This document shows, one piece after another, positions 1 through 64,000 of a stretch of 64,000 nucleotides of DNA. Numbering within the stretch: the stretch's first letter is position 1; the number at the start of each line of letters is the position of its first letter. Under the pieces are notes generated by a model that did no database searches, was not told the DNA's origin, and saw only the letters and a program-made list of their open reading frames with translations. The position numbers and the translations under genes are program-made. The DNA is taken from positions 6,165 to 70,164 of the forward strand of contig JBBREK010000001.1 in the NCBI GenBank assembly GCA_038203025.1, in the 5' to 3' direction. Origin of the DNA: Planctomycetota bacterium. GTDB taxonomy: Bacteria > Planctomycetota > UBA11346.

Positions 1-746
1 CGCGTCAGGACAGCGCGCGCGGCTACCTCGGCAACGATTACGGCAACATGTACGGGCACGGCTTCGCCACCCTGTTCCTCGCCGAGTGCTACGGCATGGA
101 GCCAAACGAGCCGATTCGTCGCGCCCTGGAGGCGGCGATCGACCTGATCCACCGCAGCCAGAACGCCGAAGGCGGCTGGCGTTACCAGCCGGTGCCGGTC
201 GACGCCGACATCAGCGTGACCATCTGCCAGGTCATGGCCCTGCGTGCGGCATGGAACGCCGGCATTGGTGGTCAGGCCTCGGTCGACGCCAGCGCCCGCG
301 CCATCGCCTATGTGCGCCGCTGTGCCACCGGCCAGGGCGGCTTCAGCTACACCGCCAGCGGCGGTAGCTGGGGTACCGAGGGCCCCGAAGGCGTGCCGCG
401 CGCCGCCGCCGGCGCCATGAGTCTGATCGGTGCCGGCGTGCACGAGGCCGGCGATCCGCATCTCGGGCCTGCGTTGCGCTTCCTCCGCCGCCACGTCCCC
501 GCGCACCTCGCCAGTTCGAACTATTTCTGGTATGGCGAGTACTACGCTGCCCAGGCGATGTTCCACAGCCCCGAGAGCGAGGACTGGGATCGCTACTGGA
601 CCGTCGCCGCGCCGGCGATCGCCGCCCGCCAGGCCCCGGACGGTACCTGGCCTGGCCTCGAAGGCCCGGGAGCGGCCTACGGCACGGCCATGGCGCTGAT
701 CATCCTGCAGATCCCGAATCAGTATCTGCCGATCTTCCAGCGCTGA
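1..746 (+). CDS. C-terminal fragment of a prenyltransferase/squalene-oxidase-repeat (terpene-cyclase-like) protein; the gene starts upstream of the window.
   Basis: Frame 3 is open from base 3. The translation contains a QNAEGGWRY motif (QW-type repeat) and GGF/GGW repeats typical of this fold. It has a sensible hydrophobic composition. The opposite-strand ORFs are Arg/Gly-rich junk. Confidence 0.5.
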   Translation, partial: RQDSARGYLGNDYGNMYGHGFATLFLAECYGMEPNEPIRRALEAAIDLIHRSQNAEGGWRYQPVPVDADISVTICQVMALRAAWNAGIGGQASVDASARAIAYVRRCATGQGGFSYTASGGSWGTEGPEGVPRAAAGAMSLIGAGVHEAGDPHLGPALRFLRRHVPAHLASSNYFWYGEYYAAQAMFHSPESEDWDRYWTVAAPAIAARQAPDGTWPGLEGPGAAYGTAMALIILQIPNQYLPIFQR

Positions 747-802
747 ACCCCGTCCGCAGGGCGTCACCTGCGCCCGGCCGCGCTGTACCGCTGGTCCTTG
801 CT

Positions 803-2359
803 GTGCGGGCGTCTACGGCGTACATCATGGCCGTGATACCCCGCATCCTCTGCCTCGTCCTGGTCCTGTCCGCCGGCCTGTGCCGTGCTGGTGAGACCGC
901 GTCCGCGAACCCGCTTGATCAGGCCGAGATCGTCCTGCGCGTCCGCGATGGGCGCTGGGTCGACCGCGAGGCGACCCGTTTCGCCGCCGCCTACGGCAGC
1001 GATCTGGCAGGAGTGCGCGGCGAAATAGCCCGTGTCCTCTACCGCTCGACCAGCTTCGATGGGATCGATCTTGGTCGGCCGGCGCTGCTCGCCTGGCGTC
1101 CGGGCAAGTCGCCGCTGCTCGCCGCCATCCCGGTGACCAGCCGCGCCAAGTTCCTCACCGCCTTTGGCGCCGTCGAAGCCGAAGAACCCCCGTTGGTGCG
1201 TACCGGCGAACGCGAGGGCACGGTGATCTACCGTCAGAACCAGCCCGGCGGCGAATGGGAGTATCGCCTGCTGGTGGCCGGCAACATCGCCTTCCTTGCG
1301 CGCACCGCCGAGGAGTGCCGGCAACTCGCCATCGCCATCGGCACGCCAGCGGTCGATCCCTTCGCGCCGCCGGTCGAGCTGTCGCTCAGCGGCGAAGGCC
1401 TGAAGGCGCCGCGCCTGCCTGGCGCGAACTGGCTGGCGGCCCTGCCGGCGATGCCAGGCGACGGTGGGGAACTCACCGCCATTCCCGGTCTGCTGTCCGG
1501 GGCCTGGTCGTCGGTGGCGAATCAGGTGTCGGCGCTCAGCCTGTCGGCCTCGACCGACGTCGAGGGCCACCTGCTCATCAGTGCCAAACTCGTTGCCAAG
1601 CCGGACGGGCTTCTGGCGGCCTGGATCGGCGCCCAGCGCCCTGGCACCGAACGGCTGGCCGGCCAGCTGCGGCGGCCCGGCACGGCCATGCTCATCACCG
1701 GCCGCCTGACCTTCCAGGGCCAGCTGGAGCGCTGGGCCTTCGAGCAGGCCGAGCTGCTGCGCACCGCCGCCGGGGCGCGCTGGACCGACGCCGCCGACGG
1801 CGCCTTCCGCAGCCTGTGCACCCTGGTCGAGCGCACCGGCGCCGTCGCCGTGGCGGTCGAGCGCGTCGGTCCTGGCCTGCTCCAGTCCTGGGTTGCCGAG
1901 CACCCGCGCGCCATCGAGGTGGTGCAGTCGGTGGCGGTGCTGGCCGGAGTGCTGCGCGGTGCAGATGCGCAGACCATCAAGCTGGCCGATCGGCCGGCGT
2001 TCAGCCTGCCGCCTGCCGGCGGCGCTGGCGCCAGCTACTGCCTGGCCGGCGACCGCCACGCCGTCCGTGTCGATGACCACGGCGCCAAGCGCGGAGCCGC
2101 TGCCGCCGGTGAGGTGCTCGCCCGGCTCGAAGACCCAGGCAGCCTCGATGCCGCCCCGTCGTTGGCCGCGTTGTGGATGGATCTCGGTCTGGCGTGGAAC
2201 GTCCCTGCCCCGGCCGACGGCGTACCGGTCGCTCCGGTGATCGTCACCGGCACACTGCGCGCCCCCGCACCGGGCCAGCTGGCCTGCACGGCCGAGGTGC
2301 CGCTGTCGGCGCTGGGCAAGCTGCTCGGCCGCCTGAACAAGCCCATCCGCAATGACTGA
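803..2359 (+). CDS. Secreted hypothetical protein, about 510 aa, with an N-terminal signal peptide.
   Basis: A hydrophobic leader MAVIPRILCLVLVLSAGLCRAGE follows an alternative start at 830. The protein composition is balanced. The longer antisense ORF 764..2500 is Q/R/G-rich junk. The 3' end overlaps the hemH start by 8 bp. Confidence 0.5.
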   Translation: MRASTAYIMAVIPRILCLVLVLSAGLCRAGETASANPLDQAEIVLRVRDGRWVDREATRFAAAYGSDLAGVRGEIARVLYRSTSFDGIDLGRPALLAWRPGKSPLLAAIPVTSRAKFLTAFGAVEAEEPPLVRTGEREGTVIYRQNQPGGEWEYRLLVAGNIAFLARTAEECRQLAIAIGTPAVDPFAPPVELSLSGEGLKAPRLPGANWLAALPAMPGDGGELTAIPGLLSGAWSSVANQVSALSLSASTDVEGHLLISAKLVAKPDGLLAAWIGAQRPGTERLAGQLRRPGTAMLITGRLTFQGQLERWAFEQAELLRTAAGARWTDAADGAFRSLCTLVERTGAVAVAVERVGPGLLQSWVAEHPRAIEVVQSVAVLAGVLRGADAQTIKLADRPAFSLPPAGGAGASYCLAGDRHAVRVDDHGAKRGAAAAGEVLARLEDPGSLDAAPSLAALWMDLGLAWNVPAPADGVPVAPVIVTGTLRAPAPGQLACTAEVPLSALGKLLGRLNKPIRND

Positions 2360-3275
2360 TGGGGTGCTGGTCGCCGGATTCGGCGGCCCGCAGGCGGGCT
2401 GCTGCGGCCGACGCAGCGACTGCGACCGCGCTCCCGGTTGCGAGGCAACCTGCTTTGTCTCTGGCATCCTCAACGACGATCCGGCGCAGGCCGGGCGCAT
2501 CGCCGAGGTGGTCTCCCACTACCGCCACTTCGGCGGCTACAGTCCGTACAACCGCCTGGCTGCCGCCCAGGCCGACGCCCTGCGTGCCGAACTCGTTCGG
2601 CGCGGCCGTCGGGTGCGGCTAGAGCTCGGCTTCCGCCACTGGTCGCCGTGGATCGGCCAGGCCTGCGAACGGCTGGCCGACTGTACGCGCATTGTCGGGC
2701 TGATCCTGGCGCCGCACGCGGCGGGCCGCTCGACCGACCTCTACCGCTCTGCCGCTGCGCGCGCCGACATCCGTTGGGCTGGTCCCTACCACGCCCACCC
2801 CGGTCTGGCGGCCGCGGTCGCCGACCGTCTGCGCCAGGCGACCCTCGGCTGGGGCGCCGAGCGTCTGGATCGCGCCGCCCTGCTGTTCACCGCGCACGCC
2901 ATCCCGCAGCCGGCCGAGCGTGCCAGCGGCTATCGCGAGCTGGTCGCGGCCAGCGCCGCGCTCGCCGCCACCGCCTTCGGCAAGCCGACGCATCGCATCG
3001 TCTACCAGAGCGCGCCGGTGGACCGCCGCGTGCCCTGGTCGGCGCCGCAGATCTCGGAAATGCTCGCCGAGCTGCGCGCCGCCGGCGTCGAGGACGTGCT
3101 GCTGCAGCCGATCGGTTTCCTCGTCGACCACATCGAGGTGCTCTACGACCTCGACGTCGACGCCCAGCTGACCGCCGCCCGCCTCGGTCTGCGCCTGACC
3201 CGCGCCGCCACCGTCGGCGACCATCCGGCGTTCATCGCCGGCCTGGCAGATACGGTCGAAGAAGCGTTGGGGTAG
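2352..3275 (+). CDS. hemH: Ferrochelatase.
   Basis: Contains the ferrochelatase signature GFLVDHIEVLYDLD, and the 307-aa length is typical. Confidence 0.85.
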   Translation: MTDGVLVAGFGGPQAGCCGRRSDCDRAPGCEATCFVSGILNDDPAQAGRIAEVVSHYRHFGGYSPYNRLAAAQADALRAELVRRGRRVRLELGFRHWSPWIGQACERLADCTRIVGLILAPHAAGRSTDLYRSAAARADIRWAGPYHAHPGLAAAVADRLRQATLGWGAERLDRAALLFTAHAIPQPAERASGYRELVAASAALAATAFGKPTHRIVYQSAPVDRRVPWSAPQISEMLAELRAAGVEDVLLQPIGFLVDHIEVLYDLDVDAQLTAARLGLRLTRAATVGDHPAFIAGLADTVEEALG

Positions 3276-3282
3276 TTGGCCG

Positions 3283-3399
3283 AGTTGGCCACAGAGGCAC
3301 GGAGATCCACAGAGGGCCACAGAGCCGGCAGATTGGGATACGGGAGGCAGGATTGGCCGACTACTGACCAATGAATCTGCCCTATGTCTTTCTCTGTGG
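3283..3399. terminator. Structured convergent-terminator region. It has the octamer CCACAGAG three times (3289, 3307, 3317) and an inverted copy CTCTGTGG (3392-3399), plus a GGCAGATT/AATCTGCC stem.
   Basis: The repeats were read directly. The region lies between the hemH stop (3275) and the menE stop (3411) and is locally AT-richer. Confidence 0.35.
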
Positions 3400-3410
3400 C
3401 AAGATCGACG

Positions 3411-4658
3411 TTATCCGAACCACGTCCTCACTATGTGGCGCTGCCTTTTGCCCAAAGCCGTGCGTGGCAGGGCGGGGACGATCAGCCAGCGACGCGGGCG
3501 CTTGAAGCCGGCGAGGCGAGGTTGCAGCCAGGCGTCGAGGGCAGCAGGGTCTAGACCGTCCTGCACCACCACCACGGCGGCGGCAACCATCTCGCCCCAG
3601 GTCGCGTCGGGCAGTCCGACGACGCAGGCCTCCGCAACCAGCGGGTGCTGCTGCAGCACCGCCTCGACCTCCGGGGCGGCGACGTTCTCGCCGCCGCTGA
3701 TGATCAACTCGGCGGCCCGGCCAATGATGCGCAGACGGGTGTCTCGCAGCTCGCCAAGATCGCCGGTGGTGTGCCAGGTCGGGGCTGGTTCCAACTTGCC
3801 GTCGACCTCGTAGCCGTCGAAGCACATCGGCCCACCAACCAGGATGCGCCCGTCATCGATCCGGACCTGTGCGGTGGGCACGGGCAAGCCATCGAGCGTC
3901 ACCATGCTGCCCATCTCGGTCAGGCCGTAGGTCTCGCGCACTGGCCAGCCCAGTCGTCGGGCCGCTGCTGCCACGGCCGCATCCAGCGGGCCCCCGCCGA
4001 TCAGCGCGTGCTGCAGTCGCGGGGGCGGCGGGGTGCCGGCTGCAACCAGCCGGGCGAGCATGGTCGGCACCAGGCTGGCGCCGGTGGCGTCCGCTCCGGG
4101 CGCGGCCTCCAGGTCGACGGCGCCGCCGCAGGCCAGGGCGCGCAACGTCGCCATGATGCCGCCGACGTGATCGAGCGGCAGCGGCAGCGACCAGTGATCC
4201 GCCGCGTTGAGGCCGAGGGCGGCGACGTGCGCGGCCACCGCTGCCGCGATCGCTGATCGGCCCAGGCGCACTGCGCGCGGCGCGCCGGTGGTGCCGGAGG
4301 TGAACAGGACAAGGGCGCCGCTGATTGGGCCGACGGTTCCGACCGGACCGGCGAAGACTGGCGGCATGGCCACGGTCGGGACGGCCTCGGCCAATGGGTG
4401 CGTGGGATCGGCGATGGTCAGTCGTACGGCGGTACGGGCATGCAGGGTACGCAGCTCAGCGATGGTCAGTCGACGGTTGAGCGGCACCACGGTCAAGCCA
4501 AGGCGCAGGGCCGCCGCCAGCAGCTGCACGGTGGCTGGCGTGTTGAGACCGCCGAGGGCGATGCGGTCGCCGGCGTTCAGGCCGTGATTGCGCAGCCAGA
4601 CCGTCGCCGCCGCCTCGCCTGGCCAGGCCCAGCCGTCGTCATGGCGCAGCGGCCTCAC
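3411..4658 (-). CDS. menE: o-Succinylbenzoate-CoA ligase (AMP-binding enzyme).
   Basis: Adenylate-forming motifs are present (LFTSGTTGAPRAV, TYGLTEMG, GDLGELRD..IIGRAAELIISGGENV). The only plausible start is the GTG at 4658, which overlaps the menC stop as GTGA. The ORF-track N-terminal extension to 5267 is Arg-rich antisense junk. Confidence 0.7.
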   Translation of the reverse strand: MRPLRHDDGWAWPGEAAATVWLRNHGLNAGDRIALGGLNTPATVQLLAAALRLGLTVVPLNRRLTIAELRTLHARTAVRLTIADPTHPLAEAVPTVAMPPVFAGPVGTVGPISGALVLFTSGTTGAPRAVRLGRSAIAAAVAAHVAALGLNAADHWSLPLPLDHVGGIMATLRALACGGAVDLEAAPGADATGASLVPTMLARLVAAGTPPPPRLQHALIGGGPLDAAVAAAARRLGWPVRETYGLTEMGSMVTLDGLPVPTAQVRIDDGRILVGGPMCFDGYEVDGKLEPAPTWHTTGDLGELRDTRLRIIGRAAELIISGGENVAAPEVEAVLQQHPLVAEACVVGLPDATWGEMVAAAVVVVQDGLDPAALDAWLQPRLAGFKRPRRWLIVPALPRTALGKRQRHIVRTWFG

Positions 4659-5572
4659 GGCGTTACCGCAAAGCCGAGGCCGGGTCCGTCGATATGGGCG
4701 GGATCGAAGTCGCCGACGTCGCGCGCCAGCAGCCCGCCGGTGGCCAGGCCGTGTGGTCCGGGCAGGCCGAGATGCAGGGCGAGGTGGGCGGCGTGGGCGC
4801 GCTCGACCGCGCTGCCCAGGGCCGAGGACAGCACTACCTCCAGGCCAGCGAGGCGCGCCAGCGTGGTCAGTGCCGTGGTCGCGGCCCAGCCGCCGAGCCA
4901 GTTCGGCTTCAGTACGATCACGTCGCAGGCTCCGGCGGCGATGGCTCGGGCCAGGTCGTCCTGGCCGCGTATCGACTCGTCGAGGGCGATGCGCAGGCCG
5001 GCGCGGCGCAGTTCGGCGCAACCGGCGAGATCGCCGGCCGGCAGGGGCTGCTCGACGTAGTCGACCAGACGGCCGGCGAGGCGGGCGAAGGCGTGTGCCC
5101 CGGCGCGGTCCCAGGCGCCGTTGGCATCCAGGCGCAGCCGCAGGCCGGGCTCGCGGGCGAGCAGTCCGCGCACGCGTGCGGCGTCGGCCGGTGGATCGCC
5201 GCTGCTCTTCAGTTTCACCGTGCCGCCGCCGAGGGCCTCGCTGTCGCCGGTGGCCAGGCGATTGCATGCGACGGCTCCAGCGCAGCCGGCCAGGGGACTG
5301 CCGGCCTGACGGGCAGCGTGATCACGGCGCGCGCCCTCGACCGCGGCCAGGGCGCAGGGCGTGGCCATGCCTGGTTCGCCGCCAGCGACGGCACGCTCAA
5401 GGGCAAGCTCGCAGCGTTCCGGTGCCTCGCCGCCGTAGCCGGGCAGCGGGGCTGCCTCGCCCCAGCCATAGCCGATTGAGACCAGCCAGACGGTGCGCTC
5501 AGCAATGGTGCCCAGGGCGGTACGCAGCGGGATGCGCAGCGGTAGGCGCAGCCGGTGCACGCGTGGGATCAC
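4655..5572 (-). CDS. menC: o-Succinylbenzoate synthase (enolase superfamily).
   Basis: Has a VKLK motif, an LRLDANGAW metal-ligand region and EQP. It lies between menA and menE with 4-bp overlaps. Confidence 0.8.
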   Translation of the reverse strand: MIPRVHRLRLPLRIPLRTALGTIAERTVWLVSIGYGWGEAAPLPGYGGEAPERCELALERAVAGGEPGMATPCALAAVEGARRDHAARQAGSPLAGCAGAVACNRLATGDSEALGGGTVKLKSSGDPPADAARVRGLLAREPGLRLRLDANGAWDRAGAHAFARLAGRLVDYVEQPLPAGDLAGCAELRRAGLRIALDESIRGQDDLARAIAAGACDVIVLKPNWLGGWAATTALTTLARLAGLEVVLSSALGSAVERAHAAHLALHLGLPGPHGLATGGLLARDVGDFDPAHIDGPGLGFAVTP

Positions 5573-6438
5573 GGCCAGTGCGCCAGCCCGGCGACGGCGG
5601 TGCCGGCGGTGAGCAGCTGGACCAGGGCAGCCAGTCCGAGGCAGCGGTTGAGCTCACGGCCACGGCTGGTCCACACCATCGCGGTCAGGGCCAGGCCGCC
5701 GACCAGCGCGACGCCGGCGGCATCGGGGCAGCCGGCCAGCCACCAGGCGGTGATCGCCGCGGCATGCAGTCCCGTATGGTAGATGCGGGTGCCGCGGTCG
5801 CCCAGTCGCACCGCCAGGGTGCGCTTGCCGGTGGCGGCATCGGTGCGCAGGTCGCGCAGGTTGTTGATCGCGATCAGCACGGTGGCCTGCAGCCCCACTG
5901 CGACCGCGGCCGCCCACCAGCCCGGGGCCAGGGGCCAGTGTGGGGCCTGCACCCAGGCCGCGCCGAGCACGGCGACCAGGCCGAAGAAGACCAGGACGAA
6001 GGCGTCGCCGAGGCCGAGGTAGGCCAGCGGCGCCGGCCCAAGAGTGTAGGCCAGCGCCGCGATGACGCTGGCGGCGCCGACCAGCCACAACTGCCAACCG
6101 CTTTGGCTTGCCAGCCAGCCCCCGATCCCGCTTGCCAACAGCAGCACGACGGCTGCGCCGACAAGCATCGCGTGTGGCGTGATCAGGCCGCTGGCGACGG
6201 CGCGCGGCGGACCAAGGCGGTCGGGTGTGTCGGCCCCACGCAGGGTGTCGCCGGCGTCATTGGCGAAATTACAACCGATCTGCAGCAGTATCGCCCCGGC
6301 CAGACAGCCCACTGCCAGGTCCAGGCGCCACGGGCCAGCGGTCGCGGCCAGGGCGGTACCCACCGCCACCGGTGCGAGGGCGGCAGCCAGCGTCTTGGGT
6401 CGGGTGGCCATCAGCCAGGCACGCAGCATGCGTGCCAT
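5569..6438 (-). CDS. menA: 1,4-Dihydroxy-2-naphthoate polyprenyltransferase (UbiA family).
   Basis: Polytopic membrane protein with the UbiA-type Asp-rich motifs (NFANDAGDTLRG, INNLRDLRTD). Its stop overlaps the menC start (ATGA). Confidence 0.8.
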   Translation of the reverse strand: MARMLRAWLMATRPKTLAAALAPVAVGTALAATAGPWRLDLAVGCLAGAILLQIGCNFANDAGDTLRGADTPDRLGPPRAVASGLITPHAMLVGAAVVLLLASGIGGWLASQSGWQLWLVGAASVIAALAYTLGPAPLAYLGLGDAFVLVFFGLVAVLGAAWVQAPHWPLAPGWWAAAVAVGLQATVLIAINNLRDLRTDAATGKRTLAVRLGDRGTRIYHTGLHAAAITAWWLAGCPDAAGVALVGGLALTAMVWTSRGRELNRCLGLAALVQLLTAGTAVAGLAHWP

Positions 6439-6491
6439 GCTCTGCGGCCCGGCCGGCCCGCAACTTGCGTGCCCGGCACCGGCTCGCGAGC

Positions 6492-7085
6492 ATGCCAGCC
6501 ATGCAGCATGACCTGAACCGCATCGCCAACTGCTGCGGTGTGCTCTTCCGCCGGACCTCTGCCGGCATCATCCACCACGCCACGGCCTGGAGCGTCGGCC
6601 CAGGCGAATGGGTTTCGGCGTGGCCCGGTGACGAGCCCGAGGATCCGGTCGACGGCCTGCGCATGATGCTCACCCGTGACGGCAGCGAGCACGCGGTCAG
6701 CGGCTGGGAGTACGACGGCGGCATGCTCGGCCTGGTCGGCCCCGACGTCGGTGCCGTGCTGCCGGTGCACCCTGACGGCGCCGCGCTGCACAAGCGCGAC
6801 CGCCTCTTTGCCCTCGGCTATCCCGACATGATCGACCACCCGTCGATCCGCCTGGCCCGCCGCGAGCTGACCCCCGAGCTGTACTTCCCCTATCTGTGCC
6901 CGTGGAGCATGCAGGGCCACCTCTGCCTGTTCACCAGCCAGGACGGCTTCCTCACCGGCCGCTGCTATCCCGGCATGGCCGGCGCCCCGGTCTTGGCCGA
7001 GGACGGCACCGTGGTCGGCGTCCTGCTCGGCGGCGACGCCAGCCCGGACCACCCGCCGCTCAGCCGCTTCCGCCGCCTGGCGTAG
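6492..7085 (+). CDS. Hypothetical protein with a trypsin-like C-terminal motif in which the catalytic Ser is replaced (CYPGMAGAPVL); a possible pseudo-protease.
   Basis: The ORF-track start at 6225 overlaps menA, so the ATG at 6492 or 6501 was chosen. The GxxGxP..L..G..VG pattern resembles the chymotrypsin-fold GDSGGP box, but with M-A in place of D-S. Confidence 0.4.
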   Translation: MPAMQHDLNRIANCCGVLFRRTSAGIIHHATAWSVGPGEWVSAWPGDEPEDPVDGLRMMLTRDGSEHAVSGWEYDGGMLGLVGPDVGAVLPVHPDGAALHKRDRLFALGYPDMIDHPSIRLARRELTPELYFPYLCPWSMQGHLCLFTSQDGFLTGRCYPGMAGAPVLAEDGTVVGVLLGGDASPDHPPLSRFRRLA

Positions 7086-7090
7086 TCCCC

Positions 7091-7137
7091 CGTAGCACCG
7101 GCTTTAGCCGGCCCGGCCGGCGGGCTTCAGCCCGCCG
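7091..7137. repeat. REP-like twin-hairpin element, copy 1 (CGTAGCACCGGCTTTAGCCGG-CCCGG-CCGGCGGGCTTCAGCCCGCCG).
   Basis: Two perfect stems: CCGGC-TTTA-GCCGG and CGGCGGGC-TTCA-GCCCGCCG. A second copy lies at 56301..56347. The element sits between convergent gene ends, and the TAA stop of the GT2 gene lies in the loop of hairpin 1. Confidence 0.5.
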
Positions 7138-7871
7138 AACAGCTGCATTCCTGTCCATGCGACAGCTGTCCACAGCACATGCAGCACGGTTGCCGGATTC
7201 CCCCGCCCATGCCGGCTGGCGAACCAGCGCAGATAGCGCAGCCGCACTGCCAATGGCGGCCGCTGTCCACCGACCGCCCGATGGTGCGCCCGCAGTCCGC
7301 TGGCGAAGCGCAGGCGGAAGCCCGCCCGGTGCAGCCGCCAGCAGAAATCCCGATCCTCGCCCAGGGCATAGCCCGGCATCCGTGCATCGAACCCGCCCAC
7401 CGCCAGTGCCGCCGCACGCCTGACCGCGAAGCAGCAGCCGAACAGCTCGCGCGTCGGACGATCGCAGCGCCGGCTGGTCAGTCGCCGCGCATCGCGCAGG
7501 CAACCCAGATGCAGCAGGCGATGCAGCCGCCGCGCCCACCCCCCGCGTGTCTCGATCACCGGCCCCCAGGCGGCGAACTCCGGCTCAGCCGCTGCAAGCT
7601 CCAGGATACGCTGACCGAGATCGGGCGCGACGTCGGTATCGTCATCAAGAAACAGCACGATCTCCGCGTCGGTCGAGGCCAGCAGCACATTGCGCGCCGC
7701 AGGTAGGCCGGCGAGGTCAGGGCGATGCAGGACGCTGACACCCGGGTGCGAAAACGGTACGGGGGACTGGTCGCAGATGACCAGGAGACCGTGGCAGGAT
7801 TGCAGCGAGGGCAGGGAGCGTGCCATCTCCTGGTTGCGATTCTTCGTCGGAATGGCGAAGATGAGACTCAT
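7104..7871 (-). CDS. Glycosyltransferase family 2.
   Basis: Has an N-terminal IFAIPTKNRNQE..SL motif, a DDD motif (LFLDDDTDV) and GGFD..YALGEDRDFCWRL. The start was placed at the ATG that overlaps the upstream stop as ATGA. Confidence 0.7.
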   Translation of the reverse strand: MSLIFAIPTKNRNQEMARSLPSLQSCHGLLVICDQSPVPFSHPGVSVLHRPDLAGLPAARNVLLASTDAEIVLFLDDDTDVAPDLGQRILELAAAEPEFAAWGPVIETRGGWARRLHRLLHLGCLRDARRLTSRRCDRPTRELFGCCFAVRRAAALAVGGFDARMPGYALGEDRDFCWRLHRAGFRLRFASGLRAHHRAVGGQRPPLAVRLRYLRWFASRHGRGNPATVLHVLWTAVAWTGMQLFGGLKPAGRAG

Positions 7872-8989
7872 GGGATCATACTGCGGGCAATGCGCAGGTA
7901 CTCCGGTAGCTTGCAGCTCCAATCCAACCGTGTTTCGGCGAAGCGGCGGAGCGACTCCGCAGCGTTGGCGGGAAGAGCGGCGGCGAACTCGACGATTGCC
8001 GTTGGATCCAGCGCGTCGTCGCCTCCTTGCAGCTGCAGCACCCCAGGCAGGCCGGTGGGCAGGTCCGGATCATCGTAGGCATAGATGAATGGCAGCCCGC
8101 GCGCTGCGTATTCCCTGGACTTTATCGGACAGGCCTGACGCAACCCGGCCCTATGCAGGGCCAGGGAGGCGATGCCGAGGTGGGCTTCCGCGAGTGTGCG
8201 GTCCAGATCGGCGGGCGTCTGCTGACCCAGATTGGTGACCGAGTAGTGCGGACCATTTTCGTCTGGCAGGTGGGATCTGCCGGCGATCCGCAGATTGATG
8301 CGGTGCGGGCCACGGAAGGAGCGCAGGCCGGTGACGAGGCGGTCCAGGCCATGCCAAGGAGCTTCGGTGCCGAGCGCCGCCACGATGTCGAGGTCTCCGC
8401 CGGCGAAGCGCCGCCGCCCACGGAAAGGTGTCCCGTGGCAGTCCACCCCATTGCTGCACCACGCCGTCGGCAGGCCAGGAGCAGCACGGGAAAGCGAGGC
8501 GCTGATCTCCGGCGTGACGCCGACGGCGCCGGCGATATGCCGAAGATAGATGGGCAGTAATGCATCGGCGAAGCGGTCCCAGGGTCGGGCTGATGTCGAC
8601 CCGCGGCGGGCAGCCCGCTCGCTGACCGGGTCGCTGTGATGCTCGCTGATGATGCGCGTCCCCCACCGTTGCAGGAACCAAGGCAGGGACAGGTCGGCTG
8701 TACCGGCGTGACGCAAGATGCAGCGCCGGGTCCCTTGCGGGATAGATCCGCCGATCCAGTGGTGTCGCCAGAGCCGCGATCCCAGCAGCCATCCTGGCGA
8801 GCCGCCGCACTCCAGCCAGGTGAGGCCAGGACTGGACGGCAGATCTGCGCCGCTGACCACGAGGAAGTGTATCGGGCAACCGCTGCGGATGGCGGCCGCG
8901 CCCTGCTGGCGCAGCTTGCCTATGATGCCGGGCCACGGGTCTGGGCGGGGCATCCAGGTCATATGGAGCACCCCATCGGACGTGTTCAT
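7868..8989 (-). CDS. Glycosyltransferase, GT1 fold (GT4-like).
   Basis: The C-terminal region KSREYAARGLPFIYAYDD resembles the GT4 nucleotide-binding half. It overlaps both neighbours by 4 bp. Confidence 0.55.
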   Translation of the reverse strand: MNTSDGVLHMTWMPRPDPWPGIIGKLRQQGAAAIRSGCPIHFLVVSGADLPSSPGLTWLECGGSPGWLLGSRLWRHHWIGGSIPQGTRRCILRHAGTADLSLPWFLQRWGTRIISEHHSDPVSERAARRGSTSARPWDRFADALLPIYLRHIAGAVGVTPEISASLSRAAPGLPTAWCSNGVDCHGTPFRGRRRFAGGDLDIVAALGTEAPWHGLDRLVTGLRSFRGPHRINLRIAGRSHLPDENGPHYSVTNLGQQTPADLDRTLAEAHLGIASLALHRAGLRQACPIKSREYAARGLPFIYAYDDPDLPTGLPGVLQLQGGDDALDPTAIVEFAAALPANAAESLRRFAETRLDWSCKLPEYLRIARSMIP

Positions 8990-10356
8990 CTGGTCTCCCG
9001 CACATCACGCCAGAAACGTCTGAGCGCATGCACGCTGGTGAGGATGACCAGCACGCCAACGCCAGCGCAGGTCGGGAGATTGCTCTTGGCGCAGGTGCAG
9101 GCGATGACGCCGGCGGCGATCACCGGCAGGATGGCGGCGTAGTCGAGCTGGACGGGGCAATATCGCCGGCTGCTACCGGCCACTAGCAACAGTCCACTGG
9201 CGGATCCCGCCAGCGTGGCGATGGCTGCGCCCTGCGGACCTAGCGCCGGCACCAGCAGTGCCGCACACGTGACCGCGCACAGTGCCGAGATGATGGCACA
9301 CAGGGTTGCGATCCCGGTCCGCTTTGCCAGTTCAAGACCGGGGAAGCACGCCGCCGCGGCCATCAGGATGGTACTCCAGGCTAGCGGACCGGCGAGATCC
9401 AGCGTGGAGCCGTAGCCAGAGTGCAGCATGGAGGTCGGCAGGTGCGGCAACAGCAGTGCGGTAAGCGAAGCGATGCTGCCGGCGCTGCCGATCAGGCCGG
9501 TCAGCATGATGCCGGAGGTCCTGCCTGCGGCCGGCGCCGAACCATCCCGGTACAGCAGTGGCGGAAGCACGGTCTGCATCGAAGCGGCAATGATTCCGGC
9601 CGGCAGAGCCATCCGCCAAGCGAAGGCATACGCACCCAGTTCTTCGACCGGCCGGGTGGAGGCTAGAATGGCGCGGTCGCACCATTGGGCTGTCCACCAG
9701 GCAAGCGATCCGGGCAGCAGTGGCGCGGCATAGGCGCACATCTCCATCCACTCGGTGCGTTTCGGCCGGCGCAGGACTGAACAGCCGCTGCCGGCAAGGC
9801 CGGTGGCGCCGGCTAGTGCGAAGGCGGCGGTCTGGGCATGGAGCAGGCCAGCGCCGCCGAGTCCGAGATGTCCCACCAGGATTCCGCAACCAACGAACAG
9901 CACAACCCCCTGTACGAGCGCTGTGCGCGACCAGTGGGCATGCGCGTTCTCGGCACGCAACTGCTGCTGGACCGCTGTGTAAAAGCCGAAGCTGATCGCA
10001 GCCGGCAGCGCCTGCCAGGCGAGGTGCGGAGCGTGATGAAGCAGCACTGCGGCTATTGCCATCGCGCAGAGTGTGCAGGCCGACAGCCAGGGCCAGAACG
10101 CCGTGGCGCACAGGGTCTCGCGGCCTGCCGTCGTCTTGCTACCAGGCAGTAGGCGCAGCAGTCCCTGTTGGGTCTCCAGGGTCAGAATGGCGGCGCCGGC
10201 CTGCAGCAGCAGTGGTAGGAGATCGATCACGCCGAGATCGGCGGGATCTACCCCTACGGCGATCCAGCCGACTGAACCGAAAGCGAACGCGCGTCCCAGT
10301 AGTCGAATGCCGATCTGGCCGGTGCAGGCGCGGAGCGCATCGTTGACCGTTGTCAT
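8986..10356 (-). CDS. wzx: Polysaccharide-biosynthesis flippase (Wzx/MOP superfamily).
   Basis: About 12 predicted hydrophobic helices. Sits in the middle of a glycan cluster. The start was set at the ATG (MTTVNDALRAC) that overlaps the upstream stop as ATGA. Confidence 0.6.
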   Translation of the reverse strand: MTTVNDALRACTGQIGIRLLGRAFAFGSVGWIAVGVDPADLGVIDLLPLLLQAGAAILTLETQQGLLRLLPGSKTTAGRETLCATAFWPWLSACTLCAMAIAAVLLHHAPHLAWQALPAAISFGFYTAVQQQLRAENAHAHWSRTALVQGVVLFVGCGILVGHLGLGGAGLLHAQTAAFALAGATGLAGSGCSVLRRPKRTEWMEMCAYAAPLLPGSLAWWTAQWCDRAILASTRPVEELGAYAFAWRMALPAGIIAASMQTVLPPLLYRDGSAPAAGRTSGIMLTGLIGSAGSIASLTALLLPHLPTSMLHSGYGSTLDLAGPLAWSTILMAAAACFPGLELAKRTGIATLCAIISALCAVTCAALLVPALGPQGAAIATLAGSASGLLLVAGSSRRYCPVQLDYAAILPVIAAGVIACTCAKSNLPTCAGVGVLVILTSVHALRRFWRDVRETR

Positions 10357-11609
10357 AGCGGCGCGTCGTCGAGGAGAGTGGCTGCGATGACCGGTACATG
10401 GTCCAATCCCAGGGCAGCGCGACCCCATCTCGTGGCGAGACGCTGGGCGACTGTGCGAGCCTCCTCTGGATCGAGGCCGTAGCCCCAGGCGTAGCGGAGA
10501 GTTGCTGGGTCTGTCAGCCATTGCTGCGGCGGTGCGACGGCGGCGCGGATGAGTCGGCGCGATACCGCTGCTGCCGACCACTGCGTGTCGGCGAAGGCCT
10601 GGCAACGTCGGCCCATGGCACGCAGGGCGGCGAGGTCGTCAATGGCGGCGCGGGTAGTGCGTTCCAGATCCGGTGGCAGGCAGTAGTAACCTGGCGGCAT
10701 CCCCGTCTGCACGAGGTCCCTTCGCGCCTGCTCAGCGTACCAACCGGAGACGATGGTTGGTACGCCGAGGGCTGCCGCTTCGCAGCCGAGCCCACCCAAA
10801 GGTGCGTCGGCGTGCGTTTCGTCGATGACAAGGTCGGCATCTGCCAGCGCCTCAAGAACGCGGTGGTTGGTCACACCGATCAGTTCTATCAGCGTGATCT
10901 GACGGCCTTCTGCGATCAGGGTGCGGATGATGCGGCGGATTTCGGCAGAGCCCTTGATTCGCGGTCTGGTGGGTGCGTGGACGATGCGTATGGCAGCGTG
11001 GTCGTCCCCGAAGCGACGTTGGATGGCAACCCTCCTGATAGGGAATCCGATCGCCCAGAACGAGACGAAGCGCCGGCGCATCAGTAGCGCCTGCGGTTGG
11101 GTGTTCACCAGGGTTTCGCCGCTCTCCTCTACCTGGCTGAGGAGTCGCAGCAGCCTCCGGGTCTGCCGCAGCAGACTGCGGTCGCTGACCCCCAGTTCCT
11201 TGACCTGGATGCCGTTGAGGAACGGGGGACGGATATCAGATCCGAGAAAGACGCGGATGATTCGGCAGCCACAAGCGCGTAGGATCATCCCATCGATGCG
11301 GACGCTGATAAGGCACGAGAATCCGGTCAGAATGGCCAACCGATGGCGCCGCGACACCCAGACCAGCAGCCACAGCGCCAGCGGCGATGTGGCTGCGATG
11401 CAGGCCGTGCGGGCGAAGCGGCCACGGCAGTCGCGTCGCAGTCTGGCGAGCGCACGTGCGAAGCGCTCCATTCGACCCTCCGCTTGGCGGTAGCCCCAGC
11501 GTCCACTGCCGAGATCACAGATCGTTGCGGCCAAGCCCAGCTCGCCGAGGCCCGTCCGGATCGCCGTGAGATAGCCGGCTATCTCCTCGAACCCCAGCAG
11601 AATCCGCAT
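10353..11609 (-). CDS. Hypothetical protein with a GT1-fold C-terminal half (putative glycosyltransferase).
   Basis: Contains KGSAEIRRIIRTL...ELIGVTNHRVLEALADADLVIDE...GGLGCEAAALGVPTI, which resembles the GT4 C-terminal Rossmann half. It is embedded in the operon. Confidence 0.4.
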   Translation of the reverse strand: MRILLGFEEIAGYLTAIRTGLGELGLAATICDLGSGRWGYRQAEGRMERFARALARLRRDCRGRFARTACIAATSPLALWLLVWVSRRHRLAILTGFSCLISVRIDGMILRACGCRIIRVFLGSDIRPPFLNGIQVKELGVSDRSLLRQTRRLLRLLSQVEESGETLVNTQPQALLMRRRFVSFWAIGFPIRRVAIQRRFGDDHAAIRIVHAPTRPRIKGSAEIRRIIRTLIAEGRQITLIELIGVTNHRVLEALADADLVIDETHADAPLGGLGCEAAALGVPTIVSGWYAEQARRDLVQTGMPPGYYCLPPDLERTTRAAIDDLAALRAMGRRCQAFADTQWSAAAVSRRLIRAAVAPPQQWLTDPATLRYAWGYGLDPEEARTVAQRLATRWGRAALGLDHVPVIAATLLDDAPL

Positions 11610-11610
11610 G

Positions 11611-12768
11611 TCAGATGTCGGTCCGGCTGGTGTACTTCTCGTAGAAGCTGCGTGGAACCCGATTGGTCTTGTACATTAGCCAGAAGAAGGGGCGGAGGAT
11701 CTCGAAGGTCCGCTTGTAGGTCTTGTAATCGCGAAAGGTGCGGTGCGGCCGTGATACGACGGCTTCCAGGTCGGTATCGGTGAATCCGAAACGCTTCTTG
11801 ACCAGATTGAGGATCCCCGGATCGCATCGTGGCGGTTCTGAGAGTTCGGCGAGGGCAGCGCCCCGGCCCAGCTGCCCGCTGCGCACCATGGCTGCGTGGC
11901 CATTGATACGCGTGTCGCGCCCGTAGCGATTCCAGATGTACCACGTATGGTAGAAGTTGGTGAAGCGGTTCTCCAGGTGGTGTCCGCCGTACCAGGTCCA
12001 GCCGAATTCCTCGTGGAGCTGGCGTTTGGCCTCCTCTTTGTCGTAATCCATCCAGTAGAGTGGACGGACCTTCTGCGCTCGGCTCCACAGCATGAAGCGC
12101 ATGAAGCGCCCCATCGTCAGGTTTGGGAAGGTGCGCAGGCGATGCGACCCGAAGTTGCCATGCCGCGCAACGACGCTGTTGATATAGCGTCCATCCATGT
12201 AGATCCAACCCAGTGGCCAGACGCCCTCGGTGCGGAAGCTGTGCCCTTCGAACTGCCAGCGGATGCCGTGCCGCTCGGCGGCGAGGTACAAGGTGGTTGC
12301 CAGACCGATGTCTGTGGGGCATTCGATATCTGGGACGCCCGACAGCAGGAAGGCCCGCTGGATGTCGAGCATTTCGGCGTTGTCTGCGACTGTGGTATCG
12401 AGGTCGACGTTGAGCTTGCCGACGACCTTGTGAATGTTGGCGGTCGCCGTGGCTGAGTTCCACGTGTTGTCAAAGTGCACCGCAAGCGGTCGCAGGCCGA
12501 GCTGTACGGCCTTCCACAGCAGGTAGGAGCTATCGCACCCGCCACTGACGCCAACGATGACGTCGTACTTTCGGCCTCGACCGTCGGCGCGGATTCGGTC
12601 GGCCAACTGCTGTAGATGCGCGGCCCCGGCCGGGCCGGTGGGATATTCCCGGTCCATCGAGTCGGAGAGTCGGCAGTAGTTGCAGACGCCGTGGTCGTCG
12701 AACGAGATCGCCGGCGTCGAGGCATCGTACAAGCAGCGGGCGCATCGCCCATCGTCATGCAGGCTCAT
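11611..12768 (-). CDS. wbuX: N-acetyl-sugar amidotransferase (PP-loop ATPase of the WbuX/WbpG/PseA family).
   Basis: Has the SGGCDSS PP-loop and an N-terminal Cys cluster (CARCLY..CNYC). It lies immediately downstream of HisH/HisF paralogues. The start ATG overlaps the hisF-like stop (ATGA). Confidence 0.75.
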   Translation of the reverse strand: MSLHDDGRCARCLYDASTPAISFDDHGVCNYCRLSDSMDREYPTGPAGAAHLQQLADRIRADGRGRKYDVIVGVSGGCDSSYLLWKAVQLGLRPLAVHFDNTWNSATATANIHKVVGKLNVDLDTTVADNAEMLDIQRAFLLSGVPDIECPTDIGLATTLYLAAERHGIRWQFEGHSFRTEGVWPLGWIYMDGRYINSVVARHGNFGSHRLRTFPNLTMGRFMRFMLWSRAQKVRPLYWMDYDKEEAKRQLHEEFGWTWYGGHHLENRFTNFYHTWYIWNRYGRDTRINGHAAMVRSGQLGRGAALAELSEPPRCDPGILNLVKKRFGFTDTDLEAVVSRPHRTFRDYKTYKRTFEILRPFFWLMYKTNRVPRSFYEKYTSRTDI

Positions 12769-13520
12769 CGACCGGACCCCGGTGGTACGGCGGATTCCGA
12801 GGCGATACCCGACGTATCCGGGACATGGATAAGCACCGAGCGGTTGCCGCCTTGGAAGACTACCATCGACCCCAGTGCAACGGCATTGGCGCCGGCAGCA
12901 AAGGCCTGGACCAAGTGGTCGATGGTTCCCGCACCGCCGGAGGCGATCACGGGAAGATCTGTGCTCGATGCGGCTAGACGCACCAGGTCGCAATCGAAGC
13001 CACGCCTGGTGCCGTCGCGTTCAGCCGAGGTGACGAGTAGCTCGCCGCAACCAGCTGCCGCGGCATGGGCGATGGCCTCCGGGATGCCCACATTGAATTG
13101 GGCGACGCAATTCTCGCGTCGCCAAGGTGGGCCACGCCGTACCACATCGAGCGACGCGATGACTGCTTGTGATCCCCAGCGCGAGGCGATGGCGCGGACG
13201 ATCCCGGGATCCTGGCTGAGCAGGGTGCCGACGACCACCTTCTCGATGCCGCAGGCGAAGACCGCTTCGGCATCTGTCAGGCTGCGGATGCCGCCGCCAT
13301 AGGCGATCGGCATGAAGCATTCCTGGGCGATCTGCAGTAGCAAAGCGATGTTGGGGCTATCGCTGCGGATGTCTGTCACCAGTAGTTCGTCGATCTCAAA
13401 GTCGTTGAAGATCCGCACCGTGTTGACTGGGTCTCCGACATAGGACGGGTCCGCGAAGGCGCGCGTCTTGACGAGTCGGCTGTCCATGATCTGCAGGGAT
13501 GGGATTATTCGCCGACTCAT
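12765..13520 (-). CDS. wbuZ: Imidazole-glycerol-phosphate synthase cyclase-subunit paralogue (HisF-like, WbuZ-type).
   Basis: TIM-barrel HisF motifs are present (DELLVTDI, GGGIRS, VIASGGAG). It is coupled to HisH-like and the amidotransferase and does not sit in a his operon. Confidence 0.75.
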   Translation of the reverse strand: MSRRIIPSLQIMDSRLVKTRAFADPSYVGDPVNTVRIFNDFEIDELLVTDIRSDSPNIALLLQIAQECFMPIAYGGGIRSLTDAEAVFACGIEKVVVGTLLSQDPGIVRAIASRWGSQAVIASLDVVRRGPPWRRENCVAQFNVGIPEAIAHAAAAGCGELLVTSAERDGTRRGFDCDLVRLAASSTDLPVIASGGAGTIDHLVQAFAAGANAVALGSMVVFQGGNRSVLIHVPDTSGIASESAVPPGSGR

Positions 13521-14134
13521 GTCGGCTCCCAGGTGGCGAAGCGGCGGAGGAGTCCCATGCCATGGCGATGGCTCTTCTCGGGATGAAACTGGACGGCAGC
13601 GATATTGCCCGTGGAGAACATGGCCATCGGTGAACCGCCATCGTCGGCCGAGGCGACGCCGAGTGTAGGATCGTCGAGCACGACATGATAGGCATGGCAA
13701 AAGTAGAAGCGGTGCGGTCCCGCTTCGGGTGGCAGCAGGGCATGGCTGCGCAGCACGGCGATTCCGGCCCAGCCCATGTGCGGCACCCGCAATCGCACAG
13801 AGGCATCGGGGATGAGCCTTGCCGACCGACCGCGGACCAGTGCAAGTCCGGGCAGCACACCTTCCTCGCTGGCCTCGGCGAGGATCTGCATGCCCAGGCA
13901 GATGCCCAGCGTCGGGGCTCCGCGCTGGACGGCATCGCGGATGCCGTCTGCCAGGCCCGTCGATCCCAACCGTGCCATGACATGATCGAAGGCTCCGACG
14001 CCGGGGATGATCAGCCTGTCGGCTCCGGCAATGGCCAGCGGATCACTGCTGACCTGGCAGGCGGCGCCGATGTGGTCAAGCATGTTGATGAGGGCGGCGG
14101 GATTGCCCGCTCCGTGGTCGACGACGGTGATCAC
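13517..14134 (-). CDS. wbuY: Glutamine-amidotransferase subunit paralogue (HisH-like, WbuY-type).
   Basis: A class-I glutamine amidotransferase with GICLGMQ (catalytic Cys) and HPEKS (His). It has a GTG start overlapping the acetyltransferase stop as GTGA. Confidence 0.75.
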   Translation of the reverse strand: MITVVDHGAGNPAALINMLDHIGAACQVSSDPLAIAGADRLIIPGVGAFDHVMARLGSTGLADGIRDAVQRGAPTLGICLGMQILAEASEEGVLPGLALVRGRSARLIPDASVRLRVPHMGWAGIAVLRSHALLPPEAGPHRFYFCHAYHVVLDDPTLGVASADDGGSPMAMFSTGNIAAVQFHPEKSHRHGMGLLRRFATWEPT

Positions 14135-14670
14135 GGTCGGCCAACCTGCCGCAGGCGCAGGATCCGCGCGGGGTTGCCAACGGCCACGGCCAGGGCCGGG
14201 ACGGACTGCGTCACGACAGCGCCGGCGCCGATCTGCGCGCCGTCACCGATGGTGACGCCCGGCAGGATGATGGCGCCGCAACCGAGGTCGGCACCGTCGC
14301 CGATCACGACTGCAGCGAACTGCAGCGGGGCATCGAGGATCATCGCATGTCCGCCATCGATGTCGTGGGAGGAGGTCAAGATTTTGACCCCAGATCCGAG
14401 GCCGACGCGCCGCCCGATGCGGATTCCGCCTGCGGCATGCAGATGGCAGTCGGGGCCGATCCAGGCTCCGTCGCTGATGGTGATGCCCTCCCGCCAGTAG
14501 CCGTTGATGCTGGTGCGATGGCCGATGTAGACGCCGGCGCCGATGCGGATGCAGGCAGGATTGAACAGCAGGACCCCGGTCTCGATGATCGTTCCGGCGC
14601 CCAGTCCCCCTAGTTCTGCGGGACTCCAAGCGCCGTCGCCGTGACTTTGTGGGACGGCCGGATCAGGCAT
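14131..14670 (-). CDS. Sugar N-acetyltransferase with left-handed beta-helix hexapeptide repeats.
   Basis: Contains repeated [LIV]GxxxxIxxxAx[IV] hexapeptides (IGDGADLGCGAIILPGVTIGDGAQIGAGAVV). The ATG at 14670 overlaps the aminotransferase stop by 8 bp. Confidence 0.65.
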   Translation of the reverse strand: MPDPAVPQSHGDGAWSPAELGGLGAGTIIETGVLLFNPACIRIGAGVYIGHRTSINGYWREGITISDGAWIGPDCHLHAAGGIRIGRRVGLGSGVKILTSSHDIDGGHAMILDAPLQFAAVVIGDGADLGCGAIILPGVTIGDGAQIGAGAVVTQSVPALAVAVGNPARILRLRQVGRP

Positions 14671-15796
14671 TGGGGGCTTCCAGAGCTGCGCCCAGAGCCG
14701 CGGCGATGGCGCGGACATCGGTCTCGGTCAGCCGGGGATGCATGGGCAGGCTCAGTGCGTGGGTGCTGAAGCGGTGGCTTCCGGGGTGGTCTTCGGGGCG
14801 ATGACCGCCCGTCTCGCGATACCAACGTGTCATCGGCTGATTGTACGTGCCGATGCCGCATTCGATGCCCTGTCGTCGCAGCGAGGCGATCACGACATCG
14901 CGGTGATCAGCTTCATCAAGTTGTACGACATGGGATTGCCACGCGGGTTGCGACGCAGGGGGCGGGCATGGCAGTCGAATGCCTGGCGAACGCACGTGTT
15001 CAGCATACAGCGCGGCGACCCGGCGGCGAGCCGAGAGGATTGCGTCGAATCGACGCATCTGGCTGGTGCCGAGGGCAGCCTGTGCTTCGGTCATGCGGTA
15101 ATTCAGGCCAGGGAGGATGAACTCTGGGCTGCTTCCTGCCGGGTCGAGGCCATGGTTGCGCAGGGCGCGCACCCGCCGCATCAGTCCCGGATTGCTCGCC
15201 GCCACTGCTCCGCCCTCGCCGGTGGTGATGGATTTGCGCGGGTGGAAACTGAAGGCGGCAAGGACTCCGAAGGTGCCGGCGGCACGGCCGTCCCGGCGGG
15301 CCCCCAGTGCGCAGGCGGCGTCCTCGACGAGCGGTATGCCGGCGGTTTCGCATAGTTGCTCTATGGTGGAGGCGTCCGCCATGGCGCCAAAAGCGTGGAC
15401 TAGCAGGACGGCCTGGACCGACGTCGTCGCCAGAACCGTCTGCAGCGCCAGTGGGTCCATGTTGCCGTCCTGTGGCGAGCAGTCGACGAAGACGGGCTGA
15501 TGGCCACTGGCGACGATGGCGTTGGCGCTGGCCGGCCATGACAGAGCGGACACCGCGATCCGGCTACCGGGGGGCAGATCTAGGGCCAGGATTGACAGGT
15601 GCAGTGCGGCCGTTCCGCTCGACACCACTGCCACCGCGCGGTTGGCGAGGGTCGCGCTCAACGCCGACTCGAAGGCCGCCACCTGCGCGCCCTGGACCAG
15701 CCAGCCGGACGCCCAGACAGCGTCCGCCGCCGCCCGATCCTCCGCCGTGAGATCTGGCAGCGCCAGTCTGATGCGGAACTCCTCCGGTGCGTCCAT
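14663..15796 (-). CDS. DegT/DnrJ/EryC1/StrS-family sugar aminotransferase (PLP-dependent).
   Basis: Has the conserved AFSFHPRKSITTGEGG (PLP-Lys) motif and VEDAACALGA. Confidence 0.8.
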   Translation of the reverse strand: MDAPEEFRIRLALPDLTAEDRAAADAVWASGWLVQGAQVAAFESALSATLANRAVAVVSSGTAALHLSILALDLPPGSRIAVSALSWPASANAIVASGHQPVFVDCSPQDGNMDPLALQTVLATTSVQAVLLVHAFGAMADASTIEQLCETAGIPLVEDAACALGARRDGRAAGTFGVLAAFSFHPRKSITTGEGGAVAASNPGLMRRVRALRNHGLDPAGSSPEFILPGLNYRMTEAQAALGTSQMRRFDAILSARRRVAALYAEHVRSPGIRLPCPPPASQPAWQSHVVQLDEADHRDVVIASLRRQGIECGIGTYNQPMTRWYRETGGHRPEDHPGSHRFSTHALSLPMHPRLTETDVRAIAAALGAALEAPNA

Positions 15797-15797
15797 G

Positions 15798-16766
15798 CTA
15801 GTCCAGGCCCGCAGTCAGCCGGATGCCCTGTTCAAGGTCGATGCGAGCTTCGAAGCCGATGAGTTCGCGGGCCTTGCGGACCGAGGGAATGCGCAACTCG
15901 ACATCGGCGTAGTCACGATGGACGAAGTTGATGGGGGAGGAGCTGCCCAGCACCCGTACAACGGTGGATGCGAGTCCGTAGATAGTGGTTACGGCGGTGG
16001 CGTTGCCGATGTTGAAGGATTCACCTACGGCCTTTGGGTGAGTCAGGGCCGCCATCACACCATCGACCATGTCATCGACGTAGCACCAGGCTCGGATCTG
16101 CGTCCCGTCGCCATGGATCTCGATGGGCTGGCCCAGTTTGGCCTGACTGATGAAGGTGCGCAGAGCGCCCTCGCCGACTTGGCCCGGACCATAGACGTTG
16201 AATGGTCGTACGATGGTGGTGGGTAGGCCCCGTTCGCGGTGATAGGCAATCGCCAGATGCTCCTCCGCGACTTTGCTTACGGCGTAGCTCCAGCGTGCCT
16301 CGCCGACAGCGCCGATCACTGCCGGTGCGAGTTCCGAGGAGCGGAAGGCCATCGATCCGAATACTTCGCTGGTCGAGAAGCACACGACGCGGTGGATGTT
16401 CGCCGCCCGGCTGGCCTCCTCCAGCACGGTAGCAGAGCCGAGGATATTAACACGCAACGTGGAGACCGGGCTCTTGATGACGGTGTCGATGCCGGCGATG
16501 GCGGCACAGTGGACCACGGTGTCGCACCCCGACATCGCTTCGCGCACCGCATCCTGATCCAGCACGTCTCCCCGGATGATGCGCACATTGGGGTGTGACG
16601 CGACAGGCAGACCGCTGATCCTGTCGCGTCTGAAATTATCCAGCACCACGATGCGGTTATCTAGGACAAGGCGCTCGGCTAGCGTGCTGCCGATGAATCC
16701 AGCGCCCCCGGTGATCAGAATCGTATGGCCGGAGAAATCCGCGCTACCTGGGCTCCGTGCATGCAT
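15798..16766 (-). CDS. NAD-dependent nucleotide-sugar epimerase/dehydratase (extended SDR). It is the first gene of the polysaccharide operon.
   Basis: Has ILITGGAGFIGS (Rossmann fold) and the YAVSK catalytic motif. A 420-bp non-coding region lies upstream. Confidence 0.8.
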   Translation of the reverse strand: MHARSPGSADFSGHTILITGGAGFIGSTLAERLVLDNRIVVLDNFRRDRISGLPVASHPNVRIIRGDVLDQDAVREAMSGCDTVVHCAAIAGIDTVIKSPVSTLRVNILGSATVLEEASRAANIHRVVCFSTSEVFGSMAFRSSELAPAVIGAVGEARWSYAVSKVAEEHLAIAYHRERGLPTTIVRPFNVYGPGQVGEGALRTFISQAKLGQPIEIHGDGTQIRAWCYVDDMVDGVMAALTHPKAVGESFNIGNATAVTTIYGLASTVVRVLGSSSPINFVHRDYADVELRIPSVRKARELIGFEARIDLEQGIRLTAGLD

Positions 16767-17188
16767 TACCGGACTATGCAGGGGAAGTTGGGCCTAGGAA
16801 GCGCACAGTCTGGCGAGAGATTCTGGTGATTCAGGTAGCGGCCAACAGAGGAACGCTGGCCAAGTGGGCCGTGCCCGAGCAGCGATCTCCCCGGCAGAGG
16901 CGTGGGCATCAGCGATCAACCGCGTGCGGTCGACCTCATTCGTTGGTCTGCCGCAGCACCAGGACTCCGCCGCTGAGCAGACCCGCCTTCCGCTGCCGCT
17001 GTGGTAACGATTTCCCACATCCAGCGGCGTTCAGCGCCTGTCTGGTCCGGTTGTAGACGGGTACCTGTACTGTGCGTGTGGGTACACGCAGAGCCAGGTC
17101 GGCTTGTGCGGCGATCGTGTCGACGATGTTGGGGAGTATGCAGCCACAGCTGACGTGGGCAAAGCAGACAGGACGGTCGCGCAGGCGG

Positions 17189-17599
17189 TCACCTCGCCAG
17201 CGTCGTCTCAGCCCGTCCTGCTGCCACCGCCGCCAGCACCGCCCGGTGCCAGGGGCTCAGCGGCAGGGCGTCCAGGCTGGGCCACGGGGCCCACAGGGGG
17301 ACGACGCCGGCTTCGCAGACGATGGGTGAGCCATCAAAGGGGCAGCGGAAGAAGCGGGCGATCCACGCGCCGTCGCGGCCGCGTAGGTCGCAGCAGGGGG
17401 TGGCGGCGAGTGGATGCCAGGCCAACTCTTCGCGCATTTCCCGCTGCAGGGCCTGCTCAGCCGTCTCGGCCGCTTCGCGACCACCGCCGAAGCAGGTCAG
17501 CGCGGCGGCTGCCCGCCGGGCGTCGTGGGCACGCAGTTCCAGCAGCAGCCGGCCGCGGCCGTCCTCGATCACGGCGCAGGCGTAGCGCGGCTGGTTCAG
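17189..17599 (-). CDS. Nudix hydrolase. The start is uncertain because there is no in-frame ATG.
   Basis: Nudix box GGGREAAETAEQALQREMREELAW (GX5EX7REUXEEXGU). The nearest candidate start is a CTG at 17599 that overlaps the upstream stop as CTGA. The 320-aa ORF-track version is an antisense extension. Confidence 0.5.
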   Translation of the reverse strand: MNQPRYACAVIEDGRGRLLLELRAHDARRAAAALTCFGGGREAAETAEQALQREMREELAWHPLAATPCCDLRGRDGAWIARFFRCPFDGSPIVCEAGVVPLWAPWPSLDALPLSPWHRAVLAAVAAGRAETTLAR

Positions 17600-17829
17600 C
17601 GGATGCCCGCCTGGTCGAGCATCTCGGCGATGCGCCTGAGCGCCTGCCGTGCGGTCGGCTGGTGCACGGCGATGACCTCGCACAGCGCGCCGAGCAGGAC
17701 CAGTTCGTCCAGGCCACGCTGCTCCTGCAGCTGGGCGAGGCCGTGCAGCAGGACGCGGGCGGTCACCGGCTTGAGGTTTTTCAGCTTTTTCGTGGGCTTG
17801 GCGCGTTTGTCGGGTTTTGCCTTGGCCAT
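17596..17829 (-). CDS. Small (77 aa) protein with a Lys-rich N-terminal tail (MAKAKPDKRAKPTKKLKNLKP) and a helical C-terminal half; possibly DNA-binding.
   Basis: Starts with ATG. Its stop overlaps the candidate Nudix start. Its N-terminus resembles that of the HU-like protein at 25671..26039. Confidence 0.4.
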   Translation of the reverse strand: MAKAKPDKRAKPTKKLKNLKPVTARVLLHGLAQLQEQRGLDELVLLGALCEVIAVHQPTARQALRRIAEMLDQAGIR

Positions 17830-17914
17830 GACGTTCTCCTGGCGTGGCATTACCGTTGAAGCCGTCCCGGCACAAGCGATTGAGCCATGCGGCGGGCGGA
17901 GTAGGGATGTCTCC

Positions 17915-18319
17915 ATGGCCGACCTGGTGACCATCGGACAGCTCAGCGGACTGGTCGAGGACCAGTTCCGCCTGCTCAGCCACCTCGAGGACAACCCCGG
18001 ACTGGTGCCGCCCTACGATCCGATCTTCCCCGAGCGCAATCAGGTGGAGTGCAGGATCGCTGGCGAGCCGTGGTCGATCACCGTCACTCGGACCTGCTGG
18101 GAATGCTGCCACCGCGAGGCCGGTCGCACGGTCGTGCTGCACAGCGACCATCCGTCGCCGTTCGACTTCCAGCCCGGAGCGTTGCTGCGCTATGTGTTGT
18201 CACTGGATGCGGATTCGCGGCTCAACGATATGGTGATCGACAACTGGATACTCAAGTTCGTCATCGCCGGTAGGCTGGCGAAGTCGCGGCATAAGCTGGG
18301 GTATTATACGTTCGGGTGA
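17915..18319 (+). CDS. Hypothetical 134-aa protein with a Cys cluster (CWECCH).
   Basis: ATG at 17915 with balanced composition. The longer ORF-track version (17414) has a junk N-terminus. Confidence 0.4.
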   Translation: MADLVTIGQLSGLVEDQFRLLSHLEDNPGLVPPYDPIFPERNQVECRIAGEPWSITVTRTCWECCHREAGRTVVLHSDHPSPFDFQPGALLRYVLSLDADSRLNDMVIDNWILKFVIAGRLAKSRHKLGYYTFG

Positions 18320-18328
18320 AGACGATTT

Positions 18329-18356
18329 CGACGAGCCGGAGCTCGTCGGTCCCAGG
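18329..18356. repeat. Palindromic element CGACGAGCCGGAGCTCGTCG followed by GTCCCAGG, copy 1 (a bidirectional-terminator hairpin).
   Basis: A perfect 8-bp stem with a 4-nt loop, lying between the convergent stops at 18319 and 18358. A second copy lies at 25572..25599. Confidence 0.45.
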
Positions 18357-18357
18357 T

Positions 18358-18945
18358 TCAATCCAAACCCAGCTTTTCCAGGCCGTCCTCGTCGTAGCCG
18401 AGGTAGTGGCCCAACTCGTGATGCAGGGTCTGGCGGACCTCCTCGTCGAACTGGCGTGCCGAGCCGCAGGAGTGCTCATGGCTGCGCCGCCAGACGTGGA
18501 TGCGCGGGCTGACCAGGCCGTAGAGGCCCTCGCGTTCGCTGCGTTCGGCGCCTTCGAACAGGCCCATCAGTTCAGGGTCGTCGTAGTCCTCGAGCAGGTA
18601 CGGTTCGGCGTAGTCGGCCATCACCAGGGTGACCTCGGCGAGCGCCGACTTCAAGTCGGCTGGCAGAGCCTCGCCGGCATCCCTGACCGAGCGCTGGAAG
18701 CGCGCCCAGGTGACCCGCCACGGCGCGTCGACCGGACGCTGCGCGGCCCGGGTGGCGCGGGCGAAGGCGCGGTCGGCCTCGCGCAGCCGGTCAGCCCGTT
18801 CGAGATTACAGGCCAGGGCGTACCAGGCGTCCCCGTCGTCACCGTCGAGGGCCACGGCGCGGCTGGCGTGCTCGAGGCCCTGGCGGGGCTTGGCCTGGCG
18901 GTAGGCCTTCCAGGCGGCGTCGATGTGATGTTGGTTGGTGGCCAT
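18358..18945 (-). CDS. Minimal zincin-like metallopeptidase-family protein (HExxH).
   Basis: C-terminal HELGHYLGYDEDG motif. The start was set at the ATG (MATNQHHIDAAW), and the upstream part of the ORF-track call is junk. Confidence 0.5.
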   Translation of the reverse strand: MATNQHHIDAAWKAYRQAKPRQGLEHASRAVALDGDDGDAWYALACNLERADRLREADRAFARATRAAQRPVDAPWRVTWARFQRSVRDAGEALPADLKSALAEVTLVMADYAEPYLLEDYDDPELMGLFEGAERSEREGLYGLVSPRIHVWRRSHEHSCGSARQFDEEVRQTLHHELGHYLGYDEDGLEKLGLD

Positions 18946-19010
18946 GGGTCCGCGGTTCCGCGGGACGATCCGCATGCAGACTGCGGTGCAACGATGAGCC
19001 GGGGCCGCGC

Positions 19011-20135
19011 ATGATCTACGCCGACCACAACGCCACCACCCCACCGCTGCCCGCAGTGGTCGAGGCGATGGCGCAGGCGATGCGTGAGGGCTGGGGCAAT
19101 CCCGGTTCGCAGCAGCACGCCTTCGGTCGGCGGTCCCTTGCATTGGTGGACGGTGCGCGGGTCGAAGTCGCCGGCCTGCTGGGCGCCCGTACCGAAGAAC
19201 TGGTCTTCACCAGCGGCGCCACCGAGGCCTGCAATCTCGCCATCCTCGGCCTGGGCGAGCGGCTCTTGGCGTCGCGCCCACGTCTGGTGACCTGCGCCAC
19301 CGAGCATCCCGCTGTGCTTGAGCCGTTGCGACGGCTCGGCGAGGCCGGGGCCGAGGTCGTGGTGCTGCCGGTCGACGACCAGGGCCGCCTTGATCCGGCC
19401 GGGCTCGCGGCGGCGCTCGACGACCGCACGGGCCTGCTCTGTCTGATGCTGGCCAACAACGAGACCGGTGTGCTGCACGACGTCGCCGCGGCAGCGGCCC
19501 AGGCGCGGGCCCGGGGTGTGCTGACGGTGTGCGATGCCACCCAGGCGGTAGGCAAAGTGCCGGTCGAGGTCGCGGGGCTCGGCGTCGACGCCCTGGCCTG
19601 CACCGCGCACAAGCTCTACGGCCCGCAGGGCTGCGGCGCGCTGTGGTTGCGCCGTGGCCTCGGTCTTTCGCCACAGTTGCATGGCGGTGGGCAGGAGCGC
19701 GGTCTGCGCCCCGGCACCCACAACCTACCCGGCTTGGTCGGATTCGCCGCCGCCTGCCGGGCGGCCCGGGACGACGCGGCGGGACGCAGCGCCCACCTCG
19801 CCGCCGTGACCACGGCGCTGGAAGCACGCGTGCGGTCGCTGATCCCTGGTGTGGTGCTGCAGGGCGCCCAGGCGCCGCGCCTGCCCGGCACCAGCATGTT
19901 CACCGTCCCTGGCCTGCCCTCCGGCTGGCTGGCGACGCAGACGGCGGTCGCTGTCAGCGGCGGCTCGACTTGTAGCGGCGGCACCGGTTCGTACGTGCTG
20001 CACGCCATGGGCTGGGCGGCGCGCGAAGCTGGCAACAGCATTCGCGTCGGATTAGGTCTCAGTACCACCATGGCCGACGTCGCGGCCATCGCCGACAGCC
20101 TGGCGCGCGGAGCGGCGGCGCTGGGCGTCCGCTAG
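19011..20135 (+). CDS. Cysteine desulfurase (class-V aminotransferase, NifS/IscS-like).
   Basis: Has FTSGATEACN, ACTAHKLYGPQGCGAL (PLP-Lys) and a C-terminal GGSTCSGG active-site Cys loop. Confidence 0.8.
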   Translation: MIYADHNATTPPLPAVVEAMAQAMREGWGNPGSQQHAFGRRSLALVDGARVEVAGLLGARTEELVFTSGATEACNLAILGLGERLLASRPRLVTCATEHPAVLEPLRRLGEAGAEVVVLPVDDQGRLDPAGLAAALDDRTGLLCLMLANNETGVLHDVAAAAAQARARGVLTVCDATQAVGKVPVEVAGLGVDALACTAHKLYGPQGCGALWLRRGLGLSPQLHGGGQERGLRPGTHNLPGLVGFAAACRAARDDAAGRSAHLAAVTTALEARVRSLIPGVVLQGAQAPRLPGTSMFTVPGLPSGWLATQTAVAVSGGSTCSGGTGSYVLHAMGWAAREAGNSIRVGLGLSTTMADVAAIADSLARGAAALGVR

Positions 20136-20136
20136 C

Positions 20137-21480
20137 TCAGCCGGCGTAGACCATCAGGCGTGCCAGCACCGCCGGGGCCTGGCTGGCGAGGATGCGCAGA
20201 CGCACTGCCTCGGCGCTGATCTGGCCGGTCTGGAGGATGCGCTGGGCACCGATGGTGGTGCCGCGGGCGATCTCGTACCACGCTCCCCACGAACGCGCCT
20301 CGACGGTGAAGGCGGAGACGCGTTGGCCGAAGCGGATGGCCTCCTCGATGCGGATGCCCCCGAGATCGGTGCGGCTGCCCAGTTCGACCACGACCTCGGC
20401 GGTCTCGGTTGGCGCCGCCCACCAGGTGTCGGGATCGCCATCGGTGAGTGACTCCTGGCCGGCGGCGGCGCGGCTGCGCGCCAGGTCGACGGCGGTGAAG
20501 GCCTCGACCAGGCCGTTGAAGCGCGCCAGTTCGACGATGTCAGTGGCGGGGATCAGGCCGCGGCGATCCGGCGTCAGGTTGAGGTTCATGCTGGCGCCAC
20601 GTCCGACGCTAGCCAGCCAGACGTCAAAGAGATTGTCGCCGCTGCGGGCGCGCTCGTGCTGGTGCCAGAACCAGCCCGGTCGGAGGCTGACGTCAACCTC
20701 GCTCGGACGCCAGACGCTGCCGTCGGCGTCGCCTTCGACCAGGCGCTGTTGCGAGTCGACTTTGCCGGGGGCGAAGCCCTCGGGCCGTACTTTGGCCCAG
20801 CAGGTGGCGCTGGTGAAGCCACCTTCGTTGCCGCACCAGCGCAGGTCGGGGCCGGCATCGCTGAACAGGCAGGCCTCCGGCTGCAGTTGCCGGCACATGG
20901 CCCACAGTTCGTCGAAGCGGTAGTAGGTGCGGTTGTCGATGGCGCGCTTCTCCCGGGCGCCGCCGTAATAGCCGTCGCCGCCGTTGGCCCCATCGAACCA
21001 CAGCTCGCACAACGGGCCGTAGTTCGACAGCAGTTCGCGCCACTGGGCATGGAAGACGTCGGTGTAGGCCGGCGTGCCGTAGGCGGCGTGGTTGCGGTCC
21101 CACGGCGAGCAGTACAGCCCGCAGGCGATGCCGCCGGCGCGGCAGGCGTCGACGAATTCGCGCACCACGTCGCCCGAGCCGCCACGGAACGGCGAGCGGC
21201 TGATGTTGTGTGGTGAGGTCGCGGTCGGCCACAGGCAGAAGCCATCATGGTGCTTGGCGGTGAGAATCAGGCCGGTGAGGCCACCGGCCTTCGCCGCCGC
21301 CACCCACTGGGCGCAGTCGAGGGCCTCGGGGGCGAACACGCTTTCGGCCTCGTCGCCGTAGCCCCACTCGCGGTCGGTGAAGGTGTTGACCGTGAAGTGC
21401 ACGAAACCGTAGCGCTCGCGGCGGTGCCAGGCGAGCTGGCGCGGGCTGGGGACGGGGCCGTGCGGGACTGGGAGCGGCAT
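20137..21480 (-). CDS. Alpha-L-fucosidase (GH29).
   Basis: GH29 hallmarks are present (HHDGFCLWPT, LWFDGANGG, W-rich). The start was set at the ATG (MPLPVPHGP) that abuts the divergent AT-richer promoter. Confidence 0.75.
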   Translation of the reverse strand: MPLPVPHGPVPSPRQLAWHRRERYGFVHFTVNTFTDREWGYGDEAESVFAPEALDCAQWVAAAKAGGLTGLILTAKHHDGFCLWPTATSPHNISRSPFRGGSGDVVREFVDACRAGGIACGLYCSPWDRNHAAYGTPAYTDVFHAQWRELLSNYGPLCELWFDGANGGDGYYGGAREKRAIDNRTYYRFDELWAMCRQLQPEACLFSDAGPDLRWCGNEGGFTSATCWAKVRPEGFAPGKVDSQQRLVEGDADGSVWRPSEVDVSLRPGWFWHQHERARSGDNLFDVWLASVGRGASMNLNLTPDRRGLIPATDIVELARFNGLVEAFTAVDLARSRAAAGQESLTDGDPDTWWAAPTETAEVVVELGSRTDLGGIRIEEAIRFGQRVSAFTVEARSWGAWYEIARGTTIGAQRILQTGQISAEAVRLRILASQAPAVLARLMVYAG

Positions 21481-21531
21481 GGTGATTCCTCTCAGGATAC
21501 TCAATGATAAGCCTAGAGGCATTGGAATACC

Positions 21532-22392
21532 ATGTCGATTATGATCCATGATGTGTCGTTTCCACTCCAGGGTCACGACGCCGCAGCCCCGGTCCGCGAC
21601 CGGCTGCCGCTGCGACTGATCGAGTTGTCGGGTTGCGCCATCGACTCCCGCTGGGGCGGCGACGACATGACGGCGCCGACCTGGCGGCTCTACTTCGATC
21701 TCGATGATGGGGCCGAGGCCTGGGTGCACGGACGCTGCACCGCGCTGCGTGCCGGCCACCTCTACCTCGTGCCGGCCTGGCTACGCTGGTCTGGACGCTG
21801 CCGGCGGCCGGTCCGTCACTTCAATGCCATGTTCGATCTGCCGGCCCTGCCGCGCGAACGCGTGATGGCGCTGTGTCGGGAGGTCGTGCCGCTGGCCGCG
21901 CCGGGCGATGCCCTGGCTGGCGCCTGGATGGACTGTGCCGTCGCCCAGGCCTCCGTGGCGCAGGCCGGTGCCACGCACATAGCCAACGGCCACGCCGTCG
22001 TCTGGGCTGCGCTGGCCAGGCTGTTCGTCATCCTGGGCGTTGAGACCGACGCTCTGGTGCCGGCCGATCGGCATCACGACTTCGAACGCCTGCGCCACTG
22101 GGTCGAGCAGCGTCTCGACCAGCGTCTGCCACGATCCGCGCTGGCCCGTGCCGCCGGAGTCAGCGAGGCCGAACTGGCCCGTCGTTGCGCCGTGGCACTT
22201 GGCACGTCGCCGGCCCGCTGGCTACGCGACCTGCGTGTGGCGCGGGCGGCCGAGCTGCTGCGCGCCAGCGACGTGCCGATCGAGACGGTGGCGGAGCACT
22301 GCGGCCTGGGCGACCGCAGCCGGTTCAGCAAGGTGTTCGCCCGGGTGGTCGGCTGCGGCCCCGCAGGCTTCCGGCGGCGATTCCGGGGCTAG
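21532..22392 (+). CDS. AraC-family transcriptional regulator, divergent from the fucosidase.
   Basis: C-terminal double helix-turn-helix (LARAAGVSEAELARRCAVALGTSPARWLRDLRVARAAELL...FSKVFARVVGCGPAGFRR). Confidence 0.7.
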   Translation: MSIMIHDVSFPLQGHDAAAPVRDRLPLRLIELSGCAIDSRWGGDDMTAPTWRLYFDLDDGAEAWVHGRCTALRAGHLYLVPAWLRWSGRCRRPVRHFNAMFDLPALPRERVMALCREVVPLAAPGDALAGAWMDCAVAQASVAQAGATHIANGHAVVWAALARLFVILGVETDALVPADRHHDFERLRHWVEQRLDQRLPRSALARAAGVSEAELARRCAVALGTSPARWLRDLRVARAAELLRASDVPIETVAEHCGLGDRSRFSKVFARVVGCGPAGFRRRFRG

Positions 22393-22403
22393 ACTGCGGT
22401 CAG

Positions 22404-23216
22404 ATGCCGCTTCCTCCGAGCACCACGACGCTGGTTCGGCCGCCTGGCGAGGCGGCTCCGGCCAGCTTCCTTGCCATCAGCCGGGTCGAGGCGGCGCAGG
22501 CCGGCGGCTGGGACCGGCATCGCCATGCCGAACACGAGGCCATCATCGCCGTCTCCGGCACCTACCACGGCACCGTGAATGGCAGCGCGGTGATGCTCGC
22601 CCCTGGCGAGGTCCTGGTGGTGAAGCCGGGCGACTGGCACGAGGACAAGCTGCGGCCGGGCACCGTCTACTTCGCCTTGTGGTTCCGACTGCCGGGCGGC
22701 CTGTTCGCCGACGGCGTGGCGGCTGAGCAGCAGGTTTCCCGGCCACCTGGCGAAACGTTGCTCACCGCCGCTCGGCAGCTGCAGGGTTTGATCGGATCGG
22801 GCGCCACCCCGGCGCGGCTGGACGCAAGTCTGTCGGCGCTGATCGGCCAGCTGGTCGACGGCCTGCCCAGCGAGGCCCGTGCCCCGGCGTTCTCCATCGA
22901 TGCCAGCTTCGCCGCCCGGTTGCACACCGTATTCGCTCGACTGCCCGCCGGCAGGCTCTCGACAGCGGCGTTAGCCCAGGCCGCCGGACTCAGCCGCCGG
23001 ACCTTCGAGCGCTGTTGCCGTGACGAACTCGGCTGCGGTCCGGCCGAGGCCTACGCCCGTTGGCGGCTGCGCCGCGCCGGCGAACTGCTGCGTACCACCG
23101 ACTGGCCGGTGCGCGCAGTCAGCGACATCATGGGCTTTGCCAACCCGTTCCACTTCAGCCGCGCCTTCACCCGCCTGCACGGCGCTCCGCCGGCCACCTG
23201 GCGCACGCGGCCTTGA
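22404..23216 (+). CDS. Second AraC-family regulator, tandem to the first.
   Basis: Cupin-like N-terminus, and a C-terminal helix-turn-helix (LAQAAGLSRRTFERCCRDELGCGPAEAYARWRLRRAGELL...FSRAFTRLHGAPPATWR). Confidence 0.7.
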   Translation: MPLPPSTTTLVRPPGEAAPASFLAISRVEAAQAGGWDRHRHAEHEAIIAVSGTYHGTVNGSAVMLAPGEVLVVKPGDWHEDKLRPGTVYFALWFRLPGGLFADGVAAEQQVSRPPGETLLTAARQLQGLIGSGATPARLDASLSALIGQLVDGLPSEARAPAFSIDASFAARLHTVFARLPAGRLSTAALAQAAGLSRRTFERCCRDELGCGPAEAYARWRLRRAGELLRTTDWPVRAVSDIMGFANPFHFSRAFTRLHGAPPATWRTRP

Positions 23217-23864
23217 TCAGGCCAACAGGCCCTTGGTGGACGGCACGCCGGTACCGCTGACGCGGATGGCCTGGCGCAGGGCGCGGGCGAAGGCCTTGAA
23301 GCCCGCCTCGATGATGTGGTGGCTGTTGCGGCCGGCGCGCTGGTGCAGGTGCACGGTGATGCAGGCCTGGTCGGCGAGGGCGCCGAAGAATTCCGGGACC
23401 AGCTCGGTGGCGAGGCCGCCGACTGACGCCGCTGGCGGGGCCAGTTCGTAGGTCAGCCAGCCGCGGCCGCTGATGTCTACGGTCGCCTCGACCAGTGCCT
23501 CGTCGAGCGGGCAGGCAATGTGGCCGAAGCGCTCGATGCCGGACTTGTCGCCGACGGCCTGACGCAGGCACTGGCCGAGCACGATACCGCAGTCCTCGGT
23601 GGTGTGGTGGCCATCGATGTGCAGATCGCCCTTGCACGACAGCCGCATGGTGGTGCCGCTGTGCTTGGCCAGTGCCTCAAGCATGTGGTCGAGGAATCCG
23701 ATGCCGGTGGCGATCTCGCTGGCGCTGCTGCTGCTGCTGCTGCTGCTGCCGCTGCCGCTGCCGCTGCCGCTGCCGCTGCCGCTGCCGCTGCCGCTGTCGA
23801 GATCCCAGGTGGCGGTGATGTCGGTCTCGCGCGTCTTGCGCGTCACGGTCGCGGTGCGGGGCAT
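23217..23864 (-). CDS. hisB: Imidazoleglycerol-phosphate dehydratase carrying a simple-sequence-repeat-encoded (SG)8S8 loop insertion.
   Basis: Has the GIGFLDHML and KGDLHIDGHHTTED...NSHHIIEAGFKAFARALRQA motifs of the dehydratase. The insertion DSGSGSGSGSGSGSGSGSSSSSSSS lies in a loop that is 5-8 residues long in E. coli HisB. Confidence 0.85.
   Translation of the reverse strand: MPRTATVTRKTRETDITATWDLDSGSGSGSGSGSGSGSGSSSSSSSSASEIATGIGFLDHMLEALAKHSGTTMRLSCKGDLHIDGHHTTEDCGIVLGQCLRQAVGDKSGIERFGHIACPLDEALVEATVDISGRGWLTYELAPPAASVGGLATELVPEFFGALADQACITVHLHQRAGRNSHHIIEAGFKAFARALRQAIRVSGTGVPSTKGLLA
23725..23796. repeat. In-frame microsatellite (CTG)8(CCGCTG)8, which is (AGC)8(AGCGGC)8 on the coding strand, inside hisB.
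   Basis: Read directly from the sequence. Confidence 0.9.
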
Positions 23865-24045
23865 GGCCGCAGGATAGCGCTGGCCTTTGCAGAGGCCACT
23901 ACCCGGGAATCAAGAGCCGCGCAGCGGCGACGGCCGCGCAGCGGCGGTGGGTGGATAACCTGGGCGCAGCCCCTCCGCCCACGATCTTGGAGCCTGCGAC
24001 AAGATCGAGCCGGGACAAAGGCCGCGGGGGCAGGGCCCCCGAGCA

Positions 24046-25392
24046 TCAGCCTTCGAGGTAGTAGTCGCCAGTGACGGCTGGGACGCGGCCGTCCCAGCGC
24101 GCCAGGAACTGCGCCTGGGTGGCGGCAAACAGGGGCGAGATCTCGATGCGGGCGGCGGCGGGCAGCTCGACGCGCACCCCGGCGGTGCGCAGCCAGCCGG
24201 CGTACTGCGCGCTGGCGATGGCGATGGCGGTGGCCGAGCTGTCGTCGCCCTCCTTGTTCTTCACCGGTGCGAACTCGTCGCCACGGCCAATGACCAGGCC
24301 GAGCGAGGTCGCGGCCTCGGGTACCAGGTCGAAGATGAAGCGTTCGTTCTTCCAGCCGACGGTCTCGGCTGGCCAGGCCTTAAGCGGCTTCTTTGAGCGG
24401 TGCAGCGGCAGCTTGAAGCCCTTCTTGGCCAAGCGGTCGAGGAAGCCGACCGACCAGCAGTGCATCGCCGGTGAACCCCAGCGATAGATGATCTCGCCGT
24501 CGGCGTGGCGCAGGCGGGTCTGCTCGGGCGTTAGTTCAGTGTACTCGACGATGCGGTCGCGGCCGTCGACCTTGACCAGATGGCCGAGCTTCTCGTCGGG
24601 GTGCGCCTTCTCCAGGACCTTGCTGATCACGTCGGCGTCTTCGCTCTCGGCCAGACCGACCAGCACCGGGTCATCGACCGGGGCGAGGATGTTGTCGACC
24701 TGGATGTAGACGATCTGGCGCACGCCCTCGGCGGACAGGCGCGCCAGATTGCCGCTGTCGACCAGCGCGGTGTGGCAGCCGCCGTGGCCGTCGGGGTTCT
24801 CCAGCAGCCGGCCGGGGGCGGCGAGCAGGGCCCCGCCGTCGAGCGCGATCGAGGGCACGGTGCCCTGGCTGAAGAAGCGAGCCTGGCCATCGGCCAGGCC
24901 GAAGTCGCTGTGTGCGGCGAAGAACTGCCGCGTCTCGGCGTCGGTGGTCGGGCTGGTCATGACCAGGAACGGCACGGTGCGACCGATGCGTCGCGACAGC
25001 GACAGCACCTTCTCGGCCTGCAGTTGGTAGATGCTCTTGCCGCTGTGCGGCGCGATGGTGAAGCAGCCCTTGGGCGCGGTCGAACCAAGGCGCGTGCCCT
25101 GGCCGCCGGCGACCATGAGCACGGCGATGGCCCCGGCGCGGTAGGCGGCCTCGCCGCGGGTCGCCAGCTCGGTACTGCGCTGGTCGCGTTCGGCCTGGTC
25201 GAGGACGCGGCTCTTGGCTACGGCGTTAGCCGCTGGCGGTTCGCTGGGATGCTGCAGCTCGGCCCAATCGATGGCGGCGAGGCGCGCGCAGAAGGCGGCG
25301 CGGACGTCGGCGTCGAGGGTCTTGGCGTGCTCGAGGAGGTGGCCCTGGCCATGGCTGGCGAGGGTATCGGCGAGGGCGAAGGCGTCGGGCAT
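24046..25392 (-). CDS. UDP-sugar pyrophosphorylase of the eukaryote-type UDPGP family (UDP-GlcNAc or UDP-Glc pyrophosphorylase-like).
   Basis: UDPGP signature LMVAGGQGTRLG. The start was set at the ATG (MPDAFALADTL). Confidence 0.7.
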   Translation of the reverse strand: MPDAFALADTLASHGQGHLLEHAKTLDADVRAAFCARLAAIDWAELQHPSEPPAANAVAKSRVLDQAERDQRSTELATRGEAAYRAGAIAVLMVAGGQGTRLGSTAPKGCFTIAPHSGKSIYQLQAEKVLSLSRRIGRTVPFLVMTSPTTDAETRQFFAAHSDFGLADGQARFFSQGTVPSIALDGGALLAAPGRLLENPDGHGGCHTALVDSGNLARLSAEGVRQIVYIQVDNILAPVDDPVLVGLAESEDADVISKVLEKAHPDEKLGHLVKVDGRDRIVEYTELTPEQTRLRHADGEIIYRWGSPAMHCWSVGFLDRLAKKGFKLPLHRSKKPLKAWPAETVGWKNERFIFDLVPEAATSLGLVIGRGDEFAPVKNKEGDDSSATAIAIASAQYAGWLRTAGVRVELPAAARIEISPLFAATQAQFLARWDGRVPAVTGDYYLEG

Positions 25393-25532
25393 AGGCGGGA
25401 TGGTGATAGGAAAGACGGGGATGCCAGTGGGGGCCTGAGAGCGACGAGCGGGGTCGGGGCGGCCCCCGATCTGATGCGGGGCTAACAAAAGCGCCTCGGT
25501 TCCTGCAACGGCTTACGAGCTGTTAGAGGGCG

Positions 25533-25599
25533 GCTCCAGCTCGTCGCAGGGGCAATGACGGCATTGCACCGCCGACGAGCTGGAGCTCATCGGTCCCAG
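25533..25599. repeat. Long hairpin GCTCCAGCTCGTCG-(25 nt)-CGACGAGCTGGAGC followed by TCATCGGTCCCAGG. This is copy 2 of the CGACGAGC..GGTCCCAGG element.
   Basis: A 14-bp inverted repeat read directly. It shares 26 of 28 bp with 18329..18356. Confidence 0.45.
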
Positions 25600-25607
25600 G
25601 AACGAAA

Positions 25608-25632
25608 GCACCCCCGGCCAAAGGCCGGGGGT
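25608..25632 (-). terminator. Rho-independent terminator of the HU gene (CACCCCCGGCC-TTT-GGCCGGGGGTG, then a CTTTCGTTC run).
   Basis: A perfect 11-bp GC stem 40 nt downstream of the stop, followed by a T-rich tract on the minus strand. Confidence 0.55.
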
Positions 25633-25670
25633 GGCGTTCGAAAAGCGACTGTCGCCGTGAGGCGATCAGT

Positions 25671-26039
25671 TCACTTCTTGAACTTCTCCTTGGCTTCCTT
25701 GGCAAAGCGGAAGACGAGCTTGGCGCTCTTCGGCTTGGCCTTGACCTGAATCTCCTTGCCGAAGGAGACGATGGTGCGGGCGGGCTTGGCGGGGATCTCG
25801 CGCAGGACGACCTTGCCGAGGCCGGGGATCTTGGCGCCGACCGGGGCGTAGGCGAAGAGCACGTCAACCAGGCTCTCGACGATGCAGGCGGCCTGCTTCT
25901 TCGAGATCTCGGGCAGGCCGGCGGAGGCGACGGCGCACGCGAGGTGGGTGTTGAGCTTGCTGGCGGTGTAGCCGCGCTCGCCCTTCTTGGGGCCCTTGCT
26001 GAGGTCGACGAGGGGCTTCTTGGACTTGGCCTTGGCCAT
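25671..26039 (-). CDS. HU/IHF-family DNA-binding protein with Lys-rich N- and C-terminal tails (histone-like).
   Basis: Core ASKLNTHLA...KQAACIVESLVDVL...GKVVLREIPAKPARTIVSFGKEIQVKAKP matches the HU fold pattern. The tails are MAKAKSKKP.. and ..KEAKEKFKK. Confidence 0.6.
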   Translation of the reverse strand: MAKAKSKKPLVDLSKGPKKGERGYTASKLNTHLACAVASAGLPEISKKQAACIVESLVDVLFAYAPVGAKIPGLGKVVLREIPAKPARTIVSFGKEIQVKAKPKSAKLVFRFAKEAKEKFKK

Positions 26040-26263
26040 GTGATTTCTCCCAAAGGGGGAAAGGGTTATGGCACGTCTCTGTATGTGGCATCACAGGGTT
26101 GTCCACAGGAATCCGCAATCGAGGTCGATGGGAGCACGGAAAAAACCGGGCTTGCCGAACAGGCGGGGGCGGGAGAAGCGGAAAATGCAGGCGTGTGGCG
26201 ACCGCCGCCGCCGGCCTCGTCTCCGCTCTTCCGTGTTGCGGGACCTCCATATCCTCACGCGTC

Positions 26264-27163
26264 GTGACCGGTGAACTGCGCAACAGACTGATTTTCGGGG
26301 CGTTTCTTGCCCTCATCGTGTGCGGCCTGGTGGTCGTGGATGTGCTCAGCACCGGCCGCTGGGGTATCCTCGCCCTTGGTCTCCTGGCCGTGTTGCTGGG
26401 CGCGCGCGAGTTCACCCGCCTGGCGCGGGTGCACGCTGCCAGTGTGCGTCTGGCGCCGATGATCGTCGTCTCGCTGGCGCTGGTCGCCGAGGCGCATCTG
26501 CATGTGGGCGGCGCGCTCAGCGGACTGTGGCCCGAGACGACGATGCGTCTGGCGTCGGTGCCGCTGGTGCCGCTGCTGCTTGGTGCCGGACTGCTCTGGG
26601 CGACGCTGTCGCAAATGGCTTCGCGGGCGCCGACCGAGCGCTTCTTCGCCAACGTCGGCGGGTCGCTGTTCGGCATGATCTACCTCGGTTTATGCTTCAA
26701 CCTGCTTGAGCGCCTAGCCATCCTCGGCGAGGTGGGACAGCCGGAGCGGGGCATGCAGCTGGTCGCGTGCTTCCTGGTGGCGGTGAAGTGCGGCGACATC
26801 GCCGCCTTCGTTGGCGGCAAGACCTTCGGCCGGCACAAGATGTGCCCGGCGATCAGCCCGGGTAAGACCTGGGAGGGCTTCGCCTGCAGCTTCGTCGGTT
26901 CGGTCGGTGGCACATTGCTGGTCAGTGGATTGTTTGCGACCTGCCACGTTCCGGTCTTCGCCGGGTGGTGGCAGCCAGTGGTGTGGGGCGTGGTGCTTGG
27001 ACCGCTCGGCGCGGCCGGCGACCTGGCCGAGAGCTGCATGAAGCGCGAGGCGGCGATGAAAGACAGCGGCCGGGGTGCGCCCGGCTTCGGCGGCTACCTC
27101 GACCTGCTGGATGCCATCATTCTGGCGGCGCCGGTGGCCTTCCTGCTGGCGCTGGCGCTGTAG
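26264..27163 (+). CDS. cdsA: Phosphatidate cytidylyltransferase (CDP-diglyceride synthase).
   Basis: Has the SPGKTWEGF and GFGGYLDLLDA signatures and is polytopic. A GTG start at 26264 was chosen, and the start is uncertain. Confidence 0.7.
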   Translation: MTGELRNRLIFGAFLALIVCGLVVVDVLSTGRWGILALGLLAVLLGAREFTRLARVHAASVRLAPMIVVSLALVAEAHLHVGGALSGLWPETTMRLASVPLVPLLLGAGLLWATLSQMASRAPTERFFANVGGSLFGMIYLGLCFNLLERLAILGEVGQPERGMQLVACFLVAVKCGDIAAFVGGKTFGRHKMCPAISPGKTWEGFACSFVGSVGGTLLVSGLFATCHVPVFAGWWQPVVWGVVLGPLGAAGDLAESCMKREAAMKDSGRGAPGFGGYLDLLDAIILAAPVAFLLALAL

Positions 27164-27181
27164 CTGTAGCTGTAGCTGTAG
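27158..27181. repeat. (CTGTAG)4 tandem hexamer covering the cdsA stop, preceded by (GCGCTG)2. It gives four in-frame TAG codons.
   Basis: Read directly: gcgctg gcgctg tag ctgtag ctgtag ctgtag. Confidence 0.9.
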
Positions 27182-27229
27182 CGTCCACTGCGGCTGTTGT
27201 GCGCGCCATCTGGCGCTAGGCTCGACGGC

Positions 27230-28690
27230 ATGCGCGCCCTACCTCTGCTGCTGCTGCTTGTTGCCGTCGCCTGCTCCGCCGCCGAACCCGTGGGCAACAT
27301 CATCGATGCCCGCATCCAGCGCTTTGAACAGGCGGTGGAACGGGCCTTCAAGCCGGTGCAGACGCAGCTCGACGGCTGGCGGAGCAAGCGCGCCAAGTCG
27401 GCACGCAGCGAGATCACCGCCCTGCTACCGAAGGCCGGCCCGCGTGACCGCATCTTTATCGCCTACCAGCTGCTGGCGGTGGACCCTGGGCATCGCGCCG
27501 CGCGCGAGGTCTACACCCGTCTTGGTCTGACACCGCCCTTCGATGAGGACGGCAAAGCGGTCGTCGGCACCCGTGCCCCGGCTTGCGACGATCCCGCCAC
27601 CGTGGCCAAGGCGCTGGACCTGCGCTACCCGCCCTTCGATGAGGTGACCCACGCCGTCGACCTGCGTGGCAGCGTGGCGGCGCCGTTCTGGAAGAAGCTG
27701 GAGGCCGAGCTGACCAGCCTGCGCAAGGATCTGGCGAAGATCGCCACTGAGCGCGCCGCCGAGCAGGCGGCCAACGCGGTCTACCCGCTGCTCGCCTACT
27801 ATCAGCCGCGCTCTCCCGAGGTGCAGGCTTACTATGCCGCGGTCGGCAAGCCGCTGCCGGTCGGTCGGGCCTGGTTCAATCCGGTCGATGCCTGGCTGCT
27901 TGACCGCGAACTGGCCGGTCTCGACCCGCTGCGCGCCATTGGCAAGAATCCCGCGCCGCCGTGGTACGGCAGTGGTGGCGGCGAACTGCCGGCGGTGGTG
28001 CCCGGGGCGGCCGTTGAGGTCATCGCCCAGTGGCGCAGCGGCGCCCGCATCGAGCTGTCTGGCGCCAAGGGGACCGCGGTCGCGTGGACCTTCGCCAAGG
28101 GCACGCTCAGCATCCTGCCCGGTGGCCGCCGCGACGGGGCGGTGGAGACTCAGGTCGATGTCGATCTGTCGAGCGTGGCACTGCCGGTGCGCTGCATGGT
28201 GCGCGGGCGCCAGGCCAGTGTCGCCATCGGCGGCATTCCGGTGGCGGAGGTGCAGCTGCCGCAGGCGGTGGCGGTGAAGCGCTGGTCGGCCAACGGCATT
28301 GAACAGCCGCGCCTGCTGCGCGTGCGCTATCTCGCCGCCGCGCCCGAGCTCGACCTGCTCGGTGACACCGAGGTGGCGAGCAAGTCGCCAGCCAAGCCAC
28401 CGGCAGCGCCTGCCGCGCCGGAGTGGATGGACGAGCGTAGCCGAGCGCTGCTCAAGCCGGTGACCTGCAGCTTCGCCGACGAGCGGGTCGACGAGATCGT
28501 CGCCGCCCTCTCGACCATCACCGGCACGCCGTTCCGCCTTGCCTCGTCAGCCGAACCGCTCGCCGACCTGCCGGTGACGATGACGGCCAAGGACGTGCCG
28601 TTGCGCACCGCGCTGGAATGGCTGCATCGCCTCTCGGAACTGGAAGCCGTGCCGGATGAGCAGGGCTTCAGTCTGGAGTGGAAGCGGTAG
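27230..28690 (+). CDS. Secreted protein with a C-terminal STN-like (secretin/TonB N-terminal-like) domain; function unknown.
   Basis: Signal peptide MRALPLLLLLVAVACSAAEP. The C-terminus VTCSFADERVDEIVAALSTITGTPFRLAS...VPLRTALEWL resembles STN domains. Confidence 0.45.
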   Translation: MRALPLLLLLVAVACSAAEPVGNIIDARIQRFEQAVERAFKPVQTQLDGWRSKRAKSARSEITALLPKAGPRDRIFIAYQLLAVDPGHRAAREVYTRLGLTPPFDEDGKAVVGTRAPACDDPATVAKALDLRYPPFDEVTHAVDLRGSVAAPFWKKLEAELTSLRKDLAKIATERAAEQAANAVYPLLAYYQPRSPEVQAYYAAVGKPLPVGRAWFNPVDAWLLDRELAGLDPLRAIGKNPAPPWYGSGGGELPAVVPGAAVEVIAQWRSGARIELSGAKGTAVAWTFAKGTLSILPGGRRDGAVETQVDVDLSSVALPVRCMVRGRQASVAIGGIPVAEVQLPQAVAVKRWSANGIEQPRLLRVRYLAAAPELDLLGDTEVASKSPAKPPAAPAAPEWMDERSRALLKPVTCSFADERVDEIVAALSTITGTPFRLASSAEPLADLPVTMTAKDVPLRTALEWLHRLSELEAVPDEQGFSLEWKR

Positions 28691-28787
28691 GGAACGACCG
28701 GAACCGCTGGGTCGGGCAGGACCGCGGGCTTCAGTCCGCGAGCGGATCCCGACGCGGGCTGAAGCCCACGGTCCTGGTCGGTCCTGG

Positions 28788-30536
28788 TCAGCCCATTGCT
28801 TCCAGCCATTGCGCTTCGCTTGTCTCCAGCTCAGCGATGACCACGGCGAGGCGCTGGCCCTGGGTGGCGTCGTAGGTGTGGCCCAGCGAGGCTTCCAGCC
28901 CGGTCTTCTCAGCGGTCAATTCAGCGACGCGCTTCTCCAGCCGTTCAGCCAGGCGCTGCTTCGCCTTGTCCGGCGGCTTGGCGATGGTCTGGGTCTTCGG
29001 CTTCTCCTTCGCCTTCGGCGCTGGCGCCTGGCCGTCGCTTTCGGCCTCCAGCTGTGCGAGGTATTCACCGTAGCCGCCAGGGAACAGGCTGAAGGTGCCA
29101 TTGCCCACTTCGATCAGCCTGGTCGCCACGCGGTCGGTGAACGAACGGTCGTGGCTGGTGAACAGCACGGTGCCGGGGAAGGCGACCAGCGCGTCGGCCA
29201 ACGCCTCCACCGTTTCGACGTCGAGATGGTTGGTCGGCTCATCGAGCAGCAGCACGTCGTACCTGCCAAGCAGCAGGCCGCCCAGGCACAGTCGCGCGCG
29301 CTCGCCGCCGGATAGTATGCCGACCCGCTTCTTCAGGTCGTCGGGGCGGAAGAGCAGGGCGCCGGCCAGGTCGAGGACCTCTTGGCGCGGCGGGTTCTGT
29401 CCCGGCGCCTCGCGGGCGCAGCGGAACAGATGATCCTCGGCGATCATGTCGGCGCTGAAGGCGGTGTAGACGTCCTGGGCGTAGAGCGCCACGCGCAGTC
29501 CGGTGGCCCAGCGGAAGGTGCCCGCGATCGGCGTCAGCTGCCCGGCCAGGGTGCGCAGCACGGTGGTCTTGCCCTGGCCATTGTCGCCGAGCACGGCGCA
29601 GCGGAAACCGCGGTCGAGATCGACGTGGTCGCAGGTGGCGACAGTGCGGCTGCCGTAGCCGACCGCCAGGGCGTCACACTGCAGCGCCCAGCCCTTGCGC
29701 GTCTCGCAGGCCGGGATGCGGATGCGCGGATCGGGGTCGTCGCTCTCGATGTCGAGGAACTGGCCCTGCAGCTTTTCCAGCTCCTTGGCCTTGGACGAGG
29801 CGCGCGTCGCGGTGCTGGCGCGGGCCTTGTTGCGGGCGACGAAGTCCTCCAGCTGGCGGCTTTTGGCGGCGAGGTTGGCATTGGTCGCGGCGTCGGCGGC
29901 GCGGCGTTCGGTCTTGGCGGTTAGCCAGGCCTGCACCCGGCCGGGGAAGCGGCTGATGCGACCGCCCGCCACTTCGATGGTCTGCGGGCAGGTGCGTTCG
30001 AGGAAGCCACGGTCGTGCGAGACGATCAGCCAGCCGCCACGGAAGCCGGCAAGGAAGCGCTCCAGCAGCATGAGCGTGCGCAGGTCAAGGTAGTTGGTCG
30101 GTTCGTCGAGCACCAGCAGATCGGGCTCACGCAGCAGCATGGCGCACAGGCGCAGGCGGGTCTGCCAGCCGCCCGACAGCGACTCGGCCGGCAGGTCGAG
30201 CGTGTCGTTGAAAACGTGGAAGTCGGCGGCGAGCTGGGCGCAGGCCCAGTCGGCCTGGCCGGTGACGCGTTCGAGGTAGGCCAGGGCGGTCTCGCTGGCC
30301 TCGAAACGCTCATCCTGGCGCAGCCAGGCGATGCGGGCGTGGTCGCGGATGATGACCTTGCCGGCATCGAGTTCCTCCTGGCCGAGCAGCAGGCGCAGCA
30401 GGGTCGACTTGCCGCAGCCGTTTCGCCCGATCACGGCGATGCGGTCACGCTCGTCGATCTCCAGGTCGGCCCCGTCGAGGATGTCCTTGGACCCGTAGGC
30501 CTTGTGCAGGTCGAGTGCTTTGAGGATCCAGCTCAT
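28788..30536 (-). CDS. ABC-F family ATPase (tandem ABC domains, no transmembrane domain).
   Basis: Two Walker A motifs (GRNGCGKST, GDNGQGKTT) and two LSGG signatures, separated by a charged linker. Confidence 0.85.
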   Translation of the reverse strand: MSWILKALDLHKAYGSKDILDGADLEIDERDRIAVIGRNGCGKSTLLRLLLGQEELDAGKVIIRDHARIAWLRQDERFEASETALAYLERVTGQADWACAQLAADFHVFNDTLDLPAESLSGGWQTRLRLCAMLLREPDLLVLDEPTNYLDLRTLMLLERFLAGFRGGWLIVSHDRGFLERTCPQTIEVAGGRISRFPGRVQAWLTAKTERRAADAATNANLAAKSRQLEDFVARNKARASTATRASSKAKELEKLQGQFLDIESDDPDPRIRIPACETRKGWALQCDALAVGYGSRTVATCDHVDLDRGFRCAVLGDNGQGKTTVLRTLAGQLTPIAGTFRWATGLRVALYAQDVYTAFSADMIAEDHLFRCAREAPGQNPPRQEVLDLAGALLFRPDDLKKRVGILSGGERARLCLGGLLLGRYDVLLLDEPTNHLDVETVEALADALVAFPGTVLFTSHDRSFTDRVATRLIEVGNGTFSLFPGGYGEYLAQLEAESDGQAPAPKAKEKPKTQTIAKPPDKAKQRLAERLEKRVAELTAEKTGLEASLGHTYDATQGQRLAVVIAELETSEAQWLEAMG

Positions 30537-30590
30537 GCGGGGGGAAGACGTACAGGGGGTTCGGCGGCACGCCAGCCATGGGAAGGCAAA

Positions 30591-30632
30591 GGCGGAAGGC
30601 GGAAGGCGGAAGGCGGAAGGAGGAAGGCGGAT
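30591..30632. repeat. (GGCGGAA)4-6 heptanucleotide tandem repeat in the ABC-F/ndvB divergent promoter. A complementary CCTTCCGCCTTCCG lies 50 nt downstream at 30685..30698.
   Basis: Read directly. Confidence 0.9.
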
Positions 30633-30797
30633 AGAGTTGCTGCGCGCACGACTCCGATTGGGCGCTTGTGGTCATTTCTTCTCCCTTCCGCCTTCCGTCT
30701 ATGGGGGGGAATGACTGATTGTAGCCACGTGGAAAATCCCGATGATTTTACTACCTGTTGCACCTTCGTGCAGGAGACCGGACCAGGAGACGTCGAC

Positions 30798-33700
30798 ATG
30801 ACCTCAGCCCCGCGCGCCTCGATCCCTGCCAGCCTCCCCGTCGAGGTGGTCAGTGGAGATGCGCTGTTGCGGGCCGAGATCTACAGCGTCGAGCAGATGG
30901 AGGGCCACGCCCGCCGCCTGGCGACCTGGCACCGGGTCGACCGCGGGGGCTGGGGCAGTCCGCTGCTCGACCGTCTCGGCGCCAACCGCGTCGCCCTCGT
31001 CCAGGTCATCGACCGGCTGCGCGCCGCCCCCGACCGCGCCCTGGTCCCGGCTGCCGACTGGCTGCTCGACAATCAGTACCTCATTCTCGACCAGATCACC
31101 ACCGTCCGCACCCACCTGCCGCGCGGCTACAGCCGCGAGCTGCCGCGCCTGACAGTGGGCGATCCGACCGGCATGCCGCGGGTTTACGGCCTCGCCCTAG
31201 AGTACATCGCGCACGGCGATGCGCACGTCGATGCTGAGGGCATCGGGCGTTTCGTCGGCGCCTACCAGGAGTCGGTCAGCCTGACCATGGGCGAGCTGTG
31301 GGCAGTGCCGATCATGCTGCGCCTGGCGCTGATCGAGAACCTGCGCCGCATCGCCACCCGGGTGGATACGGCCCAGTGCCGGCGCGAGTCGGCGGCGGCC
31401 TGGGCGGTGCGCTTCGTACAGGCCGCCGAGCTGAACCCCAGTTCGCTGGTCGTCGCCATCGCCGACCTGGCCAAAGAGAGCAAGCTCGAACCGGCCTTCG
31501 TCGGCGAGCTACAGCGCCGATTGCTCGGCCAGCATCCGGGAGTCGGACTGGTTCTGCAGTGGCTGGAGCAGCGCCTCGGCGAGCGTCGCCAGACGGTCGC
31601 TGACCAGGTGCGCCTCGATCACCAGGACCAGGCCGCCGATCGCATCGCCGTGGCCAACGCCATCACCAGCCTGCGTGGCATGGGGGCGATCGACTGGAAG
31701 GAGTTCGTCGAGCGCATCAGCGCAGTTGAGGCGGTATTGCGCGAGGATCCGACGGGGATCTACGAGGCGATGGATTTCGCCTCGCGCGACCTCTACCGTC
31801 ACGAGGTCGAGCAGATCGCTCGCCGTTGCCGGGCCGAGGGGGCCGAGGCGCAGCAGGCGGTGGCGCGGGCGGCGATCTCGCTGGCCTCCGGTGCCAATGC
31901 CTCTGCCAGCACGGACCCTGACCGGCCGCCGCGCGGCCATGTCGGCTGGTGGCTGGTCGACGGCGGCCGCCGTGAGCTGGAGGAGCGCCTCGCCGGATCG
32001 TACGGACTGCGTCATCCGCGCGGTCACGGGCCGCGACCGCTGCGTACGTATCTCGTGCCCATCGTCCTGCTTACCGTGCTGGCCACTGCCGCCGCTGTGG
32101 TGGCCGCAGGCGGCCTGACGATGCCTGTCGGCCTGGCCATCTGCTTGGCCGTGCTGCTGCTGCCGCTGGCCTGCCAGGCGGGCAAGACGCTGATCGACTG
32201 GATGACCACCAGACTGGTGGCGCCGCGTCAACTGCCACGGCTCGATTTCGCCCAGGGCATCCCGGCGGAATGGCGCACCGTCGTGGCGGTGCCGACGCTG
32301 GTGCGCACGAGGCGCGACCTCGACAGCGTGGTCGAGGGCCTGGAGGTGCGCGCCCTGGCCAACGAGGACGATCATCTCGTCTTCGTGCTGCTCAGCGATT
32401 TCGGTGACGCCGCCGCCAAGGAGCAGCCCGGCGATGCAATCGTGCTGCAGCACGCGGCCACCGTGCTGACCGCGCTCAACGATCGCCACCGGCGCGCTGA
32501 CGGCCGCGACCGTTTCCTGCTGCTGCATCGCGACCGCATGTGGAACCCGCGCGAGGGCGTGTGGATGGGGCAGGAACGCAAGCGCGGCAAGATCGAGGAT
32601 CTCAACCGCCTGCTTCTGCACGGCGATGTCGCCGCCTTTACCACCACGCTCGGCGATGTCGGGGTTCTGCAGGGGGCCAGGCTGGTGCTGGTGCTCGATA
32701 CCGACACCCGTCTGCCGCGCGATGCCGCCCGGCGCATGGCCGGGGCCATGGCCCATCCGCTGAACCGGCCGCGCCTGGATCCGGCGACCCGTACGGTGAG
32801 TGGCGGCCACGCCGTGCTGCAGCCGCGCGCTGCGGTGTCGATGAGCAGCAGCGGACGCTCGTGGTACGCCTCGCTGTGGGCCGGCGACGCCGGCATCGAT
32901 CCCTATACCCGCGCGGTCTCCGACGTTTACCAGGACCTCTTCGATCAGGGCTCGTTCGTCGGCAAAGGCATCTACGACCTGCGCGCCTTCTCGGCCTCAT
33001 TGGCCGACCGTTTCCCCGACAACGCCATCCTGTCGCACGACCTGATCGAGGGCAGCTACGCCCGCTCCGGCCTGCTCAGCGACGTGGTTGTGGTCGAAGA
33101 CCATCCGGCCACCTACCTCGCCGACATGGCGCGACGCATGCGCTGGGTGCGTGGCGACTGGCAGCTGCTGCCGTGGCTGCTGCCGCGTACGCCGACCGCC
33201 CGCGGCTGGGCACGCAATCAACTCAACGCCTTGGCGCGCTGGAAACTGATCGATAATCTGCGCCGCAGTCTGGTGGCTCCGGCCAGTCTCGCCGCGTTGC
33301 TGTTGGCGTGGACCTGCCTGCCGGCGGCCGGCGCGATCGCCATCGCCCTGGTGGTCGCGGCGGTGACGGCGCTGCCGGTGGTGCTGTCAGCCGCCAGCGG
33401 ACTGTCCGGTGATAACCGCCTGCGCGTCCGGCTCGGCCTGGTGGTCTCTGGTGGCATGCGCGGCCTGGCCGCCGGCCTCGCCGGCATCGCCTTCCTGCCA
33501 TTCGAGGCTGCCCGCACCATCGACGCCGTGCTGCGCACCCTGTGGCGACTGGTCATATCACGCCGGCATCTGCTGCGCTGGCAGACTGCCAGCGATGCCG
33601 AACGGCTCGCTGCCACCGGCCTGGCCGGCATCTCCGGCGCGATGGCGGTGGCCCCGTTGCTTGGTTTCACCGTGGCGCTACTCGCCCTGTTGCGGCCCGG

Positions 33701-36700
33701 ACTGGCGCCGGCTGTGCTGCCCTTTGCCGTGTTGTGGTTGGCCGCTCCGGTGCTCGCCTGGCTGCTGTCACGTCGACCTGCCGTCGCTGCCCAGGCTCGA
33801 TTGGGTGAGGGCGATCGCAGCTATCTGCTGCGCACCGCCAGACGTACCTGGCAGTACTTCGCCGATCTGGTCAACGAATCCGGTCGCTGGCTGCCGCCGG
33901 ACAATCTGCAGATGCAGCCCCGCCGTGTGGTCGCCGGCCGCACCTCGCCGACCAACATCGGCCTTGCCCTGCTCGCCGATCTCACGGCCCACGATTTTGG
34001 CTGGCTCGGCAGCCGGGCGCTGCTCGACCGCGTCGGGCGCGAACTGGACTCGATCGAATCGCTGGAGCGCTGTCGTGGACATCTGCTCAACTGGTACGAC
34101 ACCGCTACCGGCGAGGCGATGCATCCACGCTACGTCTCCACCGTCGATAGCGGCAACCTGGCCGGGCACCTGCTGATCCTCGCTGCCGGCCTGCGCGAAC
34201 TGGCCGGCAGCAAGGTCGATCGCGTCGCGCGGCTGCGCGGCTGCGTCGTCACGGTCGAGTTGGCCGCCGAGGCCATGCCGGCCCAGCGCGACGAACTCAC
34301 CGCCCTCGCCGTCCGGTTGCGCGCCGCTGAGGCTGCGTTGCCGATCGACGAGGCCGTTGTCCTGCTGACCCGTCTTGCCGCTTCCAGCGACGGCGACGGC
34401 CGGACCTGGGCCTCGGCCGCCGCCGCCGAGCTGACCACGCACCGTGATGAGCTGGCCGTGCTGGCGCCTGGCGCCGAGGTGCTGGAACTGCGGCGGATCG
34501 CCGCCGGCCAGGGGCCGGGGGCAGCCTGCGCGGCTGACCTGATCGCCGATGCCGAGCGCCTCGCTGCCCGCGCCCAGACCTTCGCCCTGGGCATGGAATG
34601 GGCATTCTTGCTCGATTTGGGCAGCAAGCTGTTCAGCACCGGCTACCACCTCGACGCGGCGCGCCTCGACCGCAGCGGCTACGACCTGTTGGCCAGCGAG
34701 AGCCGGCTGACCTCGTATGTCGCGGTGGCGGGCGGACGCGTCGATCAGGAGCACTGGTTCCGCCTTGGTCGCCTGCTCGTGCGCACGCCGTCCGGCCCGG
34801 TACTGGCGTCGTGGAGCGGCACGATGTTCGAGTACCTCATGCCCCTGCTGGTGATGCCCGAGGAGCCGGGCAGCCTGCTGCACGCCTCGGCGGAGACGGC
34901 GGTGGCCGAGCAGATCCGCCACGGCGATGCCCTTGGCATCCCCTGGGGCATCACCGAGTCGGCCTACTACGCCACCGATGCCGCCCTCAACTGGCAGTAC
35001 CGCGCTTTCGGCGTGCCCGGCCTCGGACTCAACCGCAGCCTCGCCGACGATCCGGTGGTGGCGCCCTACGCCTCGGCCCTCGCCCTGCTGATCGCACCAC
35101 TGGCGGCGCTGCGCAACCTGCGCCGTCTTGATGGTCTCGGCGCCTGCGGCCTCTACGGCTTCTACGAGGCGGTCGATTTCACCACTTCGCGTATGCCTAC
35201 TGGCGAGCAGTATGTGGTCATCCCCTCGTGGATGGCTCACCATCAGGGCATGAGCCTGCTGGCCTGCGGCCACGTCCTGCTCGGCGCGCCGATGCACCGC
35301 CGCTTCCTCGCTGACCGGCGCCTGCAGGCCCATCAGTTGCTGCTGCAGGAACGTCCGGTGGTCGGCGGCGACATCAACGTGTTACGTCCAGTCGACGGCC
35401 CGGCGCAGCGCGCCGAGATCGACACCAGTCTCAACGTCATCATCGATCCGGCCGCCGGCCCGCCGCAGGTACAGCTGCTCTCGAATGGCCGCTACCACGT
35501 CATGGTCACGGCCGCCGGCGGTGGCTACAGCCGCTGGGGCGACATCGCCCTGACCCGCTGGCGCGAGGACGCCACCCGCGACCACTGGGGTCAGGCCTGC
35601 TACCTGCGCGACACCGAGTCGAAGGCGGTGTGGACGGCGACCTGCCAGCCGCTCGGCGGGCTGCCCAAGGGCCACGAGGCGGTGTTCACCCAGGCCCGCG
35701 CAGAGTTCCGCCGCATCGACGGCGAGATCGCCTCGCACCTGGAGATTGCGGTGTCGTCCGAGGACGACGTCGAGCTGCGCCGCCTGACCCTGGCCAATCG
35801 CGGCGAGCGCGTCCGTCACATCGAGATCACCACCTGCGCCGAGCCCGTGCTGGCGCCGGTTGGCGCTGACATGGCGCATCCCGCCTTCTCCAAGCTCTCG
35901 GTGCAGACCGAGGCGGCGCCCGAGCACGACGCGGTGCTCGCCACTCGACGGCCGCGCCAGGACGGCGAGGCTCGGGTGTGGCTGGCCCACGCCCTGGTGG
36001 CACGTAGCGGCGGTGGCAACCTGAGCTGGGAGACCGACCGCGAGCGCTTCCTCGGCCGCACCCGCACCCAGGCCGATCCCCAGGCTCTCGACGGCGCGGC
36101 GCGGGCGCTGAGCGGCACGGTCGGCGCGGTCATCGATCCGGTGTTGGCGCTGCGCCGGACGGTCAGCATCCCGCCCGGCAGCCACGTCGTCATCGACCTG
36201 ATCGCTGCCGTCGCCTCGTCGCGCGCCGAGGCCTTGGCGCTGTGCGACCGCTATCGCGACGTCAATCTCGCCAGTCGCGCCTACGAGCTGTCGCAGACGC
36301 ATGGCCAGGTGGTGCTCGCCCAGCTCGGCGCCACCGACGTCGATGCCCAGGTCTTCGCCCGTCTGGCCGGCGCCCTGGTCTTCGCCGGGGCGTCGCGTCG
36401 CGCCTCTGATGTCGCCATCCGCCGCAACCTCGCGCAGCGATCGAGTCTGTGGCGCTTCGGCATCTCCGGCGACCTCCCCATCTGCCTGGTACGGGTCGCC
36501 GACAGCCACCGCATCGACCTGCTGCGGCAGCTGCTGCGCGCTCACGCCTGGTGGCGGGTCAAGGGCTTGGCAGTCGACCTAGTGGTGCTGATCGAGGATC
36601 CCTCGGTGTACCGCCAGGAGGTCTCCGACCTGGTCCTGGGTGTGATCGCATCCAGCCCCGATGCCGGATTTGTCGACCGCTCCGGTGGCGTGTTCGTCCG

Positions 36701-39281
36701 CCGCACCGACCAGACCACCGAAGAAGACCGGCTGCTGCTGACGGCCTACGCCCGGGTAGTAATCCGCGATGCCTCCGGCACCCTCGCCCGCTACGTTGAA
36801 CAGCAGCCGCGTCCGGCGCCGGCGGCGCCGCGTCTGATCCCGGCGCGTCGCGCCCGACCCGACCAGTCCGGCCAGCCTCCGTTCTACGACCTTGCCTTCT
36901 GGAACGGCCAGGGCGGATTCACCCGCGACGGCTTCGAGTACATCATCCTGCTCAAGCCCGGGGCCAGCACCCCGGCGCCGTGGTGCAACGTGCTTGCCAA
37001 CGAGGGCTTCGGCACGGTGGTCAGCGAGCGTGGCGCGGCCTACACCTGGGCCGCCAACTGCCACGAATTCCGTCTGACGCCGTGGCATTGCGACGCGGTC
37101 GCAGATCCGCACGGCGAGGCCATCTACCTGCGCGACGAGGACAGCGGCGTGGTCTGGTCGCCGACCCCGGGCCCGCTGCGCAGCCGCAGCACCTGCGTGA
37201 TCCGCCACGGTTTCGGCTATTCCGTGTTTGGCCGCGACGAGGAGGGCATCGCCAGCGAGATGCACATCTGGGTCGACCGCGATGCGCCGGTGAAGCAGTG
37301 GAAGCTGCGCCTGGTCAATCGCAGCGATCGTTCGCGGCGGCTGACCGTCACCTGCTACGTCGAGTGGACGCTGGCCGAACTGCGCGAGCGCAGCGCCATG
37401 CATCTGGTCACCGACCACGACGACGGGGTGCTGACCGCGACCAATCCGCTTAACGACGACTTCGCTGGCCGTACCGCCTTCCTCGCCGCCAGTCGTCGGC
37501 CGTCATCCTGGACCTGCGACCGTGCCGAGTTCCTTGGCCGGCATGGCTCGCCGGCCAAGCCGGCGGCGCTCGCCGCCACCGGCCTGCTCGGCCGCACTGG
37601 CGCCGGACTTGATCCGTGCGGGGCGTTGGCGGTGCGTGTGGACCTCAAGCCCGGAGCAGAATACGAGGTGGTCTTCACCCTCGGCGCCGGGCGCGACGCG
37701 ACGCACGCCCGCGAGCTGGCGACCCGCCACCGCGGCCTGGATAGCGCCCGGTCCTCGCTGCTGGCGATCTACGAGCACTGGAAGTTCCTGCTCGGCCGGG
37801 TGCGCGTGCAGACCCCCGATCCGGCCATCGATCTGCTCGCCAACGGTTGGCTGCCCTACCAGATCCACGCCGCGCGCATGCTGGCGCGCAGCGGCTTCTC
37901 GCAGTCGGGCGGGGCCTACGGCTTCCGCGACCAGTTGCAGGACGCCATGGCCCTGGTGCATCACGACCCGCGTCTGCTGCGCGACCATCTGGTCCGCGCC
38001 GCTGGCCGGCAGTTCAGCGAGGGCGACGTCCAGCACTGGTGGCATCCACCCGGCGGTCGCGGAGTACGCACGCACATCTCCGACGATCTGCTGTGGCTGC
38101 CCTACGCGATCAGCCGCTACCTCGACACCACCGGTGACCTTGCCGCCCTCGACCAGCGGGCGCCCTGGCTTACGGGCCCGCCGGTCCCGGCCGGGCAGGA
38201 GTCGCTCTACGACCTGCCGCGGACGACCGGCCATGACGGCACGCTCTACGAGCACGCGGTGGCGGCGATCCGCCTTGGCCTGAACCGGCTTGGCGCGCAC
38301 GGGCTGCCACTGATGGGCAGCGGCGACTGGAACGACGGCATGAACCAGGTCGGCGACAAGGGCAAAGGCGAGAGCGTGTGGTTGGCGTTCTTTCTCGTCG
38401 AGGTGCTGCGCCGCTTCGCGCCGGTGGCACGTGTACGCGGCGAAGCCGCCTTCGCCGATGAGCTGCTTGCCCGCGCCGACACCATCGCCGCGGCCATTGA
38501 TACCCACGCCTGGGATGGCGCCTGGTACCTGCGTGCCTGGTTCGACGACGGCACGCCGCTGGGTAACGCCGCCGGAGCCGAATGCCGCATCGACGCCCTG
38601 CCGCAGGCCTGGGCGGCGATCACTGGCGCCACCGACCCCGAGCGCACGCGTCAGGCGATGCAGGCGGTCGACCAGCAGTTGGTGCGACGTGACGACGGTC
38701 TGATCCAGCTGTTCGATCCGCCGTTCGACCAGGGCAACCTGCAGCCCGGCTACATCAAGGGCTACCTGCCCGGGGTGCGCGAGAACGGCGGCCAGTACAC
38801 CCATGCCGCGGTGTGGACGGCGATGGCCTTTGCCAATCTTGGTGACGGCACGCGCACCCTCGAGCTGGCCCGGCTGATCAACCCGGTGCTGCACGCCGAC
38901 AGTCCGGCGGCGGCAGCGCGCTGGCGGGTCGAGCCCTACGTCATGGCAGCCGACGTCTACCGCACCCCCGGCCATGTCGGGCGTGGCGGCTGGACCTGGT
39001 ACACCGGTTCGGCTGGCTGGATGTGGCGCCTGCTGGTCGAGTCGCTGCTCGGCTTCGAGCGTCGCGCCGGGCAGGTGCGACTGCATCCCTGCACCCCCGA
39101 TGGTTGGGGCGACTTCACCGTGCACTACCACCATGGCAACAGTCGGTGGACGCTGGTGGCGAAGGGTTCGGGTCCGGTCGAGCGCATCACCGTCGATGGC
39201 GGACAGTTCGCCGGCGAATGGGTCACGCTGGTCGACGACGGGCGGGAACACCGCGCCGAATTCCTGCGCCGCAAGGGCTAG
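30798..39281 (+). CDS. ndvB: Cyclic beta-1,2-glucan synthase (NdvB/ChvB/Cgs type; GT84 glycosyltransferase plus GH94 phosphorylase-like domains), 2827 aa.
   Basis: Size and architecture match NdvB/ChvB. The N-terminal region has transmembrane segments with a glycosyltransferase core (DxD-like VLVLDTDTRLP), and the C-terminal half is GH94-like (GGYGFRDQLQD, WLAFFL). The ORF-track start at 30015 runs antisense through the ABC-F gene, so the in-frame ATG at 30798 (MTSAPRAS) was taken. Confidence 0.8.
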   Translation: MTSAPRASIPASLPVEVVSGDALLRAEIYSVEQMEGHARRLATWHRVDRGGWGSPLLDRLGANRVALVQVIDRLRAAPDRALVPAADWLLDNQYLILDQITTVRTHLPRGYSRELPRLTVGDPTGMPRVYGLALEYIAHGDAHVDAEGIGRFVGAYQESVSLTMGELWAVPIMLRLALIENLRRIATRVDTAQCRRESAAAWAVRFVQAAELNPSSLVVAIADLAKESKLEPAFVGELQRRLLGQHPGVGLVLQWLEQRLGERRQTVADQVRLDHQDQAADRIAVANAITSLRGMGAIDWKEFVERISAVEAVLREDPTGIYEAMDFASRDLYRHEVEQIARRCRAEGAEAQQAVARAAISLASGANASASTDPDRPPRGHVGWWLVDGGRRELEERLAGSYGLRHPRGHGPRPLRTYLVPIVLLTVLATAAAVVAAGGLTMPVGLAICLAVLLLPLACQAGKTLIDWMTTRLVAPRQLPRLDFAQGIPAEWRTVVAVPTLVRTRRDLDSVVEGLEVRALANEDDHLVFVLLSDFGDAAAKEQPGDAIVLQHAATVLTALNDRHRRADGRDRFLLLHRDRMWNPREGVWMGQERKRGKIEDLNRLLLHGDVAAFTTTLGDVGVLQGARLVLVLDTDTRLPRDAARRMAGAMAHPLNRPRLDPATRTVSGGHAVLQPRAAVSMSSSGRSWYASLWAGDAGIDPYTRAVSDVYQDLFDQGSFVGKGIYDLRAFSASLADRFPDNAILSHDLIEGSYARSGLLSDVVVVEDHPATYLADMARRMRWVRGDWQLLPWLLPRTPTARGWARNQLNALARWKLIDNLRRSLVAPASLAALLLAWTCLPAAGAIAIALVVAAVTALPVVLSAASGLSGDNRLRVRLGLVVSGGMRGLAAGLAGIAFLPFEAARTIDAVLRTLWRLVISRRHLLRWQTASDAERLAATGLAGISGAMAVAPLLGFTVALLALLRPGLAPAVLPFAVLWLAAPVLAWLLSRRPAVAAQARLGEGDRSYLLRTARRTWQYFADLVNESGRWLPPDNLQMQPRRVVAGRTSPTNIGLALLADLTAHDFGWLGSRALLDRVGRELDSIESLERCRGHLLNWYDTATGEAMHPRYVSTVDSGNLAGHLLILAAGLRELAGSKVDRVARLRGCVVTVELAAEAMPAQRDELTALAVRLRAAEAALPIDEAVVLLTRLAASSDGDGRTWASAAAAELTTHRDELAVLAPGAEVLELRRIAAGQGPGAACAADLIADAERLAARAQTFALGMEWAFLLDLGSKLFSTGYHLDAARLDRSGYDLLASESRLTSYVAVAGGRVDQEHWFRLGRLLVRTPSGPVLASWSGTMFEYLMPLLVMPEEPGSLLHASAETAVAEQIRHGDALGIPWGITESAYYATDAALNWQYRAFGVPGLGLNRSLADDPVVAPYASALALLIAPLAALRNLRRLDGLGACGLYGFYEAVDFTTSRMPTGEQYVVIPSWMAHHQGMSLLACGHVLLGAPMHRRFLADRRLQAHQLLLQERPVVGGDINVLRPVDGPAQRAEIDTSLNVIIDPAAGPPQVQLLSNGRYHVMVTAAGGGYSRWGDIALTRWREDATRDHWGQACYLRDTESKAVWTATCQPLGGLPKGHEAVFTQARAEFRRIDGEIASHLEIAVSSEDDVELRRLTLANRGERVRHIEITTCAEPVLAPVGADMAHPAFSKLSVQTEAAPEHDAVLATRRPRQDGEARVWLAHALVARSGGGNLSWETDRERFLGRTRTQADPQALDGAARALSGTVGAVIDPVLALRRTVSIPPGSHVVIDLIAAVASSRAEALALCDRYRDVNLASRAYELSQTHGQVVLAQLGATDVDAQVFARLAGALVFAGASRRASDVAIRRNLAQRSSLWRFGISGDLPICLVRVADSHRIDLLRQLLRAHAWWRVKGLAVDLVVLIEDPSVYRQEVSDLVLGVIASSPDAGFVDRSGGVFVRRTDQTTEEDRLLLTAYARVVIRDASGTLARYVEQQPRPAPAAPRLIPARRARPDQSGQPPFYDLAFWNGQGGFTRDGFEYIILLKPGASTPAPWCNVLANEGFGTVVSERGAAYTWAANCHEFRLTPWHCDAVADPHGEAIYLRDEDSGVVWSPTPGPLRSRSTCVIRHGFGYSVFGRDEEGIASEMHIWVDRDAPVKQWKLRLVNRSDRSRRLTVTCYVEWTLAELRERSAMHLVTDHDDGVLTATNPLNDDFAGRTAFLAASRRPSSWTCDRAEFLGRHGSPAKPAALAATGLLGRTGAGLDPCGALAVRVDLKPGAEYEVVFTLGAGRDATHARELATRHRGLDSARSSLLAIYEHWKFLLGRVRVQTPDPAIDLLANGWLPYQIHAARMLARSGFSQSGGAYGFRDQLQDAMALVHHDPRLLRDHLVRAAGRQFSEGDVQHWWHPPGGRGVRTHISDDLLWLPYAISRYLDTTGDLAALDQRAPWLTGPPVPAGQESLYDLPRTTGHDGTLYEHAVAAIRLGLNRLGAHGLPLMGSGDWNDGMNQVGDKGKGESVWLAFFLVEVLRRFAPVARVRGEAAFADELLARADTIAAAIDTHAWDGAWYLRAWFDDGTPLGNAAGAECRIDALPQAWAAITGATDPERTRQAMQAVDQQLVRRDDGLIQLFDPPFDQGNLQPGYIKGYLPGVRENGGQYTHAAVWTAMAFANLGDGTRTLELARLINPVLHADSPAAAARWRVEPYVMAADVYRTPGHVGRGGWTWYTGSAGWMWRLLVESLLGFERRAGQVRLHPCTPDGWGDFTVHYHHGNSRWTLVAKGSGPVERITVDGGQFAGEWVTLVDDGREHRAEFLRRKG

Positions 39282-39314
39282 AAGCGCTGGCGTTTCCCTC
39301 AGCCTAGGAATCGC

Positions 39315-39421
39315 GGTTCGCGGTTGTAACGACACGTGTTGTGTGTGTTGCGGGGGTTCACCAAACGGGTGACCACGTGTAAACCCAATATGGTCCGTAA
39401 TCGATGGTCTAACCGCGAACC
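39315..39421. terminator. Convergent terminator region. It has the inverted repeat GGTTCGCGGTT/AACCGCGAACC (39315-39325 and 39411-39421) enclosing two ACACGTGT palindromes and a GGTTCACC/GGGTGACC stem.
   Basis: Read directly. It lies between the ndvB stop (39281) and the kinase stop (39439). Confidence 0.4.
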
Positions 39422-39438
39422 CACTGCGGCATCTTGCC

Positions 39439-40527
39439 TCAGCGCAGTAACGCCACCGCCGCGCCGGCCACGGCCAGCAGCAGGAGGAGAATGATTACCG
39501 GCATCAGCCAGGCGGGCATCGTGCGCGGTGCGGCCAGGCGCTTGCGGAAGCGGCCTGCGTCGTCGGGCCGTTCGAGTACGGCGCGTAGCTCACGGATCAG
39601 CTCGGTGGCGCTCTGCGGACGTCGGGTCTTGTCCTTGTGCATGGCCCAACGAATGCAGGCGTCGACTCCGGCCGGCAGGTCGGGGACGTGCGTGCGCGGT
39701 GCTGGCGCCTCGCTGCGCAGGACCATCTCCATGACCTCCTGCGAGCTGCGGCCGTTGAATGGCAGACGGCCGGTGACGGCGTGGTAGAAGGTGGCGCCAA
39801 GGGCGTAGCAGTCGCTGCGGTGGTCGGCCAGCTTGGCGTCGAGCACCTGCTCGGGCGGCATGTAGGCCGGTGAGCCCATGGCGACACCGGACAGGGTGAG
39901 TTGTTCCCAGGCGCCGCTGCCCTCGATCTGCTTGCCGAAGCCAAGGTCGGCGAGCTTGGCGACAGTGCCGCCAGCAAGCATGATGTTGGCCGGCTTGACG
40001 TCACGATGGATGATGCCGCGCGCCCCCGCCGCCTCGAGCGCCCCGGCGACCTCCAGCACCCAGCCGGCGGCGACGCGCCAGGGGATGCGGCGTTGATGCT
40101 CGATCGCCTCTTCCAGGCTCTGGCCTTCGACCAGCTCCATGGCGAGGAAGAACTTGCCCTGGTCGAAGCCGAAGCCGCGTACCCCGACGATGTGGGGGTG
40201 GCTGATCTTCTGGGCCAGCTCGGCCTCGCGCTTGAAGCGGGCGAGGAACTCCTGGTCGCGGGCTGATTCCTCGTTGAGCACCTTCAGCGCCACTTTGCTG
40301 CCGTCAGCGGCAGTGGCCTCGTAGACCGTGGCGGTGGCGCCCTCGCCAAGCTTCCGTCCGACCTGGTACTTGCCGAGCATGCGCTCGCCGGGCTTGCTTG
40401 GCACCGGGCTGCGGATCGGCACGCGCAGGACCTGGCCGCAGTTCGGGCAGGGCAGGCGGCCATCAGCCGGCATGGTTGCCGGGACGAACTTGTGCCGACA
40501 GGCTGGACAGCGGAAGGCTTGGGCCAC
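39439..40527 (-). CDS. Ser/Thr protein kinase with an N-terminal zinc ribbon and a C-terminal transmembrane anchor.
   Basis: Zinc ribbon CPACRHK...CPNCGQ. Kinase subdomains GEGATATVYEA, VALKVL, HRDVKPANIML, DLGFG and SPAYMPPE. C-terminal hydrophobic helix. Confidence 0.8.
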   Translation of the reverse strand: MAQAFRCPACRHKFVPATMPADGRLPCPNCGQVLRVPIRSPVPSKPGERMLGKYQVGRKLGEGATATVYEATAADGSKVALKVLNEESARDQEFLARFKREAELAQKISHPHIVGVRGFGFDQGKFFLAMELVEGQSLEEAIEHQRRIPWRVAAGWVLEVAGALEAAGARGIIHRDVKPANIMLAGGTVAKLADLGFGKQIEGSGAWEQLTLSGVAMGSPAYMPPEQVLDAKLADHRSDCYALGATFYHAVTGRLPFNGRSSQEVMEMVLRSEAPAPRTHVPDLPAGVDACIRWAMHKDKTRRPQSATELIRELRAVLERPDDAGRFRKRLAAPRTMPAWLMPVIILLLLLAVAGAAVALLR

Positions 40528-40577
40528 GGGCCGAGTATGGCGATGGCGGGCAGGTGTGCCAGCGTGGCCCGGTGGGC

Positions 40578-41537
40578 CTAATGACCCGGTTGCAGGGCTG
40601 CGTCGTCGATCGGCAGCCCTGCCGCCAGGGCCGCCTTGATCAATGGCTGCGACTGCGTGCCGCGGGGCAGGCTGCCGAGGTGGGCTACAGCTTCGTCGCG
40701 TCGTCCGAGCTGGGCCAGGGCGATGGCTTGCATGAGGCCGGATCGGGGATCCTCCGGCCGGGCGGCGCTGGCGTAGGTCGCCTGCGCCAGCAGGCCGCCC
40801 CAGTCCTGGTCGGCGAGCGCGGCGTAGCCGAGGGCGAGTCGTGGCCAGACACTTGCGGATTCGCGACCGAGGGCGACCAGGGCATGCAGCCGCACCTCCG
40901 GCCAGTCACTACGCGCCGCCGCCTCGCGGGCCAGACAGACGCGCGGCCAGAAGGCGCCCGGATCGGCTTCGGCCAGGGCGCGGGCGGTGTCGGCCAGGCG
41001 CGCGTCGGGAACGAGGCAGGCCAGCGCCAGTTCGGCGGTGATTGGCTGCGCCAGGGCCAGCTCCAGGTCTGGGCTGGTGGTGGCGACCAGGCCGTCTGCC
41101 TCGACTGCGGCGCCGGCGATGGCACGTCCGAGGGCCGGCCAGGCCGGATCCTGGCACTTGGCCAGGGCGGCTGGGACGCGCGGGTCCAGCGTGCCGGCGG
41201 AGGCCTCGGCGCAGGCCAGCTCGATCAGCGCCCGGCGCAGCCGCGCCGCTTCGGGATGGTCGAGCACTGCGCAGGGCTGCCCTGGCCGCGGATCGAGGGC
41301 GCCAGCCAGCTCTAGTGCGGCGTTCAACTGGGCGATCTCCTCGGGCCAGGAGCCGCGCACCCGCCACGAACGGTCGAGCGCGTCGAGGGTGTCGGCGAGC
41401 AGCTGCTGGCGCGTGGCATCGTCGCGCGCCCAGGTTGCGGTCGATGGCGCGGGAGGAGGCGGATCCGCAGAGCGCCGTCCGGCCGCCTCGCCGAAGCGCC
41501 AAGCGAACAGTCCGATGACGGCACCCGCCGCCAGCAT
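40578..41537 (-). CDS. Membrane-anchored Ala-rich hypothetical protein with a TPR-like C-terminus.
   Basis: N-terminal transmembrane segment LAVMLAAGAVIGLFAW, with repetitive helical Ala/Leu-rich sequence after it. The start is uncertain: the ORF-track start at 41603 would overlap copA. Confidence 0.4.
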   Translation of the reverse strand: MLAAGAVIGLFAWRFGEAAGRRSADPPPPAPSTATWARDDATRQQLLADTLDALDRSWRVRGSWPEEIAQLNAALELAGALDPRPGQPCAVLDHPEAARLRRALIELACAEASAGTLDPRVPAALAKCQDPAWPALGRAIAGAAVEADGLVATTSPDLELALAQPITAELALACLVPDARLADTARALAEADPGAFWPRVCLAREAAARSDWPEVRLHALVALGRESASVWPRLALGYAALADQDWGGLLAQATYASAARPEDPRSGLMQAIALAQLGRRDEAVAHLGSLPRGTQSQPLIKAALAAGLPIDDAALQPGH

Positions 41538-41557
41538 CACCGCCAGTCGGGTGGCGT

Positions 41558-43681
41558 TCACGCCCGCCACCAGCCCAGCCGCAGGCTGTTGCCGACCACG
41601 CATAGTGAGCTGGCGGCCATCGCTGCCGCCGCCCAGGCCGGATCGAGCCGGCCGGTCATCGCCAGGGGGATGGCGCAGAGATTGTAGACGGCGGCGAAGG
41701 CCAGGTTCATACGCACCGTGTGCATGGTGGCGCGGGCCAGGGCGACGGCATCGCCGGCGGCGCGCAGCGGATCGTGGCCATCAAGGATGAGGTTGCCGGC
41801 CAGGGCGGCGATGGTGGCGCCACCGCCGACCGCGGCGCCGGCGCTGGCGCGGGCCAGCATAGGTGCGTCATTGATGCCGTCGCCCAGGGCAAGCACGCGG
41901 TCGCCGGCGGACTCCAGCTGGCTGACCATGCGCGCCTTGCCTTCTGGCGACAGGTCACCGCGGGCATCGCCGATGCCCACTGCCTGGGCCACGCGTCGGG
42001 TCTCGACGGTGCGGTCGCCACTGGCCAGATGCAGCCGCAGACCCAACCCGCGCAGCCGTGCCAGGGCCTCGGTGGCGCCGGGTCGCGGCCCGTCCCCCAG
42101 GCGCAGGGCGCCGATCCAGCGGGCGTTGGCGGCGACGTGGACGACGATGCCTGGTCCGGCCGGATCGCCGGGCGGGGCCGCCGCGCCGCGGTCGGCGAGG
42201 AAGGCGCGACTGCCCACCAGCACCTCGCCGCCATCGACCACGGCGCGCACACCGCCGCCTGGCGTGGCGGCGAACTCCGTGGAGGCCGGCACGGCCAGGC
42301 CCTGCGCTGCGGCAGTGATGGCGGCGGCCACCGGGTGTTCGGAACCGCGTTCGGCCGCGGCGGCGAGGGCGAGGATGGAAGCGCGGTCGCAGCCTGGGGC
42401 GCACAGCACCTCGGCCAGCTGTGGTAAGCCGGTGGTGATGGTGCCGGTCTTGTCGATGACGGCGGCGCGGGCCTGGGCCAGCGATTCGATCACCGTGCCG
42501 TCGCGCACCAGGATGCCGCTGCGTGCCGCCCGGCCGACCGCCACCGCGATCGCGGCCGGGGTGGCCAGGCCGAGGGCGCAGGGGCAGGCGATGACGAGCA
42601 CGCTCAGGGCGGCGATCAGGCCGTGGTGCCAGCCCTCGGCGCCGCCCAACCACCACCAACCGGCCAGAGTGGCGAGGGCCAGGAGGATGGCGGCAGGGAC
42701 GAAGACGCCGGCGACCCGGTCGGCGAGGCGGGCGATCGGCGGCTTGGCGGCAGCCGCTGCGCGCATCGCCTCGGCGATCGCGGCCAGCCGGGTGGCGCCG
42801 CCGGTGGCGTCGACCCGGACGACCAGTGTCCCGAGCCGGTTGATCGTGCCGGCGCTGACCTCATCGTCGACGCGCTTGACCACCGGCATCGGCTCGCCGG
42901 TGAGCAGTGCCTCGTCGACCTCGCCACCGCCTTCCAGCACGGTGCCGTCTGCCGCCACCGCATCGCCCGGCCGCACCCGGATGCGATCGCCGACGCGCAG
43001 TGTTGCGGCGTCGACCAGTTGCTCGCCGTCAGGCCCCAGGCGCAGCGCCTTCGGTGGTTGGCGTTCCATGAGCTCGCGCACGGCGGCGCCGGCGCGCGCC
43101 CGTCCGCCGGCCTCCAGGGCCCGACCAATCAAGGTGAAGGCGATGATCGCAGCGGCGCTTTCCGCGTGCAGGTGCGGCCAGCCCAGGACCAGTCCGACGA
43201 GGCCGTGGATGCAGGCGGTCACTGCGCCCAGCGCCACCAGCAGGTCCATGTCGCCATGCAGGCGCAGGGCCGAGCGGGCCGCGCGCATCACGATGGTCCG
43301 TCCGGGCCAGGCCAGGGCGAGCACGGCCAGCGCAACCTGGATGGCCGGCGAAGCCGGATGATGCGGCGCCGCCATCGCCCAGGTCATCGCCGTTCCGGCC
43401 AAGGCCATTGCGACCAAGGCGCGCAGCCGCGCCGGCCGCGGATCCTCGCCCGGCGTCTCGGCGACATGAACATGGACGGCAAAGCCGAACTTCGCCAGCC
43501 GCTGCTGTACCGCCGCGATGGTCAGCCCGCCGTCGCTGAGCCGCAGCCGCGCCTGCCGCGCGATCAGATCGACGCGCAGTTCGCTGATCCCTGGCTGCGA
43601 CGCCAACGCCGTCTCCATGCGCCGCGCGCACGCCGCGCAGTGCATCCCGTCGGTGACGTCGAGAACAATCTCAGCCGGCAT
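41558..43681 (-). CDS. copA: Copper-translocating P1B-type ATPase.
   Basis: N-terminal heavy-metal-associated domain GMHCAACA, then the CPC (ACPCALGLATP), DKTGTIT, GDGINDAP motifs, and a C-terminal transmembrane segment. Confidence 0.85.
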   Translation of the reverse strand: MPAEIVLDVTDGMHCAACARRMETALASQPGISELRVDLIARQARLRLSDGGLTIAAVQQRLAKFGFAVHVHVAETPGEDPRPARLRALVAMALAGTAMTWAMAAPHHPASPAIQVALAVLALAWPGRTIVMRAARSALRLHGDMDLLVALGAVTACIHGLVGLVLGWPHLHAESAAAIIAFTLIGRALEAGGRARAGAAVRELMERQPPKALRLGPDGEQLVDAATLRVGDRIRVRPGDAVAADGTVLEGGGEVDEALLTGEPMPVVKRVDDEVSAGTINRLGTLVVRVDATGGATRLAAIAEAMRAAAAAKPPIARLADRVAGVFVPAAILLALATLAGWWWLGGAEGWHHGLIAALSVLVIACPCALGLATPAAIAVAVGRAARSGILVRDGTVIESLAQARAAVIDKTGTITTGLPQLAEVLCAPGCDRASILALAAAAERGSEHPVAAAITAAAQGLAVPASTEFAATPGGGVRAVVDGGEVLVGSRAFLADRGAAAPPGDPAGPGIVVHVAANARWIGALRLGDGPRPGATEALARLRGLGLRLHLASGDRTVETRRVAQAVGIGDARGDLSPEGKARMVSQLESAGDRVLALGDGINDAPMLARASAGAAVGGGATIAALAGNLILDGHDPLRAAGDAVALARATMHTVRMNLAFAAVYNLCAIPLAMTGRLDPAWAAAAMAASSLCVVGNSLRLGWWRA

Positions 43682-43716
43682 GCCGGTACGTTAGGCAGCG
43701 CGCAGCCCCTGCCAGT

Positions 43717-43848
43717 GGGTTTGGGTTTGGGTTTCGGTTTCGGTTTGGGTTTCGGTTTGGGTTTCGGTTTCGGTTTCGGTTTCGGTTTCGGGTTCCGAGC
43801 CCCAATCCCCAATCCCCAATCCCCAATCCCCAATCCCCAATCCCCAAT
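43717..43848. repeat. Compound microsatellite of 12 copies of (GGTTTS, a mix of GGGTTT/CGGTTT) at 43717-43788, followed by (CCCCAAT)7 at 43800-43848. It lies in the 334-bp leader/intergenic region upstream of copA.
   Basis: Read directly. Confidence 0.9.
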
Positions 43849-44015
43849 CCCAGATGGTCGGGGTACGCCGTCCGGGGAGTGAGCGACCAAGCGCGTGGCG
43901 ATCGATAGGGCCAGCGTGTGTGGTAAGTTCCACGCGCGCGTAGCGAGCCTGGAGCGACCCCCGCCGCCTGGCGAATCGACGCGCGTATGCGCGGCGTGTC
44001 GAGCGGGGTCCGGGG

Positions 44016-47000
44016 TCAAGGCCCCGGCGGGGGGCCTGGGGGGCTTGGCCCCCCAATCCGATAGCCCGTTACGGCGCCCGTCTGATCCGCAATCACGACC
44101 ACCCCCGGCAGCAGCAGCGGCGGGGTGATGGCTGGGGCGCCATGGGCGATGCGACGCACAGTCTGGCCGTCAGCGAGGCGGATGACGGTGATGCCACCGG
44201 TGTCGTCGGCGATGGCCACCAGGCCGCCACCGAGGCCGACCTGCAGCGGCTTGCCTAGGATTTTGCTCCGCCAGCGCGGCTTCACCGGGTCAGTTGCCCA
44301 GGTGGCGATGTCGACGGCGCGGTCGGCACGGGCCAGGACCACGGTGTCGCCACTAGCGGCAGGTACGGCTGGACCGGCCTCGGTCAGCCAGGGGTGCGGC
44401 TGCAGGACGGCGCCGGATTTGCCCAACTGGATCAGATCGACGCCGGCGACGGTGGCGACCAGCAACCGTCCACCTGGCAGTTCGGCCCAGGGGCCGGTGC
44501 GCGCTGCCTTCAGCGACAGGCGTTCGGATTCGCTGCCGTCCTCCTCAATCACGCGCACGGTCAGGTCGTCGATGACGACCAGTTTGTCGTCGCTGCGGCG
44601 CAGCAGCGGCTGGGCGGTGCCGGCGACGCCGGGCAGCCGCCAGATTTCGCGGGCGCCATCACGGGCGATGACCGCGCGGCCACCGGGGGCGTCCTCGATC
44701 GATACGGTGAGGCGTCCACCGGCTCGGTAGACCAGTTCGATGTCGAGCAGGGCGAGCGGCGCGCCGGCCAGGCGACGCACTGGCACGGCACGGTCGAGCG
44801 TGGGCAGGATCTGGCGCTGTTCGCCGTCGGTGGTGGCGAAGGTCCAGCCGCCTTCGACCGCGAGCCACCATGGGACCAGGGTCGTACCCGGCAGGGTCAG
44901 CGGCCGGATCGCCCCCGAGGCGGTGTCGATGGCGGTGGCGCCGTCGGCAGACAGCACCACCACCGCGGACGCGGCCGGGTGCAGACGGATCCACGCCGGT
45001 CGCGTCGCCGGGGCCGGCAGGCGCCACACCGGGGCGGGGCCGAGCGTCACGTCGAGCACGCGCTCGGCGGGATCGCTGGCCGCGGTCACGACGATGCGGC
45101 GGGTGGCGTAGCCCGGGGTGCCGACCTCAAGCTGGATATCTGCCGTCGCCGAACGGCAGAACCGCCCATCCTTCCCCACCAGCTCGACGTCGTTGGCCAC
45201 CAGGCGCATGGTCGGCAGCGCCGTGCCGGTGTCGGCGTCGGTGGCGCGCACCCGTCCCGGCAGGGGCAGCCCGGCGATCAGGCTGCTGGTACGTGGATGG
45301 TCGGCGGAGAAGCGCGCCGCCAGGTCGAGGGCATCTCCGTGACGGCCCTGTCCGCGCGCGGTGTCGATGGCCGAGCGCGCGGTGGCGGCCTGCGCCAGCC
45401 GGCTCTGGGCATCGGCAAGAATCGCCGCCGCCTGTGCATCGGCAACCAGCGGCCTGGCCGCGGCTACGACCTGGTCGAGGGGTGTGGCGGCATCGGCGGC
45501 CAGCCGGGACAGCTCGGCGAGAGCGGTGGGGCTGGCGGTGGATTGGGTCTTGGTTGGCGGTGGCCTGGAACTGCGCGGCGGCGCGGGCTCATCGGCTTGA
45601 CGTTCTGCCGAAGCTGCAGCGGCTGCAGCGGCGGGCACCTCGTAGCCGCGCCGGAACAGTATCCGGTACCACATCCAGCCGCCCTGATTGGCGGCGGCGA
45701 ACTCGCGCAGCCGGTGGCTGCGATCGGCCGGGTCGGCGAGGCTCTCCAGGCGGGTGCGTTCGCGTTCGGCTAGCAGGTTGTGGACCACCGGTGGCCAGAT
45801 CCACAGGTTGACGCCAAGCAACGCGGCGCTGATCGCGCCGATGAGCAGGCCGCGCAGCCGCCGCCGCGAGCGGGCCCGGTGCGCCGCATCCTGGGCCAGG
45901 TTGGCGAGCCGACGGCTCTCGCCGGTATCGCGAGCCAGTTGCGAGGCGCGCTTCCACTCGCCGGCGGCGACCTCCCAGCTGCCCGAGGCGGCGAGGCGTT
46001 CGGCGCCGGCGGCGATCGCCGCCACCTCGGCCTTCAGACCACGTTCGCGGGCGCGATCGATGGCGCCGGCTGACAGCGCGCTGGAGCTGGTGCCGCCCTT
46101 GCGCTCGCCGGGCAATGGTGTGGCCATGCCGGGGAAGGGGGTGGCGAGGGTCGGCGGAGGCACCACCTGCGAACCGCTGGCGGTCGACAGCGGTGTGCGC
46201 GGACTGCGCGACCCGATGGCTGGGGCCTGGGCGGTGCGCGACCCGATGGCCGGGGCTGGTCCGGTCCGCGATCCGATGGCTGGGGCCGGTCCGGTGCGTG
46301 ACCCGACGGCGGGGGTGGGGCCGGCGTGCGGCGGCGACACTACTACGGCATCGATCGGGCGCAGCCAGTCGGGGATGACCGGTGGTGCGCCCGGGTCCGG
46401 CGAGGCGGTGGGCGCCGGCACGGTGCGCTGCCGTCCAGATGGCTTGGCCCCGGGGATGGGGGCGCCGGCGCCGCTGGGCAGGTCCGAGGTCGGGGCGGCG
46501 CGCTTGCCCGAGCTGCCCTGGCCGGTGGCATGCTGCACCAGGGCGCGGATCGGACCGTTGGTCTTGCGCAGCACCGAGGCGGTGCCGGTGAGCGCCACAA
46601 GCAGCTTCTCGGCATCATCGATCAACTCGCGCAGTTCGAAGCAGCGGTCGTCGGGTTTCTTCGCCATCATCCGGCGGACCAGCGACTCGACCCGCGGGTC
46701 GAGGTCGGCGCGGTATGTGCGCAGGCTCGGCACCGGATCGACCTTGTGCTTGAGCATGATGCTGAACGGGGTTTCGCCGTCGAACGGCAGGTGCCCGGTG
46801 AGCATGAGGAACGCGGTGCAGCCGAGGTTGTAGACGTCGCTGCGCGTGTCGACCTCGACGCCGTCGCACTGCTCTGGGCTCATGAACGCCGGGGTGCCGA
46901 CGCGCACCCCGACCGAGGTCACCTCGGAGTCGCCGGCGCTGCCCTTGGCCAAGCCGAAGTCCGAGACCTTGCAAAGACCGCTGATCGCGACCATCAGGTT

Positions 47001-47885
47001 GTCGGGCTTGATGTCGCGATGGATCACGCCCTTCTCGGTCGCCTGTTCGAGGCCGAGCAGAGCCTGGCGGAGGATGTCGAGGGTCTCGATCTGCGACAGC
47101 GTCGGCTGGCGCCGCAGCACCTCGCCGAGGTCCCAGCCGTCGACGTACTCGATCACCATGAAGTAGACGCCGAGCTGGGGATCGTCACCGAAATCGTAGA
47201 TCTGCAGGATGTTGGCGTGATTGATGCGCGCCAGGCTCTTGGCCTCGCGCTCGAAGCGCTGGATGAAGTTGCGATTGCGCGCCAGCTCGGGCGGCAGGAC
47301 CTTGATTGCGACGCTGCGGTCGAGCGACAGCTGGCGGGCGTGGTAGACCGCGCCCATGCCGCCCTCGCCGAGTTTGCGGTCGATCTGGCAGCCGCGCAGG
47401 ACGCGGCCGATCAGGCGGTCGCCGCCGCCCGCGCCGCCAGGGGTCAGGCGGCCAGTGGAGCGTTGGAAGCTGGTGCCGCAGGCCGGGCAGTTCTGCTCGT
47501 CGGCGCCGGGCGACCCGACGAAGCCGTGTCCGCACACCGGGCAGCTGGCCTTCTCGCCATGCAGGTTGTCGGTCGACGGGCGGAAGGCGAGTTCGCTGAC
47601 CGGCAGGGGGCTGCGCCCGTCGCGGGCCGATTCCTGTTCCAGCCGGTCGAAGGGCAGGTTGCCGGGCGTGGACGACCTCGCCGCCGGCTTCGGCCTGGGC
47701 GGGGCGCGCCGCTGGGTCAGCGGAGCGGGCGGCACGGCGCCGTCCTCGACCGGCAGGTATTCATCGCTGCTCTGCCCTGGCATCCAGTGGTGGTTGCAGC
47801 TTTCGCAGATGACCGTTGTGCCGGCCTCGATCGGCCCGGGATGGGCCGACCGGCAACGTGGGCAACGATGGACGGAGACGGTCAT
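44016..47885 (-). CDS. Large Ser/Thr protein kinase of 1289 aa. It has N-terminal zinc ribbons, a kinase domain, Pro-rich decapeptide repeats, a transmembrane helix and a C-terminal beta-propeller-like extracytoplasmic region.
   Basis: Two CxxC..CxxC ribbons. Kinase motifs GEGGMGAVYHA, HRDIKPDNLMV, DFGLAKG and SPEQ. (GPAPAIGSRT)x4 repeats. The C-terminus has periodic repeats like VVIADQTGAVTGYRI. Confidence 0.75.
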   Translation of the reverse strand: MTVSVHRCPRCRSAHPGPIEAGTTVICESCNHHWMPGQSSDEYLPVEDGAVPPAPLTQRRAPPRPKPAARSSTPGNLPFDRLEQESARDGRSPLPVSELAFRPSTDNLHGEKASCPVCGHGFVGSPGADEQNCPACGTSFQRSTGRLTPGGAGGGDRLIGRVLRGCQIDRKLGEGGMGAVYHARQLSLDRSVAIKVLPPELARNRNFIQRFEREAKSLARINHANILQIYDFGDDPQLGVYFMVIEYVDGWDLGEVLRRQPTLSQIETLDILRQALLGLEQATEKGVIHRDIKPDNLMVAISGLCKVSDFGLAKGSAGDSEVTSVGVRVGTPAFMSPEQCDGVEVDTRSDVYNLGCTAFLMLTGHLPFDGETPFSIMLKHKVDPVPSLRTYRADLDPRVESLVRRMMAKKPDDRCFELRELIDDAEKLLVALTGTASVLRKTNGPIRALVQHATGQGSSGKRAAPTSDLPSGAGAPIPGAKPSGRQRTVPAPTASPDPGAPPVIPDWLRPIDAVVVSPPHAGPTPAVGSRTGPAPAIGSRTGPAPAIGSRTAQAPAIGSRSPRTPLSTASGSQVVPPPTLATPFPGMATPLPGERKGGTSSSALSAGAIDRARERGLKAEVAAIAAGAERLAASGSWEVAAGEWKRASQLARDTGESRRLANLAQDAAHRARSRRRLRGLLIGAISAALLGVNLWIWPPVVHNLLAERERTRLESLADPADRSHRLREFAAANQGGWMWYRILFRRGYEVPAAAAAAASAERQADEPAPPRSSRPPPTKTQSTASPTALAELSRLAADAATPLDQVVAAARPLVADAQAAAILADAQSRLAQAATARSAIDTARGQGRHGDALDLAARFSADHPRTSSLIAGLPLPGRVRATDADTGTALPTMRLVANDVELVGKDGRFCRSATADIQLEVGTPGYATRRIVVTAASDPAERVLDVTLGPAPVWRLPAPATRPAWIRLHPAASAVVVLSADGATAIDTASGAIRPLTLPGTTLVPWWLAVEGGWTFATTDGEQRQILPTLDRAVPVRRLAGAPLALLDIELVYRAGGRLTVSIEDAPGGRAVIARDGAREIWRLPGVAGTAQPLLRRSDDKLVVIDDLTVRVIEEDGSESERLSLKAARTGPWAELPGGRLLVATVAGVDLIQLGKSGAVLQPHPWLTEAGPAVPAASGDTVVLARADRAVDIATWATDPVKPRWRSKILGKPLQVGLGGGLVAIADDTGGITVIRLADGQTVRRIAHGAPAITPPLLLPGVVVIADQTGAVTGYRIGGPSPPGPPPGP
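46206..46325. repeat. Four tandem ~30-bp repeats inside the kinase gene, coding the decapeptide repeats GPAPAIGSRT.
   Basis: gcgcgacccgatggctggggcctgggcggt appears four times with drift. Confidence 0.7.
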
Positions 47886-49990
47886 GGGCTGCCCCCCGTC
47901 TCTGGCGTGGATACGGGGATGGAGACGGGCACGGTGTCGGGCTTCGTTGCGTCGTCGTCCACGGGAGCGGTTGGCGCGGTGATCGGCAGGGCCGGCTGCT
48001 CGCCCGGGGCGGTTGGCGTCACCAGGGCGACTCGGGTTGCGGTCCGTCCAAACCAGCCCTGGCGCACGGCCACTACGGCAAGCACGGCGGCAGCGATGAC
48101 CAGCAGGCCGAGGATGATCTGCCAGGCCCGCCGGCGCCAGGCGAGGCGCTGGCGGAGGCTGGCGATGTCGCGTTCCAGTTGCACGTCGCTGACCGACGAA
48201 CTGGTGGTCGACGCGGCACTGTCGCGATGCATCTCGCGGCCTTGTTCCAGCAGGGTCAGCGCCCCACGCAGGTCGCCGCGGCCGACCGCGGCGCTGGATT
48301 TGCCGCGCAGTTCAGCGATGCGCGCATCATGCTCCTGCTTGCGCGCCTCGCGCTCCTTGCTGCGCAGCACCGAGCGGGCGCGCTTGTCCTGCTCGCGGTC
48401 GGCCAGGCGTGCCCACAGCACCGCCGCCTCGCCGTAGCGGCGGGTCTCGAACAGGCGCTGCGCCTCGATCTCCTGCTGCTGCATGGTGGCAGCGTCATTG
48501 CCCTCACGCAGGACGTGGCCGCAGCGGCCGCACACCGAAGCGTCCTGCCGATTGAGGTTGCCGCACATCGGGCAGGTCTGGGAGTCAGGGGCGCGCCGCG
48601 GTGCGCGATCCTGGCGGTCCGAACCGGCACCATGGCGCTCTGAGCCATGCCCACGCACCGATTCGGTGCCGGGGGCCGAGCGGCCGCTCAACCCGGTCCG
48701 CGACTGGGGCGGAGCATCGGCTGGTGTCGGCGCCACCGTGACGGGGGCGACGGCCTGCGGTTCGGCAGGCGGCGGCGACTGCACTGGCGGCGGCAGCGGC
48801 ACCAGCGCTGGCAGGTCGATGGTGGGGCGTGGCCGGTTCTCGGGATCGCCGCGGCCGAACACGCCCATCTGCACGCCGACGTCGATCCACGCCTGGCGGC
48901 AGGCCTCGGCGTCCGCGTAGCGGTCCTCGGCCTTTTTGGCCAGCATGCGCATGACCACGGCCGAGAGTGTCGGCGGGATGCCCGGCACCACCTCGTGCGG
49001 TTGCGGCGGCGTGTGTTCGCGCTGCTTGGTCATCACCTCGAAGGAGGAGTTGCCGATGAACGGCTTCTGCCCGGTCAGGGCGAACCACGCCGTCACGCCG
49101 AAGGCGTAGAGGTCGGAACGCACGTCCAGCTTCTGCCCCATGCACTGTTCGGGACTCATGTAGGCCGGCGTGCCCATGGCCAGACCGACCGCGGTGAGGT
49201 CGGTGTTGTCATCCTTGCGCGAGACATCCTTGGCCAGGCCGAAGTCGGCGATCTTGGCGACGTTGTCCTTGGTGATGAGGATGTTGTCCGGCTTGATGTC
49301 GCGGTGGACGATGCCTTGCGAGCCGACGTGGCTGAGGCCGGCCAGGCACTGCACGATCAGGGGCACCACCTCAGCGGCCGGTAGGATCAGCCGGTCGGAG
49401 ATCAGCTTGGCCAGCGAGTTGCCGTCGACGAACTCATTGACCATGAAGCGCAGGCCGTCGATCTGGCCGAAGTCGTACACCCCGACGATGTTGGGATGGG
49501 TGATGCGGGCGATCGCCTTGGCTTCGCGCTCGAAGCGCTTGATGAACTCATCGTTGTCGTACAGCGCCTTGGACAGGATCTTGATCGCGACCACGCGGTC
49601 GAGGCTGACCTGGCGGGCCTTGTAGACCTCGCCCATGCCACCCTGGCCGATCTTAGCCACCAGTTCGTAGCCGCCGAACATGCGCCCGGCCGCCAGCCGG
49701 GTGGACGGCTGCTCGCTCGGTGCTTCCGGCGGCGGGGCGGGGACGGCCGGCGCCGGTTCCGGGGCTGGGGGTGGGCCGTCCGGCATGCTGACTGCTGCAG
49801 ACAGGTCGGGGCCGCCCTGGGCGAACTCGACGTCGACATCACTGGTAGTCGGCTGACCCGGAGGGGTCAAGCCATGCACCTCGGGTAGCGTCAGGCGCGA
49901 GCCGGGCTGGTCCTTCCCCGCGTCCAGCCCGGTAACGTCGGGCAGGCTGGGCAGGGGCGGCGCAGGATCAGATTCGTTGTCAGCTGCCAT
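47882..49990 (-). CDS. Ser/Thr protein kinase with a C-terminal zinc ribbon, coiled coil and transmembrane anchor. It is translationally coupled (ATGA) to the downstream kinase.
   Basis: Kinase motifs GQGGMGEVYKA, HRDIKPDNILI, DFGLAKD and SPEQ, then CPMCGN...CGRCGH, then a hydrophobic helix. The start is uncertain: ATG at 49990, or the alternative start at 50038 given by the ORF track. Confidence 0.75.
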   Translation of the reverse strand: MAADNESDPAPPLPSLPDVTGLDAGKDQPGSRLTLPEVHGLTPPGQPTTSDVDVEFAQGGPDLSAAVSMPDGPPPAPEPAPAVPAPPPEAPSEQPSTRLAAGRMFGGYELVAKIGQGGMGEVYKARQVSLDRVVAIKILSKALYDNDEFIKRFEREAKAIARITHPNIVGVYDFGQIDGLRFMVNEFVDGNSLAKLISDRLILPAAEVVPLIVQCLAGLSHVGSQGIVHRDIKPDNILITKDNVAKIADFGLAKDVSRKDDNTDLTAVGLAMGTPAYMSPEQCMGQKLDVRSDLYAFGVTAWFALTGQKPFIGNSSFEVMTKQREHTPPQPHEVVPGIPPTLSAVVMRMLAKKAEDRYADAEACRQAWIDVGVQMGVFGRGDPENRPRPTIDLPALVPLPPPVQSPPPAEPQAVAPVTVAPTPADAPPQSRTGLSGRSAPGTESVRGHGSERHGAGSDRQDRAPRRAPDSQTCPMCGNLNRQDASVCGRCGHVLREGNDAATMQQQEIEAQRLFETRRYGEAAVLWARLADREQDKRARSVLRSKEREARKQEHDARIAELRGKSSAAVGRGDLRGALTLLEQGREMHRDSAASTTSSSVSDVQLERDIASLRQRLAWRRRAWQIILGLLVIAAAVLAVVAVRQGWFGRTATRVALVTPTAPGEQPALPITAPTAPVDDDATKPDTVPVSIPVSTPETGGSP

Positions 49991-50247
49991 GCAGGACCGG
50001 TCGTTCCCTGTTGTAGGCTCCGTCACCGGCCTGCACAAGCCCGCGGGGTGAGCCGCCCGGGAGGTGGGTTGGACGCAAGGGGATGCTGGCTGGTTGCTTG
50101 GACACGGCCTCGTTTATGGGTTTGTTTAGGCCCACCGGCCTGGAATGCGGATTCCGGCCGATCGGGATCCGACCTAGGCCAACCCGCCTGCCACACCTTC
50201 TGCGTCCTTCTGTTGCAGACCTGGCCTTCTGATATGGACTCCTGCGC

Positions 50248-51141
50248 GTGCCAGCGCTCATCGATCTCGTCGGCAATACGCCGCTCATGGACCTCTCCCC
50301 GTTCGCCGGTCGGCCTGGCGTCCGCCTGCTCGCCAAGTGCGAGGGCAACAATCCGGCCTCGTCGGTGAAGGACCGGGCCGCCAAGGGCATGATCCTCGGC
50401 GCCCAGGCGCGTGGCGAGTTGCGCCGCGGTATGCGCCTGGTCGAGGCGACCAGCGGCAACACCGGCATCGCCCTGGCGATGATCGCGCGCTCGCTGGGCA
50501 TCGAGATGCATCTGGTCATGCCCGATACGCTGACCATCGAGCGCACCCAGACCATGCGCGCCTTTGGCGCCACCGTCCATCTTCTCGACGGCGGCATGGA
50601 GGCGGCACGTGACCGCGCCCTGGCGATGGTCGCCGAGACGGCTGGCCGGCCCGACGCCTTCCTCATGCTCAACCAGTTCGACAATCCGGATAACGCCAAA
50701 GCACACGAAGAGACCACCGGCCCGGAGATCTGGCGTGACACCGCCGGCGAGGTGACGCACTTCGTTTCGGCGATGGGCACCACCGGCACGATCATGGGCG
50801 TGTCCAGGGCGCTGAAGGCGCGCAGCCCAGCGGTGCGCATCGTCGGCTGCCAGCCGGCCGAGGGCAGCCAGATCCCCGGCATCCGCCGCTGGCCCGCGGC
50901 GTATCTGCCGAAGATCTTCGACCGTTCGCGGGTCGACCAGGTGGTCGACGTGCAGGCGCGCGACGCCGAGGATACCGCCCGCCGCCTGGCCCGCGAGGCG
51001 GGCCTGTTCACCGGCCCGTCGGCCGGCGGCGCCTGCTGGGCGGCGCTGCAGCTCGCGCAGCGGCTGGACCAGGGCTGCATCGTCTTCATCGCCTGCGACC
51101 GCGGCGACCGCTACCTCAGTAGCGACTTGTTCCGCGCCTAG
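50248..51141 (+). CDS. cysK: Cysteine synthase (O-acetylserine sulfhydrylase, PLP fold type II).
   Basis: Has NPASSVKDRAA (PLP-Lys), GNTGIALA and GTTGT motifs. The start is a GTG. Confidence 0.8.
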   Translation: MPALIDLVGNTPLMDLSPFAGRPGVRLLAKCEGNNPASSVKDRAAKGMILGAQARGELRRGMRLVEATSGNTGIALAMIARSLGIEMHLVMPDTLTIERTQTMRAFGATVHLLDGGMEAARDRALAMVAETAGRPDAFLMLNQFDNPDNAKAHEETTGPEIWRDTAGEVTHFVSAMGTTGTIMGVSRALKARSPAVRIVGCQPAEGSQIPGIRRWPAAYLPKIFDRSRVDQVVDVQARDAEDTARRLAREAGLFTGPSAGGACWAALQLAQRLDQGCIVFIACDRGDRYLSSDLFRA

Positions 51142-52058
51142 CCGGCGCGCAGGGCGCGCAGCTGCAGCGGGCAGCGGCCGAAGTGCCGGCGCACCACCCG
51201 CGAGAAGTGTAGCGCATCGGCGTAGCCGCAGCGCAGCGCCGCCACCGCCACCGGCAGGGCGGTGGCGGTAAGCAGCTGGTGCGCCTCGCCCATGCGCCGG
51301 TCGAGGGCGTAGGCCGACGGGGTACGGCCGATGGCGGCGGTGAAGCAGGCGTGGAGATGCGTCGGCGAGCGGCCGGCCGCGCGGGCGGTCTCGGCCAGCG
51401 ATGGCATACGCAGGTAGTGGCGGTCGAGGAAGGCGAGGGCGGCGGCCACCGGGCTGTCGTGTGGCGGCGGGGCCAGACCAGGCCCGGCGGCGTCGTGCAT
51501 CGCCGCGACTACGCCGAGCAGCGCTCCTTCGAGGGCCAGCGCCGCCGTCGGTTGCGTCGCCAGTCCTGCCGTACCGCAGCGGCAGGCGCGGTGCAGGGCC
51601 TGGCTCCATGGGGCCGCCTCGGCGGGCGCGAACTCGAGCACACGGTTGAGGCGGCCGAGGTGCAGGTCGTCGGTGAACGAACCGAGGTTGAAGTCGGCGT
51701 GCAGGTGGACGAAGCCGGTGGTGCGCCGCTGCACCTGGCGATGTCCGGGAATGGCGTAGAGCCGGCCCGGCCGCAAATGCTGCCAGCGGCCATCGACGGC
51801 GATCGACGCCTCGCCGGCGAGGATCTCGTAGAAGCTGTGTCCCAGGTTGCGGTATGGGCCCATCGTCGTCCATGTCGCCTGGGCCTCGTGGCGTCCCAGG
51901 CCGCGCACCAGCAAGGCCACAGTGGCGAGCGGCGCAGGGCGTCCATCGGCTGCGGTGACGGCCAGCATGACCAGATGATCATCCATGGCGTCAGGATGGA
52001 AGTGTATGTTCATATCGCTGAATTGCTGGATGATGTGGTCTGGACATCTGGAGATCAT
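51138..52058 (-). CDS. AraC-family transcriptional regulator, divergent from the large GH gene. Its stop overlaps the cysK stop.
   Basis: C-terminal helix-turn-helix pair (LAETARAAGRSPTHLHACFTAAIGRTPSAYALDRRMGEAHQLL...FSRVVRRHFGRCP). Confidence 0.7.
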   Translation of the reverse strand: MISRCPDHIIQQFSDMNIHFHPDAMDDHLVMLAVTAADGRPAPLATVALLVRGLGRHEAQATWTTMGPYRNLGHSFYEILAGEASIAVDGRWQHLRPGRLYAIPGHRQVQRRTTGFVHLHADFNLGSFTDDLHLGRLNRVLEFAPAEAAPWSQALHRACRCGTAGLATQPTAALALEGALLGVVAAMHDAAGPGLAPPPHDSPVAAALAFLDRHYLRMPSLAETARAAGRSPTHLHACFTAAIGRTPSAYALDRRMGEAHQLLTATALPVAVAALRCGYADALHFSRVVRRHFGRCPLQLRALRAG

Positions 52059-52060
52059 CC

Positions 52061-55000
52061 ATGCCAGTCGTCGACCCCGTTGACCCCGCCGATTTTCGCA
52101 CGCCCCCGCCCGGCTACGGCGAGGTGCCGTTCTGGTGGTGGAACGGCGACCATCTCGATCCGGCGCGGCTGCGCTGGCAGCTCGACCGCCTGGCTGGCTG
52201 CGGCGTGTCGGGCGTGCAGATCAACTACGCGCACGCCCCGCATGGCGGTGGCGGCTACGGCCTGACCTACCCCAGCGATCCGCCGCTGTTCTCCGAGGCC
52301 TGGTGGCGGGTGTGGGACGACACCGTCGAGGCCTGCCGCGAGCGCGGCCTGCGCATCGGCCTCAGCGATTACACCCTGGCCTGGCCCGGCAACGGCCAGT
52401 GGGTCGATCGCATCGCCGCCGATCCGGCCTTCCGTGGCGCCGTGCTGCGCCATCGCCTCGCGACGGTCGCCGACGGGGCGGTGTTCGTCGACGAGTTGCC
52501 GTACGATCCGCTATGTGTGCGCGCCTATCCGCTACACGGTGCCGTGGCCGACGGCGCCGCTGGCCGCGATCTCGGTGCCTCCCGCAGCCAACGATGGACC
52601 AGTCCGCCCGGCGCCTGGCTGGTGGTCGCGCTGTGGCCCGAGCCGGTTGCGCAGTCGCTCGATCCGCTGCATCCGCAGCTCGGGCGACGGGTGGTCGAGG
52701 AACACTTCCAGCGCTTCGTCGACCGCCTGCCGCCAGCCTCGGCCGGCGCTCTCGACTACTTCTTCCAGGACGAGTTGATGTTCGGCCTCGGCAACGGCAG
52801 ACCGTGGTCGTCGCATCTGCCGGCGGCCTTCCGCGCGCGGAATGGCTACGACCTCATCCCCGAACTGCCGGCGCTGGTCGCCGACCTCGGCCAGCACAGC
52901 GCCAAGGTGCGTCTCGACTGCGCCGACGCCGCAGCGCAGCTGATGGAGGATGGCTACTTCCGTCCCATCCATGCCTGGCACGCACAGCGCGGCATGACCT
53001 ACGGCTGCGACCAGCTTGGTCGCGGCACCCAGCCGCAGCGCTACGGCGGCTACATGCGTGCGATTCGCTGGTTCAGCGCCCCCGGCCACGATACGCCGGG
53101 GGTCGGCGCCGATCTGGTCAAGGGCAAGGTGTCGAGCTCGATCGCCCACCTCAACCGTCGGCCGCGCGTCTGGCTGGAGGGTTACCACAGCGCCGGCTGG
53201 GGCATGGAGCCGGCCCGCATCCTTGATGCGACGGTGCGCAACTTCGCCTACGGCTGCTCGCTGCTCAGCCTGCACGGCCTGTACTACAGCACGCATGGCA
53301 GCCACTGGGAGTGGGCGCCGCCGTGCTACCACTTCCGCATGCCCTATTGGCGCGACTTCGCCGACGGTCTGCGCGGCGTCGAACGGCTGAGCTGGCTGCT
53401 GACCCGCGGCGTGCACCGCTGCGACGTCGCCGTGCTTTACCCGGTCGCGGCCCTCGACAGCGGCCTGGCCGACAGCCCCGAGCCCGCCTTCGCCGCCATC
53501 CGCCACTTGGTCGAGCAGGGTTGCGACGCCGACTTCATCGATGACGGGGCGCTGGCCGAGGCGCAGGTCGTTGACGGAGTGCTGGCGGCGGCCGACGAGC
53601 GCTTCCGCGTCCTTGTCCTGGCCGACGCCGTGGCCATGCGTCACGCCGCGCTGGAGCGCGCCGCTGAATTTGCCCGGGCCGGCGGGCTGGTCGTGCTGCT
53701 CGGCCGTCCACCGCGGGCGAGCGAACGGCAGGGGGATGGCGATGCGGTGGTGGCGGCGCTGGCGGCGGAGATCGCCGGCCACGGCGTTCAAGCCGACAGT
53801 CCCGCCGCGGCGTTGGCGGCGATCAGCGCGCGCATCCCGCGCGACTGCGTGCCGGCGGCGTCGGCCCTGGTCCTGCACCGCGCCTGCGACGACCTCGACC
53901 TGTGGCTGCTGGTCGGGGCGCGGCCCGGCGCCGCGTTTGAGCTGCGCGCGGTCGGCGCGGTCGAGCTGTGGGATCCGTGGACCGGCGCCATCGCGCCGCT
54001 GGCTGACGCGGTCTGCGGCCCGCACACCACGAGCCTCCGCCTGCCACCGACCCCGGTGCCACACGACGCCTGGATCGTGGTGGTGCGGCATGGTCCGCCA
54101 CCGGTGGCGGAGGTCGCGCCGACGGCGCAGCCGGTGGTGGTCACCAGCACGTCGCTCGAAGGGCCCTGGGAGTTCCAGCTCGAACCGACCCTCGATAACC
54201 AGTGGGGCGACTTCCGCCTGCCAATCAGCGAGGCGATGATCGGCGCCGAGGCACGCCAGCTGGAGGTGCAGAAGGCGGACGGTTCGTGGCGTACCGCCAC
54301 TTGCGGCTTCGGGCCGCAGGCATGGCGACTCGAGGTGCCGGAGGGGGTCGATGCGGCCGCGGCGCTGAGCGCCGTGCTCGCCGCCGCCCACGTCGATCCG
54401 GCGCGATCCCTGGCGGTCGGCGGTCGTGACCTGCCGTGGGCGGCGCAGGAGTTCTCGTGGCGCTGGGGCGTCGAGGGCCAACCCGGCAGCCAGGGCTATC
54501 ACGGGCTCAAGGGCGTGCTCAGCGATGAGGTGCTGGCGCTCGGCGTGCGGGCGGCTGACCCGCCGGCCTACCTGTGGAGCGAGGCCGAGCTGCAGCCTGG
54601 CGGCATCCAGACACGGCTGCTGTGGACGACACTGCATGCACCCGGCGGCGCCGTCGCCCGCGTCCAGGTCGGCGGCCTGGTGCCGACTGGCATGTGGCTG
54701 GACGGCCGGCCGATCGCAGCCGGGGCGCGCGTGACGGTGGGTGACGGCGCCCGTCTGGTCCTGCGCTACGACGGCGTCGGGCGTAGCCATGTCGTGCTGC
54801 GTCGCGAGCTGGCTCCGGCTGCGCGTCGTCCGCTGGCGAGTTCGTGGTGGTGCGATGACGCCGTGCTGCCGTGGGCGGTGGAACCACATGGCGGGGAGAT
54901 GGTCTGCCGCTGCCTCGCCCCGCCCGGCCTCGTCGGCTTCACCCTGATGGCGCACGGCGTGGTGGCGGCGTCCGTCGCCGGCGTGCCGGTCCCGCTGACC

Positions 55001-55507
55001 GAGACCGGCCGGCGTGAGGACGGGGCGCGCACCCTGGTCGGGACGCTGCCCCAGGCCCTACCCGAGCCGGCCGAGTTGCTCCTGCACCTGTGTACCCCGC
55101 CAGGATGGAGCGGCCTGCTCGCCCTGCCCGAGCCGGTGCGCTTCGCCACCGCCGTGGGTCGCCTGCCGGCCGGCGACTGGTCGCAAGTCGGCGTGCTACG
55201 CGACTATTCGGGCGCCGCCTGGTACCGCCGCGATCTCGACCTCGCTGAGGTCGCCGGCCGCACATGGGTCGATCTCGGGGCAGTCGGCGCCACCGCCCTG
55301 GTGCGGCTCAACGGCGAAGACATCGGCACGCTGCTCAGCACCCCCTGGCGCCTTGAACTGACCGGCCGTCTGCGTCCTGGCCGCAACCGTCTGGAGATCC
55401 GCGTCAGCAACACGCTCGCCAACCACTACCGCACAGTTCCGACCCGCTACCACGGCGACCTGGTCAGTGGGCTGCTTGGACCGGTCCGCCTGCTGCGTGA
55501 ATCGTAG
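52061..55507 (+). CDS. Large (1148 aa) putative glycoside hydrolase with an N-terminal FWWWNGD-type catalytic region and a C-terminal GH2-like sugar-binding jelly-roll domain.
   Basis: The N-terminus has a PFWWWNGD motif, which I associate from memory with large GH106-type (rhamnosidase-like) hydrolases. The C-terminus VRLNGEDIGTL..PWRLELTGRLRPGRNRLEIRVSNTLANHY matches the GH2 N-terminal/sugar-binding pattern. It is divergently paired with an AraC regulator. Confidence 0.5.
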   Translation: MPVVDPVDPADFRTPPPGYGEVPFWWWNGDHLDPARLRWQLDRLAGCGVSGVQINYAHAPHGGGGYGLTYPSDPPLFSEAWWRVWDDTVEACRERGLRIGLSDYTLAWPGNGQWVDRIAADPAFRGAVLRHRLATVADGAVFVDELPYDPLCVRAYPLHGAVADGAAGRDLGASRSQRWTSPPGAWLVVALWPEPVAQSLDPLHPQLGRRVVEEHFQRFVDRLPPASAGALDYFFQDELMFGLGNGRPWSSHLPAAFRARNGYDLIPELPALVADLGQHSAKVRLDCADAAAQLMEDGYFRPIHAWHAQRGMTYGCDQLGRGTQPQRYGGYMRAIRWFSAPGHDTPGVGADLVKGKVSSSIAHLNRRPRVWLEGYHSAGWGMEPARILDATVRNFAYGCSLLSLHGLYYSTHGSHWEWAPPCYHFRMPYWRDFADGLRGVERLSWLLTRGVHRCDVAVLYPVAALDSGLADSPEPAFAAIRHLVEQGCDADFIDDGALAEAQVVDGVLAAADERFRVLVLADAVAMRHAALERAAEFARAGGLVVLLGRPPRASERQGDGDAVVAALAAEIAGHGVQADSPAAALAAISARIPRDCVPAASALVLHRACDDLDLWLLVGARPGAAFELRAVGAVELWDPWTGAIAPLADAVCGPHTTSLRLPPTPVPHDAWIVVVRHGPPPVAEVAPTAQPVVVTSTSLEGPWEFQLEPTLDNQWGDFRLPISEAMIGAEARQLEVQKADGSWRTATCGFGPQAWRLEVPEGVDAAAALSAVLAAAHVDPARSLAVGGRDLPWAAQEFSWRWGVEGQPGSQGYHGLKGVLSDEVLALGVRAADPPAYLWSEAELQPGGIQTRLLWTTLHAPGGAVARVQVGGLVPTGMWLDGRPIAAGARVTVGDGARLVLRYDGVGRSHVVLRRELAPAARRPLASSWWCDDAVLPWAVEPHGGEMVCRCLAPPGLVGFTLMAHGVVAASVAGVPVPLTETGRREDGARTLVGTLPQALPEPAELLLHLCTPPGWSGLLALPEPVRFATAVGRLPAGDWSQVGVLRDYSGAAWYRRDLDLAEVAGRTWVDLGAVGATALVRLNGEDIGTLLSTPWRLELTGRLRPGRNRLEIRVSNTLANHYRTVPTRYHGDLVSGLLGPVRLLRES

Positions 55508-55559
55508 CTGGTCGTCTTCTCCGCTTGCGTTGACCCATGGAACCAGCTGAAGTCCAGAC

Positions 55560-56084
55560 ATGGAACGCCACCCCATCGCCCCCGAGGACTTCGCCTGCCG
55601 GCCGGTGCAGCTGCTGAGCGAGCGCTGGATGCTGCTGGGCAGCGGTGACGGTCCCGAGCGCTGGAACGCCATGACCGTGTCGTGGGGCGGCTTCGGCGTG
55701 ATGTGGGCGATGCCGATCGCGCTGGTCACCGTCCGGCCCAGCCGCCACACCTACAGCCTGCTCGCCGCCTGTCCGGATTTCACCCTGATGGTCCTGCCTG
55801 AGCACCTGCGTCCGGCCCTCGACCTGTGCGGGCATCGCAGCGGTCGCGATGGCGATAAGTTTGCCGATGCTGGCCTGACGCCGCGTCCTGCCGTGGCTGG
55901 GCGTGCCCCCGATCTGGCCGAGGCCGAACTGTGCATCTGCTGCCGCACCGTCGGCTGGGTCGACCTGCAGACCGCCGGTCTGGTCGACGAGATGGTGGCC
56001 CGCGTCGAGGGTCCGCCCGCCGACCAGCACCGCTGGTTCGCCGGCCGCATCATCGGCATCAGCGGCACTGCCGCGTGGAGCTAG
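55560..56084 (+). CDS. Flavin reductase-like (FMN-binding split-barrel) protein.
   Basis: Has the NAMTVSWGG motif and a ~170-aa length typical of the family. Confidence 0.55.
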   Translation: MERHPIAPEDFACRPVQLLSERWMLLGSGDGPERWNAMTVSWGGFGVMWAMPIALVTVRPSRHTYSLLAACPDFTLMVLPEHLRPALDLCGHRSGRDGDKFADAGLTPRPAVAGRAPDLAEAELCICCRTVGWVDLQTAGLVDEMVARVEGPPADQHRWFAGRIIGISGTAAWS

Positions 56085-56086
56085 TT

Positions 56087-56110
56087 AGCATCAGCGTCAG
56101 CATCAGCATC
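56087..56110. repeat. (AGCRTC)4 hexamer repeat directly after the flavin-reductase stop.
   Basis: Read directly as agcatcagcgtcagcatcagcatc. A decayed copy (gcgctgacgcgc) follows, and a terminator hairpin lies about 13 bp further downstream. Confidence 0.7.
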
Positions 56111-56123
56111 GCGCTGACGCGCT

Positions 56124-56148
56124 CCTGGAGGGGTCTCGACCCCTCCAG
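56124..56148 (+). terminator. Hairpin CTGGAGGGG-TCTCGA-CCCCTCCAG (a 9-bp perfect stem) downstream of the flavin-reductase gene.
   Basis: Read directly. Confidence 0.5.
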
Positions 56149-56300
56149 ACCTCCCCGACCGGGCTCTGCCCTGGACCCGCAAGCCCGGCTCGCTGACGCT
56201 CACCGATTGCGCGTCCCACGTCCAGCGAGGTGTGCTCGGCTCCGGCCAAGCCTACGCCTGCGCCACCATCAGGACGTACCTTCGCGACGTACTTTCGATC

Positions 56301-56347
56301 CGTAGCGCCGGCGTTAGCCGGCCCGGTCGGCAGGCTTCAGCCTGCCG
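56301..56347. repeat. REP-like twin-hairpin element, copy 2 (CGTAGCGCCGGCGTTAGCCGG-CCCGG-TCGGCAGGCTTCAGCCTGCCG).
   Basis: 42 of 47 bp are identical to 7091..7137. The second stem carries compensatory G>A / C>T changes. The TGA stop of the ligase-like gene lies in the loop. Confidence 0.5.
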
Positions 56348-57596
56348 CGTCGGCCGCCGTGGATTCCAAACCGCCTCGCACAGAGCCACCCAGGCTGGCC
56401 CCAAGCACCAATCCCAGGGCGGCGTGGAAGCCCATGCCCGGCGCTGCCTGCGTCGGCAATGGCTCGAAGATGGCGCAGACCACGGCCGCGACAGCCAGCC
56501 CGCAGCCGGCCTGGAAGGCTTCGGGGGCTTCGCGCCGACGCCGCCACAGCATCGCCAGTACGGTCAGGACCAAGGCCAGATGCAGGACGGCAGCAGGCAG
56601 GCCGTGCTCGGCCGCCACCGCCAGCAGCCAGTCGTGGGCGTGCGGGCAGCCACCCTGGTCGGCGAATTCATTCGGCGGACCGGGTGCCACGCGGTCGTAG
56701 GTGTCGTTCCAGGCCAATTCGAAGGCCTTGCGGTGCCCGAGGCCCAGCAACGGCCGTTCGCCGATCATCACCGTGGTGACCTGCCAGATCGGCAGGCGGC
56801 CATCCTGCCCGGCGAGCATCGAGCGCAGACGGTCGCCATCGGTCATGGCCAGTCGGGCAAGCATGGCACCACCCAGCACCACGGCGACGAGGCCGGCGAC
56901 CAGCAGCCAGCGCCGTCCGCGCACCGCCAGCGCAGCGGCGAGGCCTGCCGTCCCGCCGAGGATGGCGGCCCGTGCCCCGCAGATGCCGACCCCGACCAGC
57001 CCGATCATCCGCCCGGCCCAGGCCCAGGCCGTGCCGGCCATCACCGGCACGCTCAGCGCGGCGAGGATGGCGCCGGCGAAGCCATAGCTGAGGTGGAAGG
57101 AACTGAAGCCGCGGGCATAAGCGAATCGATGCCCGTCGGGATCAATGCGCAGCGGCCCCTTGCCCAATCCGACGCAGAACTGCAGCAGGGCGACCGTCAG
57201 CGCAATGCCGCCGGTGACCACCAGGGCGCGCAAGGCGAAGCGCAGCCAGCGCGCATCGGCCGCTGCCGCGGCGACCAGGGGCACCGCCAGCCAGACGTAG
57301 GCCAAACCGCTAATGCGGTCGCAGCCCGGCTGTCCGCGCAGCCAGCCGCTGAGATTGCTGGCCAGCACCCAGGCGCCGAGGACGAGACCGACGTGCAGCG
57401 CCGGCAGCCGATGCAGCGGCGGGCGCGCCAGGATCGCTCCGACGAAGGCGACGGCGAGGCCGAACAGGCCCCACGGCGGGGTCAGGAAGATGCCGCACAG
57501 CATACCGGTGCTGCCTATCCACAGCAGCCAGCGTCCGATGACTGGTGCTGAGCGCGGCGGTGCGGCGTCGATCCGTGCGTTCCAGGCGGCGAGCAT
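56337..57596 (-). CDS. O-antigen ligase/polymerase-family membrane protein (WaaL/Wzy_C-like).
   Basis: Polytopic, with a periplasmic loop HRKAFELAWNDTYDRVAPGPPNEFADQGGCPHAHDWLL resembling the Wzy_C motif. Confidence 0.55.
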   Translation of the reverse strand: MLAAWNARIDAAPPRSAPVIGRWLLWIGSTGMLCGIFLTPPWGLFGLAVAFVGAILARPPLHRLPALHVGLVLGAWVLASNLSGWLRGQPGCDRISGLAYVWLAVPLVAAAAADARWLRFALRALVVTGGIALTVALLQFCVGLGKGPLRIDPDGHRFAYARGFSSFHLSYGFAGAILAALSVPVMAGTAWAWAGRMIGLVGVGICGARAAILGGTAGLAAALAVRGRRWLLVAGLVAVVLGGAMLARLAMTDGDRLRSMLAGQDGRLPIWQVTTVMIGERPLLGLGHRKAFELAWNDTYDRVAPGPPNEFADQGGCPHAHDWLLAVAAEHGLPAAVLHLALVLTVLAMLWRRRREAPEAFQAGCGLAVAAVVCAIFEPLPTQAAPGMGFHAALGLVLGASLGGSVRGGLESTAADAAG

Positions 57597-57616
57597 CAGG
57601 CGGTCACCTGCTGTTC
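57585..57616. repeat. Left copy of the 32-bp direct repeat GGC[G]GCGAGCATCAGGCGGTCACCTGC[T]GTTC flanking the vapBC cassette. It contains the ligase start codon.
   Basis: Matches 58489..58520 at 30 of 32 bp. Confidence 0.7.
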
Positions 57617-57681
57617 ACATAGCACGGCCAGCTGAAGGTTCCGCCTCAGCCTGATGATTCCGACGATCTTCGTGGGGCGGC

Positions 57682-58125
57682 TCATGTAGTGGCGTCCGGC
57701 TCGGTGATGTGCGGCTCGTCCCAGAAGGGGATGAAGTCCTTGCGATTGAGGGTCCAGATGCACGCGGCGCCGGCGCGCCGGAGGCAGACGACATGTAATG
57801 CGTCGTGCACCGCGCCGCCGCTACGACCGGCAGCAGCAGCGACGGCGCGGATGGCCTCCAGCTGGCAGGCTTCGTCCACCGCCACGACCTGCAGTCGGGC
57901 AGCCAGTTCGCGGCCGACCAGCAGCTCGGCGTCGGCGGCGCGGATCGCCGGACGTAGCGGCAGCCGGGTCAGCACCGAAAAGGTCTCGGCCAAGGCATGG
58001 GCGCAGATGGTTCCGGTGATGCCGTCGCGCTCGCAGCGTTCGAGCAGGGCGCGGCAGGCGCGATGGCGCGGGTGCGGCACGACCAGGGCGGCGACCAGGA
58101 CCGAGGTGTCGAAGCCCCAGATCAC
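57682..58125 (-). CDS. vapC: PIN-domain toxin (VapC).
   Basis: Has the conserved acidic residues of a PIN domain (FDTSVL, D..ETF, LNRKDF). Its start overlaps the vapB stop by 4 bp. Confidence 0.7.
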   Translation of the reverse strand: MIWGFDTSVLVAALVVPHPRHRACRALLERCERDGITGTICAHALAETFSVLTRLPLRPAIRAADAELLVGRELAARLQVVAVDEACQLEAIRAVAAAAGRSGGAVHDALHVVCLRRAGAACIWTLNRKDFIPFWDEPHITEPDATT

Positions 58126-58409
58126 GGCACCATGCCAGCGAGGCGGTCGGTCCGCTCGTCACGCAGGGTCTGCAGCAGGCTGCGTGTTGGATCTTGGCCA
58201 TCGAGCGGGCCGACCCAGGCGCCGTCGTAGACCATGCGTCCCTCGGCCAGACGCAGGCCGCCGGGGCCGGCGGCGGCGGCGGGCTCAAGATGCACGGAGT
58301 TGGCATCCTCGCTTAGCACCAGGGTCGTGCCTGCCACCCAGCCATGGCGATCGCGGATCTCCTTGGGAATCACAACGCGACCGAAGCGGTCGATGGCAAG
58401 CGTTGTCAT
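58122..58409 (-). CDS. vapB: AbrB/MazE/SpoVT-type antitoxin (VapB).
   Basis: N-terminal swapped-hairpin motif IDRFGRVVIPKEIRDRHGW. A small upstream partner of the PIN gene. Confidence 0.65.
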   Translation of the reverse strand: MTTLAIDRFGRVVIPKEIRDRHGWVAGTTLVLSEDANSVHLEPAAAAGPGGLRLAEGRMVYDGAWVGPLDGQDPTRSLLQTLRDERTDRLAGMVP

Positions 58410-58438
58410 GGCAATGGCATTCTGTCAATGCCATTGCC
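58410..58438 (-). promoter_or_regulatory. Putative vapBC operator: a perfect 12-bp inverted repeat GGCAATGGCATT-ctgtc-AATGCCATTGCC that abuts the vapB start codon.
   Basis: The palindrome was read directly. Toxin-antitoxin operons are classically autoregulated through such operators. Confidence 0.5.
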
Positions 58439-58488
58439 ATGAGCAAGCGTCAATACCCCCCCTTGCTGAGCAGGACGACGTCGCTGGT

Positions 58489-58520
58489 GGCCGCGAGCAT
58501 CAGGCGGTCACCTGCCGTTC
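58489..58520. repeat. Right copy of the 32-bp direct repeat. It contains the gmd stop and a remnant of the ligase start (ATGCTCGCGGCC...).
   Basis: See 57585..57616. Confidence 0.7.
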
Positions 58521-59465
58521 GTGCGCCACCAGTCGGGACACCACCCCGCGCCAATCGGTGGCGGCCGTCCAGCCGAGGCCGCGCTTCGCCTTGGCGGCGT
58601 TACCGACCGAGCGCATCAGGTCGGTCGGTCGCAGCAGGGCGGGATCGGCGTCGACGTGCTGGCGCCAGTCGAGGTCGAGGCTGGCGAAGGCCTCGGCGAC
58701 GAATTCCTGCAGCGAGGCGTCGGTGCCGGTGGCGATGACGTAGTCGTCGGCGAGATCCTGCTGCAGCATGGCATGCATCGCCACGACGTATTCCGGGGCC
58801 CAGCCCCAGTCGCGGCGGATGGCGGTATTGCCCAGGCGCAGCCGTTCGCCGGAGCCGGCGGCGATACGGCAGGCGGTCTGCACGATCTTGCGGGTGACGA
58901 AGCGGGTTGGCCGCAGCGGACTCTCATGGTTGAAGAGGATGCCGCTGCAGGCGAAGAGGCCGTAGGCTTCGCGATAGTTGGCGACCAGCCAGTAGGAGGT
59001 CGCCTTGGCGACGGCGTAGGGGCTACGCGGGTGGAAGGGATGCAATTCGTCGGCGCCGGCTGAGGTCACCTCACCGAAGCACTCGCTGCTCGCCGCGTTG
59101 TACAGGCGCACTGGCCGGGCGAGAAAGCGGACCGCCTCCAGCAGGTTGATCGTGCCGATGCCGATGCTGTCCAGCGTTTCGACCGGTTGCTCGAACGACA
59201 GGCCTACCGACGATTGCCCGGAGAGGTTGTAGACCTCGTCGGGTTGGTGTTGGGCCAGCGTCTGGACGACGCTGCGGAAATCGATCGGGTTCATCGACGC
59301 GAGGGTCACCCGCGCCGTGATTCCCAGGGCATCGAGGCCTCCGGTGCGCGCCGTGCCGGCGTCGCGTGAGGTGCCGATCACGCGATAGTCCAGACCAAGC
59401 AGGTGGCTGGCCAGCCAGGCCCCATCCTGGCCGGTGGCTCCGACGATCATGGCGGTGCGGCCCAT
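58500..59465 (-). CDS. gmd: GDP-mannose 4,6-dehydratase.
   Basis: Has GATGQDG, RSPYAVAK, ILFNHESP and VTRKI motifs. The ATG at 59465 overlaps the upstream stop as TGATG. Confidence 0.8.
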   Translation of the reverse strand: MGRTAMIVGATGQDGAWLASHLLGLDYRVIGTSRDAGTARTGGLDALGITARVTLASMNPIDFRSVVQTLAQHQPDEVYNLSGQSSVGLSFEQPVETLDSIGIGTINLLEAVRFLARPVRLYNAASSECFGEVTSAGADELHPFHPRSPYAVAKATSYWLVANYREAYGLFACSGILFNHESPLRPTRFVTRKIVQTACRIAAGSGERLRLGNTAIRRDWGWAPEYVVAMHAMLQQDLADDYVIATGTDASLQEFVAEAFASLDLDWRQHVDADPALLRPTDLMRSVGNAAKAKRGLGWTAATDWRGVVSRLVAHERQVTA

Positions 59466-60865
59466 CAGTATGCTCCCTTGCCCAGTAGGACGACACGCAC
59501 GGTGCGCGCCAGCACCACTAGGTCCAGCCACACCGACCAGTTGCGCACGTAGTAGCAATCCAGCGCGACGCGCTCGCCGTAGGTGGTGTCGTTGCGGCCG
59601 GACACCTGCCACAGGCCGCTGAGTCCGGGGCGGACCTTGCCGTACAACTCGTAGTGGACTCCGTATTTCACCACCTCATCCCGAACGATCGGGCGCGGGC
59701 CGACCAGGCTCATCTCGCCGCGTAGGATGTTCCACAGCTGGGGCAACTCATCGAGCGAGGTGCGGCGGAGGAACCGCCCGATCCAGGTGACGCGCGGATC
59801 GTCCTTCAGCTTGTGGTCGCGCTCCCACTCGGCGCGCAGCTCGGGATGGCGCTCGAGGTACGCCGCCAGCTGGGCGTCGGCGTCCTTGACCATGCTGCGG
59901 AACTTCCAGGCGCGGAATTCGCGCCCGCCGCGCCCGAGCCGGCGTTGGCCGTAGAACAGCGGACCAGCCGAGGTCACCGTCACCGCCAGGGCGATGCCGG
60001 CGAAGAGCCAGCTGAACAGCACCAGGCCGAGCGACACCGCCACCACGTCGACGATGCGTTTGATCACCCGCGCCTCGGGACGCAGCAGGTTCTGCCGCAC
60101 CTCCAGCACCAGGGTGTTGGCGAACTCGCGGGTCTCGGCGATGACGTCCGGACTACCCGGCAGGGCCGGGGCGATGAAGACATGGCGCAGCTGGTCGCCG
60201 AGCTGGTCGAGCATGCGCGACAGCTGGTCCGGCGGCAGGCCAGGCATGGCGAGGATGGCGTGGCGGATGCCCTCGGCGTGGAGGCGCGGCAGGTCGGCGA
60301 GGGTGCCGTCGACGCGCAGGCCACCGGCCTCGGCGCCCTGCTTGGCGGCATCGTCATCGAGCAGCGCGACTGGTCGCAAGCCCAGCCACGGCCGCGAGCG
60401 CAGGAGTCCGACGACCTGCACCCCGGTGGCGCCGGCCCCGAGCACCGCCACTGGTACACCCCACCAGCCCGAGCGGCACAGCGCCCGGCGGACGCCGGCA
60501 TGCAGCAGCGGCACCGCCGGCAGGGCGAGCAGCCAGGTCGCGGCGAAGACCTGGCGCGACCACGCCGTACCGCTCTGGCCGAGGAAGGTCAGGGCGACGG
60601 CGCCGACGATGACGATGGTGGTGCCCTGGCTCAGCCGGCGCAGCTCCTCGGCCGGGCCCCAGCCGATGCCCGGATACAGGTCAAGCAGGGCGTAGACGGC
60701 GGCTGCGCCACCGAGCAGCAGCGGCAGGGCCTGCAGGTACATGGCCAGTGGCAGTTCCGGGTTGGTCCACGCCTTGAGCCACCAGGAGACTGCGGCACAG
60801 GCTGCCAGCGCCGTCAGGTCGGCAGCGATCAGGGCGAGACAGGTCGGTAAGGAGCGGGCGCGCAC
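59465..60865 (-). CDS. Polyprenyl-phosphate hexose-1-phosphate transferase (WbaP-like bacterial sugar transferase), the initiating enzyme.
   Basis: N-terminal transmembrane segments, a central Rossmann-like region, and a C-terminal sugar-transferase domain (LSLVGPRP, GLSGLWQVSGRN). Confidence 0.75.
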   Translation of the reverse strand: MRARSLPTCLALIAADLTALAACAAVSWWLKAWTNPELPLAMYLQALPLLLGGAAAVYALLDLYPGIGWGPAEELRRLSQGTTIVIVGAVALTFLGQSGTAWSRQVFAATWLLALPAVPLLHAGVRRALCRSGWWGVPVAVLGAGATGVQVVGLLRSRPWLGLRPVALLDDDAAKQGAEAGGLRVDGTLADLPRLHAEGIRHAILAMPGLPPDQLSRMLDQLGDQLRHVFIAPALPGSPDVIAETREFANTLVLEVRQNLLRPEARVIKRIVDVVAVSLGLVLFSWLFAGIALAVTVTSAGPLFYGQRRLGRGGREFRAWKFRSMVKDADAQLAAYLERHPELRAEWERDHKLKDDPRVTWIGRFLRRTSLDELPQLWNILRGEMSLVGPRPIVRDEVVKYGVHYELYGKVRPGLSGLWQVSGRNDTTYGERVALDCYYVRNWSVWLDLVVLARTVRVVLLGKGAY

Positions 60866-60958
60866 GAGTCGGCACTATCTGGGGGGTCCGACGGGATCCA
60901 GGGCTGATCCAGGACTGCTCCAGGACCGCGGACTTCAGCCCGCGGTCCTGTCCGGCAC

Positions 60959-62149
60959 CTACGGCAACGGAACCAGACCCAGCAGTCCGCGCCACCGCAG
61001 TGCGAACACCTGCGGATCATGGTCGCGGCGCAGATGCTCCTGGCCGATGACGATGGCACGGCGCAGGTCGTCCAGACGGGCCTCGGGATCGGCGATGAAG
61101 GCTGCCCAGGTGGCGTCGTCATCGGGCAGGATCAGTGGATACCCGGGCCAGTCGACGCCCTCGAACGCGGCCTGGTTACCAACCGCCGGGCAGCCATGCG
61201 CGACGGCCTCCAGCATCTTGGTCTTCACCCCGCCGGCCAGGGCTGACGGATTCAGCAGCACGCTGCGCCCGTCGTAGGTCGCGGCGGCGAGGTCGGCGAC
61301 GAAGCCATGGCAAACCACCCCGGCTGGTGCCACGATGCCGTTTGGCTCGCGCCGGCCGAACCAGTGCAGCTCGCGACCGGCTGGAGCGTGGGCCCACAGG
61401 CGGAACAGGCGCAGCAGGGTCAGGCGGTTCTGCGACAGGTTCTCGCCACCGACGAAAATCAGGCGTGGCGGCGTGGCCAGTTCCGCCCCCGGACGCACGA
61501 GCACCTGGGCCGGCGGGACGCAGCGGATGCGCGCCTGCAGCGCGGCCGGCACCAGAGCGCGGTTGGCGGCGCACTCGGCCGGCGAGAGCAGCACGACCTC
61601 GTCGCACAGGCGGACGAGTTCGCGCTCGACCCGTTCCAGCGACCACGCTTCGTAGCGCAACACCAGGCCACCGAGCTGGGCGAGCAGCCAGCGCAGCGGC
61701 CGCGGTGCCAGCCGGGCGACGTAGCCGAGATTGGGTGGATCGCCGATCGCGAGCTGCAGCCGGGCGCGGCGTGACAGCAGGTCGTGCGAGTCGCACACCA
61801 GTCGGCGTCCTGGGCGGCGCAGGTGGCGCACCGCGGCGATGCAGCGCACACCATCGATGTAGACCGTCTCGGCCGAACCGACCTCGGCGAGCGCTTGGCG
61901 GAGCGCAGCCGAGGCTGCATAAAGCGCGCATTGCAGCGGCTCGGGTCGCAACGTCGCCAGCCGCCACAGCCAGTGCAGCCCGGCGCTCAGGCGTGCGCCC
62001 CAGCCCAGCTCCAAAGCGTGGCGCAGGCGGACGTGATGCACCTCGCGCAGCGCCCCGGCGTAAAGATCGGCGATGATGCGCGGCCGCCCGGCAGCGGCGT
62101 TGGGCTCGTGGTCGCGGGTCCACAGGGCGGCGCAATTGGAGTCGTTCAC
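60959..62149 (-). CDS. Glycosyltransferase family 4 (GT1 fold).
   Basis: Has the GGVKTKMLEAVAHGCPAV motif. The GTG start at 62149 overlaps the upstream stop as GTGA. Confidence 0.65.
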   Translation of the reverse strand: MNDSNCAALWTRDHEPNAAAGRPRIIADLYAGALREVHHVRLRHALELGWGARLSAGLHWLWRLATLRPEPLQCALYAASAALRQALAEVGSAETVYIDGVRCIAAVRHLRRPGRRLVCDSHDLLSRRARLQLAIGDPPNLGYVARLAPRPLRWLLAQLGGLVLRYEAWSLERVERELVRLCDEVVLLSPAECAANRALVPAALQARIRCVPPAQVLVRPGAELATPPRLIFVGGENLSQNRLTLLRLFRLWAHAPAGRELHWFGRREPNGIVAPAGVVCHGFVADLAAATYDGRSVLLNPSALAGGVKTKMLEAVAHGCPAVGNQAAFEGVDWPGYPLILPDDDATWAAFIADPEARLDDLRRAIVIGQEHLRRDHDPQVFALRWRGLLGLVPLP

Positions 62150-63588
62150 GTGGCCGTATTCCTCTCTGGATCGGGAGCGTCGTCCACCTGCCCGTGCGGC
62201 AATGCGAGCCAGGCCAGTGCGATCCATGGCGCGGGCAGAGCGAAGCTGTCCAGGGAGAGCCCGTCCAGCACAAGAGTCACTCCGACGAGGATGCCCATCA
62301 GGAGGATTCGCCGATCGGCGCGCCAGAGGCCGAGAAAATGCAGCAGGCTGAACACGGCAAAAGCGGCGAAGCCCAGCACGCCGGTCTCGGCGAGCAGACG
62401 CAGCGGCATGTTCTTGGGATTCGGCAGGGGGCCGGCAGAGCGGTCAAGGGTCGCTGCTGCTTCCCCGTTAGCTGGCATCTGCATGGCCCAGCCTGGGAAT
62501 GATTCGATCATCGGCCAGGCTGCTAGACCAAGCCCCCATCCCATCAGCGGTTTTTCGAGAAACGATCTCCAGGCGGCTTCCCAGCAGGCGATGCGGAAGT
62601 GCGTGCCGGTGCGTTGCAAGGCCTGATGCGGATAGCTCTGTGCGGATGGGGCGGGTTGATCGCAGACGATTTCGTTGACTACCGTGCGGGCATAGGGCGA
62701 GCGTAAGGACAGCGCCAGCGAGGCGATCAGAACAAGCATGACGATGCTGGCGTCGCGTAATCGTCGCCATGGCTTGTGCGACCGGTCGAACAGTAGCCAA
62801 CCAAACGCGACTGAGGCGATGGCGATCAGTTGCGCGGCCCCGCTGCGTGCAGTGCTCAGACCGACGATGAGTGCGGCGGTGGTGGCAACCATGGCACTAA
62901 GGCGGCCAGGTCTGGTTAACGCGGTAGACAGGGCGAGTGGGATGATCAGGACGCAGCATGTGCTTGCCAGCCAACTGGGTTCAAGCGCCAGCCCCCACGC
63001 GCGGCCACCCTGCAGCCAGGATTCAGCGGCATGCGTACCCGTGATGTGACGGGCCATCCACAGGGCGGCGTCGTGTGCCCATATGGCGCCCGACGTCGCC
63101 AGTACTTGGATCGCCACCGCGACGACGATGGCGGCCATCGCGAGGTACAGCATGCGTTCGCCATTGCGCCGAACGTCGGGATCTGCAGCAATCGCCCTGG
63201 TGGCCAGGTAGATGCCAGCACCAAGGGCCAGGGAGAGGACCCCTTTGCCCATGGCTAGCCACGGCGCGACGTGCTTGAGCGGCATCAAATCGGGCAGTGA
63301 GATCAGCGCAGCACCAATGCCGATCGCAGCAAAGCTGCCCAGCAGCCAGATGTGCCGTTCTCCACACAACCGCAGGACGGCCGTGCAACTGAGGATAAGG
63401 GCCATCGCGCACAGCAGGGCCGTTGGCGGTTTCACCAGAGTTGGCAGCGGCAGAAAGGCCGCCGTCGTCACGGGAAAGAACAACATACCCATATACCACA
63501 GCCAACGCGCGGCCTTTGGGCAGGAAGCGGTCGCCGCCGTGGATGCCAAACGGGGGGTGGTCTGTTCCGTCGCCGCCGGCATCTTCAT
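62146..63588 (-). CDS. Wzy-like O-antigen polymerase / O-antigen-ligase-family polytopic membrane protein.
   Basis: Many transmembrane helices. It sits between glycosyltransferases in the cluster. The start was set at the ATG (MKMPAAT) that overlaps the upstream stop. Confidence 0.45.
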   Translation of the reverse strand: MKMPAATEQTTPRLASTAATASCPKAARWLWYMGMLFFPVTTAAFLPLPTLVKPPTALLCAMALILSCTAVLRLCGERHIWLLGSFAAIGIGAALISLPDLMPLKHVAPWLAMGKGVLSLALGAGIYLATRAIAADPDVRRNGERMLYLAMAAIVVAVAIQVLATSGAIWAHDAALWMARHITGTHAAESWLQGGRAWGLALEPSWLASTCCVLIIPLALSTALTRPGRLSAMVATTAALIVGLSTARSGAAQLIAIASVAFGWLLFDRSHKPWRRLRDASIVMLVLIASLALSLRSPYARTVVNEIVCDQPAPSAQSYPHQALQRTGTHFRIACWEAAWRSFLEKPLMGWGLGLAAWPMIESFPGWAMQMPANGEAAATLDRSAGPLPNPKNMPLRLLAETGVLGFAAFAVFSLLHFLGLWRADRRILLMGILVGVTLVLDGLSLDSFALPAPWIALAWLALPHGQVDDAPDPERNTAT

Positions 63589-64000
63589 AGCCCCAGCCTC
63601 TCCTTCACCCGATAGGCCCAGGCCCCACGCGGCACCAGGGATTTCAGCGTGTTCACCACGCCCAGTCGCCATTCGCTCAGCGCCCCGTTGAGCATCCCGT
63701 GCATCGCGCGGGCGCGGCGGTTCTCGGCGTGGCGGCGGCGCAGGTTGGCGCTGGCACCGCCCTGGTAGAATCGGGCGACGATCGCCGGGCAGGTCTGCGG
63801 CAGATGACCGCGGCTGATCAGCCGCAGCCAGAGTTCGTAGTCCATGGAACTACGGAAGGTCGGGTCGAAACCGCCGACCTCGCGCAGCAGGGCGGTCTCG
63901 CACAGGGTCGCGGCATGCCACACGCGGCAGTCGTGGCGCACCAGGTTACGCGCCTCGCCGGTCGGCGGAACGCGAGTGAACAGCACCGATTCATTCTCGC
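63585..64000 (-). CDS. Glycosyltransferase family 2, C-terminal part. The gene continues beyond the window end.
   Basis: DYELWLRL.. motif of GT2. The frame is open to the window edge. Confidence 0.5.
   Translation of the reverse strand, partial: ENESVLFTRVPPTGEARNLVRHDCRVWHAATLCETALLREVGGFDPTFRSSMDYELWLRLISRGHLPQTCPAIVARFYQGGASANLRRRHAENRRARAMHGMLNGALSEWRLGVVNTLKSLVPRGAWAYRVKERLGL

Follow-up and report, generated by a model that had tools for sequence, protein, structure and literature searches.

Within the 64-kb window (the whole stretch of DNA analysed here), two near-identical 47-nt sequences, each folding into a pair of hairpins, lie at the 3′ ends of two minus-strand genes. What kind of element is this: a member of a mobile repeat family, a terminator shared by converging genes, a conserved structured RNA, or the end of a transposon? 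We consider it most likely, with a probability of roughly 0.8, that the two sequences are singleton copies of a GTAG-type REP family, linked to a RAYT transposase and resident in an uncultured high-GC Planctomycetota lineage. The window was first interpreted from its letters alone (below, the sequence-only reading), as carrying a genome-specific, REP-like bidirectional terminator under structural selection, and parts of that interpretation have held up better than others.

Direct inspection of the sequence confirms both the coordinates and the 42 of 47 identical positions reported for the pair (Table 1). The five differences, given as copy 1/copy 2 in the numbering of copy 1, are 7097 A/G, 7103 T/G, 7117 C/T, 7122 G/A and 7133 C/T. 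A degenerate 47-mer pattern matches exactly two sites in the window, where 0.00 are expected from 100 dinucleotide-preserving shuffles, and the same pair was listed independently by a repeat finder. An unfiltered covariance-model scan of the whole window likewise returned only these two full copies, the next best score being 19 bits. Those 19-bit matches belong to another hairpin family, and the window's second repeat family was not found in the loci fetched from other genomes.

Both copies fold as two adjacent hairpins, as had been proposed, in the minimum free energy and the centroid structures and as RNA and DNA alike. As RNA the hairpins have stabilities of -29 to -34 kcal/mol on either strand; the fold z-scores are only -2 to -3, modest values because any sequence of 75% GC folds well, and the window as a whole has ~70% G+C. 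Two of the five differences, 7122 G>A and 7133 C>T, are the partners of one base pair, so that the change in stem 2 is indeed compensatory. Among the traits by which REPs are recognized, the short GC-rich palindrome with a stem-loop is present (here as two stem-loops, of 5-6 and 8 bp), and a conserved GTAG stands at one end of the palindrome in both window copies. Neither copy has an inverted REP partner within reach; both are singletons, and neither forms the doublet by which REPINs are defined.

Table 1. Positions of the twin-hairpin elements, their parts and the genes that they adjoin. Positions are those of the window, or of the related metagenome contig JFJP01020569.1 (L173) where so marked.
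Feature	Sequence	Position	Strand	Remarks
Twin-hairpin REP, copy 1	window	7091-7137	+	CGTAGCACCGGCTTTAGCCGGCCCGGCCGGCGGGCTTCAGCCCGCCG; covariance model 71.6 bits
GTAG head of copy 1	window	7092-7095	+
Hairpin 1 of copy 1	window	7098-7102/7107-7111		5 bp; loop TTTA at 7103-7106
Spacer between hairpins of copy 1	window	7112-7117
Hairpin 2 of copy 1	window	7118-7125/7130-7137		8 bp; loop TTCA at 7126-7129
Extra GTAG head	window	7082-7085	+	6 nt 5′ of copy 1; within the block absent from the L116 empty site
Inserted block relative to the L116/L117 empty site	window	7082-7134	+	~53 nt; boundaries good to ~2-3 nt
Twin-hairpin REP, copy 2	window	56301-56347	+	CGTAGCGCCGGCGTTAGCCGGCCCGGTCGGCAGGCTTCAGCCTGCCG; covariance model 71.6 bits
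GTAG head of copy 2	window	56302-56305	+
Hairpin 1 of copy 2	window	56307-56312/56317-56322		loop GTTA
Hairpin 2 of copy 2	window	56328-56335/56340-56347		loop TTCA at 56336-56339
GT2 glycosyltransferase gene (P0001)	window	7104-7871	-	255 aa as called in NCBI; ORF 7104-7922
Wzy_C / O-antigen-ligase-like gene (P0121)	window	56337-57596	-	419 aa
Trypsin-like peptidase ORF	window	6225-7085	+	start uncertain; convergent with the GT gene
ORF ending in the GTAG of copy 2	window	55931-56305	+	no Pfam match
Flavin-reductase-like gene	window	55560-56084	+	nearest supported plus-strand gene at copy 2
Twin hairpin	L173	6850-6895	+	8 nt upstream of the RayT start
RayT ORF	L173	6904-7515
Twin hairpin, inverted	L173	7505-7550	-	loop 2 complement supplies the TGA of RayT; tail ...YLAAG, then stop

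Copy 1 lies at the end of a GT2 glycosyltransferase (GT) gene and copy 2 at the end of a Wzy_C / O-antigen-ligase-like gene, and at both sites the minus-strand stop codon does sit in a hairpin loop. The TAA of the GT gene (7104-7106) lies in the complement of loop 1 of copy 1, and the TGA of the Wzy_C gene (56337-56339) in the complement of loop 2 of copy 2. Copy 1 thereby encodes the last 10 codons of the GT (GGLKPAGRAG), read through hairpin 2 to the stop in loop 1, while the last ~3 codons of the Wzy_C gene (tail ...DAAG, then stop) lie with their TGA within hairpin 2 and loop 2 of copy 2. The further statement that each copy faces the end of a plus-strand gene stands for copy 1 and is doubtful for copy 2. 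At copy 1, the trypsin-like ORF, whose Trypsin_2 match of 22.6 bits falls short of the 27.6 cutoff, ends 5 nt upstream of the element with a TAG (7083-7085) that is part of the extra GTAG. The plus-strand ORF ending in the GTAG of copy 2 did not pass a rough coding test based on GC3, and the nearest supported plus-strand gene ends 217 nt upstream. For annotation this means that the last 3-10 codons and the stops of at least three window genes are derived from the repeat, and that the C-terminal LKPAGRAG tail of the GT is not a conserved protein motif.

The proteins of the window have homologues labelled Planctomycetota, and the DNA of orthologous loci was compared to see these gene ends with and without the element. 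In L113 (GT 75% identical) and L114/L115 (76%) the site is filled: the twin hairpin stands at the same point of the GT gene, with the sequence ...ctc/GGCCGGCTGAAGCCGGCCGTCCGTGCCGGCTGA/AGCCGGCGCTAC there and yet another compensatory stem, and the downstream gene, here a different one (PatA_N/TPR), takes as its stop the TAG of the GTAG head. In L116/L117 (GT 72% identical) the site is empty: the GT ends ...AELLRPGARSA, then stop, and its gene overlaps the convergent trypsin-like orthologue by 26 nt, whereas in the window the element separates the two genes. The alignment with L116 has a clean gap of 53 columns over the inserted block, and the comparison of filled with empty site reveals neither a target-site duplication nor terminal inverted repeats at the insertion of copy 1. 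In P0018, the nearest relative of the L113 type, the GT ends ...AQMLGRR, then stop, and gene coordinates give a 4-nt overlap with the neighbouring gene; the GT site is therefore empty there too. The element-encoded tail occurs in only four of the 60 closest GT homologues. An alignment of this tail (LKPAGRAG) with the LRPGARSG of other orthologues, as a conserved C-terminus, was considered and rejected, the underlying DNA being unrelated and interrupted by the 53-nt gap in L116.

Because the GT site is filled in some relatives and empty in others, copy 1 is an insertion of ~53 nt that replaced the last ~8 codons of the GT gene. Its presence in two sub-lineages could reflect one old insertion followed by losses, instead of two insertions. 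The stop codon in the loop most plausibly reflects insertion into the 3′ end of a gene and so follows from where the element landed. For copy 2, the C-terminal tails of the Wzy orthologues differ in every one, and the two orthologous Wzy loci with DNA (L118, L119) carry no element after Wzy. Over ~75 kb of orthologous DNA from relatives, the only copy is the one at the GT gene.

The compensatory pair in stem 2 had been taken as a signature of selection on structure. A seed alignment of 16 distinct copies (A2) was gathered with a pattern that fixed hairpin 1. In this alignment hairpin 1 is invariant, while in hairpin 2 five of the eight pairs are changed on both sides with 99% of cells paired, a result reached by none of 500 shuffles; in slid registers the pairing collapses to 10-47%. 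Because the A2 pattern had fixed hairpin 1, a second scan, of metagenomes, was run with GCCGGCNNGGNNGGNNGGCTTCAGCC. In this pattern hairpin 1 is constrained in its 3′ arm, and hairpin 2 in the outer GG of its 5′ arm and in its three loop-proximal pairs; the loop is fixed as well. The GTAG head, the other arm of hairpin 1 and those inner pairs of hairpin 2 that vary are free. It gave 55 matches, of which ~21 are true copies and the rest coding-sequence look-alikes. In ~19 of the 21 true copies GTAGCGCCGGCTTYA stands upstream, though it had been left free in the scan, and in hairpin 2 the free partner tracks the free position of the 5′ arm. Position 4 of that stem takes G-C, C-G, A-U, U-A and G.U.

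A model-fitted alignment of 27 distinct copies (A4), largely from the metagenome scan, extends this pattern. The covariation in five of the eight pairs of hairpin 2 bears out structural selection on stem 2: 98.1-98.6% of cells are paired, as against 13-56% when the partners are slid, and across A4 six pairs are changed on both sides, in 29 cells, again matched by none of 500 shuffles. The G.U pairs fall exclusively on the GTAG strand. Taken with the recovery of GTAGCGCCGGCTTYA, the covariation in both alignments shows that the GTAG and hairpin 1 are conserved as sequence and hairpin 2 as shape.

Could structure of this kind serve the end of the transcript? The sequence-only reading made bidirectional termination the defining function of the element, and the alternative that survives best is that it is mainly a bidirectional terminator or mRNA 3′-end stabilizer, selected at convergent gene ends, with its repeat nature secondary. 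The hairpins are certainly very stable as RNA. A rough survey of 40 copies, based on ORFs and GC3, placed ~10 of them no more than 32 nt after the stop of an ORF on the GTAG strand, or providing its TAG, and ~9 around an opposite-strand stop, which falls opposite loop 1 or loop 2; the remainder lie farther off or beside gene starts. The mainly extragenic or 3′-end location expected of REPs is thus found, as far as a rough survey goes, and both window copies overlap the last codons of genes. The restriction of G.U pairs to the GTAG strand also fits a function in the transcript, as argued for other GTAG REPs by Di Nocera et al. (2013), but G.T pairs are equally compatible with the folding of a single DNA strand.

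Several observations nonetheless make the terminator or stabilizer reading unlikely. Neither hairpin has a run of T behind it on either strand (GAACAGC, CGTCGGC and, on the minus strand, TGCTACG come next), and a terminator scan was blank at both sites, so that a classical bidirectional terminator finds no support. Moreover, the GT gene would cut short its own message if its last 10 codons held a terminator, and the orthologous gene pairs with empty sites do without the element. Copies also occur in other settings: three between divergent genes at L089, others upstream of gene starts at L092 and L094, and a pair around the RayT gene described below. In E. coli, the hairpins of transcribed REPs are known for protecting mRNA 3′ ends and for stalling ribosomes close to the stop codon. 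By analogy, protection of the mRNA or hindrance of ribosomes would be a plausible side effect of stable transcribed hairpins here as well.

The REP reading, which we prefer, predicts a dispersed family, and it is the distribution of the element that departs most clearly from the proposed genome specificity. A pattern scan with GTAGCNCCGGCNTTAGCCGG over one genome per species (596 Gb) gave at least 112 loci among the matches listed, of which, by our own estimate, a few tens could be chance matches in a search of that size. Among the matches listed, recurrent ones are concentrated in particular assemblies, with several each: more than 20 loci in the Planctomycetota MAG SLQH01, at least nine in a Verrucomicrobia MAG, at least seven in a Terriglobia MAG, at least three in Opitutaceae, at least two in Blastocatellia, several in Saprospiraceae/Lewinella and in Planctomycetia, and a tandem array in Candidatus Roseilinea. 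Many of the loci listed are inverted pairs of the form TTCGTAGC..//..GCTACGAA. The element is all that these loci have in common with the window.

Copies of the whole twin hairpin, 85-91% identical, occur in SLQH01, CAZZAM01, CAZZJC01 and JAFLCQ01, all of them Planctomycetota assemblies, with at least 12 twin-hairpin loci in JFJP01 contigs, three in Ga0172380 and several each in CAZZAM01 and CAZZJC01. The family is therefore not genome-specific, and its GTAG/hairpin-1 module reaches into many phyla, no fewer than five besides the Planctomycetota: GTAGCNCCGGCTTTAGCCGG is common, almost letter for letter, to repeat families in Planctomycetota, Verrucomicrobiota, Acidobacteriota, Bacteroidota (Saprospiraceae/Lewinella) and Chloroflexota. 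Two copies per 64 kb is a low density for a REP family, of which a genome typically has tens to hundreds; the related assemblies JFJP01 and SLQH01 have at least 12 and more than 20 loci. At L153, L157 and L161 the element forms inverted dimers with the GTAG heads outward, 16-25 nt apart, and each dimer folds into one long REPIN-like hairpin. In SLQH01 the twin hairpin also occurs inside a longer duplicated unit of ~370 nt at contig ends.

The link to a transposase comes from a related metagenome contig, JFJP01020569.1 (L173), which carries the single ORF found among the metagenome loci by an HMM of RayT homologues. The protein matches Pfam Y1_Tnp (PF01797) at 26.5 bits (cutoff 23) and the NCBIfam model NF047646, "REP-associated tyrosine transposase", at 76.3 bits (E = 2e-21), just below the equivalog cutoff of 80. 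It is ~200 aa long with an N-terminal extension, contains the HUH motif MPNHVHAVL and the motif YVVRNPVQAGLV, and matches no PDB chain by sequence. Two twin hairpins bracket the gene with their GTAG heads outward, which is the classical REP-RAYT arrangement; with the GTAG heads of the window copies, this flanking of a RayT gene upholds the description of the repeat as REP-like. The flanking is seen on this related contig, outside the window, and no RayT gene lies within the 64-kb window itself. The tail of the L173 RayT (...YLAAG) resembles that of the window's Wzy_C protein (...DAAG).

The JFJP assembly also holds a GT orthologue (76% identical) and a Wzy orthologue (79% identical). With more than 12,000 contigs, JFJP01/02 is probably a metagenome assembly; we infer that the RayT and the GT and Wzy orthologues come from one organism. 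A second RayT-like gene, reached through an approximate E. coli RayT query and then checked with Pfam and NCBIfam, lies in a Chloroflexota locus (L044) beside at least nine tandem units of the hairpin-1 module. Its product is 33% identical to the L173 RayT and its homologues are named RayT in the sources; the search for those homologues listed 120 proteins, among them only Chloroflexota and no Planctomycetota RayT.

The presence of a dispersed, transposase-flanking family also bears on two further explanations. The strong covariation of hairpin 2 and the conservation of the hairpin 1 sequence across assemblies are what one would expect of a conserved structured RNA, cis-regulatory or small, that happens to be present in two copies. 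We regard this as very improbable. The whole window stays below the Rfam gathering thresholds, and the local matches are at chance level (the best scores 14.6 bits against a required 41.2), the element lies on either strand relative to genes, and its neighbours (GT, Wzy, PatA_N/TPR, RayT and unrelated genes) have no consistent association with it. Presence and absence at orthologous sites and the inverted dimers speak against a structured RNA too, and REP families have themselves been described as having compensatory variants (Di Nocera et al., 2013). Nor do we give any real credence to an IS200/IS605-type end or a MITE from some other transposon: the ends of IS200/IS605 do carry subterminal hairpins recognized by a Y1 transposase, and the ~370-nt unit of SLQH01 might suggest a larger element, but the window insertion is a block of just ~53 nt with neither terminal inverted repeats nor target-site duplication, its two hairpins are not inverted repeats of each other, neither tnpB nor tnpA adjoins the window copies, and the flanked transposase matches the RayT model and has the same element inverted on both sides, whereas the left and right ends of an IS200/IS605 element differ.

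For the RAYT-linked REP family that we favour, the following course of events may be proposed. The unit has two parts: a sequence-conserved recognition module, GTAGC followed by a GCCGGC-TTYA-GCCGGC hairpin, and, after a spacer of 5-6 nt, a second hairpin conserved in shape and not in sequence. By analogy with REP/RAYT and IS200/IS605 systems, RayT would bind the folded, GTAG-bearing strand as single-stranded DNA, cut it and rejoin it, and new copies would arise through this cutting and rejoining without duplication of the target. Copy 1 would have landed where two convergent genes overlapped, exchanging ~8 GT codons for 10 codons encoded by the element and giving both genes new stops, the TAA from the complement of loop 1 and the TAG from a GTAG head. 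Copy 2 would have shortened or lengthened the Wzy protein at its variable C-terminal tail, and the gene now ends at the TGA of the loop 2 complement. Stop codons present in the loops (TTYA, complement TRAA) and in the GTAG head would have made such insertions tolerable.

The REP families described so far thereby gain a RayT-linked one, hosted by uncultured high-GC Planctomycetota, and the current picture of REP/RAYT systems stays unchanged. The element supplies a clean example, filled site against empty site, of a REP that resolves the overlap of two convergent genes, and the contrast between hairpin 1 (sequence) and hairpin 2 (structure) suggests, in a form open to test, which of the two the transposase may read. 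A wider reading would join three things: a distinct REP architecture, with a sequence-fixed GTAG/hairpin 1 for the transposase and a shape-fixed hairpin 2; a RayT-REP pair that is ancient or has been transferred between phyla; and a preference for certain targets. Taken jointly, these seem to us rather doubtful. If they were true, the occurrence of GTAGCNCCGGCTTTAGCCGG across phyla would point to a RayT-REP pair of great age or to its transfer between phyla, and the use of the same GT codon in two sub-lineages, each with empty sites in its nearest relatives, would imply a preference for overlapping convergent gene ends.

How does the element compare with known systems? The closest are the GTAG REPs, named for the tag of the largest REP superfamily, which occur in PVC bacteria such as Opitutus terrae, Rhodopirellula baltica and Planctomyces (Di Nocera et al. 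2013, BMC Genomics 14:522, PMC3733652). According to that survey, most GTAG REPs are found between ORFs that converge or run in the same direction, frequently fewer than 20 bp from an ORF 3′ end; their GTAG termini often provide the TAG stop of the flanking ORF, some sit at the ends of coding regions, and alternative complementary stems and G-T pairs are common in the sub-families. The family described here shares with them the short GC-rich stem-loop, its loop 4 nt long, that has GTAG at one end, the alternative complementary stems and G-T pairs, the location at ORF 3′ ends with TAG stops drawn from the GTAG, the mixture of singletons and GTAG-outward dimers, and the association with a RAYT. 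It differs in being a fixed head-to-tail pair, a GTAG hairpin followed by a second hairpin without GTAG; tandem (HT) dimers were absent or rare among the REPs surveyed (PMC3733652). The exact sequence of the element was not found in the text and supplementary files of that paper that were searched.

The arrangement at L173 recalls the REP/BIME and TnpA-REP system of E. coli (Ton-Hoang et al. 2012, PMC3333891; Messing et al. 2012, PMC3479197), where a HUH/Y1 transposase gene is likewise flanked by inverted REPs. There, too, a GTAG 5′ of the hairpin is the recognition element, and by analogy action on single-stranded DNA would be expected here. The E. coli REPs are single imperfect hairpins that alternate as Y and Z pairs in BIMEs, unlike the two-hairpin unit of the window. 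The inverted doublets at L153, L157 and L161, each forming one long hairpin, are like the REPINs of Pseudomonas fluorescens, which are linked to a typically single-copy RAYT and, like the RAYTs, are mostly inherited vertically (Bertels and Rainey 2011, PMC3116915). In contrast to REPINs, both window copies are singletons, and a doublet here is made of two twin-hairpin halves whose inner hairpins are unlike in sequence.

Two further comparisons concern the position at gene ends. As with the Rickettsia palindromic elements (RPE) and the intragenic REPs of O. terrae, palindromes are tolerated in coding sequence and add amino acids to the protein; the insertions described here, by contrast, lie at the very 3′ end, where they close the frame, and are not read through in frame. 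With rho-independent terminators the element has in common a GC-rich hairpin at convergent gene ends, but it lacks a U-tract and overlaps coding sequence. Against this background, the compensatory stem variants, the overlap with stop codons and the placement between convergent genes are not new. What is new is the specific family, its fixed two-hairpin unit and its hosts, the uncultured high-GC Planctomycetota.

Copies of the twin element, a GTAG-headed REP of two hairpins, also occurred as inverted doublets at three loci of other assemblies (see table), where the paired twin hairpins are spaced 16–25 nt apart and each doublet folds as a single long branched hairpin (-83 to -94 kcal/mol). Within each doublet the two inner hairpins differ in stem sequence. 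In addition, some copies are adjoined by an extra GTAG head, a duplication which might have arisen by slippage, or because the head was cut and rejoined more than once.

Repeats and hairpins in the window and at loci (L-numbers) from other assemblies
Feature	Location	Remarks
Inverted twin-hairpin doublets	L153 10431-10550; L157 1350-1468; L161 2944-3071	GTAG heads outward
Duplicated GTAG head, GTAGTCCCCCGTAGC	window 7082-7095	
Duplicated GTAG head, GGCCGGCGCTAC x3	L114 10491-10526	L114/L115
Duplicated GTAG head, CGTAGCGCC x2	L140 ~7022-7040	
~370-nt unit with twin hairpin, tandemly duplicated	L073 3437-4134	reverse strand; also many SLQH01 contig ends
Second REP-like hairpin family, CAGGACCGCGGRCTTCAGYCCGCG	window 28718-28742(+), 28750-28775(-), 60920-60950	no GTAG head
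Perfect hairpin, 11-bp stem, CTGGAGGGGTC-GA-GACCCCTCCAG	window ~56124-56150	
At least nine tandem 90-nt units, GTCGTAGCAYCGGCTTTAGCCGGC in each	L044 2550-3330	Candidatus Roseilinea (Chloroflexota)
Mutually similar stretches, 61-78% identity	window 39847-40248, 46869-47267, 49145-49546	repeat families D4, D5, D7
(GGTTTC) x13	window 43718-43795	simple-sequence array
(CCCCAAT) x7.4	window 43800-43851	simple-sequence array
(GCTGCC) x11.7	window 23727-23796	tandem repeat
(GGAAGGC) x7.4	window 30581-30631	tandem repeat
30-nt unit x3.7	window 46205-46315	tandem repeat

In the metagenome-assembled genome SLQH01, the twin hairpin lies within the tandemly duplicated ~370-nt unit, with a ~250-nt arm on either side of the element; this unit recurs on many contigs, with assembly breaks falling at the same places, and a search for a protein family in it identified none. 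The bins CAZZAM01 and CAZZJC01, source of six further loci (L013, L021, L024, L057, L089, L097), bear the submitter labels Brocadiaceae or Candidatus Kuenenia. These labels look doubtful; G+C at the six loci is 60–73%, and CAZZAM01 contains P0041, a homologue of the window lineage's glycosyltransferase.

The D4, D5 and D7 stretches of the window point to three paralogous genes in a 10-kb region. The (GCTGCC), (GGAAGGC) and 30-nt repeats are probably coding low-complexity stretches. The two simple-sequence arrays adjoin each other. The perfect hairpin lies 40 nt 3' of a flavin-reductase-like gene (55560–56084), on the upstream side of the second twin-element copy.

The CAGGACCGCGGRCTTCAGYCCGCG family was absent from all loci of other assemblies examined for the twin element. 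In the window it forms an inverted pair, its members 8 nt apart and 3' of a plus-strand gene end, and, at its other site, one single long hairpin; it resembles the second, shape-conserved hairpin of the twin element, scoring 19 bits against the element's covariance model (R1). In the Chloroflexota locus, the tandem array directly adjoins a minus-strand gene (3319–3966) resembling those for REP-associated tyrosine transposases (RayT), which is flanked on either side by GTAG-GCAGGC-TGAA-GCCTGC hairpins.

Follow-up and report, generated by a model that had tools for sequence, protein, structure and literature searches.

Long insertions in imidazoleglycerol-phosphate dehydratase (IGPD) are known from fungi. 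In the cryo-EM structure of the yeast enzyme (Rawson et al. 2018, PDB 6EZM), a 24-residue insertion is found between β2 and β3. It lies beside the C-terminal loop, which it has been proposed to stabilise, and fungal hairpin insertions of this kind comprise 24-42 residues on the outer face of the 24-mer (PMC5828572). Here we describe an insertion at the same hairpin, and in the same register, in the hisB product of a planctomycete, which is encoded in the window, i.e., the whole 64-kb stretch of DNA that was analysed. Both inserts follow an L-(D/K) pair, and that of yeast ends before the I-x-x-x-TGIGFLDHM strand. The 6ezm sequence is identical to the N-terminus of Saccharomyces cerevisiae His3, and its E14-T15...L23-K24 aligns with E13-T14...L22-D23 of the window protein. 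Since L23-K24 of yeast is paired with L22-D23, the first residue of the yeast insert, G25, is equivalent to S24. In a separate register check with phmmer, 6ezm residues 45-58 were placed opposite window residues 41-54. Because the registers match, the planctomycete tract sits where a long outer-face insertion is already known. The sizes are also similar (24 residues in yeast, up to 42 in other fungi, and 24 in the window protein, where the net gain is 21). However, the fungal insert is common across fungi and is complex and partly ordered, with an extra β-strand and a conserved charged motif plus a Gln that touch the C-terminal substrate loop, whereas the window insert is a pure (SG)8S8 segment that is predicted to be disordered, is encoded by a perfect microsatellite and is found in a single bacterial genome. 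Neither the conserved acidic motif nor the Gln-bearing β-strand of fungi is found in (SG)8S8, for which AlphaFold2 (AF2) gives no strand and a pLDDT below 50. Thus, the two insertions share a site and are non-homologous.

Short tandem repeats within bacterial genes have been described as well. In the GC-rich species Burkholderia mallei and B. pseudomallei, the number of in-frame simple sequence repeat (SSR) units changes between close strains (PMC1343551; PMC6749651). The 3-, 6- and 9-bp coding arrays used there as VNTR typing loci resemble the hisB tract as GC-rich, short-unit arrays in genes in which slippage gives in-frame indels. The well-studied examples are mostly in pathogen genes with surface, virulence or unknown functions, whereas the window array, a compound tri- and hexanucleotide tract of 24 codons, lies in an environmental planctomycete and in an enzyme of core amino-acid biosynthesis. 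Phase-variable contingency loci offer a further likeness, that of a long perfect microsatellite inside a gene with a high expected slippage rate. Because the units of the hisB tract are 3 and 6 bases long and lie in frame within the coding sequence, they would cause no frame shift and no on/off switching, and we rejected an assignment to this class. Short-repeat dynamics that lengthen low-complexity coding segments, as outlined by Persi, Wolf and Koonin (PMC10120016), are similar in kind; in its outline that study is a genome-wide statistical description, whereas the window provides a single extreme case with a mapped position and a polymorphic counterpart in a sister population. In prokaryotic coding regions, trinucleotide repeats are strongly avoided and longer units are not (PMC4060949). 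Given this avoidance, the persistence of a 24-codon tract may need more than neutrality.

The repeat tract and the gene that carries it

The compound repeat at 23724..23795 in hisB comprises 72 bp, which are in frame and have zero interruptions by regex search and codon table (Table 1). The + strand reads (GCT)8 and then (GCCGCT)8, and the coding (minus) strand reads (AGCGGC)8 and then (AGC)8. In its sense-strand context, GAC (AGC GGC)8 (AGC)8 GCC AGC GAG encodes D23, (SG)8, S8, A48, S49 and E50. Tandem Repeats Finder (TRF) reported 23727-23796 with a period of 6, 11.7 copies and 98% matches. The initial annotation had noted an in-frame 72-bp tri/hexanucleotide microsatellite within hisB, and this is confirmed as a perfect repeat. 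Three details are corrected. The tract lies one base further left than 23725-23796, the order given as (AGC)8(AGCGGC)8 is reversed on the coding strand, and the insertion consists of 24 Ser/Gly residues (S24-S47) rather than 25, the latter count having taken in the conserved D23.

Table 1. Coordinates of the hisB features in the window and of near-identical hisB genes on contigs of a related planctomycete
Feature	Position	Strand	Details
hisB CDS, monofunctional imidazoleglycerol-phosphate dehydratase	23217..23864	-	215 aa; ATG at 23862-23864; range includes the stop codon; from the ORF list
Hairpin upstream arm, residues 14-23 (TDITATWDLD)	23796..23825	-	AF2 β-strand 14-21 and the conserved L-D preceding the insertion
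(GCCGCT)8 hexanucleotide array, (AGCGGC)8 on the coding strand	23748..23795	-	(Ser-Gly)8, residues 24-39; perfect; regex and codon table, TRF period 6
(GCT)8 trinucleotide array, (AGC)8 on the coding strand	23724..23747	-	Ser8, residues 40-47; perfect; regex and codon table
Hairpin downstream arm and first metal-site motif, residues 48-61 (ASEIATGIGFLDHM)	23682..23723	-	AF2 strand 50-52, then the invariant GIGF-DHM
hisB, related planctomycete, L088	599-1195
hisB, related planctomycete, L090	1001-1591
hisB, related planctomycete, L091	546-1136
hisB, related planctomycete, L092	394-984
hisB, related planctomycete, L093	1001-1609

A tract of this length is well beyond chance expectation. Among perfect tandem stretches with a period of up to 6, the longest to arise when the window was simulated 100 times with a first-order Markov model was 22 bp (mean 15.5), as against 52 bp for the stretch that covers the hexamer part. 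The AGC array belongs to the CAG/CTG class of repeats, and both strands of the tract can fold into an imperfect hairpin of the usual CNG type, in which two pairs form per triplet. Their folding energies, -17 to -19 kcal/mol per strand, are no better than those of composition-matched shuffles (z = +1.3 and -0.2), and the 5' region of the hisB mRNA has no unusual structure (z = +1.6). The idea of a special nucleic-acid structure of the tract was dropped, as the folding energies match those of the shuffled controls. We also set aside the antisense poly-Ala, poly-Leu/Pro and poly-Cys/Arg open reading frames over the tract, which are by-products of 70% GC and the repeat, and the matches to Pfam 'Serglycin' and FEA1 and to linker-containing chains in the PDB, which are low-complexity noise from the Ser/Gly tract.

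Outside the tract, the protein is a canonical IGPD by Pfam, equivalog models, motifs and predicted fold, as had been proposed at the outset. PF00475 (IGPD) matches residues 53-196 over its full length (model positions 1-144/144) with E=6.4e-61 and 205 bits (cut-off 27), and the NCBIfam HisB equivalogs are passed despite the insert (NF002111, 239.8 bits with a cut-off of 231; NF002114, 219.6 bits with a cut-off of 189). The metal and substrate motifs D59-H60-M61, D84-G-H86-H87-T-T-E90, H182-H183-I-I-E186 and P208-S-T210-K211-G212 are present. All columns that are invariant in a 47-sequence alignment are kept, including DHM, D-x-HH-x-x-E, HH-x-x-E and the C-terminal PSTKG loop. Identity outside the tract is 86-90% to the nearest proteins in a collection of 5.8 billion, which are 194-aa IGPDs from Planctomycetota metagenome-assembled genomes (MAGs). 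Nei-Gojobori dN/dS between window hisB and three relatives is 0.12-0.19, and that of an insert-free pair of relatives is 0.17. Judged from its sequence, hisB shows no sign of decay.

The gene is solitary, without a his operon, and its neighbours are AraC-type regulator genes and a UDP-sugar pyrophosphorylase-like gene. Orthologues in relatives are solitary too, with GGDEF genes on their flanks, and synteny with the window is not conserved. Directly downstream of hisB, two tandem AraC-family ORFs lie on the opposite strand (21532..22392 and 22185..23216, together 21532-23216); by its listed start, the second would reach ~200 nt into the first, and this start has probably been placed too far upstream.

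The hairpin site in structure, orthologues and a related population

The tract is framed by invariant residues, which are W20, L22 and D23 in the upstream arm of the hairpin and G54, I55, G56, F57, D59, H60 and M61 in the downstream arm. The AF2 model of the window HisB has a pTM of 0.82 and a core pLDDT above 90, and residues 27-45, between strands 14-21 and 50-52, have a pLDDT below 50 and are without secondary structure. A Foldseek search of the PDB with this model gave IGPD structures for all of the best 29 matches, with a TM-score of ~0.9 (target-normalised) and E down to 1e-21, and the model has the IGPD fold of a four-helix bundle between two four-stranded sheets. The model predicts that the tract forms a disordered extension at the tip of the N-terminal β-hairpin. 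The initial annotation had suggested a surface loop, to be placed on a structure model; the predicted position agrees with this, and the hairpin is the one whose fungal insertion lies on the outer face of the 24-mer by cryo-EM (PMC5828572).

In orthologues, the loop between WDLD and ASEI has three residues, AAG or TSG (e.g., WDLD-AAG-ASEI and WDLD-TSG-PVTV), and not the 5-8 given previously, so the net gain in the window protein is 21 residues (24 vs 3). This is also seen in the ET-to-DH spacing, for which each sequence set has its own count origin. The window protein is 21 residues above the norm, and 119 of the 120 listed homologues have a spacing of 29-34 in that scan's count (-1 to +4 of the norm), the remaining one being N-terminally truncated and left out. 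In the 80 genome loci, spacing is standard with essentially no exception; the long spans in this set are regex artefacts caused by upstream ET/ES dipeptides, with zero real insertions by eye. Loops are short in the four metagenome contigs that were fetched via the conserved upstream flank.

We found no such 24-residue tract in the 119 listed close homologues whose sequences extend over the N-terminal region, nor in 150 cluster representatives, 80 loci from genomes and 4 from metagenomes. The repeat-junction pattern TGGGAYCTSGACAGCGGCAGCGGC had no match in JGI metagenomes, and the exact window HisB protein and two neighbouring proteins are absent from the public collections searched. Among the matches listed in the genome contig scan, the nearest species representative is 66% identical. 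Among thousands of IGPDs, the tract is by these comparisons confined to a single genome. The alignment with orthologues that had been proposed as a check therefore upholds the claim of a lineage-specific insertion derived from pure tri- and hexanucleotide repeats, since it is not seen in the homologue, locus or cluster-representative sets. At the same codons, the orthologue in L003 has ACC AGC GGC, which contains one AGC-GGC unit, and that in L001 has GCC GCC GGC GCC AGC. These codons are a plausible proto-repeat for slippage.

Two proteins with a low-complexity insert of about +20 residues at this hairpin, P0125 and P0219, were found by a full HMMER scan over 1.84 billion cluster representatives. 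P0125 (L089 147-941) is a distant IGPD whose insert is rich in Pro, Ala, Gly and Thr and is encoded by partly repetitive CCC-GGA-ACC codons, and a second long insertion is found later in the protein. P0219, which is also distant, has a Ser-rich insert and a long N-terminal extension.

Length alleles were found in a related planctomycete population. The protein P0072 is 73% identical to the window protein, and its loop, ATATATATGT, is encoded by a perfect (GCCACC)4 at the same codons. Outside the loop, P0072 is identical to P0271, with which alone it shares its 90%-identity cluster, and to P0065, the representative of a separate cluster. Five contigs from five samples (L088 and L090-L093; Table 1) differ at 0-6 of 567 nt outside the hisB loop and at 0-7 of 300 nt upstream, and their hisB genes are 99-100% identical elsewhere than in the loop. 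The loops themselves fall into three alleles of 8, 10 and 14 codons that differ in the number of GCC-ACC units. Length change by slippage without a frameshift, as the initial annotation had predicted for the window gene, is thus seen at the homologous site of a relative. Thus, slippage-driven length polymorphism of the hairpin loop is real in this clade, as observed in a related population and not in the window's own, and the IGPD hairpin is a recurrent and polymorphic insertion site in planctomycetes.

Origin of the tract and competing explanations

The G+C content of the window is 69.8%, and it contains five perfect SSR arrays that reach 21 bp or more within its 64 kb, as compared with seven in 929 kb of comparison loci, five of the seven being heptamer arrays in planctomycete loci. 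The source organism therefore appears to be prone to microsatellites. Within the coding regions of the window, only the hisB tract is a microsatellite with a unit of up to 7 bases.

Several other repeats were noted. A 30-bp unit is repeated 3.7 times with 80% matches at 46205-46315, within the ORF of a 1289-aa Ser/Thr kinase (44016..47885, - strand), and presumably encodes a decapeptide repeat. Between this kinase gene and a heavy-metal P-type ATPase gene (41558..43681, - strand), two adjacent microsatellites occupy 43716-43851 in the intergenic gap 43682-44015, downstream of the former gene and directly upstream of the latter. They consist of an imperfect array (GGGTTT/CGGTTT) of ~13 units, followed by (CCCCAAT)7.4, which is perfect. 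On the sense strand of the ATPase gene, they read (ATTGGGG)7 and (GAAACC)n and are G-quadruplex-capable, and they are candidates for promoter or 5'UTR effects that depend on repeat number. Upstream of an ABC-F type ATPase gene (28788..30536, - strand), at a distance of 45-95 nt, there is a (GGAAGGC)7.4 heptamer array (30581-30631), with an inverted copy of its motif (CCTTCCGCCTTCC) ~60 nt beyond the array, at ~30683-30698. At 27145-27182, (GCTGGN)2-3 is followed by (GCTGTA)4. These repeats begin in the final codons of a CDP-diglyceride synthase-like ORF (26099..27163, + strand), so that the end of this ORF has four consecutive in-frame CTG-TAG units, i.e., tandem stop codons. In the planctomycete MAG locus L004, (GATGTCC)x4 at 5798-5824 and its near reverse complement (GACATCG)x4 at 5910-5936 form a long-range inverted pair of microsatellites within 200 bp upstream of the hisB start (6001).

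We regard it as highly probable that the IGPD is functional and that the tract results from a recent expansion by slippage at a hairpin that faces outward and tolerates insertions, the tract being probably near-neutral and probably variable in length. This agrees with the overall interpretation in the initial annotation, each testable part of which held with the small corrections given above. The starting point would have been the hairpin-tip codons of the clade, which are GC-rich, cryptically repetitive and encode small residues. One AGC-GGC unit and an adjacent AGC could then have been amplified by replication slippage to (AGCGGC)8(AGC)8, and the reading frame would have been kept in every slippage event because the units are 6 and 3 bases long. 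By homology to the solved structure, the hairpin tip should face outward from the 24-subunit particle, so the 24 added Ser/Gly residues are expected to form a disordered loop that leaves the fold, the Mn sites and the assembly undisturbed. The perfect purity of the tract suggests that it is young or continually homogenised by slippage. Since the nearest relative of window hisB is at a dS of ~0.4, the expansion cannot be dated, and we infer its recency and polymorphism in the window lineage. In its own population the tract is expected to be length-polymorphic, with a fitness effect that is probably close to neutral or slightly deleterious, and it would persist through a microsatellite-prone genome and a permissive site and not through a task of the loop.

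Alternatively, the loop could be functional and under selection, in that it tunes catalysis or inhibitor binding like the 'latch' proposed for yeast, or has another role. Variants of this explanation include Ser phosphorylation or glycosylation sites, altered solubility or interactions of the particle, and repeat number as a tuning knob. It would fit with the yeast insertion at the same position, which adjoins the C-terminal loop as a proposed stabiliser, with the recurrence of hairpin insertions in fungi, P0125, P0219 and the polymorphic planctomycete population, and with the intact purifying selection on the rest of hisB; a large Ser/Thr kinase gene in the same window is circumstantial. However, the tract is of pure low complexity without a conserved motif, whereas the fungal inserts keep a charged strand and Gln46, and it is, as far as the sets searched extend, unique to one genome among thousands of IGPDs. 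AF2 shows no structure in it, and the purity of the repeat fits recency over long maintenance. In addition, the related polymorphic loop uses Ala and Thr, which argues that no particular chemistry is conserved. We therefore consider a selected loop improbable, and that the outer hairpin of Planctomycetota IGPD acts as a selected 'tuning knob' is a long shot. If this were true, variants would change how efficient the enzyme is as a catalyst, its sensitivity to inhibitors or the way the surface of the 24-mer behaves, and a core biosynthetic enzyme would vary within populations in a heritable and reversible manner.

A sequencing or assembly artefact could also explain the tract or its length, e.g., if a low-complexity stretch was mis-extended or collapsed or if a chimeric join fell within the repeats. 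The allele is a singleton with no independent record in the collections searched, and low-complexity GC-rich repeats are error-prone on some sequencing platforms. Against this, the hisB frame continues exactly on both flanks, the protein aligns end to end with its orthologues, and there are exactly 8+8 units with zero stray bases. Ordinary reads are longer than 72 bp, and assemblers tend to collapse repeats, not to create them. Several further clean microsatellites are present in the same window, and a smaller hexanucleotide array is found at the same codons in the independently assembled contigs of a relative. An artefact thus seems quite unlikely. It is very unlikely that hisB is a redundant or decaying paralogue whose insertion is tolerated since another IGPD gene does the work: though the gene lies outside a his operon among AraC-type regulator and UDP-sugar pyrophosphorylase-like genes and only 64 kb of the genome are in view, orthologues in relatives are equally solitary, so a solitary hisB is the normal state in this clade, dN/dS does not exceed the value for insert-free relatives, no catalytic or invariant residue has been lost, the PSTKG loop at the C-terminus is likewise intact, and the HisB equivalog cut-off is passed despite the insert.

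Implications for IGPD and for planctomycetes

Coding SSRs and a hairpin insertion in IGPD were both known already, and the tract is a variant of both. Nothing suggests new biology beyond its use as a permissive site, as a marker and in inhibitor studies, and it is most likely a harmless product of replication slippage. It nevertheless represents a clean natural case of a long perfect microsatellite that survives in a bacterial core metabolic enzyme, where trinucleotide repeats are normally strongly avoided. For strain typing of uncultured planctomycetes, the tract is a convenient marker locus. IGPD is a target of herbicides and antimicrobials, and inhibitor potency is influenced by the loop in yeast, so a variable loop could matter for inhibitor studies. 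Taken with the fungal insertion, the alleles of the sister population at the same hairpin make this a natural permissive position in IGPD, which could serve for loop grafting or for tagging of the 24-mer.

Follow-up and report, generated by a model that had tools for sequence, protein, structure and literature searches.

A compound heptamer–hexamer repeat tract upstream of copA in a Planctomycetota-like genome is built from two mutually complementary arrays

The long repeat tract that separates a large Ser/Thr kinase gene from copA consists of two tandem arrays that are mutually complementary hairpin arms. This architecture, which was missed in an earlier, sequence-only reading of the same DNA, recurs elsewhere in the window (the whole 64-kb stretch of DNA that was analysed; G+C ~70%) and in relatives. 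Together with ~19 nt of flanking sequence on each side the arrays are, according to structure prediction, able to form a stem-loop or cruciform of ~170 nt, and by its motif the heptamer arm of the sense strand is a strong candidate for a G-quadruplex (G4). The explanation we tentatively prefer – to which we assign a probability of about 0.4 – is that the tract is a GGGGATT-type repeat hairpin/G4 that has grown by slippage and that acts, if it acts at all, as a boundary between transcription units. The tract was thought to control copA but is most likely part neither of the core promoter nor of the mRNA of that gene, and a long microsatellite beside a promoter is not in itself evidence for phase variation.

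Organization and predicted folding of the tract

The tract forms part of a 334-bp gap between two minus-strand genes. As the sequence-only reading had stated, and as the ORFs and their Pfam matches confirm, these genes are a large kinase gene and copA: the kinase gene ends 165 nt 5' of the tract, and the other end of the tract is 36 nt 5' of the copA ATG. The position of the copA start is fixed by an in-frame TAA 12 nt upstream of the ATG. The features of the region (coordinates are those of the window) are as follows.

41558–43681 (ATG at 43681), minus strand: copA, encoding a P1B-type Cu+ ATPase of 707 aa (Pfam E1-E2_ATPase, Hydrolase and HMA; homologues)
43688–43693, minus strand: TAACGT, candidate -10 box 6 nt 5' of the copA ATG (TANNNT conservation)
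43700–43717, minus strand: right flank, sense CACTGGCAGGGGCTGCGC, predicted to pair with the left flank; overlaps a -35-like CTGGCA (43715–43710)
43717–43795, minus strand: hexamer array, (GGTTTS)x13 on the plus strand and (GAAACC/CAAACC)x13 in sense; C-rich, G-poor 3' arm of the predicted hairpin (TRF, sequence)
43796–43799, minus strand: junction between the arrays and apex of the predicted hairpin, which together with the degenerate units reads GGGGCTCGGAACCC in sense (sequence, folds)
43800–43851, minus strand: perfect heptamer array, (CCCCAAT)x7.4 on the plus strand and (GGGGATT)7GGGG in sense; 5' arm of the predicted hairpin and G4 motif (TRF, regular expression)
43852–43870, minus strand: left flank, sense CGGCGTACCCCGACCATCT, predicted to pair with 43700–43717 (duplex energy, MFE structure)
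43852–44015, minus strand: unique part of the spacer, without homology in relatives or in the rest of the window (blastn, Rfam)
44016–47885, minus strand: Ser/Thr kinase gene, 1289 aa (Pfam Pkinase)

Tandem Repeats Finder (TRF) places both arrays among the four top-scoring arrays of the whole 64-kb window, and the compound microsatellite described previously is real. The hexamer array (GGTTTC, 43718–43795) has a period of 6, 13.0 copies, 91% matches and a score of 121; the heptamer array (CCCCAAT, 43800–43851) has a period of 7, 7.4 copies, 100% matches and a score of 104. Read directly, the sixth base of successive hexamers is G G C C G C G C C C C C, after which come a degenerate GGGTTC and CGAG. 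On the minus strand, which is the sense strand of both genes, the tract reads (GGGGATT)7GGGG, then CTCGGAACCC, then 12–13 units of GAAACC or CAAACC. The five hexamers that adjoin the heptamer array (on the apex side, at the greatest distance from copA) all have the same sequence, and a 12-mer sub-repeat can be made out.

The constituent sequences are largely confined to the tract. With up to one mismatch allowed, GGGGATTGGGG has 8 matches in the window compared to 1.5 expected (a number reached by none of 100 shuffles), and GAAACCGAAACC has 11 compared to 0.09: all of these matches but one lie inside the tract. The unit GGGGATT is found in the 64-kb window at this locus only. In composition, too, the tract is extreme: the sense strand of the hexamer arm (C33, G8) has the highest excess of C over G of any 78-nt stretch on either strand of the window. 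The compound motif GGGGATTGGGGATTGGGG-N0-30-GAAACCGAAACC gave 0 matches in 241 million metagenome records, while (GAAACC)4, with more than 120 matches in viral contigs, is too unspecific to be of use. A scan against Rfam returned one chance match, located outside the tract (E = 0.38; 12.9 bits against a gathering score of 100). ORFs that run through the repeat have only sub-threshold, low-complexity Pfam matches, in agreement with the sequence-only reading, which took them for translation artefacts.

Folding of the 171-nt sense strand gives one long imperfect stem-loop with a minimum free energy (MFE) of -77.6 kcal/mol (z = -4.4 compared to dinucleotide shuffles), in which the heptamer array provides the 5' arm, the hexamer array provides the 3' arm, and the structure reaches into both flanks. 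Because shuffling destroys the repeats, a stricter null model was built in which letters were permuted consistently within units, so that array structure and composition were kept (n = 400). None of the 400 unit-permuted versions folds as stably as the tract (mean -57.4, sd 8.7), and the same is true when the arrays are folded without their flanks (-56.0 vs -37.9 ± 8.5; again 0/400). The unique flanks, of 19 nt and 18 nt, are themselves predicted to pair, with a duplex energy of -19.6 kcal/mol compared to -12.6 ± 3.0 for shuffles (P about 0.02). The antisense strand has an MFE of -71.0 kcal/mol, less stable than the sense strand, although such a comparison of strands is not decisive across elements.

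Within each unit GGG pairs with CCC and UU with AA, leaving one mismatch or bulge. The periods of the arms differ (7 vs 6) and ~5 of every 6–7 positions pair: the hairpin is thus imperfect and competes with the G4. The regular expression G3+N1-7 finds a G4 motif on the minus strand only, where (GGGGATT)7GGGG supplies eight tracts of three or four G separated by 3-nt loops; the plus strand has no match. The earlier suggestion that the tract might form non-B DNA is plausible, but the G4-prone sequence is the minus-strand heptamer array and not GGTTT, to which that property had been attributed.

The kinase gene upstream of the tract has peculiarities of its own. Comparison of C-termini shows that its product ends in an extension of 11 residues (IGGPSPPGPPPGP) that is missing from orthologues. 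The DNA encoding the extension (44016–44060, ATTGGGGGGCCAAGCCCCCCAGGCCCCCCGCCGGGGCC) contains two short G/C hairpins and begins with a GGGGATT-like unit, ATTGGGGGG. Further inside the gene is a 30-bp repeat of ~3.6–3.7 copies (46205–46315), which is conserved in an orthologue (L001, 1088–1196) and probably encodes a protein repeat.

Related repeats and orthologous loci

Heptamer repeats have been described in Nostoc PCC 7120 (GGGGA(C/T)T) and in Xanthomonas (GGGAATC) by Rehm et al. (2015, PMC4692102). These repeats are mostly intergenic, with a preference for positions between co-oriented ORFs; the arrays have 2–26 units, most often four, and the genomes of Xanthomonas each contain 70–75 convergent pairs capable of forming stem-loops (PMC4692102). 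The oligonucleotide (GGGGATT)3GGGG forms a G4 by CD, with a T1/2 above 95 C in KCl, and (CCCCAAT)3CCCC forms an i-motif (PMC4692102). Most heptamer repeats are transcribed, transcript starts and stops at G4-type repeats exceed controls in Xanthomonas, and loci shared between Xanthomonas species carry repeats of unequal length (PMC4692102). No function has been demonstrated for the class and, since the associated genes span all functional classes, the authors judge phase variation to be unlikely (PMC4692102). In Nostoc, removal of heptamer repeats is reported to alter the output of a recO reporter (bioRxiv 10.1101/2022.06.06.494920).

Judged by its sequence, the heptamer half of the tract belongs to this GGGGATT class. 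Where the class is defined by at least two tandem units of GGGGA(C/T)T, the tract has 7.4 perfect units of GGGGATT; where a G4 needs at least four uninterrupted G-tracts, the regular expression finds eight; and the 334-bp gap is non-coding and lies between co-oriented ORFs. In common with the published class, the G-rich strand is the coding strand and the array is some distance from the start codon, and, somewhat as in the Xanthomonas pairs, the heptamers face a partner array with which a stem-loop would be possible. The Nostoc type of unit, GGGGA(C/T)T, corresponds to the cyanobacterial STRR heptamers. There are also differences. The tract resides in a Planctomycetota-like genome of ~70% GC; its partner is a hexamer array, (GAAACC)n, that is not a reverse complement of the heptamers (~5 of 6–7 positions pair; 0/400 permutations); no spacer separates the arms; and there are seven plus thirteen units rather than the modal four. 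Within the 64 kb, GGGGATT is found at a single locus, and a second heptamer array, of another unit, lies at 30581. What is new in the tract is another lineage for the heptamer class and an unusual hexamer partner.

Two further types of repeat invite comparison. Like REP/BIME elements and rut sites, the tract is an intercistronic stem-loop located after a stop codon, with ~78 nt of untranslated, C-rich, G-poor sequence; what it lacks, compared to REP/BIME, is a conserved dispersed sequence, nor was a transposase seen in association with it. The additional copies by which a REP/REPIN or a MITE would be recognised were found neither in the window nor in relatives or metagenomes. The TAACTGA repeats of Beggiatoaceae, Cyanobacteria and Bacteroidetes are, like the heptamers of the tract, intergenic direct repeats near start codons and accompany genes of all functions (MacGregor 2015, PMC4679880), but they are made of a different unit, are almost never inverted and sit just 5' of the start codon, within a few nt of it (PMC4679880).

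Inverted pairs of arrays are found elsewhere in the window and beyond it. A second element in the window (30581–30700; MFE -65.6 kcal/mol) comprises (GGAAGGC)7.4 at 30581–30631, then ~50 nt, then (CCTTCCG)2-3; it occupies a divergent intergenic region between a minus-strand gene that starts at 30536 and a plus-strand gene that starts near 30798. Four inverted heptamer-array pairs are present within 18 kb of a related MAG, L003 (737–834, 7806–7953, 10197–10340 and 16720–16874), two of them built from GAAGGCG, the unit that L003 has in common with the 30581 element. Two of the L003 pairs bracket copA – one in the kinase–copA gap and one just after copA – at junctions that in other relatives are contiguous or overlapping.

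A census of arrays was made over 163 loci (1.9 Mb) picked only for encoding a CopA relative. The commonest short period is 7 (48 of 129 arrays), and neighbouring arrays of the same unit form 8 inverted pairs and 0 direct pairs. Beyond L003 the pairs are at L037 (14409–14518), L040 (16460–16544), L052 (8926–9000) and L060 (5472–5566), on Terriglobales, alphaproteobacterial, Blastocatellia and Bacteroidetes contigs, with units of 7–8 nt. The hairpins of these four loci, of L003 and of window positions 30581–30700 resemble the tract in having two tandem arms, in being intergenic near the ends or starts of genes, and in their very stable predicted fold. They differ from it in that the periods of the two arms are equal (7–8-nt units), the arms are separated by 13–91 nt of unique spacer, there are 4–7 units, and the units themselves are others (GTTCGGC, GAAGGCG and more).

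The GGGGATT unit is also present in IMG/VR, where (GGGGATT)3 or longer occurs in contigs of 63–69% G+C, several of which have an (AATCCCN)n partner. Runs of (GAAGGCG)3 or longer occur in contigs of 59–72% G+C, and because some of these have imperfect partners, for example (CCTTCAT)n, there is precedent for arms that are not identical. One (GGGGATT)4 hairpin, found in six metagenome samples, shows 3 substitutions per 1100 bp and no change in copy number.

The closest CopA proteins are 83–84% identical and all metagenomic, the nearest named genomes being Planctomycetota MAGs. Seven related copA loci were compared (L083, the P0011 contig, L001, L002, L082, L250 and L003). In two of them, L083 and the P0011 contig, a repeat-free gap of 8–9 bp separates copA from the end of the preceding large-kinase orthologue, and a second kinase gene overlaps the end of copA: the three genes are thus arranged as a tight operon. 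An MCP gene is interposed between kinase and copA in L001; the gene upstream of copA encodes a STAS protein in L002 and L082 and a coiled-coil protein in L250; and in these four loci the gap before copA is about 50–65 bp and free of repeats. The only recovered relative with repeats in the gap is L003 (68% CopA identity, same kinase–copA synteny), in which (GTTCGGC)4.4, an 86 bp spacer and (GAACGTC)4.6 make up an inverted pair. Upstream gaps of 359 bp (P0002, JGI 3300059473) and 372 bp (P0003, GCA_041442895.1) are found in close relatives. A blastn search revealed no homologue of the 334-bp spacer in any recovered relative or elsewhere in the window, and a CopA-based metagenome scan contributed, apart from a partial contig and a second record of L003, only L250, which has no repeat.

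Since most relatives have no repeat, but instead a gap of 8–9 bp or another upstream gene, the tract appears to be a sporadic, lineage-specific insertion or expansion; on this comparison of sequences it is not a conserved copA control region. The kinase and copA flanks are syntenic in L003, L083 and the P0011 contig, which shows that the junction is not an assembly chimera. On the other side of copA, a 341-aa ORF (40578–41603, minus strand) aligns only with residues 427–668 of the 714-aa kinase of L083 (58% identity): by this alignment, the kinase domain of the post-copA gene has been lost in this genome.

The copA promoter

The 60 nt preceding the copA ATG were aligned for eight orthologues. 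The sole strongly conserved feature is TA at -12/-11 together with T at -7. The hexamer TANNNT is found exactly 6 nt 5' of the ATG (-12 to -7) in the window and in L001, L002, L082, L083 and L250, compared to a background of 0.0012 per position. It is not a shared stop codon, because the upstream genes differ among these loci. Near -33 the alignment also shows a TGGC-like motif; a Shine-Dalgarno sequence is absent.

Three of the 36 genes in the window have TANNNT 6–7 nt 5' of the ATG, compared to 0.4 expected: copA (43688–43693), hisB (23870–23875) and a third gene (about 27216–27221). This arrangement suggests that leaderless mRNAs are made in the lineage. In leaderless genes of high-G+C bacteria the -10 box is located shortly before the ATG and the transcript starts at the A of the ATG. 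From the pattern of conservation we infer that copA has its own promoter of leaderless type, composed of CTGGCA, 16 nt, TAACGT, 6 nt and the ATG; the proposed -10 matches TATAAT at three of six positions. The hisB gene (imidazoleglycerol-phosphate dehydratase, a housekeeping enzyme; 23250–23864, minus strand, ATG at 23864) also has an in-frame (SG)9S8 insert near the N-terminus, coded by a (GCTGCC)11.7(GCT)n microsatellite at 23727–23796.

A leaderless copA promoter would place the repeats upstream of about -37, and so outside both the leader and the -35/-10 spacer. This has consequences for two earlier proposals. The repeats had been assigned to the leader of copA, whereas TANNNT at -12 to -7 and the lack of a Shine-Dalgarno sequence point to a promoter downstream of them. 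Changes in unit number had been expected to shift promoter spacing; the tract, however, lies upstream of the candidate -35 and outside the -35/-10 spacer.

Consensus scans of 43400–44300 found no sigma-70-like promoter and no intrinsic terminator (0 sites), and the hairpin is not followed by the run of T that characterises intrinsic terminators. Three other candidates in the region were rejected: a sigma-54-type reading of TGGCAG...GCGC and a MerR/CueR-type dyad (GGCAG-N10-CTGCC) are not conserved in the orthologue alignment, and GGAACTT (43931–43925), considered as an ECF-type -35, has no matching -10 at the right spacing.

Possible roles of the tract

If the tract is a transcription-unit boundary, transcripts reading through from the kinase gene would first encounter the G4/hairpin and, after it, 78 untranslated nt that are rich in C and poor in G and so resemble a Rho-loading site. 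The two together would pause or terminate read-through, with the result that copA would be uncoupled from the kinase operon. Replication slippage probably causes the copy number to drift, because the heptamer array is perfect, the five apex-side hexamers do not differ from one another and the 12-mer sub-repeat can be discerned; the outcome would be a tuning of the structure and not an on/off switch for copA. We favor this proposal because transcript ends cluster at the repeat class in Xanthomonas, because G4s and hairpins obstruct transcription, and because of the composition of the hexamer arm.

A C-rich, G-poor composition is expected of a Rho-loading site. The composition of the 78-nt arm is indeed rut-like, yet the arm is able to pair with the G-rich arm; moreover, in the L003 hairpins the right arm is not rich in C, which means that Rho loading does not account for the class as a whole. 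Were the boundary reading true, it would provide a function for repeats that many bacteria contain in excess and that have gone unexplained since 2007–2015, and it would mean that a tight kinase–copA–kinase operon had been split into transcription units merely by growth of a repeat hairpin.

The tract may alternatively be a neutral by-product of a genome prone to slippage expansion of 6–7-nt repeats and be without effect on either gene, which is the next most probable explanation, if on balance a doubtful one. It is consistent with the (GCTGCC)11.7-coded insert carried by hisB, a housekeeping gene; with the fact that most orthologous copA loci are without arrays and that the exact compound is found nowhere else; with the failure so far to demonstrate a function for the published heptamer class (PMC4692102); and with the general rearrangement of the locus, where the gene that follows copA no longer encodes a kinase domain. 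It sits less easily with two observations: neighbours of the same unit are always inverted (8 vs 0), and the arms of the tract are more complementary than those of 400 unit permutations. Each of these favors a structural constraint, or some specific mechanism that generates such pairs, over independent random expansions. The positional preferences of such repeats in Xanthomonas, and the transcript ends found at them, likewise speak against neutrality (PMC4692102).

A contingency locus, in which 6- or 7-bp unit changes alter promoter geometry within a population and thereby bring copA under slipped-strand or level-variable control, is unlikely. The long tracts, with their perfect heptamer array, would be good substrates for slippage, and the tract abuts the candidate -35. 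It also resembles the phase-variable microsatellites of Neisseria, Haemophilus and Bordetella in being a long perfect tandem repeat near a promoter. The repeats of those genera, however, have units of 1–5 nt, are located in a -35/-10 spacer, an ORF or a regulator site, and belong to surface or host-interaction genes, and the tract shares with them neither unit size nor position nor type of gene. It is not within the predicted -35/-10 spacer, nor would a leaderless copA mRNA include it; and the downstream gene encodes a Cu+ P-type ATPase, a homeostasis function, and not a surface, host-interaction or restriction-modification function. Relatives regulate copA without any repeat, no activator site is known upstream of the tract, and the related (GGGGATT)4 hairpin keeps the same copy number in all six samples.

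Published data on this question point in both directions. The variation in repeat length among Xanthomonas species at shared loci (PMC4692102) and the changed recO reporter of Nostoc after heptamer removal (bioRxiv 10.1101/2022.06.06.494920) are in keeping with contingency control, but the heptamer class as a whole has been judged unlikely to mediate phase variation (PMC4692102). With most orthologues lacking the repeat as well, the description of the tract as a classic slipped-strand architecture is not supported.

Quite unlikely, too, is a 5'-UTR or intercistronic RNA element, according to which copA is transcribed from upstream (by read-through from the kinase gene or from a promoter in 43852–44015) and the hairpin or an RNA G4 controls translation or mRNA stability. 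In relatives with a junction of 8–9 bp, copA must be co-transcribed with the kinase gene, which counts for an RNA element, as do the greater predicted stability of sense RNA over antisense (-77.6 vs -71.0) and the fact that the G-rich strand is the sense strand. Against it, copA has a conserved TANNNT box 6 nt 5' of its ATG but no Shine-Dalgarno sequence, a combination that points to a leaderless start; the structure ends 18–36 nt before the ATG, so that the start codon is not sequestered; and the tract has no match in Rfam.

A more elaborate reading, and a decidedly improbable one, joins a G4/hairpin structural switch at the tract to the idea that inverted array pairs are a cross-phylum class of boundary elements with a dedicated generating mechanism. 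Folding of (GGGGAUU)7 as a K+-stabilised G-quadruplex would free (GAAACC)13 as a 78-nt single-stranded, C-rich Rho-loading site; pairing of the arms as a hairpin would hide that site; and the balance between the two states would set the cut-off of kinase-operon transcription ahead of the leaderless copA promoter. While direct pairs were not seen, inverted pairs of 7–8-nt arrays were met in Planctomycetota-like, Acidobacteriota, Alphaproteobacteria and Bacteroidota contigs. Least probable is that the tract is an artefact of assembly or a miniature transposable element whose terminal inverted repeats are made of the arrays. Weak complementarity of the flanks and a lineage-specific spacer speak for it, but the flanking genes are syntenic in three independent assemblies, no second copy was found in the window, in relatives or in metagenomes, and no target-site duplication is evident.

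A last observation concerns the GGGGATT unit in DNA that looks eukaryotic. Among the 'viral' contigs of IMG/VR are several small ones of 21–33% G+C that end in (GGGGATT)n (L093, L098 and L101; also L092, L094 and L106). In L093 and L101 the repeat is present at both ends, in inverted orientation, and L098 has head-to-head runs in its interior (469–559). These contigs look like telomeres of eukaryotic (ciliate-like) mini-chromosomes and not like viruses. A telomere reading of CCCCAAT at the copA locus was rejected, the low-GC contigs that end in the repeat being unrelated, eukaryote-like DNA.

Follow-up and report, generated by a model that had tools for sequence, protein, structure and literature searches.

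O-antigen, capsule and EPS clusters are mosaic and are reshuffled by recombination. Translational coupling makes use of overlapping stop and start codons (ATGA, TGATG) and of short upstream relay ORFs. Homology-facilitated illegitimate recombination (HFIR) during natural transformation was reportedly described by de Vries and Wackernagel in 2002. The term HFIR is also used in PMC6382021. The locus analysed here lies in a window of 64 kb, by which we mean the whole stretch of DNA under study, and resembles the mosaic clusters in that related loci have or lack entire genes between flanks that are conserved. By analogy, it would also resemble HFIR products, in that its novel junction appears to lie in short microhomology beside long homologous flanks. 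In contrast to both, the scars in the window are legible nucleotide by nucleotide, duplicated gene ends are kept as short ORFs, and a similar graft (gmd and a ligase head onto a wbaP tail) is found with other breakpoints in a second locus, L009.

The same locus carries a vapBC toxin-antitoxin (TA) pair. Judged from its sequence, the pair would be a typical type II VapBC module: the gene of the antitoxin precedes that of the PIN toxin with a 4-nt overlap, the acidic residues are kept, and a palindrome covers the antitoxin start, as autoregulation would predict. It differs from such modules in that it is found inside a polysaccharide operon, not on a plasmid, at an island edge or in an integron cassette, shares stop/start overlaps with downstream biosynthetic genes, and has kept its position in several related loci. 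Our literature search returned no report of vapBC within O-antigen clusters of such type. The pair stands between direct repeats, as does a segment bounded by the target-site duplications of an IS or a transposon. However, the repeat in the window is 32 nt long and imperfect, against the usual 2-14 bp, and the ends of the apparent insert are relics of the locus's own genes; we know of no transposition chemistry that matches a 32-bp target duplication. The repeats are probably a recombination scar between versions of one polysaccharide locus and not a transposition footprint.

The gene block and its repeats

The genes of the block all lie on the minus strand and were identified as follows.

59465-60865, minus strand, wbaP-like initiating sugar transferase (Pfam Bac_transf, E = 2.5e-64, and CoA_binding_3)
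58500-59465, minus strand, gmd (GDP-mannose 4,6-dehydratase), intact, functional copy (Pfam GDP_Man_Dehyd, E = 3.6e-99)
58122-58409, minus strand, vapB antitoxin, 95 aa, MazE/AbrB-type (Pfam MazE_antitoxin, E = 1.6e-7)
57682-58125, minus strand, vapC PIN-domain toxin, 147 aa (Pfam PIN, E = 8.6e-14; PIN_3, E = 1.3e-9)
56337-57596, minus strand, O-antigen ligase/polymerase-like membrane protein, the last gene of the block (Pfam Wzy_C, E = 3.7e-12)

The wbaP TGA and the gmd ATG overlap as TGATG (59463-59467), in a junction, TACTGATG, that reads alike in the window and in L009; the vapB stop and the vapC start overlap by 4 nt as GTGA (58122-58125). The gmd of the window is 89-92% identical to gmd of L002, L009 and L017, with a dN/dS of 0.08-0.13, and 36 homologues of the ligase-like protein were found, 11 of them at 78-83% identity.

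Three further features, none of them assigned to a strand, lie at or between the ends of gmd and the ligase gene.

58489-58520, no strand, right copy of the 32-nt repeat, made of the real gmd 3' end and 12 nt resembling the ligase start; GGCCGCGAGCATCAGGCGGTCACCTGCCGTTC
57585-57616, no strand, left copy of the 32-nt repeat, made of a relic gmd tail and the real ligase start; GGCGGCGAGCATCAGGCGGTCACCTGCTGTTC
58406-58442, no strand, palindrome, putative VapB operator, with arms at 58406-58421 and 58427-58442

The initial annotation had described near-identical 32-bp repeats with 2 mismatches, each of them a junction between the gmd 3' end and the ligase 5' end with TGATG overlaps, on either side of an intact vapB-vapC pair with an operator palindrome. 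Our analysis reproduced this description. The two copies lie in direct orientation, agree at 30/32 positions and are separated by 872 bp, within which both the gene pair and the palindrome are intact. Pfam confirmed the genes, and the 16-nt arms of the palindrome, which covers the vapB ATG, are 100% complementary around a 5-nt loop, its role as an operator being predicted. The 64 kb window contains the identical 23-nt core of the repeat at these two places and no others. The similarity goes beyond chance, as none of 100 dinucleotide-preserving shuffles gave a match with 3 mismatches allowed. The reported absence of a transposase or integrase was borne out as well, vapB and vapC being the only annotated genes between the repeats; the remaining ORFs listed for this segment are products of overlapping frames, as is typical of GC-rich DNA.

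In the right copy, 20 nt are the real gmd 3' end including its stop. Counted by hand, the 12 nt past this stop agree at 11/12 positions with the ligase head and at 8/12 with the wbaP tail of the window itself, the range over wbaP tails being 7-8/12, and since they resemble both the ligase head and the wbaP tail, they point to a microhomology junction. The same 12 nt could instead be a decayed wbaP tail and no ligase head. The left copy contains a Shine-Dalgarno-like AGGTGA in the relic gmd tail, 7 nt before the ligase ATG. Both copies contain CAGGTGACCGCC and TGATGCTCGC, which are absent from all other gmd-ligase junctions seen; these read ..GACCCGGCCGTGATCGC.. at this place. As it stands in the window, the gmd/ligase junction sequence is CAGGTGACCGCCTGATGCTC.

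Gene relics and related loci

The stretches between vapBC and the two repeats hold short ORFs that derive from genes of the block.

58450-58500, minus strand, relic ORF 1, 16 codons, MLAATSDVVLLSKGGY and stop, in which a ligase-like ATGCTCGCGGCC is fused to a decayed wbaP 3' end
57596-57685, minus strand, relic ORF 2, 29 codons (90-nt ORF), MSRPTKIVGIIRLRRNLQLAVLCEQQVTA and stop, an in-frame remnant of a second gmd

The ATG of relic ORF 1 overlaps the gmd stop, again as TGATG (58498-58502). The initial annotation had taken the whole ORF for a fossil ligase start, a reading that applies to its first 12 nt; the remaining 39 nt, directly upstream of vapB, are a relic of the wbaP 3' end that closes with ..DVVLLSKGGY and a stop (compare the wbaP end, ..VLARTVRVVLLGKGAY and stop). 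Local alignments of this ORF with the wbaP tails of L001, L016, L017 and L009 extended over 31-51 nt, and their scores were equalled in 0/2000 shuffles. For the window's own wbaP tail, 1/2000 shuffles equalled the score.

Relic ORF 2 is composed of about 59 nt of gmd head, resembling MNRTAMIVGI, and about 21-30 nt of gmd tail (EQQVTA and stop). The tail, which agrees with the end of the real gmd at 20/21 positions, had been recognised before as a fossil in front of the ligase ATG; what had been missed is that the bases lying between vapC and the left repeat are a relic, too, and derive from a gmd 5' end. When the head was compared with the gmd heads of L017, L002 and the window, no shuffle out of 2000 reached the score, and the best match was L017 (score 35); in the comparison with whole gmd genes, 2/2000 did. 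Aligned with the junction of vapC and gmd in L017, the ORF is in register, and its gmd head shares ATCGTCGGAATCA (GGAATCA type) with L017, where the living gmd has GGAGCCA, as have L002 and L009. We also asked whether relic ORF 2 might begin with a ligase head. This was rejected, as the alignment to the ligase head has to be gapped, whereas the one to the gmd head runs for 30 nt without a gap and keeps the register of L017. A reading of the relic region as an RNA element was dropped too, since RNA folding showed no unusual structure (z = +1.04). By chance alone, a relic of this kind would be in frame with a prior of 1 in 3, which counts against the explanation that we prefer.

In order to compare the order of genes, we denote wbaP by W, vapBC by V, gmd by G and the ligase-like gene by L. 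A genome scan yielded one locus, L003, and a scan of metagenomes yielded nine. In the related metagenomic loci, the ligase-like protein is 79-83% identical; the comparison loci are all metagenomic contigs of uncertain phylogenetic relation to the window, and this likewise counts against the preferred explanation. The arrangement W-L was found in L001, L003, L005, L006, L007, L008 and L011. W-V-L was found in L016 and on a contig of GCA_041443025.1, where it has a 181-nt spacer and is known from gene calls alone. L017 shows W-V-G, and the contig ends inside gmd, which is why W-V-G-L is not seen in full. G-L was found in L002/L004, L013-L015 and L019 (here as GH3-gmd-ligase); L018 has an unrelated context. 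The "empty" adjacency of gmd and ligase gene, with overlapping stop and start and without vapBC, which the initial annotation had predicted, thus exists in these G-L loci. A 147-aa ORF upstream of the ligase gene in L013/L014 was considered as a vapC and discarded; tblastn identified it as a gmd C-terminus, so that these two loci are G-L and not V-L. A search through gmd homologues found neither an intact W-G-L nor a complete W-V-G-L locus; the missing W-G-L and the early end of the L017 contig also weigh against the preferred explanation.

The junctions that could be read in these loci all show a stop/start overlap, except wbaP-vapB, which has a spacer of 44-45 nt. In a three-way alignment, colinearity between the window and L017 begins in the wbaP tail, includes the spacer, vapB and vapC and reaches into the gmd head, and relic ORF 1 is colinear with L016 as well. 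Among close VapC relatives (83-84% identical), vapBC directly follows wbaP in 3/3 recovered contexts (L016, L017 and GCA_041443025.1), a count that leaves out five VapC relatives, 76-86% identical, on contigs of 1.1-1.5 kb. In L009, W-G is followed first by a relic of a ligase head (33 nt) and then, beyond some filler, by a relic of a wbaP tail (89 nt) ahead of a different ligase; the locus shares the architecture of the window's right-hand junction, with different breakpoints. A possible homologous anchor is wbaP, and L009 and the window have their W-G junction in common, but no W-G-L donor allele was recovered and the two 32-mers look like sister sequences.

Origin of the repeats

The initial annotation had proposed that a mobile vapBC cassette entered a W-G-L operon where gmd meets the ligase gene and duplicated 32 bp of its target. 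The direct repeats on both sides of the segment, the relatives with gmd-ligase adjacency but without vapBC, and the many related loci that lack vapBC altogether are what such an insertion would leave. Against this, the segment encodes neither a transposase nor an integrase and is not bounded by terminal inverted repeats; its ends are wbaP and gmd relics, so that remains of former neighbours lie on both flanks, and the segment is colinear end to end with L017. The recovered close homologues all occupy the same site after wbaP, and a search of the rest of the 64 kb window revealed no second copy of the cassette, no second TA pair and no paralogue of vapBC or gmd. Composition and divergence gave no signal of recent arrival. 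The cassette has a GC content of about 0.70, similar to that of its flanks, and the synonymous divergence (dS) of vapB and vapC from L016/L017 is 0.37-1.0, next to 0.38-0.67 for wbaP, gmd and the ligase gene across the relatives compared, which suggests that vapBC has diverged on the timescale of its neighbours. We regard a mobile cassette as very improbable. Of the earlier interpretation, the junction repeat, the empty adjacency and the absence of a transposase are retained, and the mobility of the cassette and the duplication of a target site are not. Direct repeats around a TA pair need not mean either.

Taken together, the wbaP and gmd relics, the module arrangements of the relatives, the position of vapBC and the shared timescale of divergence indicate that the window is most likely a W-V-G-L locus that gained a second W-G-ligase-head segment. 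In this reconstruction, for which we infer the order of events and the roles of donor and recipient, the block between W and L would take four forms (nothing, V, G or both). The immediate ancestor would most likely have been W-V-G-L, comparable to L017, and a W-G-L version of the locus would have donated the second segment, W-G and the first codons of L. The join would fall within ~50 nt of the wbaP 3' end, at a patch of likeness between the ligase head (ATGCTCGCCGCC) and the wbaP tail (GTGCTGGCGCGC), and may have been made by microhomology-mediated, homology-anchored illegitimate recombination, with W-G-(Lhead/Wtail relic)-V-G-L as the product. The novel junction is visible in the window, where the ligase-head-like 12 nt pass straight into the wbaP-tail relic. 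The redundant downstream gmd would then have been lost by an in-frame deletion that left 29 codons, gmd head and gmd tail. The two 32-mers would be the two gmd 3'/ligase 5' junctions, one after the living and one after the dead gmd, and the repeat would be present because two gmd 3' ends existed, one of an intact and one of a deleted gene. Read in this manner, the window records at nucleotide level the reordering of a surface-polysaccharide operon, with a microhomology junction, the in-frame loss of a redundant gene and relic ORFs at coupling points. Its value lies in annotation and in thinking about operon evolution: the mosaicism of this polysaccharide locus would be of an ordinary sort, with scars that are unusually easy to read, and no new kind of system.

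The 32-mers themselves bear on a second route, which stays within one genome. Here, too, the ancestor is W-V-G-L; an unequal exchange between ligase head and wbaP tail, through the same microhomology, tandemly duplicates the segment from the wbaP tail through vapBC and gmd to the ligase head, and the first vapBC and most of the second gmd are later deleted. The same Lhead/Wtail junction would result, with wbaP tail, gmd head and gmd tail likewise present twice, and the route explains naturally that each 32-mer has the other as its closest relative and that both contain TGATGCTCGC, which occurs in no other locus. Indeed, the sharing of CAGGTGACCGCC and TGATGCTCGC would fit an intragenomic duplication, or gene conversion between two resident copies, at least as well as it fits separate alleles. 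On the other hand, three events are needed, among them a deletion of vapBC exact enough to restore a clean TACTGATG overlap as in L009, and the GGAATCA of the relic gmd head (L017-type) against the GGAGCCA of the living gmd (like L002 and L009) argues for two different gmd alleles. We consider this route unlikely. A further point against the explanation that we prefer is that the relics have diverged by about 20-28% and the 32-mers by 6%; this contrast needs either selection, on the gmd C-terminus in one copy and on the ligase translation start in the other, or conversion.

The exact order seen in the window could also have arisen in one step, by Campbell-type integration. A circularised segment (wbaP tail, vapBC, deleted gmd and ligase head) from a W-V-(gmd relic)-L genome would have entered a W-G-L recipient through the short homology of gmd tail and ligase head, the repeats being the duplicated crossover segment. 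Their ends would then be explained, on one side by the limit of the relic homology and on the other by the Lhead/Wtail junction. Such an event demands a donor that already carried the gmd relic, circularisation at a microhomology and a RecA-type exchange on about 32-50 bp, and the recovered loci contain no such donor arrangement or circle junction. It is, in our judgement, decidedly unlikely.

An assembly chimera, in which the contig joins reads of co-occurring strains with different versions of the locus, is hardly credible. The relatives are all metagenomic, the proteins of the window match a single 76.5-kb NCBI contig, and strains with W-G-L and W-V-G-L in a mixture would have long k-mers in common. 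However, the relics carry many private substitutions and small indels, and the junctions of ligase head with wbaP tail and of gmd head with gmd tail exist in neither parental arrangement, so that mis-joins in an assembly graph cannot create them.

The vapBC module and the probable coupling of the ligase gene

VapB is 82-83% identical in amino acids to VapB of L016/L017, with a dN/dS of about 0.1. In VapC, the residues D6, E47, D108 and N127 are invariant across 20 homologues, the PIN acidic residues are kept, and dN/dS is about 0.24. With values of 0.09-0.24 overall, the pair is under purifying selection and appears to be an intact type II module. The palindrome lies in a spacer (58410-58449) that the window has in common with L016/L017, where it separates wbaP from vapB, and in both of these loci a related but imperfect palindrome lies at the same place; we presume that the palindrome of the window is the VapB operator. 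A scan for promoters and terminators found no consensus sigma-70 promoter, and a single hairpin at chance level. These data show a VapBC module that has a stable home in several uncultured lineages, with the initiating transferase on one side and the ligase on the other.

Loss of translational coupling between gmd and the ligase gene had been expected as a consequence of the insertion. This now seems doubtful, as relic ORF 2 bridges the distance from the vapC stop to the ligase start: its start codon overlaps the former as ATGA and its stop codon overlaps the latter as TGATG (57594-57598). In these overlaps, and in the AGGTGA within its last codons, it resembles described relay ORFs. It differs from them in that the putative relay is the decayed remnant of a deleted enzyme gene and not a dedicated leader. 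The layout of the overlaps suggests that relic ORF 2 probably relays ribosomes from vapC to the ligase gene, coupling being kept instead of broken. A further reading gives the module itself a part to play. Overlapping stop/start junctions would be a recurrent exchange point for vapBC and gmd, the relics would be selected as relay ORFs that hand ribosomes on to the following gene, and vapBC, which in some relatives is joined by a second PIN pair so that the ligase gene is bracketed, would be functional in the operon and no passenger, for instance in stabilisation of the locus or in phage-linked control of surface-polymer ligation. We hold this wider reading to be unlikely.

The 32-nt repeat and the genes of the locus

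A 32-nt direct repeat flanks vapBC, as the initial annotation had described, with copies at 57585-57616 and 58489-58520 that are identical at 30/32 positions. The 23-nt core, the same in both copies, is found at just these two places in the 64-kb window, and none of 100 dinucleotide-preserving shuffles yielded a match, even with 3 mismatches allowed. The genes are transcribed from the minus strand in the order wbaP, gmd, vapB, vapC and ligase, with the stop/start codon overlaps already reported:

59465-60865, minus, wbaP-like initiating transferase (Pfam Bac_transf)
58500-59465, minus, gmd (Pfam GDP_Man_Dehyd, E = 3.6e-99)
58122-58409, minus, vapB (Pfam MazE/AbrB-type)
57682-58125, minus, vapC (Pfam PIN, E = 8.6e-14)
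57596-57685, minus, 29-codon relic ORF, 90 nt between vapC and ligase, gmd head and tail (MSRPTKIVGIIRLRRNLQLAVLCEQQVTA, then a stop)
56337-57596, minus, ligase-like protein (Pfam Wzy_C)

The palindrome noted at vapB is indeed intact. It is perfect (58406-58442, 16-nt arms and a 5-nt loop) and spans the vapB start codon, and vapBC is probably autoregulated through it; a promoter scan detected no consensus sigma-70 promoter. By its sequence features the pair is a putative toxin and antitoxin of the VapBC type II toxin-antitoxin (TA) kind.

Related loci and the residence of vapBC

Relatives were sought with the ligase protein, VapC and Gmd, contigs (L-numbers) were retrieved, and the window proteins were mapped onto them. 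The locus family so recovered has ligases about 70-83% identical to that of the window, plus more distant relatives at 38-49%.

Gene arrangements in related loci
wbaP-ligase direct: L001, L003, L005, L006, L007, L008, L011
wbaP-vapB-vapC-ligase: L016; GCA_041443025.1 (the latter from gene calls only)
wbaP-vapB-vapC-gmd: L017 (vapC stop overlaps gmd GTG; contig ends thereafter)
gmd-ligase direct, stop/start overlap GTGA: L002/L004, L019 (GH3 gene upstream); L013-L015
wbaP-gmd-[relics]-different ligase: L009

The predicted "empty" gmd-ligase adjacency thus exists (L002/L004, L013-L015, L019), and the identity of the repeat as the gmd/ligase junction is upheld. In the genome collection the ligase has a single relative, at 81% identity, in L003 (JALHRW010000044.1), labelled a Planctomycetota MAG; that locus is GC-rich and otherwise like the other metagenomic contigs, and its bin label may be unreliable.

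Among close VapC relatives (83-84% identical), vapBC directly follows wbaP in 3/3 recovered contexts, with a wbaP-vapB spacer of 44-45 nt in L016 and L017 (DNA-level) and 181 nt in GCA_041443025.1. The latter, between wbaP (3701-5101) and vapB (5283-5570) in locus coordinates, could hold further relics. Between the window and L016/L017, dS for vapB and vapC was 0.37-1.0, in the same range as wbaP, gmd and ligase across the compared relatives (0.38-0.67), and dN/dS was 0.09-0.24. GC content of the vapBC segment (about 0.70) is like that of its flanks, and PIN residues D6, E47, D108 and N127 do not vary across 20 homologues. Taken together, these findings show vapBC to be an intact, old resident of the locus family, carried by some members and missing from others, that did not recently arrive at the gmd/ligase junction.

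A second TA pair (89-aa antitoxin and 139-aa PIN toxin, 4-nt overlaps) directly follows the ligase at L013:1683-2368, L014:1683-2368, L015:1493-2178 and L016:2797-3482, and also on the GCA_041443025.1 contig, and is absent from the window. This places the ligase of L016 and GCA_041443025.1 between two PIN-type pairs. In P0015, a 462-aa ligase homologue, the C-terminal extension (..GEPTVTYGDPHERGPDDATLRARGSRLDDDELARKLRP) matches the end of the 89-aa antitoxin (product of L016:2797-3066), and seems to be one more fusion or relic produced in this family by a deletion where two genes meet.

Relic flanks and the probable history of the rearrangement

After the gmd stop lies ATGCTCGCGGCC ACCAGCGACGTCGTCCTGCTCAGCAAGGGGGGGTATTGA, encoding MLAATSDVVLLSKGGY and a stop, which had been read as a fossil ligase start. 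Resemblance to the ligase start is limited to the first 12 nt (11/12), and what follows is wbaP 3'-end sequence in decay (compare wbaP ..VLARTVRVVLLGKGAY, stop). Scores against the wbaP tails of L001, L016, L017 and L009 were reached by 0/2000 shuffles, and against the window's own by 1/2000. Since the same 12 nt match the wbaP tail at 7-8/12 positions, the junction sits in a patch where ligase head and wbaP tail are alike. At the other end, the first ~30-59 nt of the 29-codon relic align with the gmd 5' end (score reached by 0/2000 shuffles against gmd heads, 2/2000 against whole gmd genes), and its last 21 nt match the real gmd end at 20/21. Both ends of the 872-bp "cassette" thus read as relics, of a wbaP tail on one side and of gmd on the other. 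In a three-way alignment, colinearity between L017 and the window runs from the wbaP tail across the spacer (CGCTTGC..), the palindrome and both vap genes and extends into the gmd head (..ATGATCGTCGGAATCACCGG..), so the 872 bp between the repeats are a piece of a wbaP-vapBC-gmd-type locus.

The feature is real and its first reading partly right, in junction identity and empty-site adjacency, and partly wrong, in the mobile cassette, the target-site duplication and the broken coupling. Insertion of a mobile TA cassette with a target-site-like duplication is very improbable: the flanks are relics, vapBC keeps its place behind wbaP, mobility genes and terminal repeats are lacking, and the repeat is too long for such an event. 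The repeat does not qualify as that of a transposable element. As the initial annotation had it, a transposase or integrase is absent, both from the segment and from the rest of the 64-kb window, which also lacks a second vapBC copy.

The window order is wbaP-gmd-[ligase-head/wbaP-tail relic]-vapBC-[gmd head..tail relic]-ligase, and recombination followed by deletion is the simplest and most likely account. A wbaP-vapBC-gmd-ligase locus (L017 type) would have recombined with a wbaP-gmd-ligase locus, with its junction in the ligase-head/wbaP-tail microhomology, giving wbaP-gmd-(ligase head/wbaP tail)-vapBC-gmd-ligase; the redundant downstream gmd would then have been lost by in-frame deletion. 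The two 32-mers would be two gmd-3'/ligase-5' junctions. The structure does not distinguish donor from recipient. The relic gmd head has GGAATCA (L017 type) and the living gmd has GGAGCCA, as in L002 and L009, a mild argument for two different gmd alleles. The same gene order would follow from Campbell-type integration, via the short homology, of a circularised fragment, which we consider quite unlikely. An assembly chimera is scarcely credible, as two novel junctions cannot arise that way.

The 32-mers share CAGGTGACCGCC and TGATGCTCGC, found in none of the other gmd-ligase junctions, which would fit intragenomic duplication, or gene conversion in a genome where a pair of gmd copies was resident. 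However, tandem duplication of [wbaP tail-vapBC-gmd-ligase head] followed by two deletions is rather unlikely, because a precise deletion would be needed to remake the clean wbaP/gmd overlap. The relics diverge by about 20-28% and the 32-mers by 6%, largely because of constraint: one copy encodes the Gmd C-terminus, and the other has the ligase start with AGGTGA 7 nt upstream. Without constrained positions, the leftover excess conservation is not statistically compelling by our binomial estimate.

L009 shows the same kind of graft (wbaP-gmd-ligase head onto a wbaP tail), with other breakpoints and before a different ligase (another type, 42% identity). There wbaP and gmd are followed by 33 nt of relic ligase head (28/33 with L013), ~30 filler nt, 89 nt of relic wbaP tail and then the ligase, and the locus shares the TACTGATG wbaP-gmd junction with the window. 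The L009 gmd has an in-frame TAG at L009:1060-1062 where the window has CAG (..AMHAML*RD..), its database entry P0164 is a 234-aa truncated product, and this grafted gmd may be a pseudogene or reflect a sequencing error.

The rearrangement resembles both homology-facilitated illegitimate recombination (HFIR), an established process, and the mosaic structure for which O-antigen, capsule and EPS clusters are well known. The term HFIR is used in PMC6382021. Nothing in the locus is a new kind of system, and we found no literature report of its particular arrangement.

Coupling and cluster neighbours

No terminator-like site was detected between gmd and ligase, except one chance-level hairpin inside vapB, and operon transcription therefore presumably reads through. 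Coupling between gmd and ligase had been expected to be broken. Instead, the 29-codon relic overlaps both neighbours, vapC by its ATG at the stop codon (ATGA) and the ligase by its TGA at the start codon (TGATG), and we hypothesize that vapC-to-ligase translational coupling is probably kept: ribosomes ending vapC would restart at the relic ATG and terminate at the ligase start. A relic would be in frame by chance one time in three, which keeps this a hypothesis. RNA folding gave no unusual structure in the relic region.

Downstream of the ligase (56100-56345, minus strand), a small hairpin covers its stop (arms 56319-56336 and 56339-56356), and a strong GC hairpin, GGTCTGGAGGGGTC GAGA CCCCTCCAGGA (minus strand), lies ~200 nt further on, without a T-run; these may form the operon's terminator region. 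The cluster has two different Wzy_C-family membrane proteins, at 62146-63672 (minus, E = 1.2e-14) and 56337-57596 (minus, E = 3.7e-12), of which one may be a polymerase and the other a ligase. In the ORF list, the upstream GT1-family ORF (60959-62227) overlaps 62146-63672 by ~80 nt, and a start codon has therefore probably been misplaced in one of the two. At 52061-55507 (plus), a gene convergent with the polysaccharide operon encodes a 1148-aa protein with a GH106 alpha-L-rhamnosidase domain (E = 1.6e-18), which may act on a rhamnose-containing polymer.
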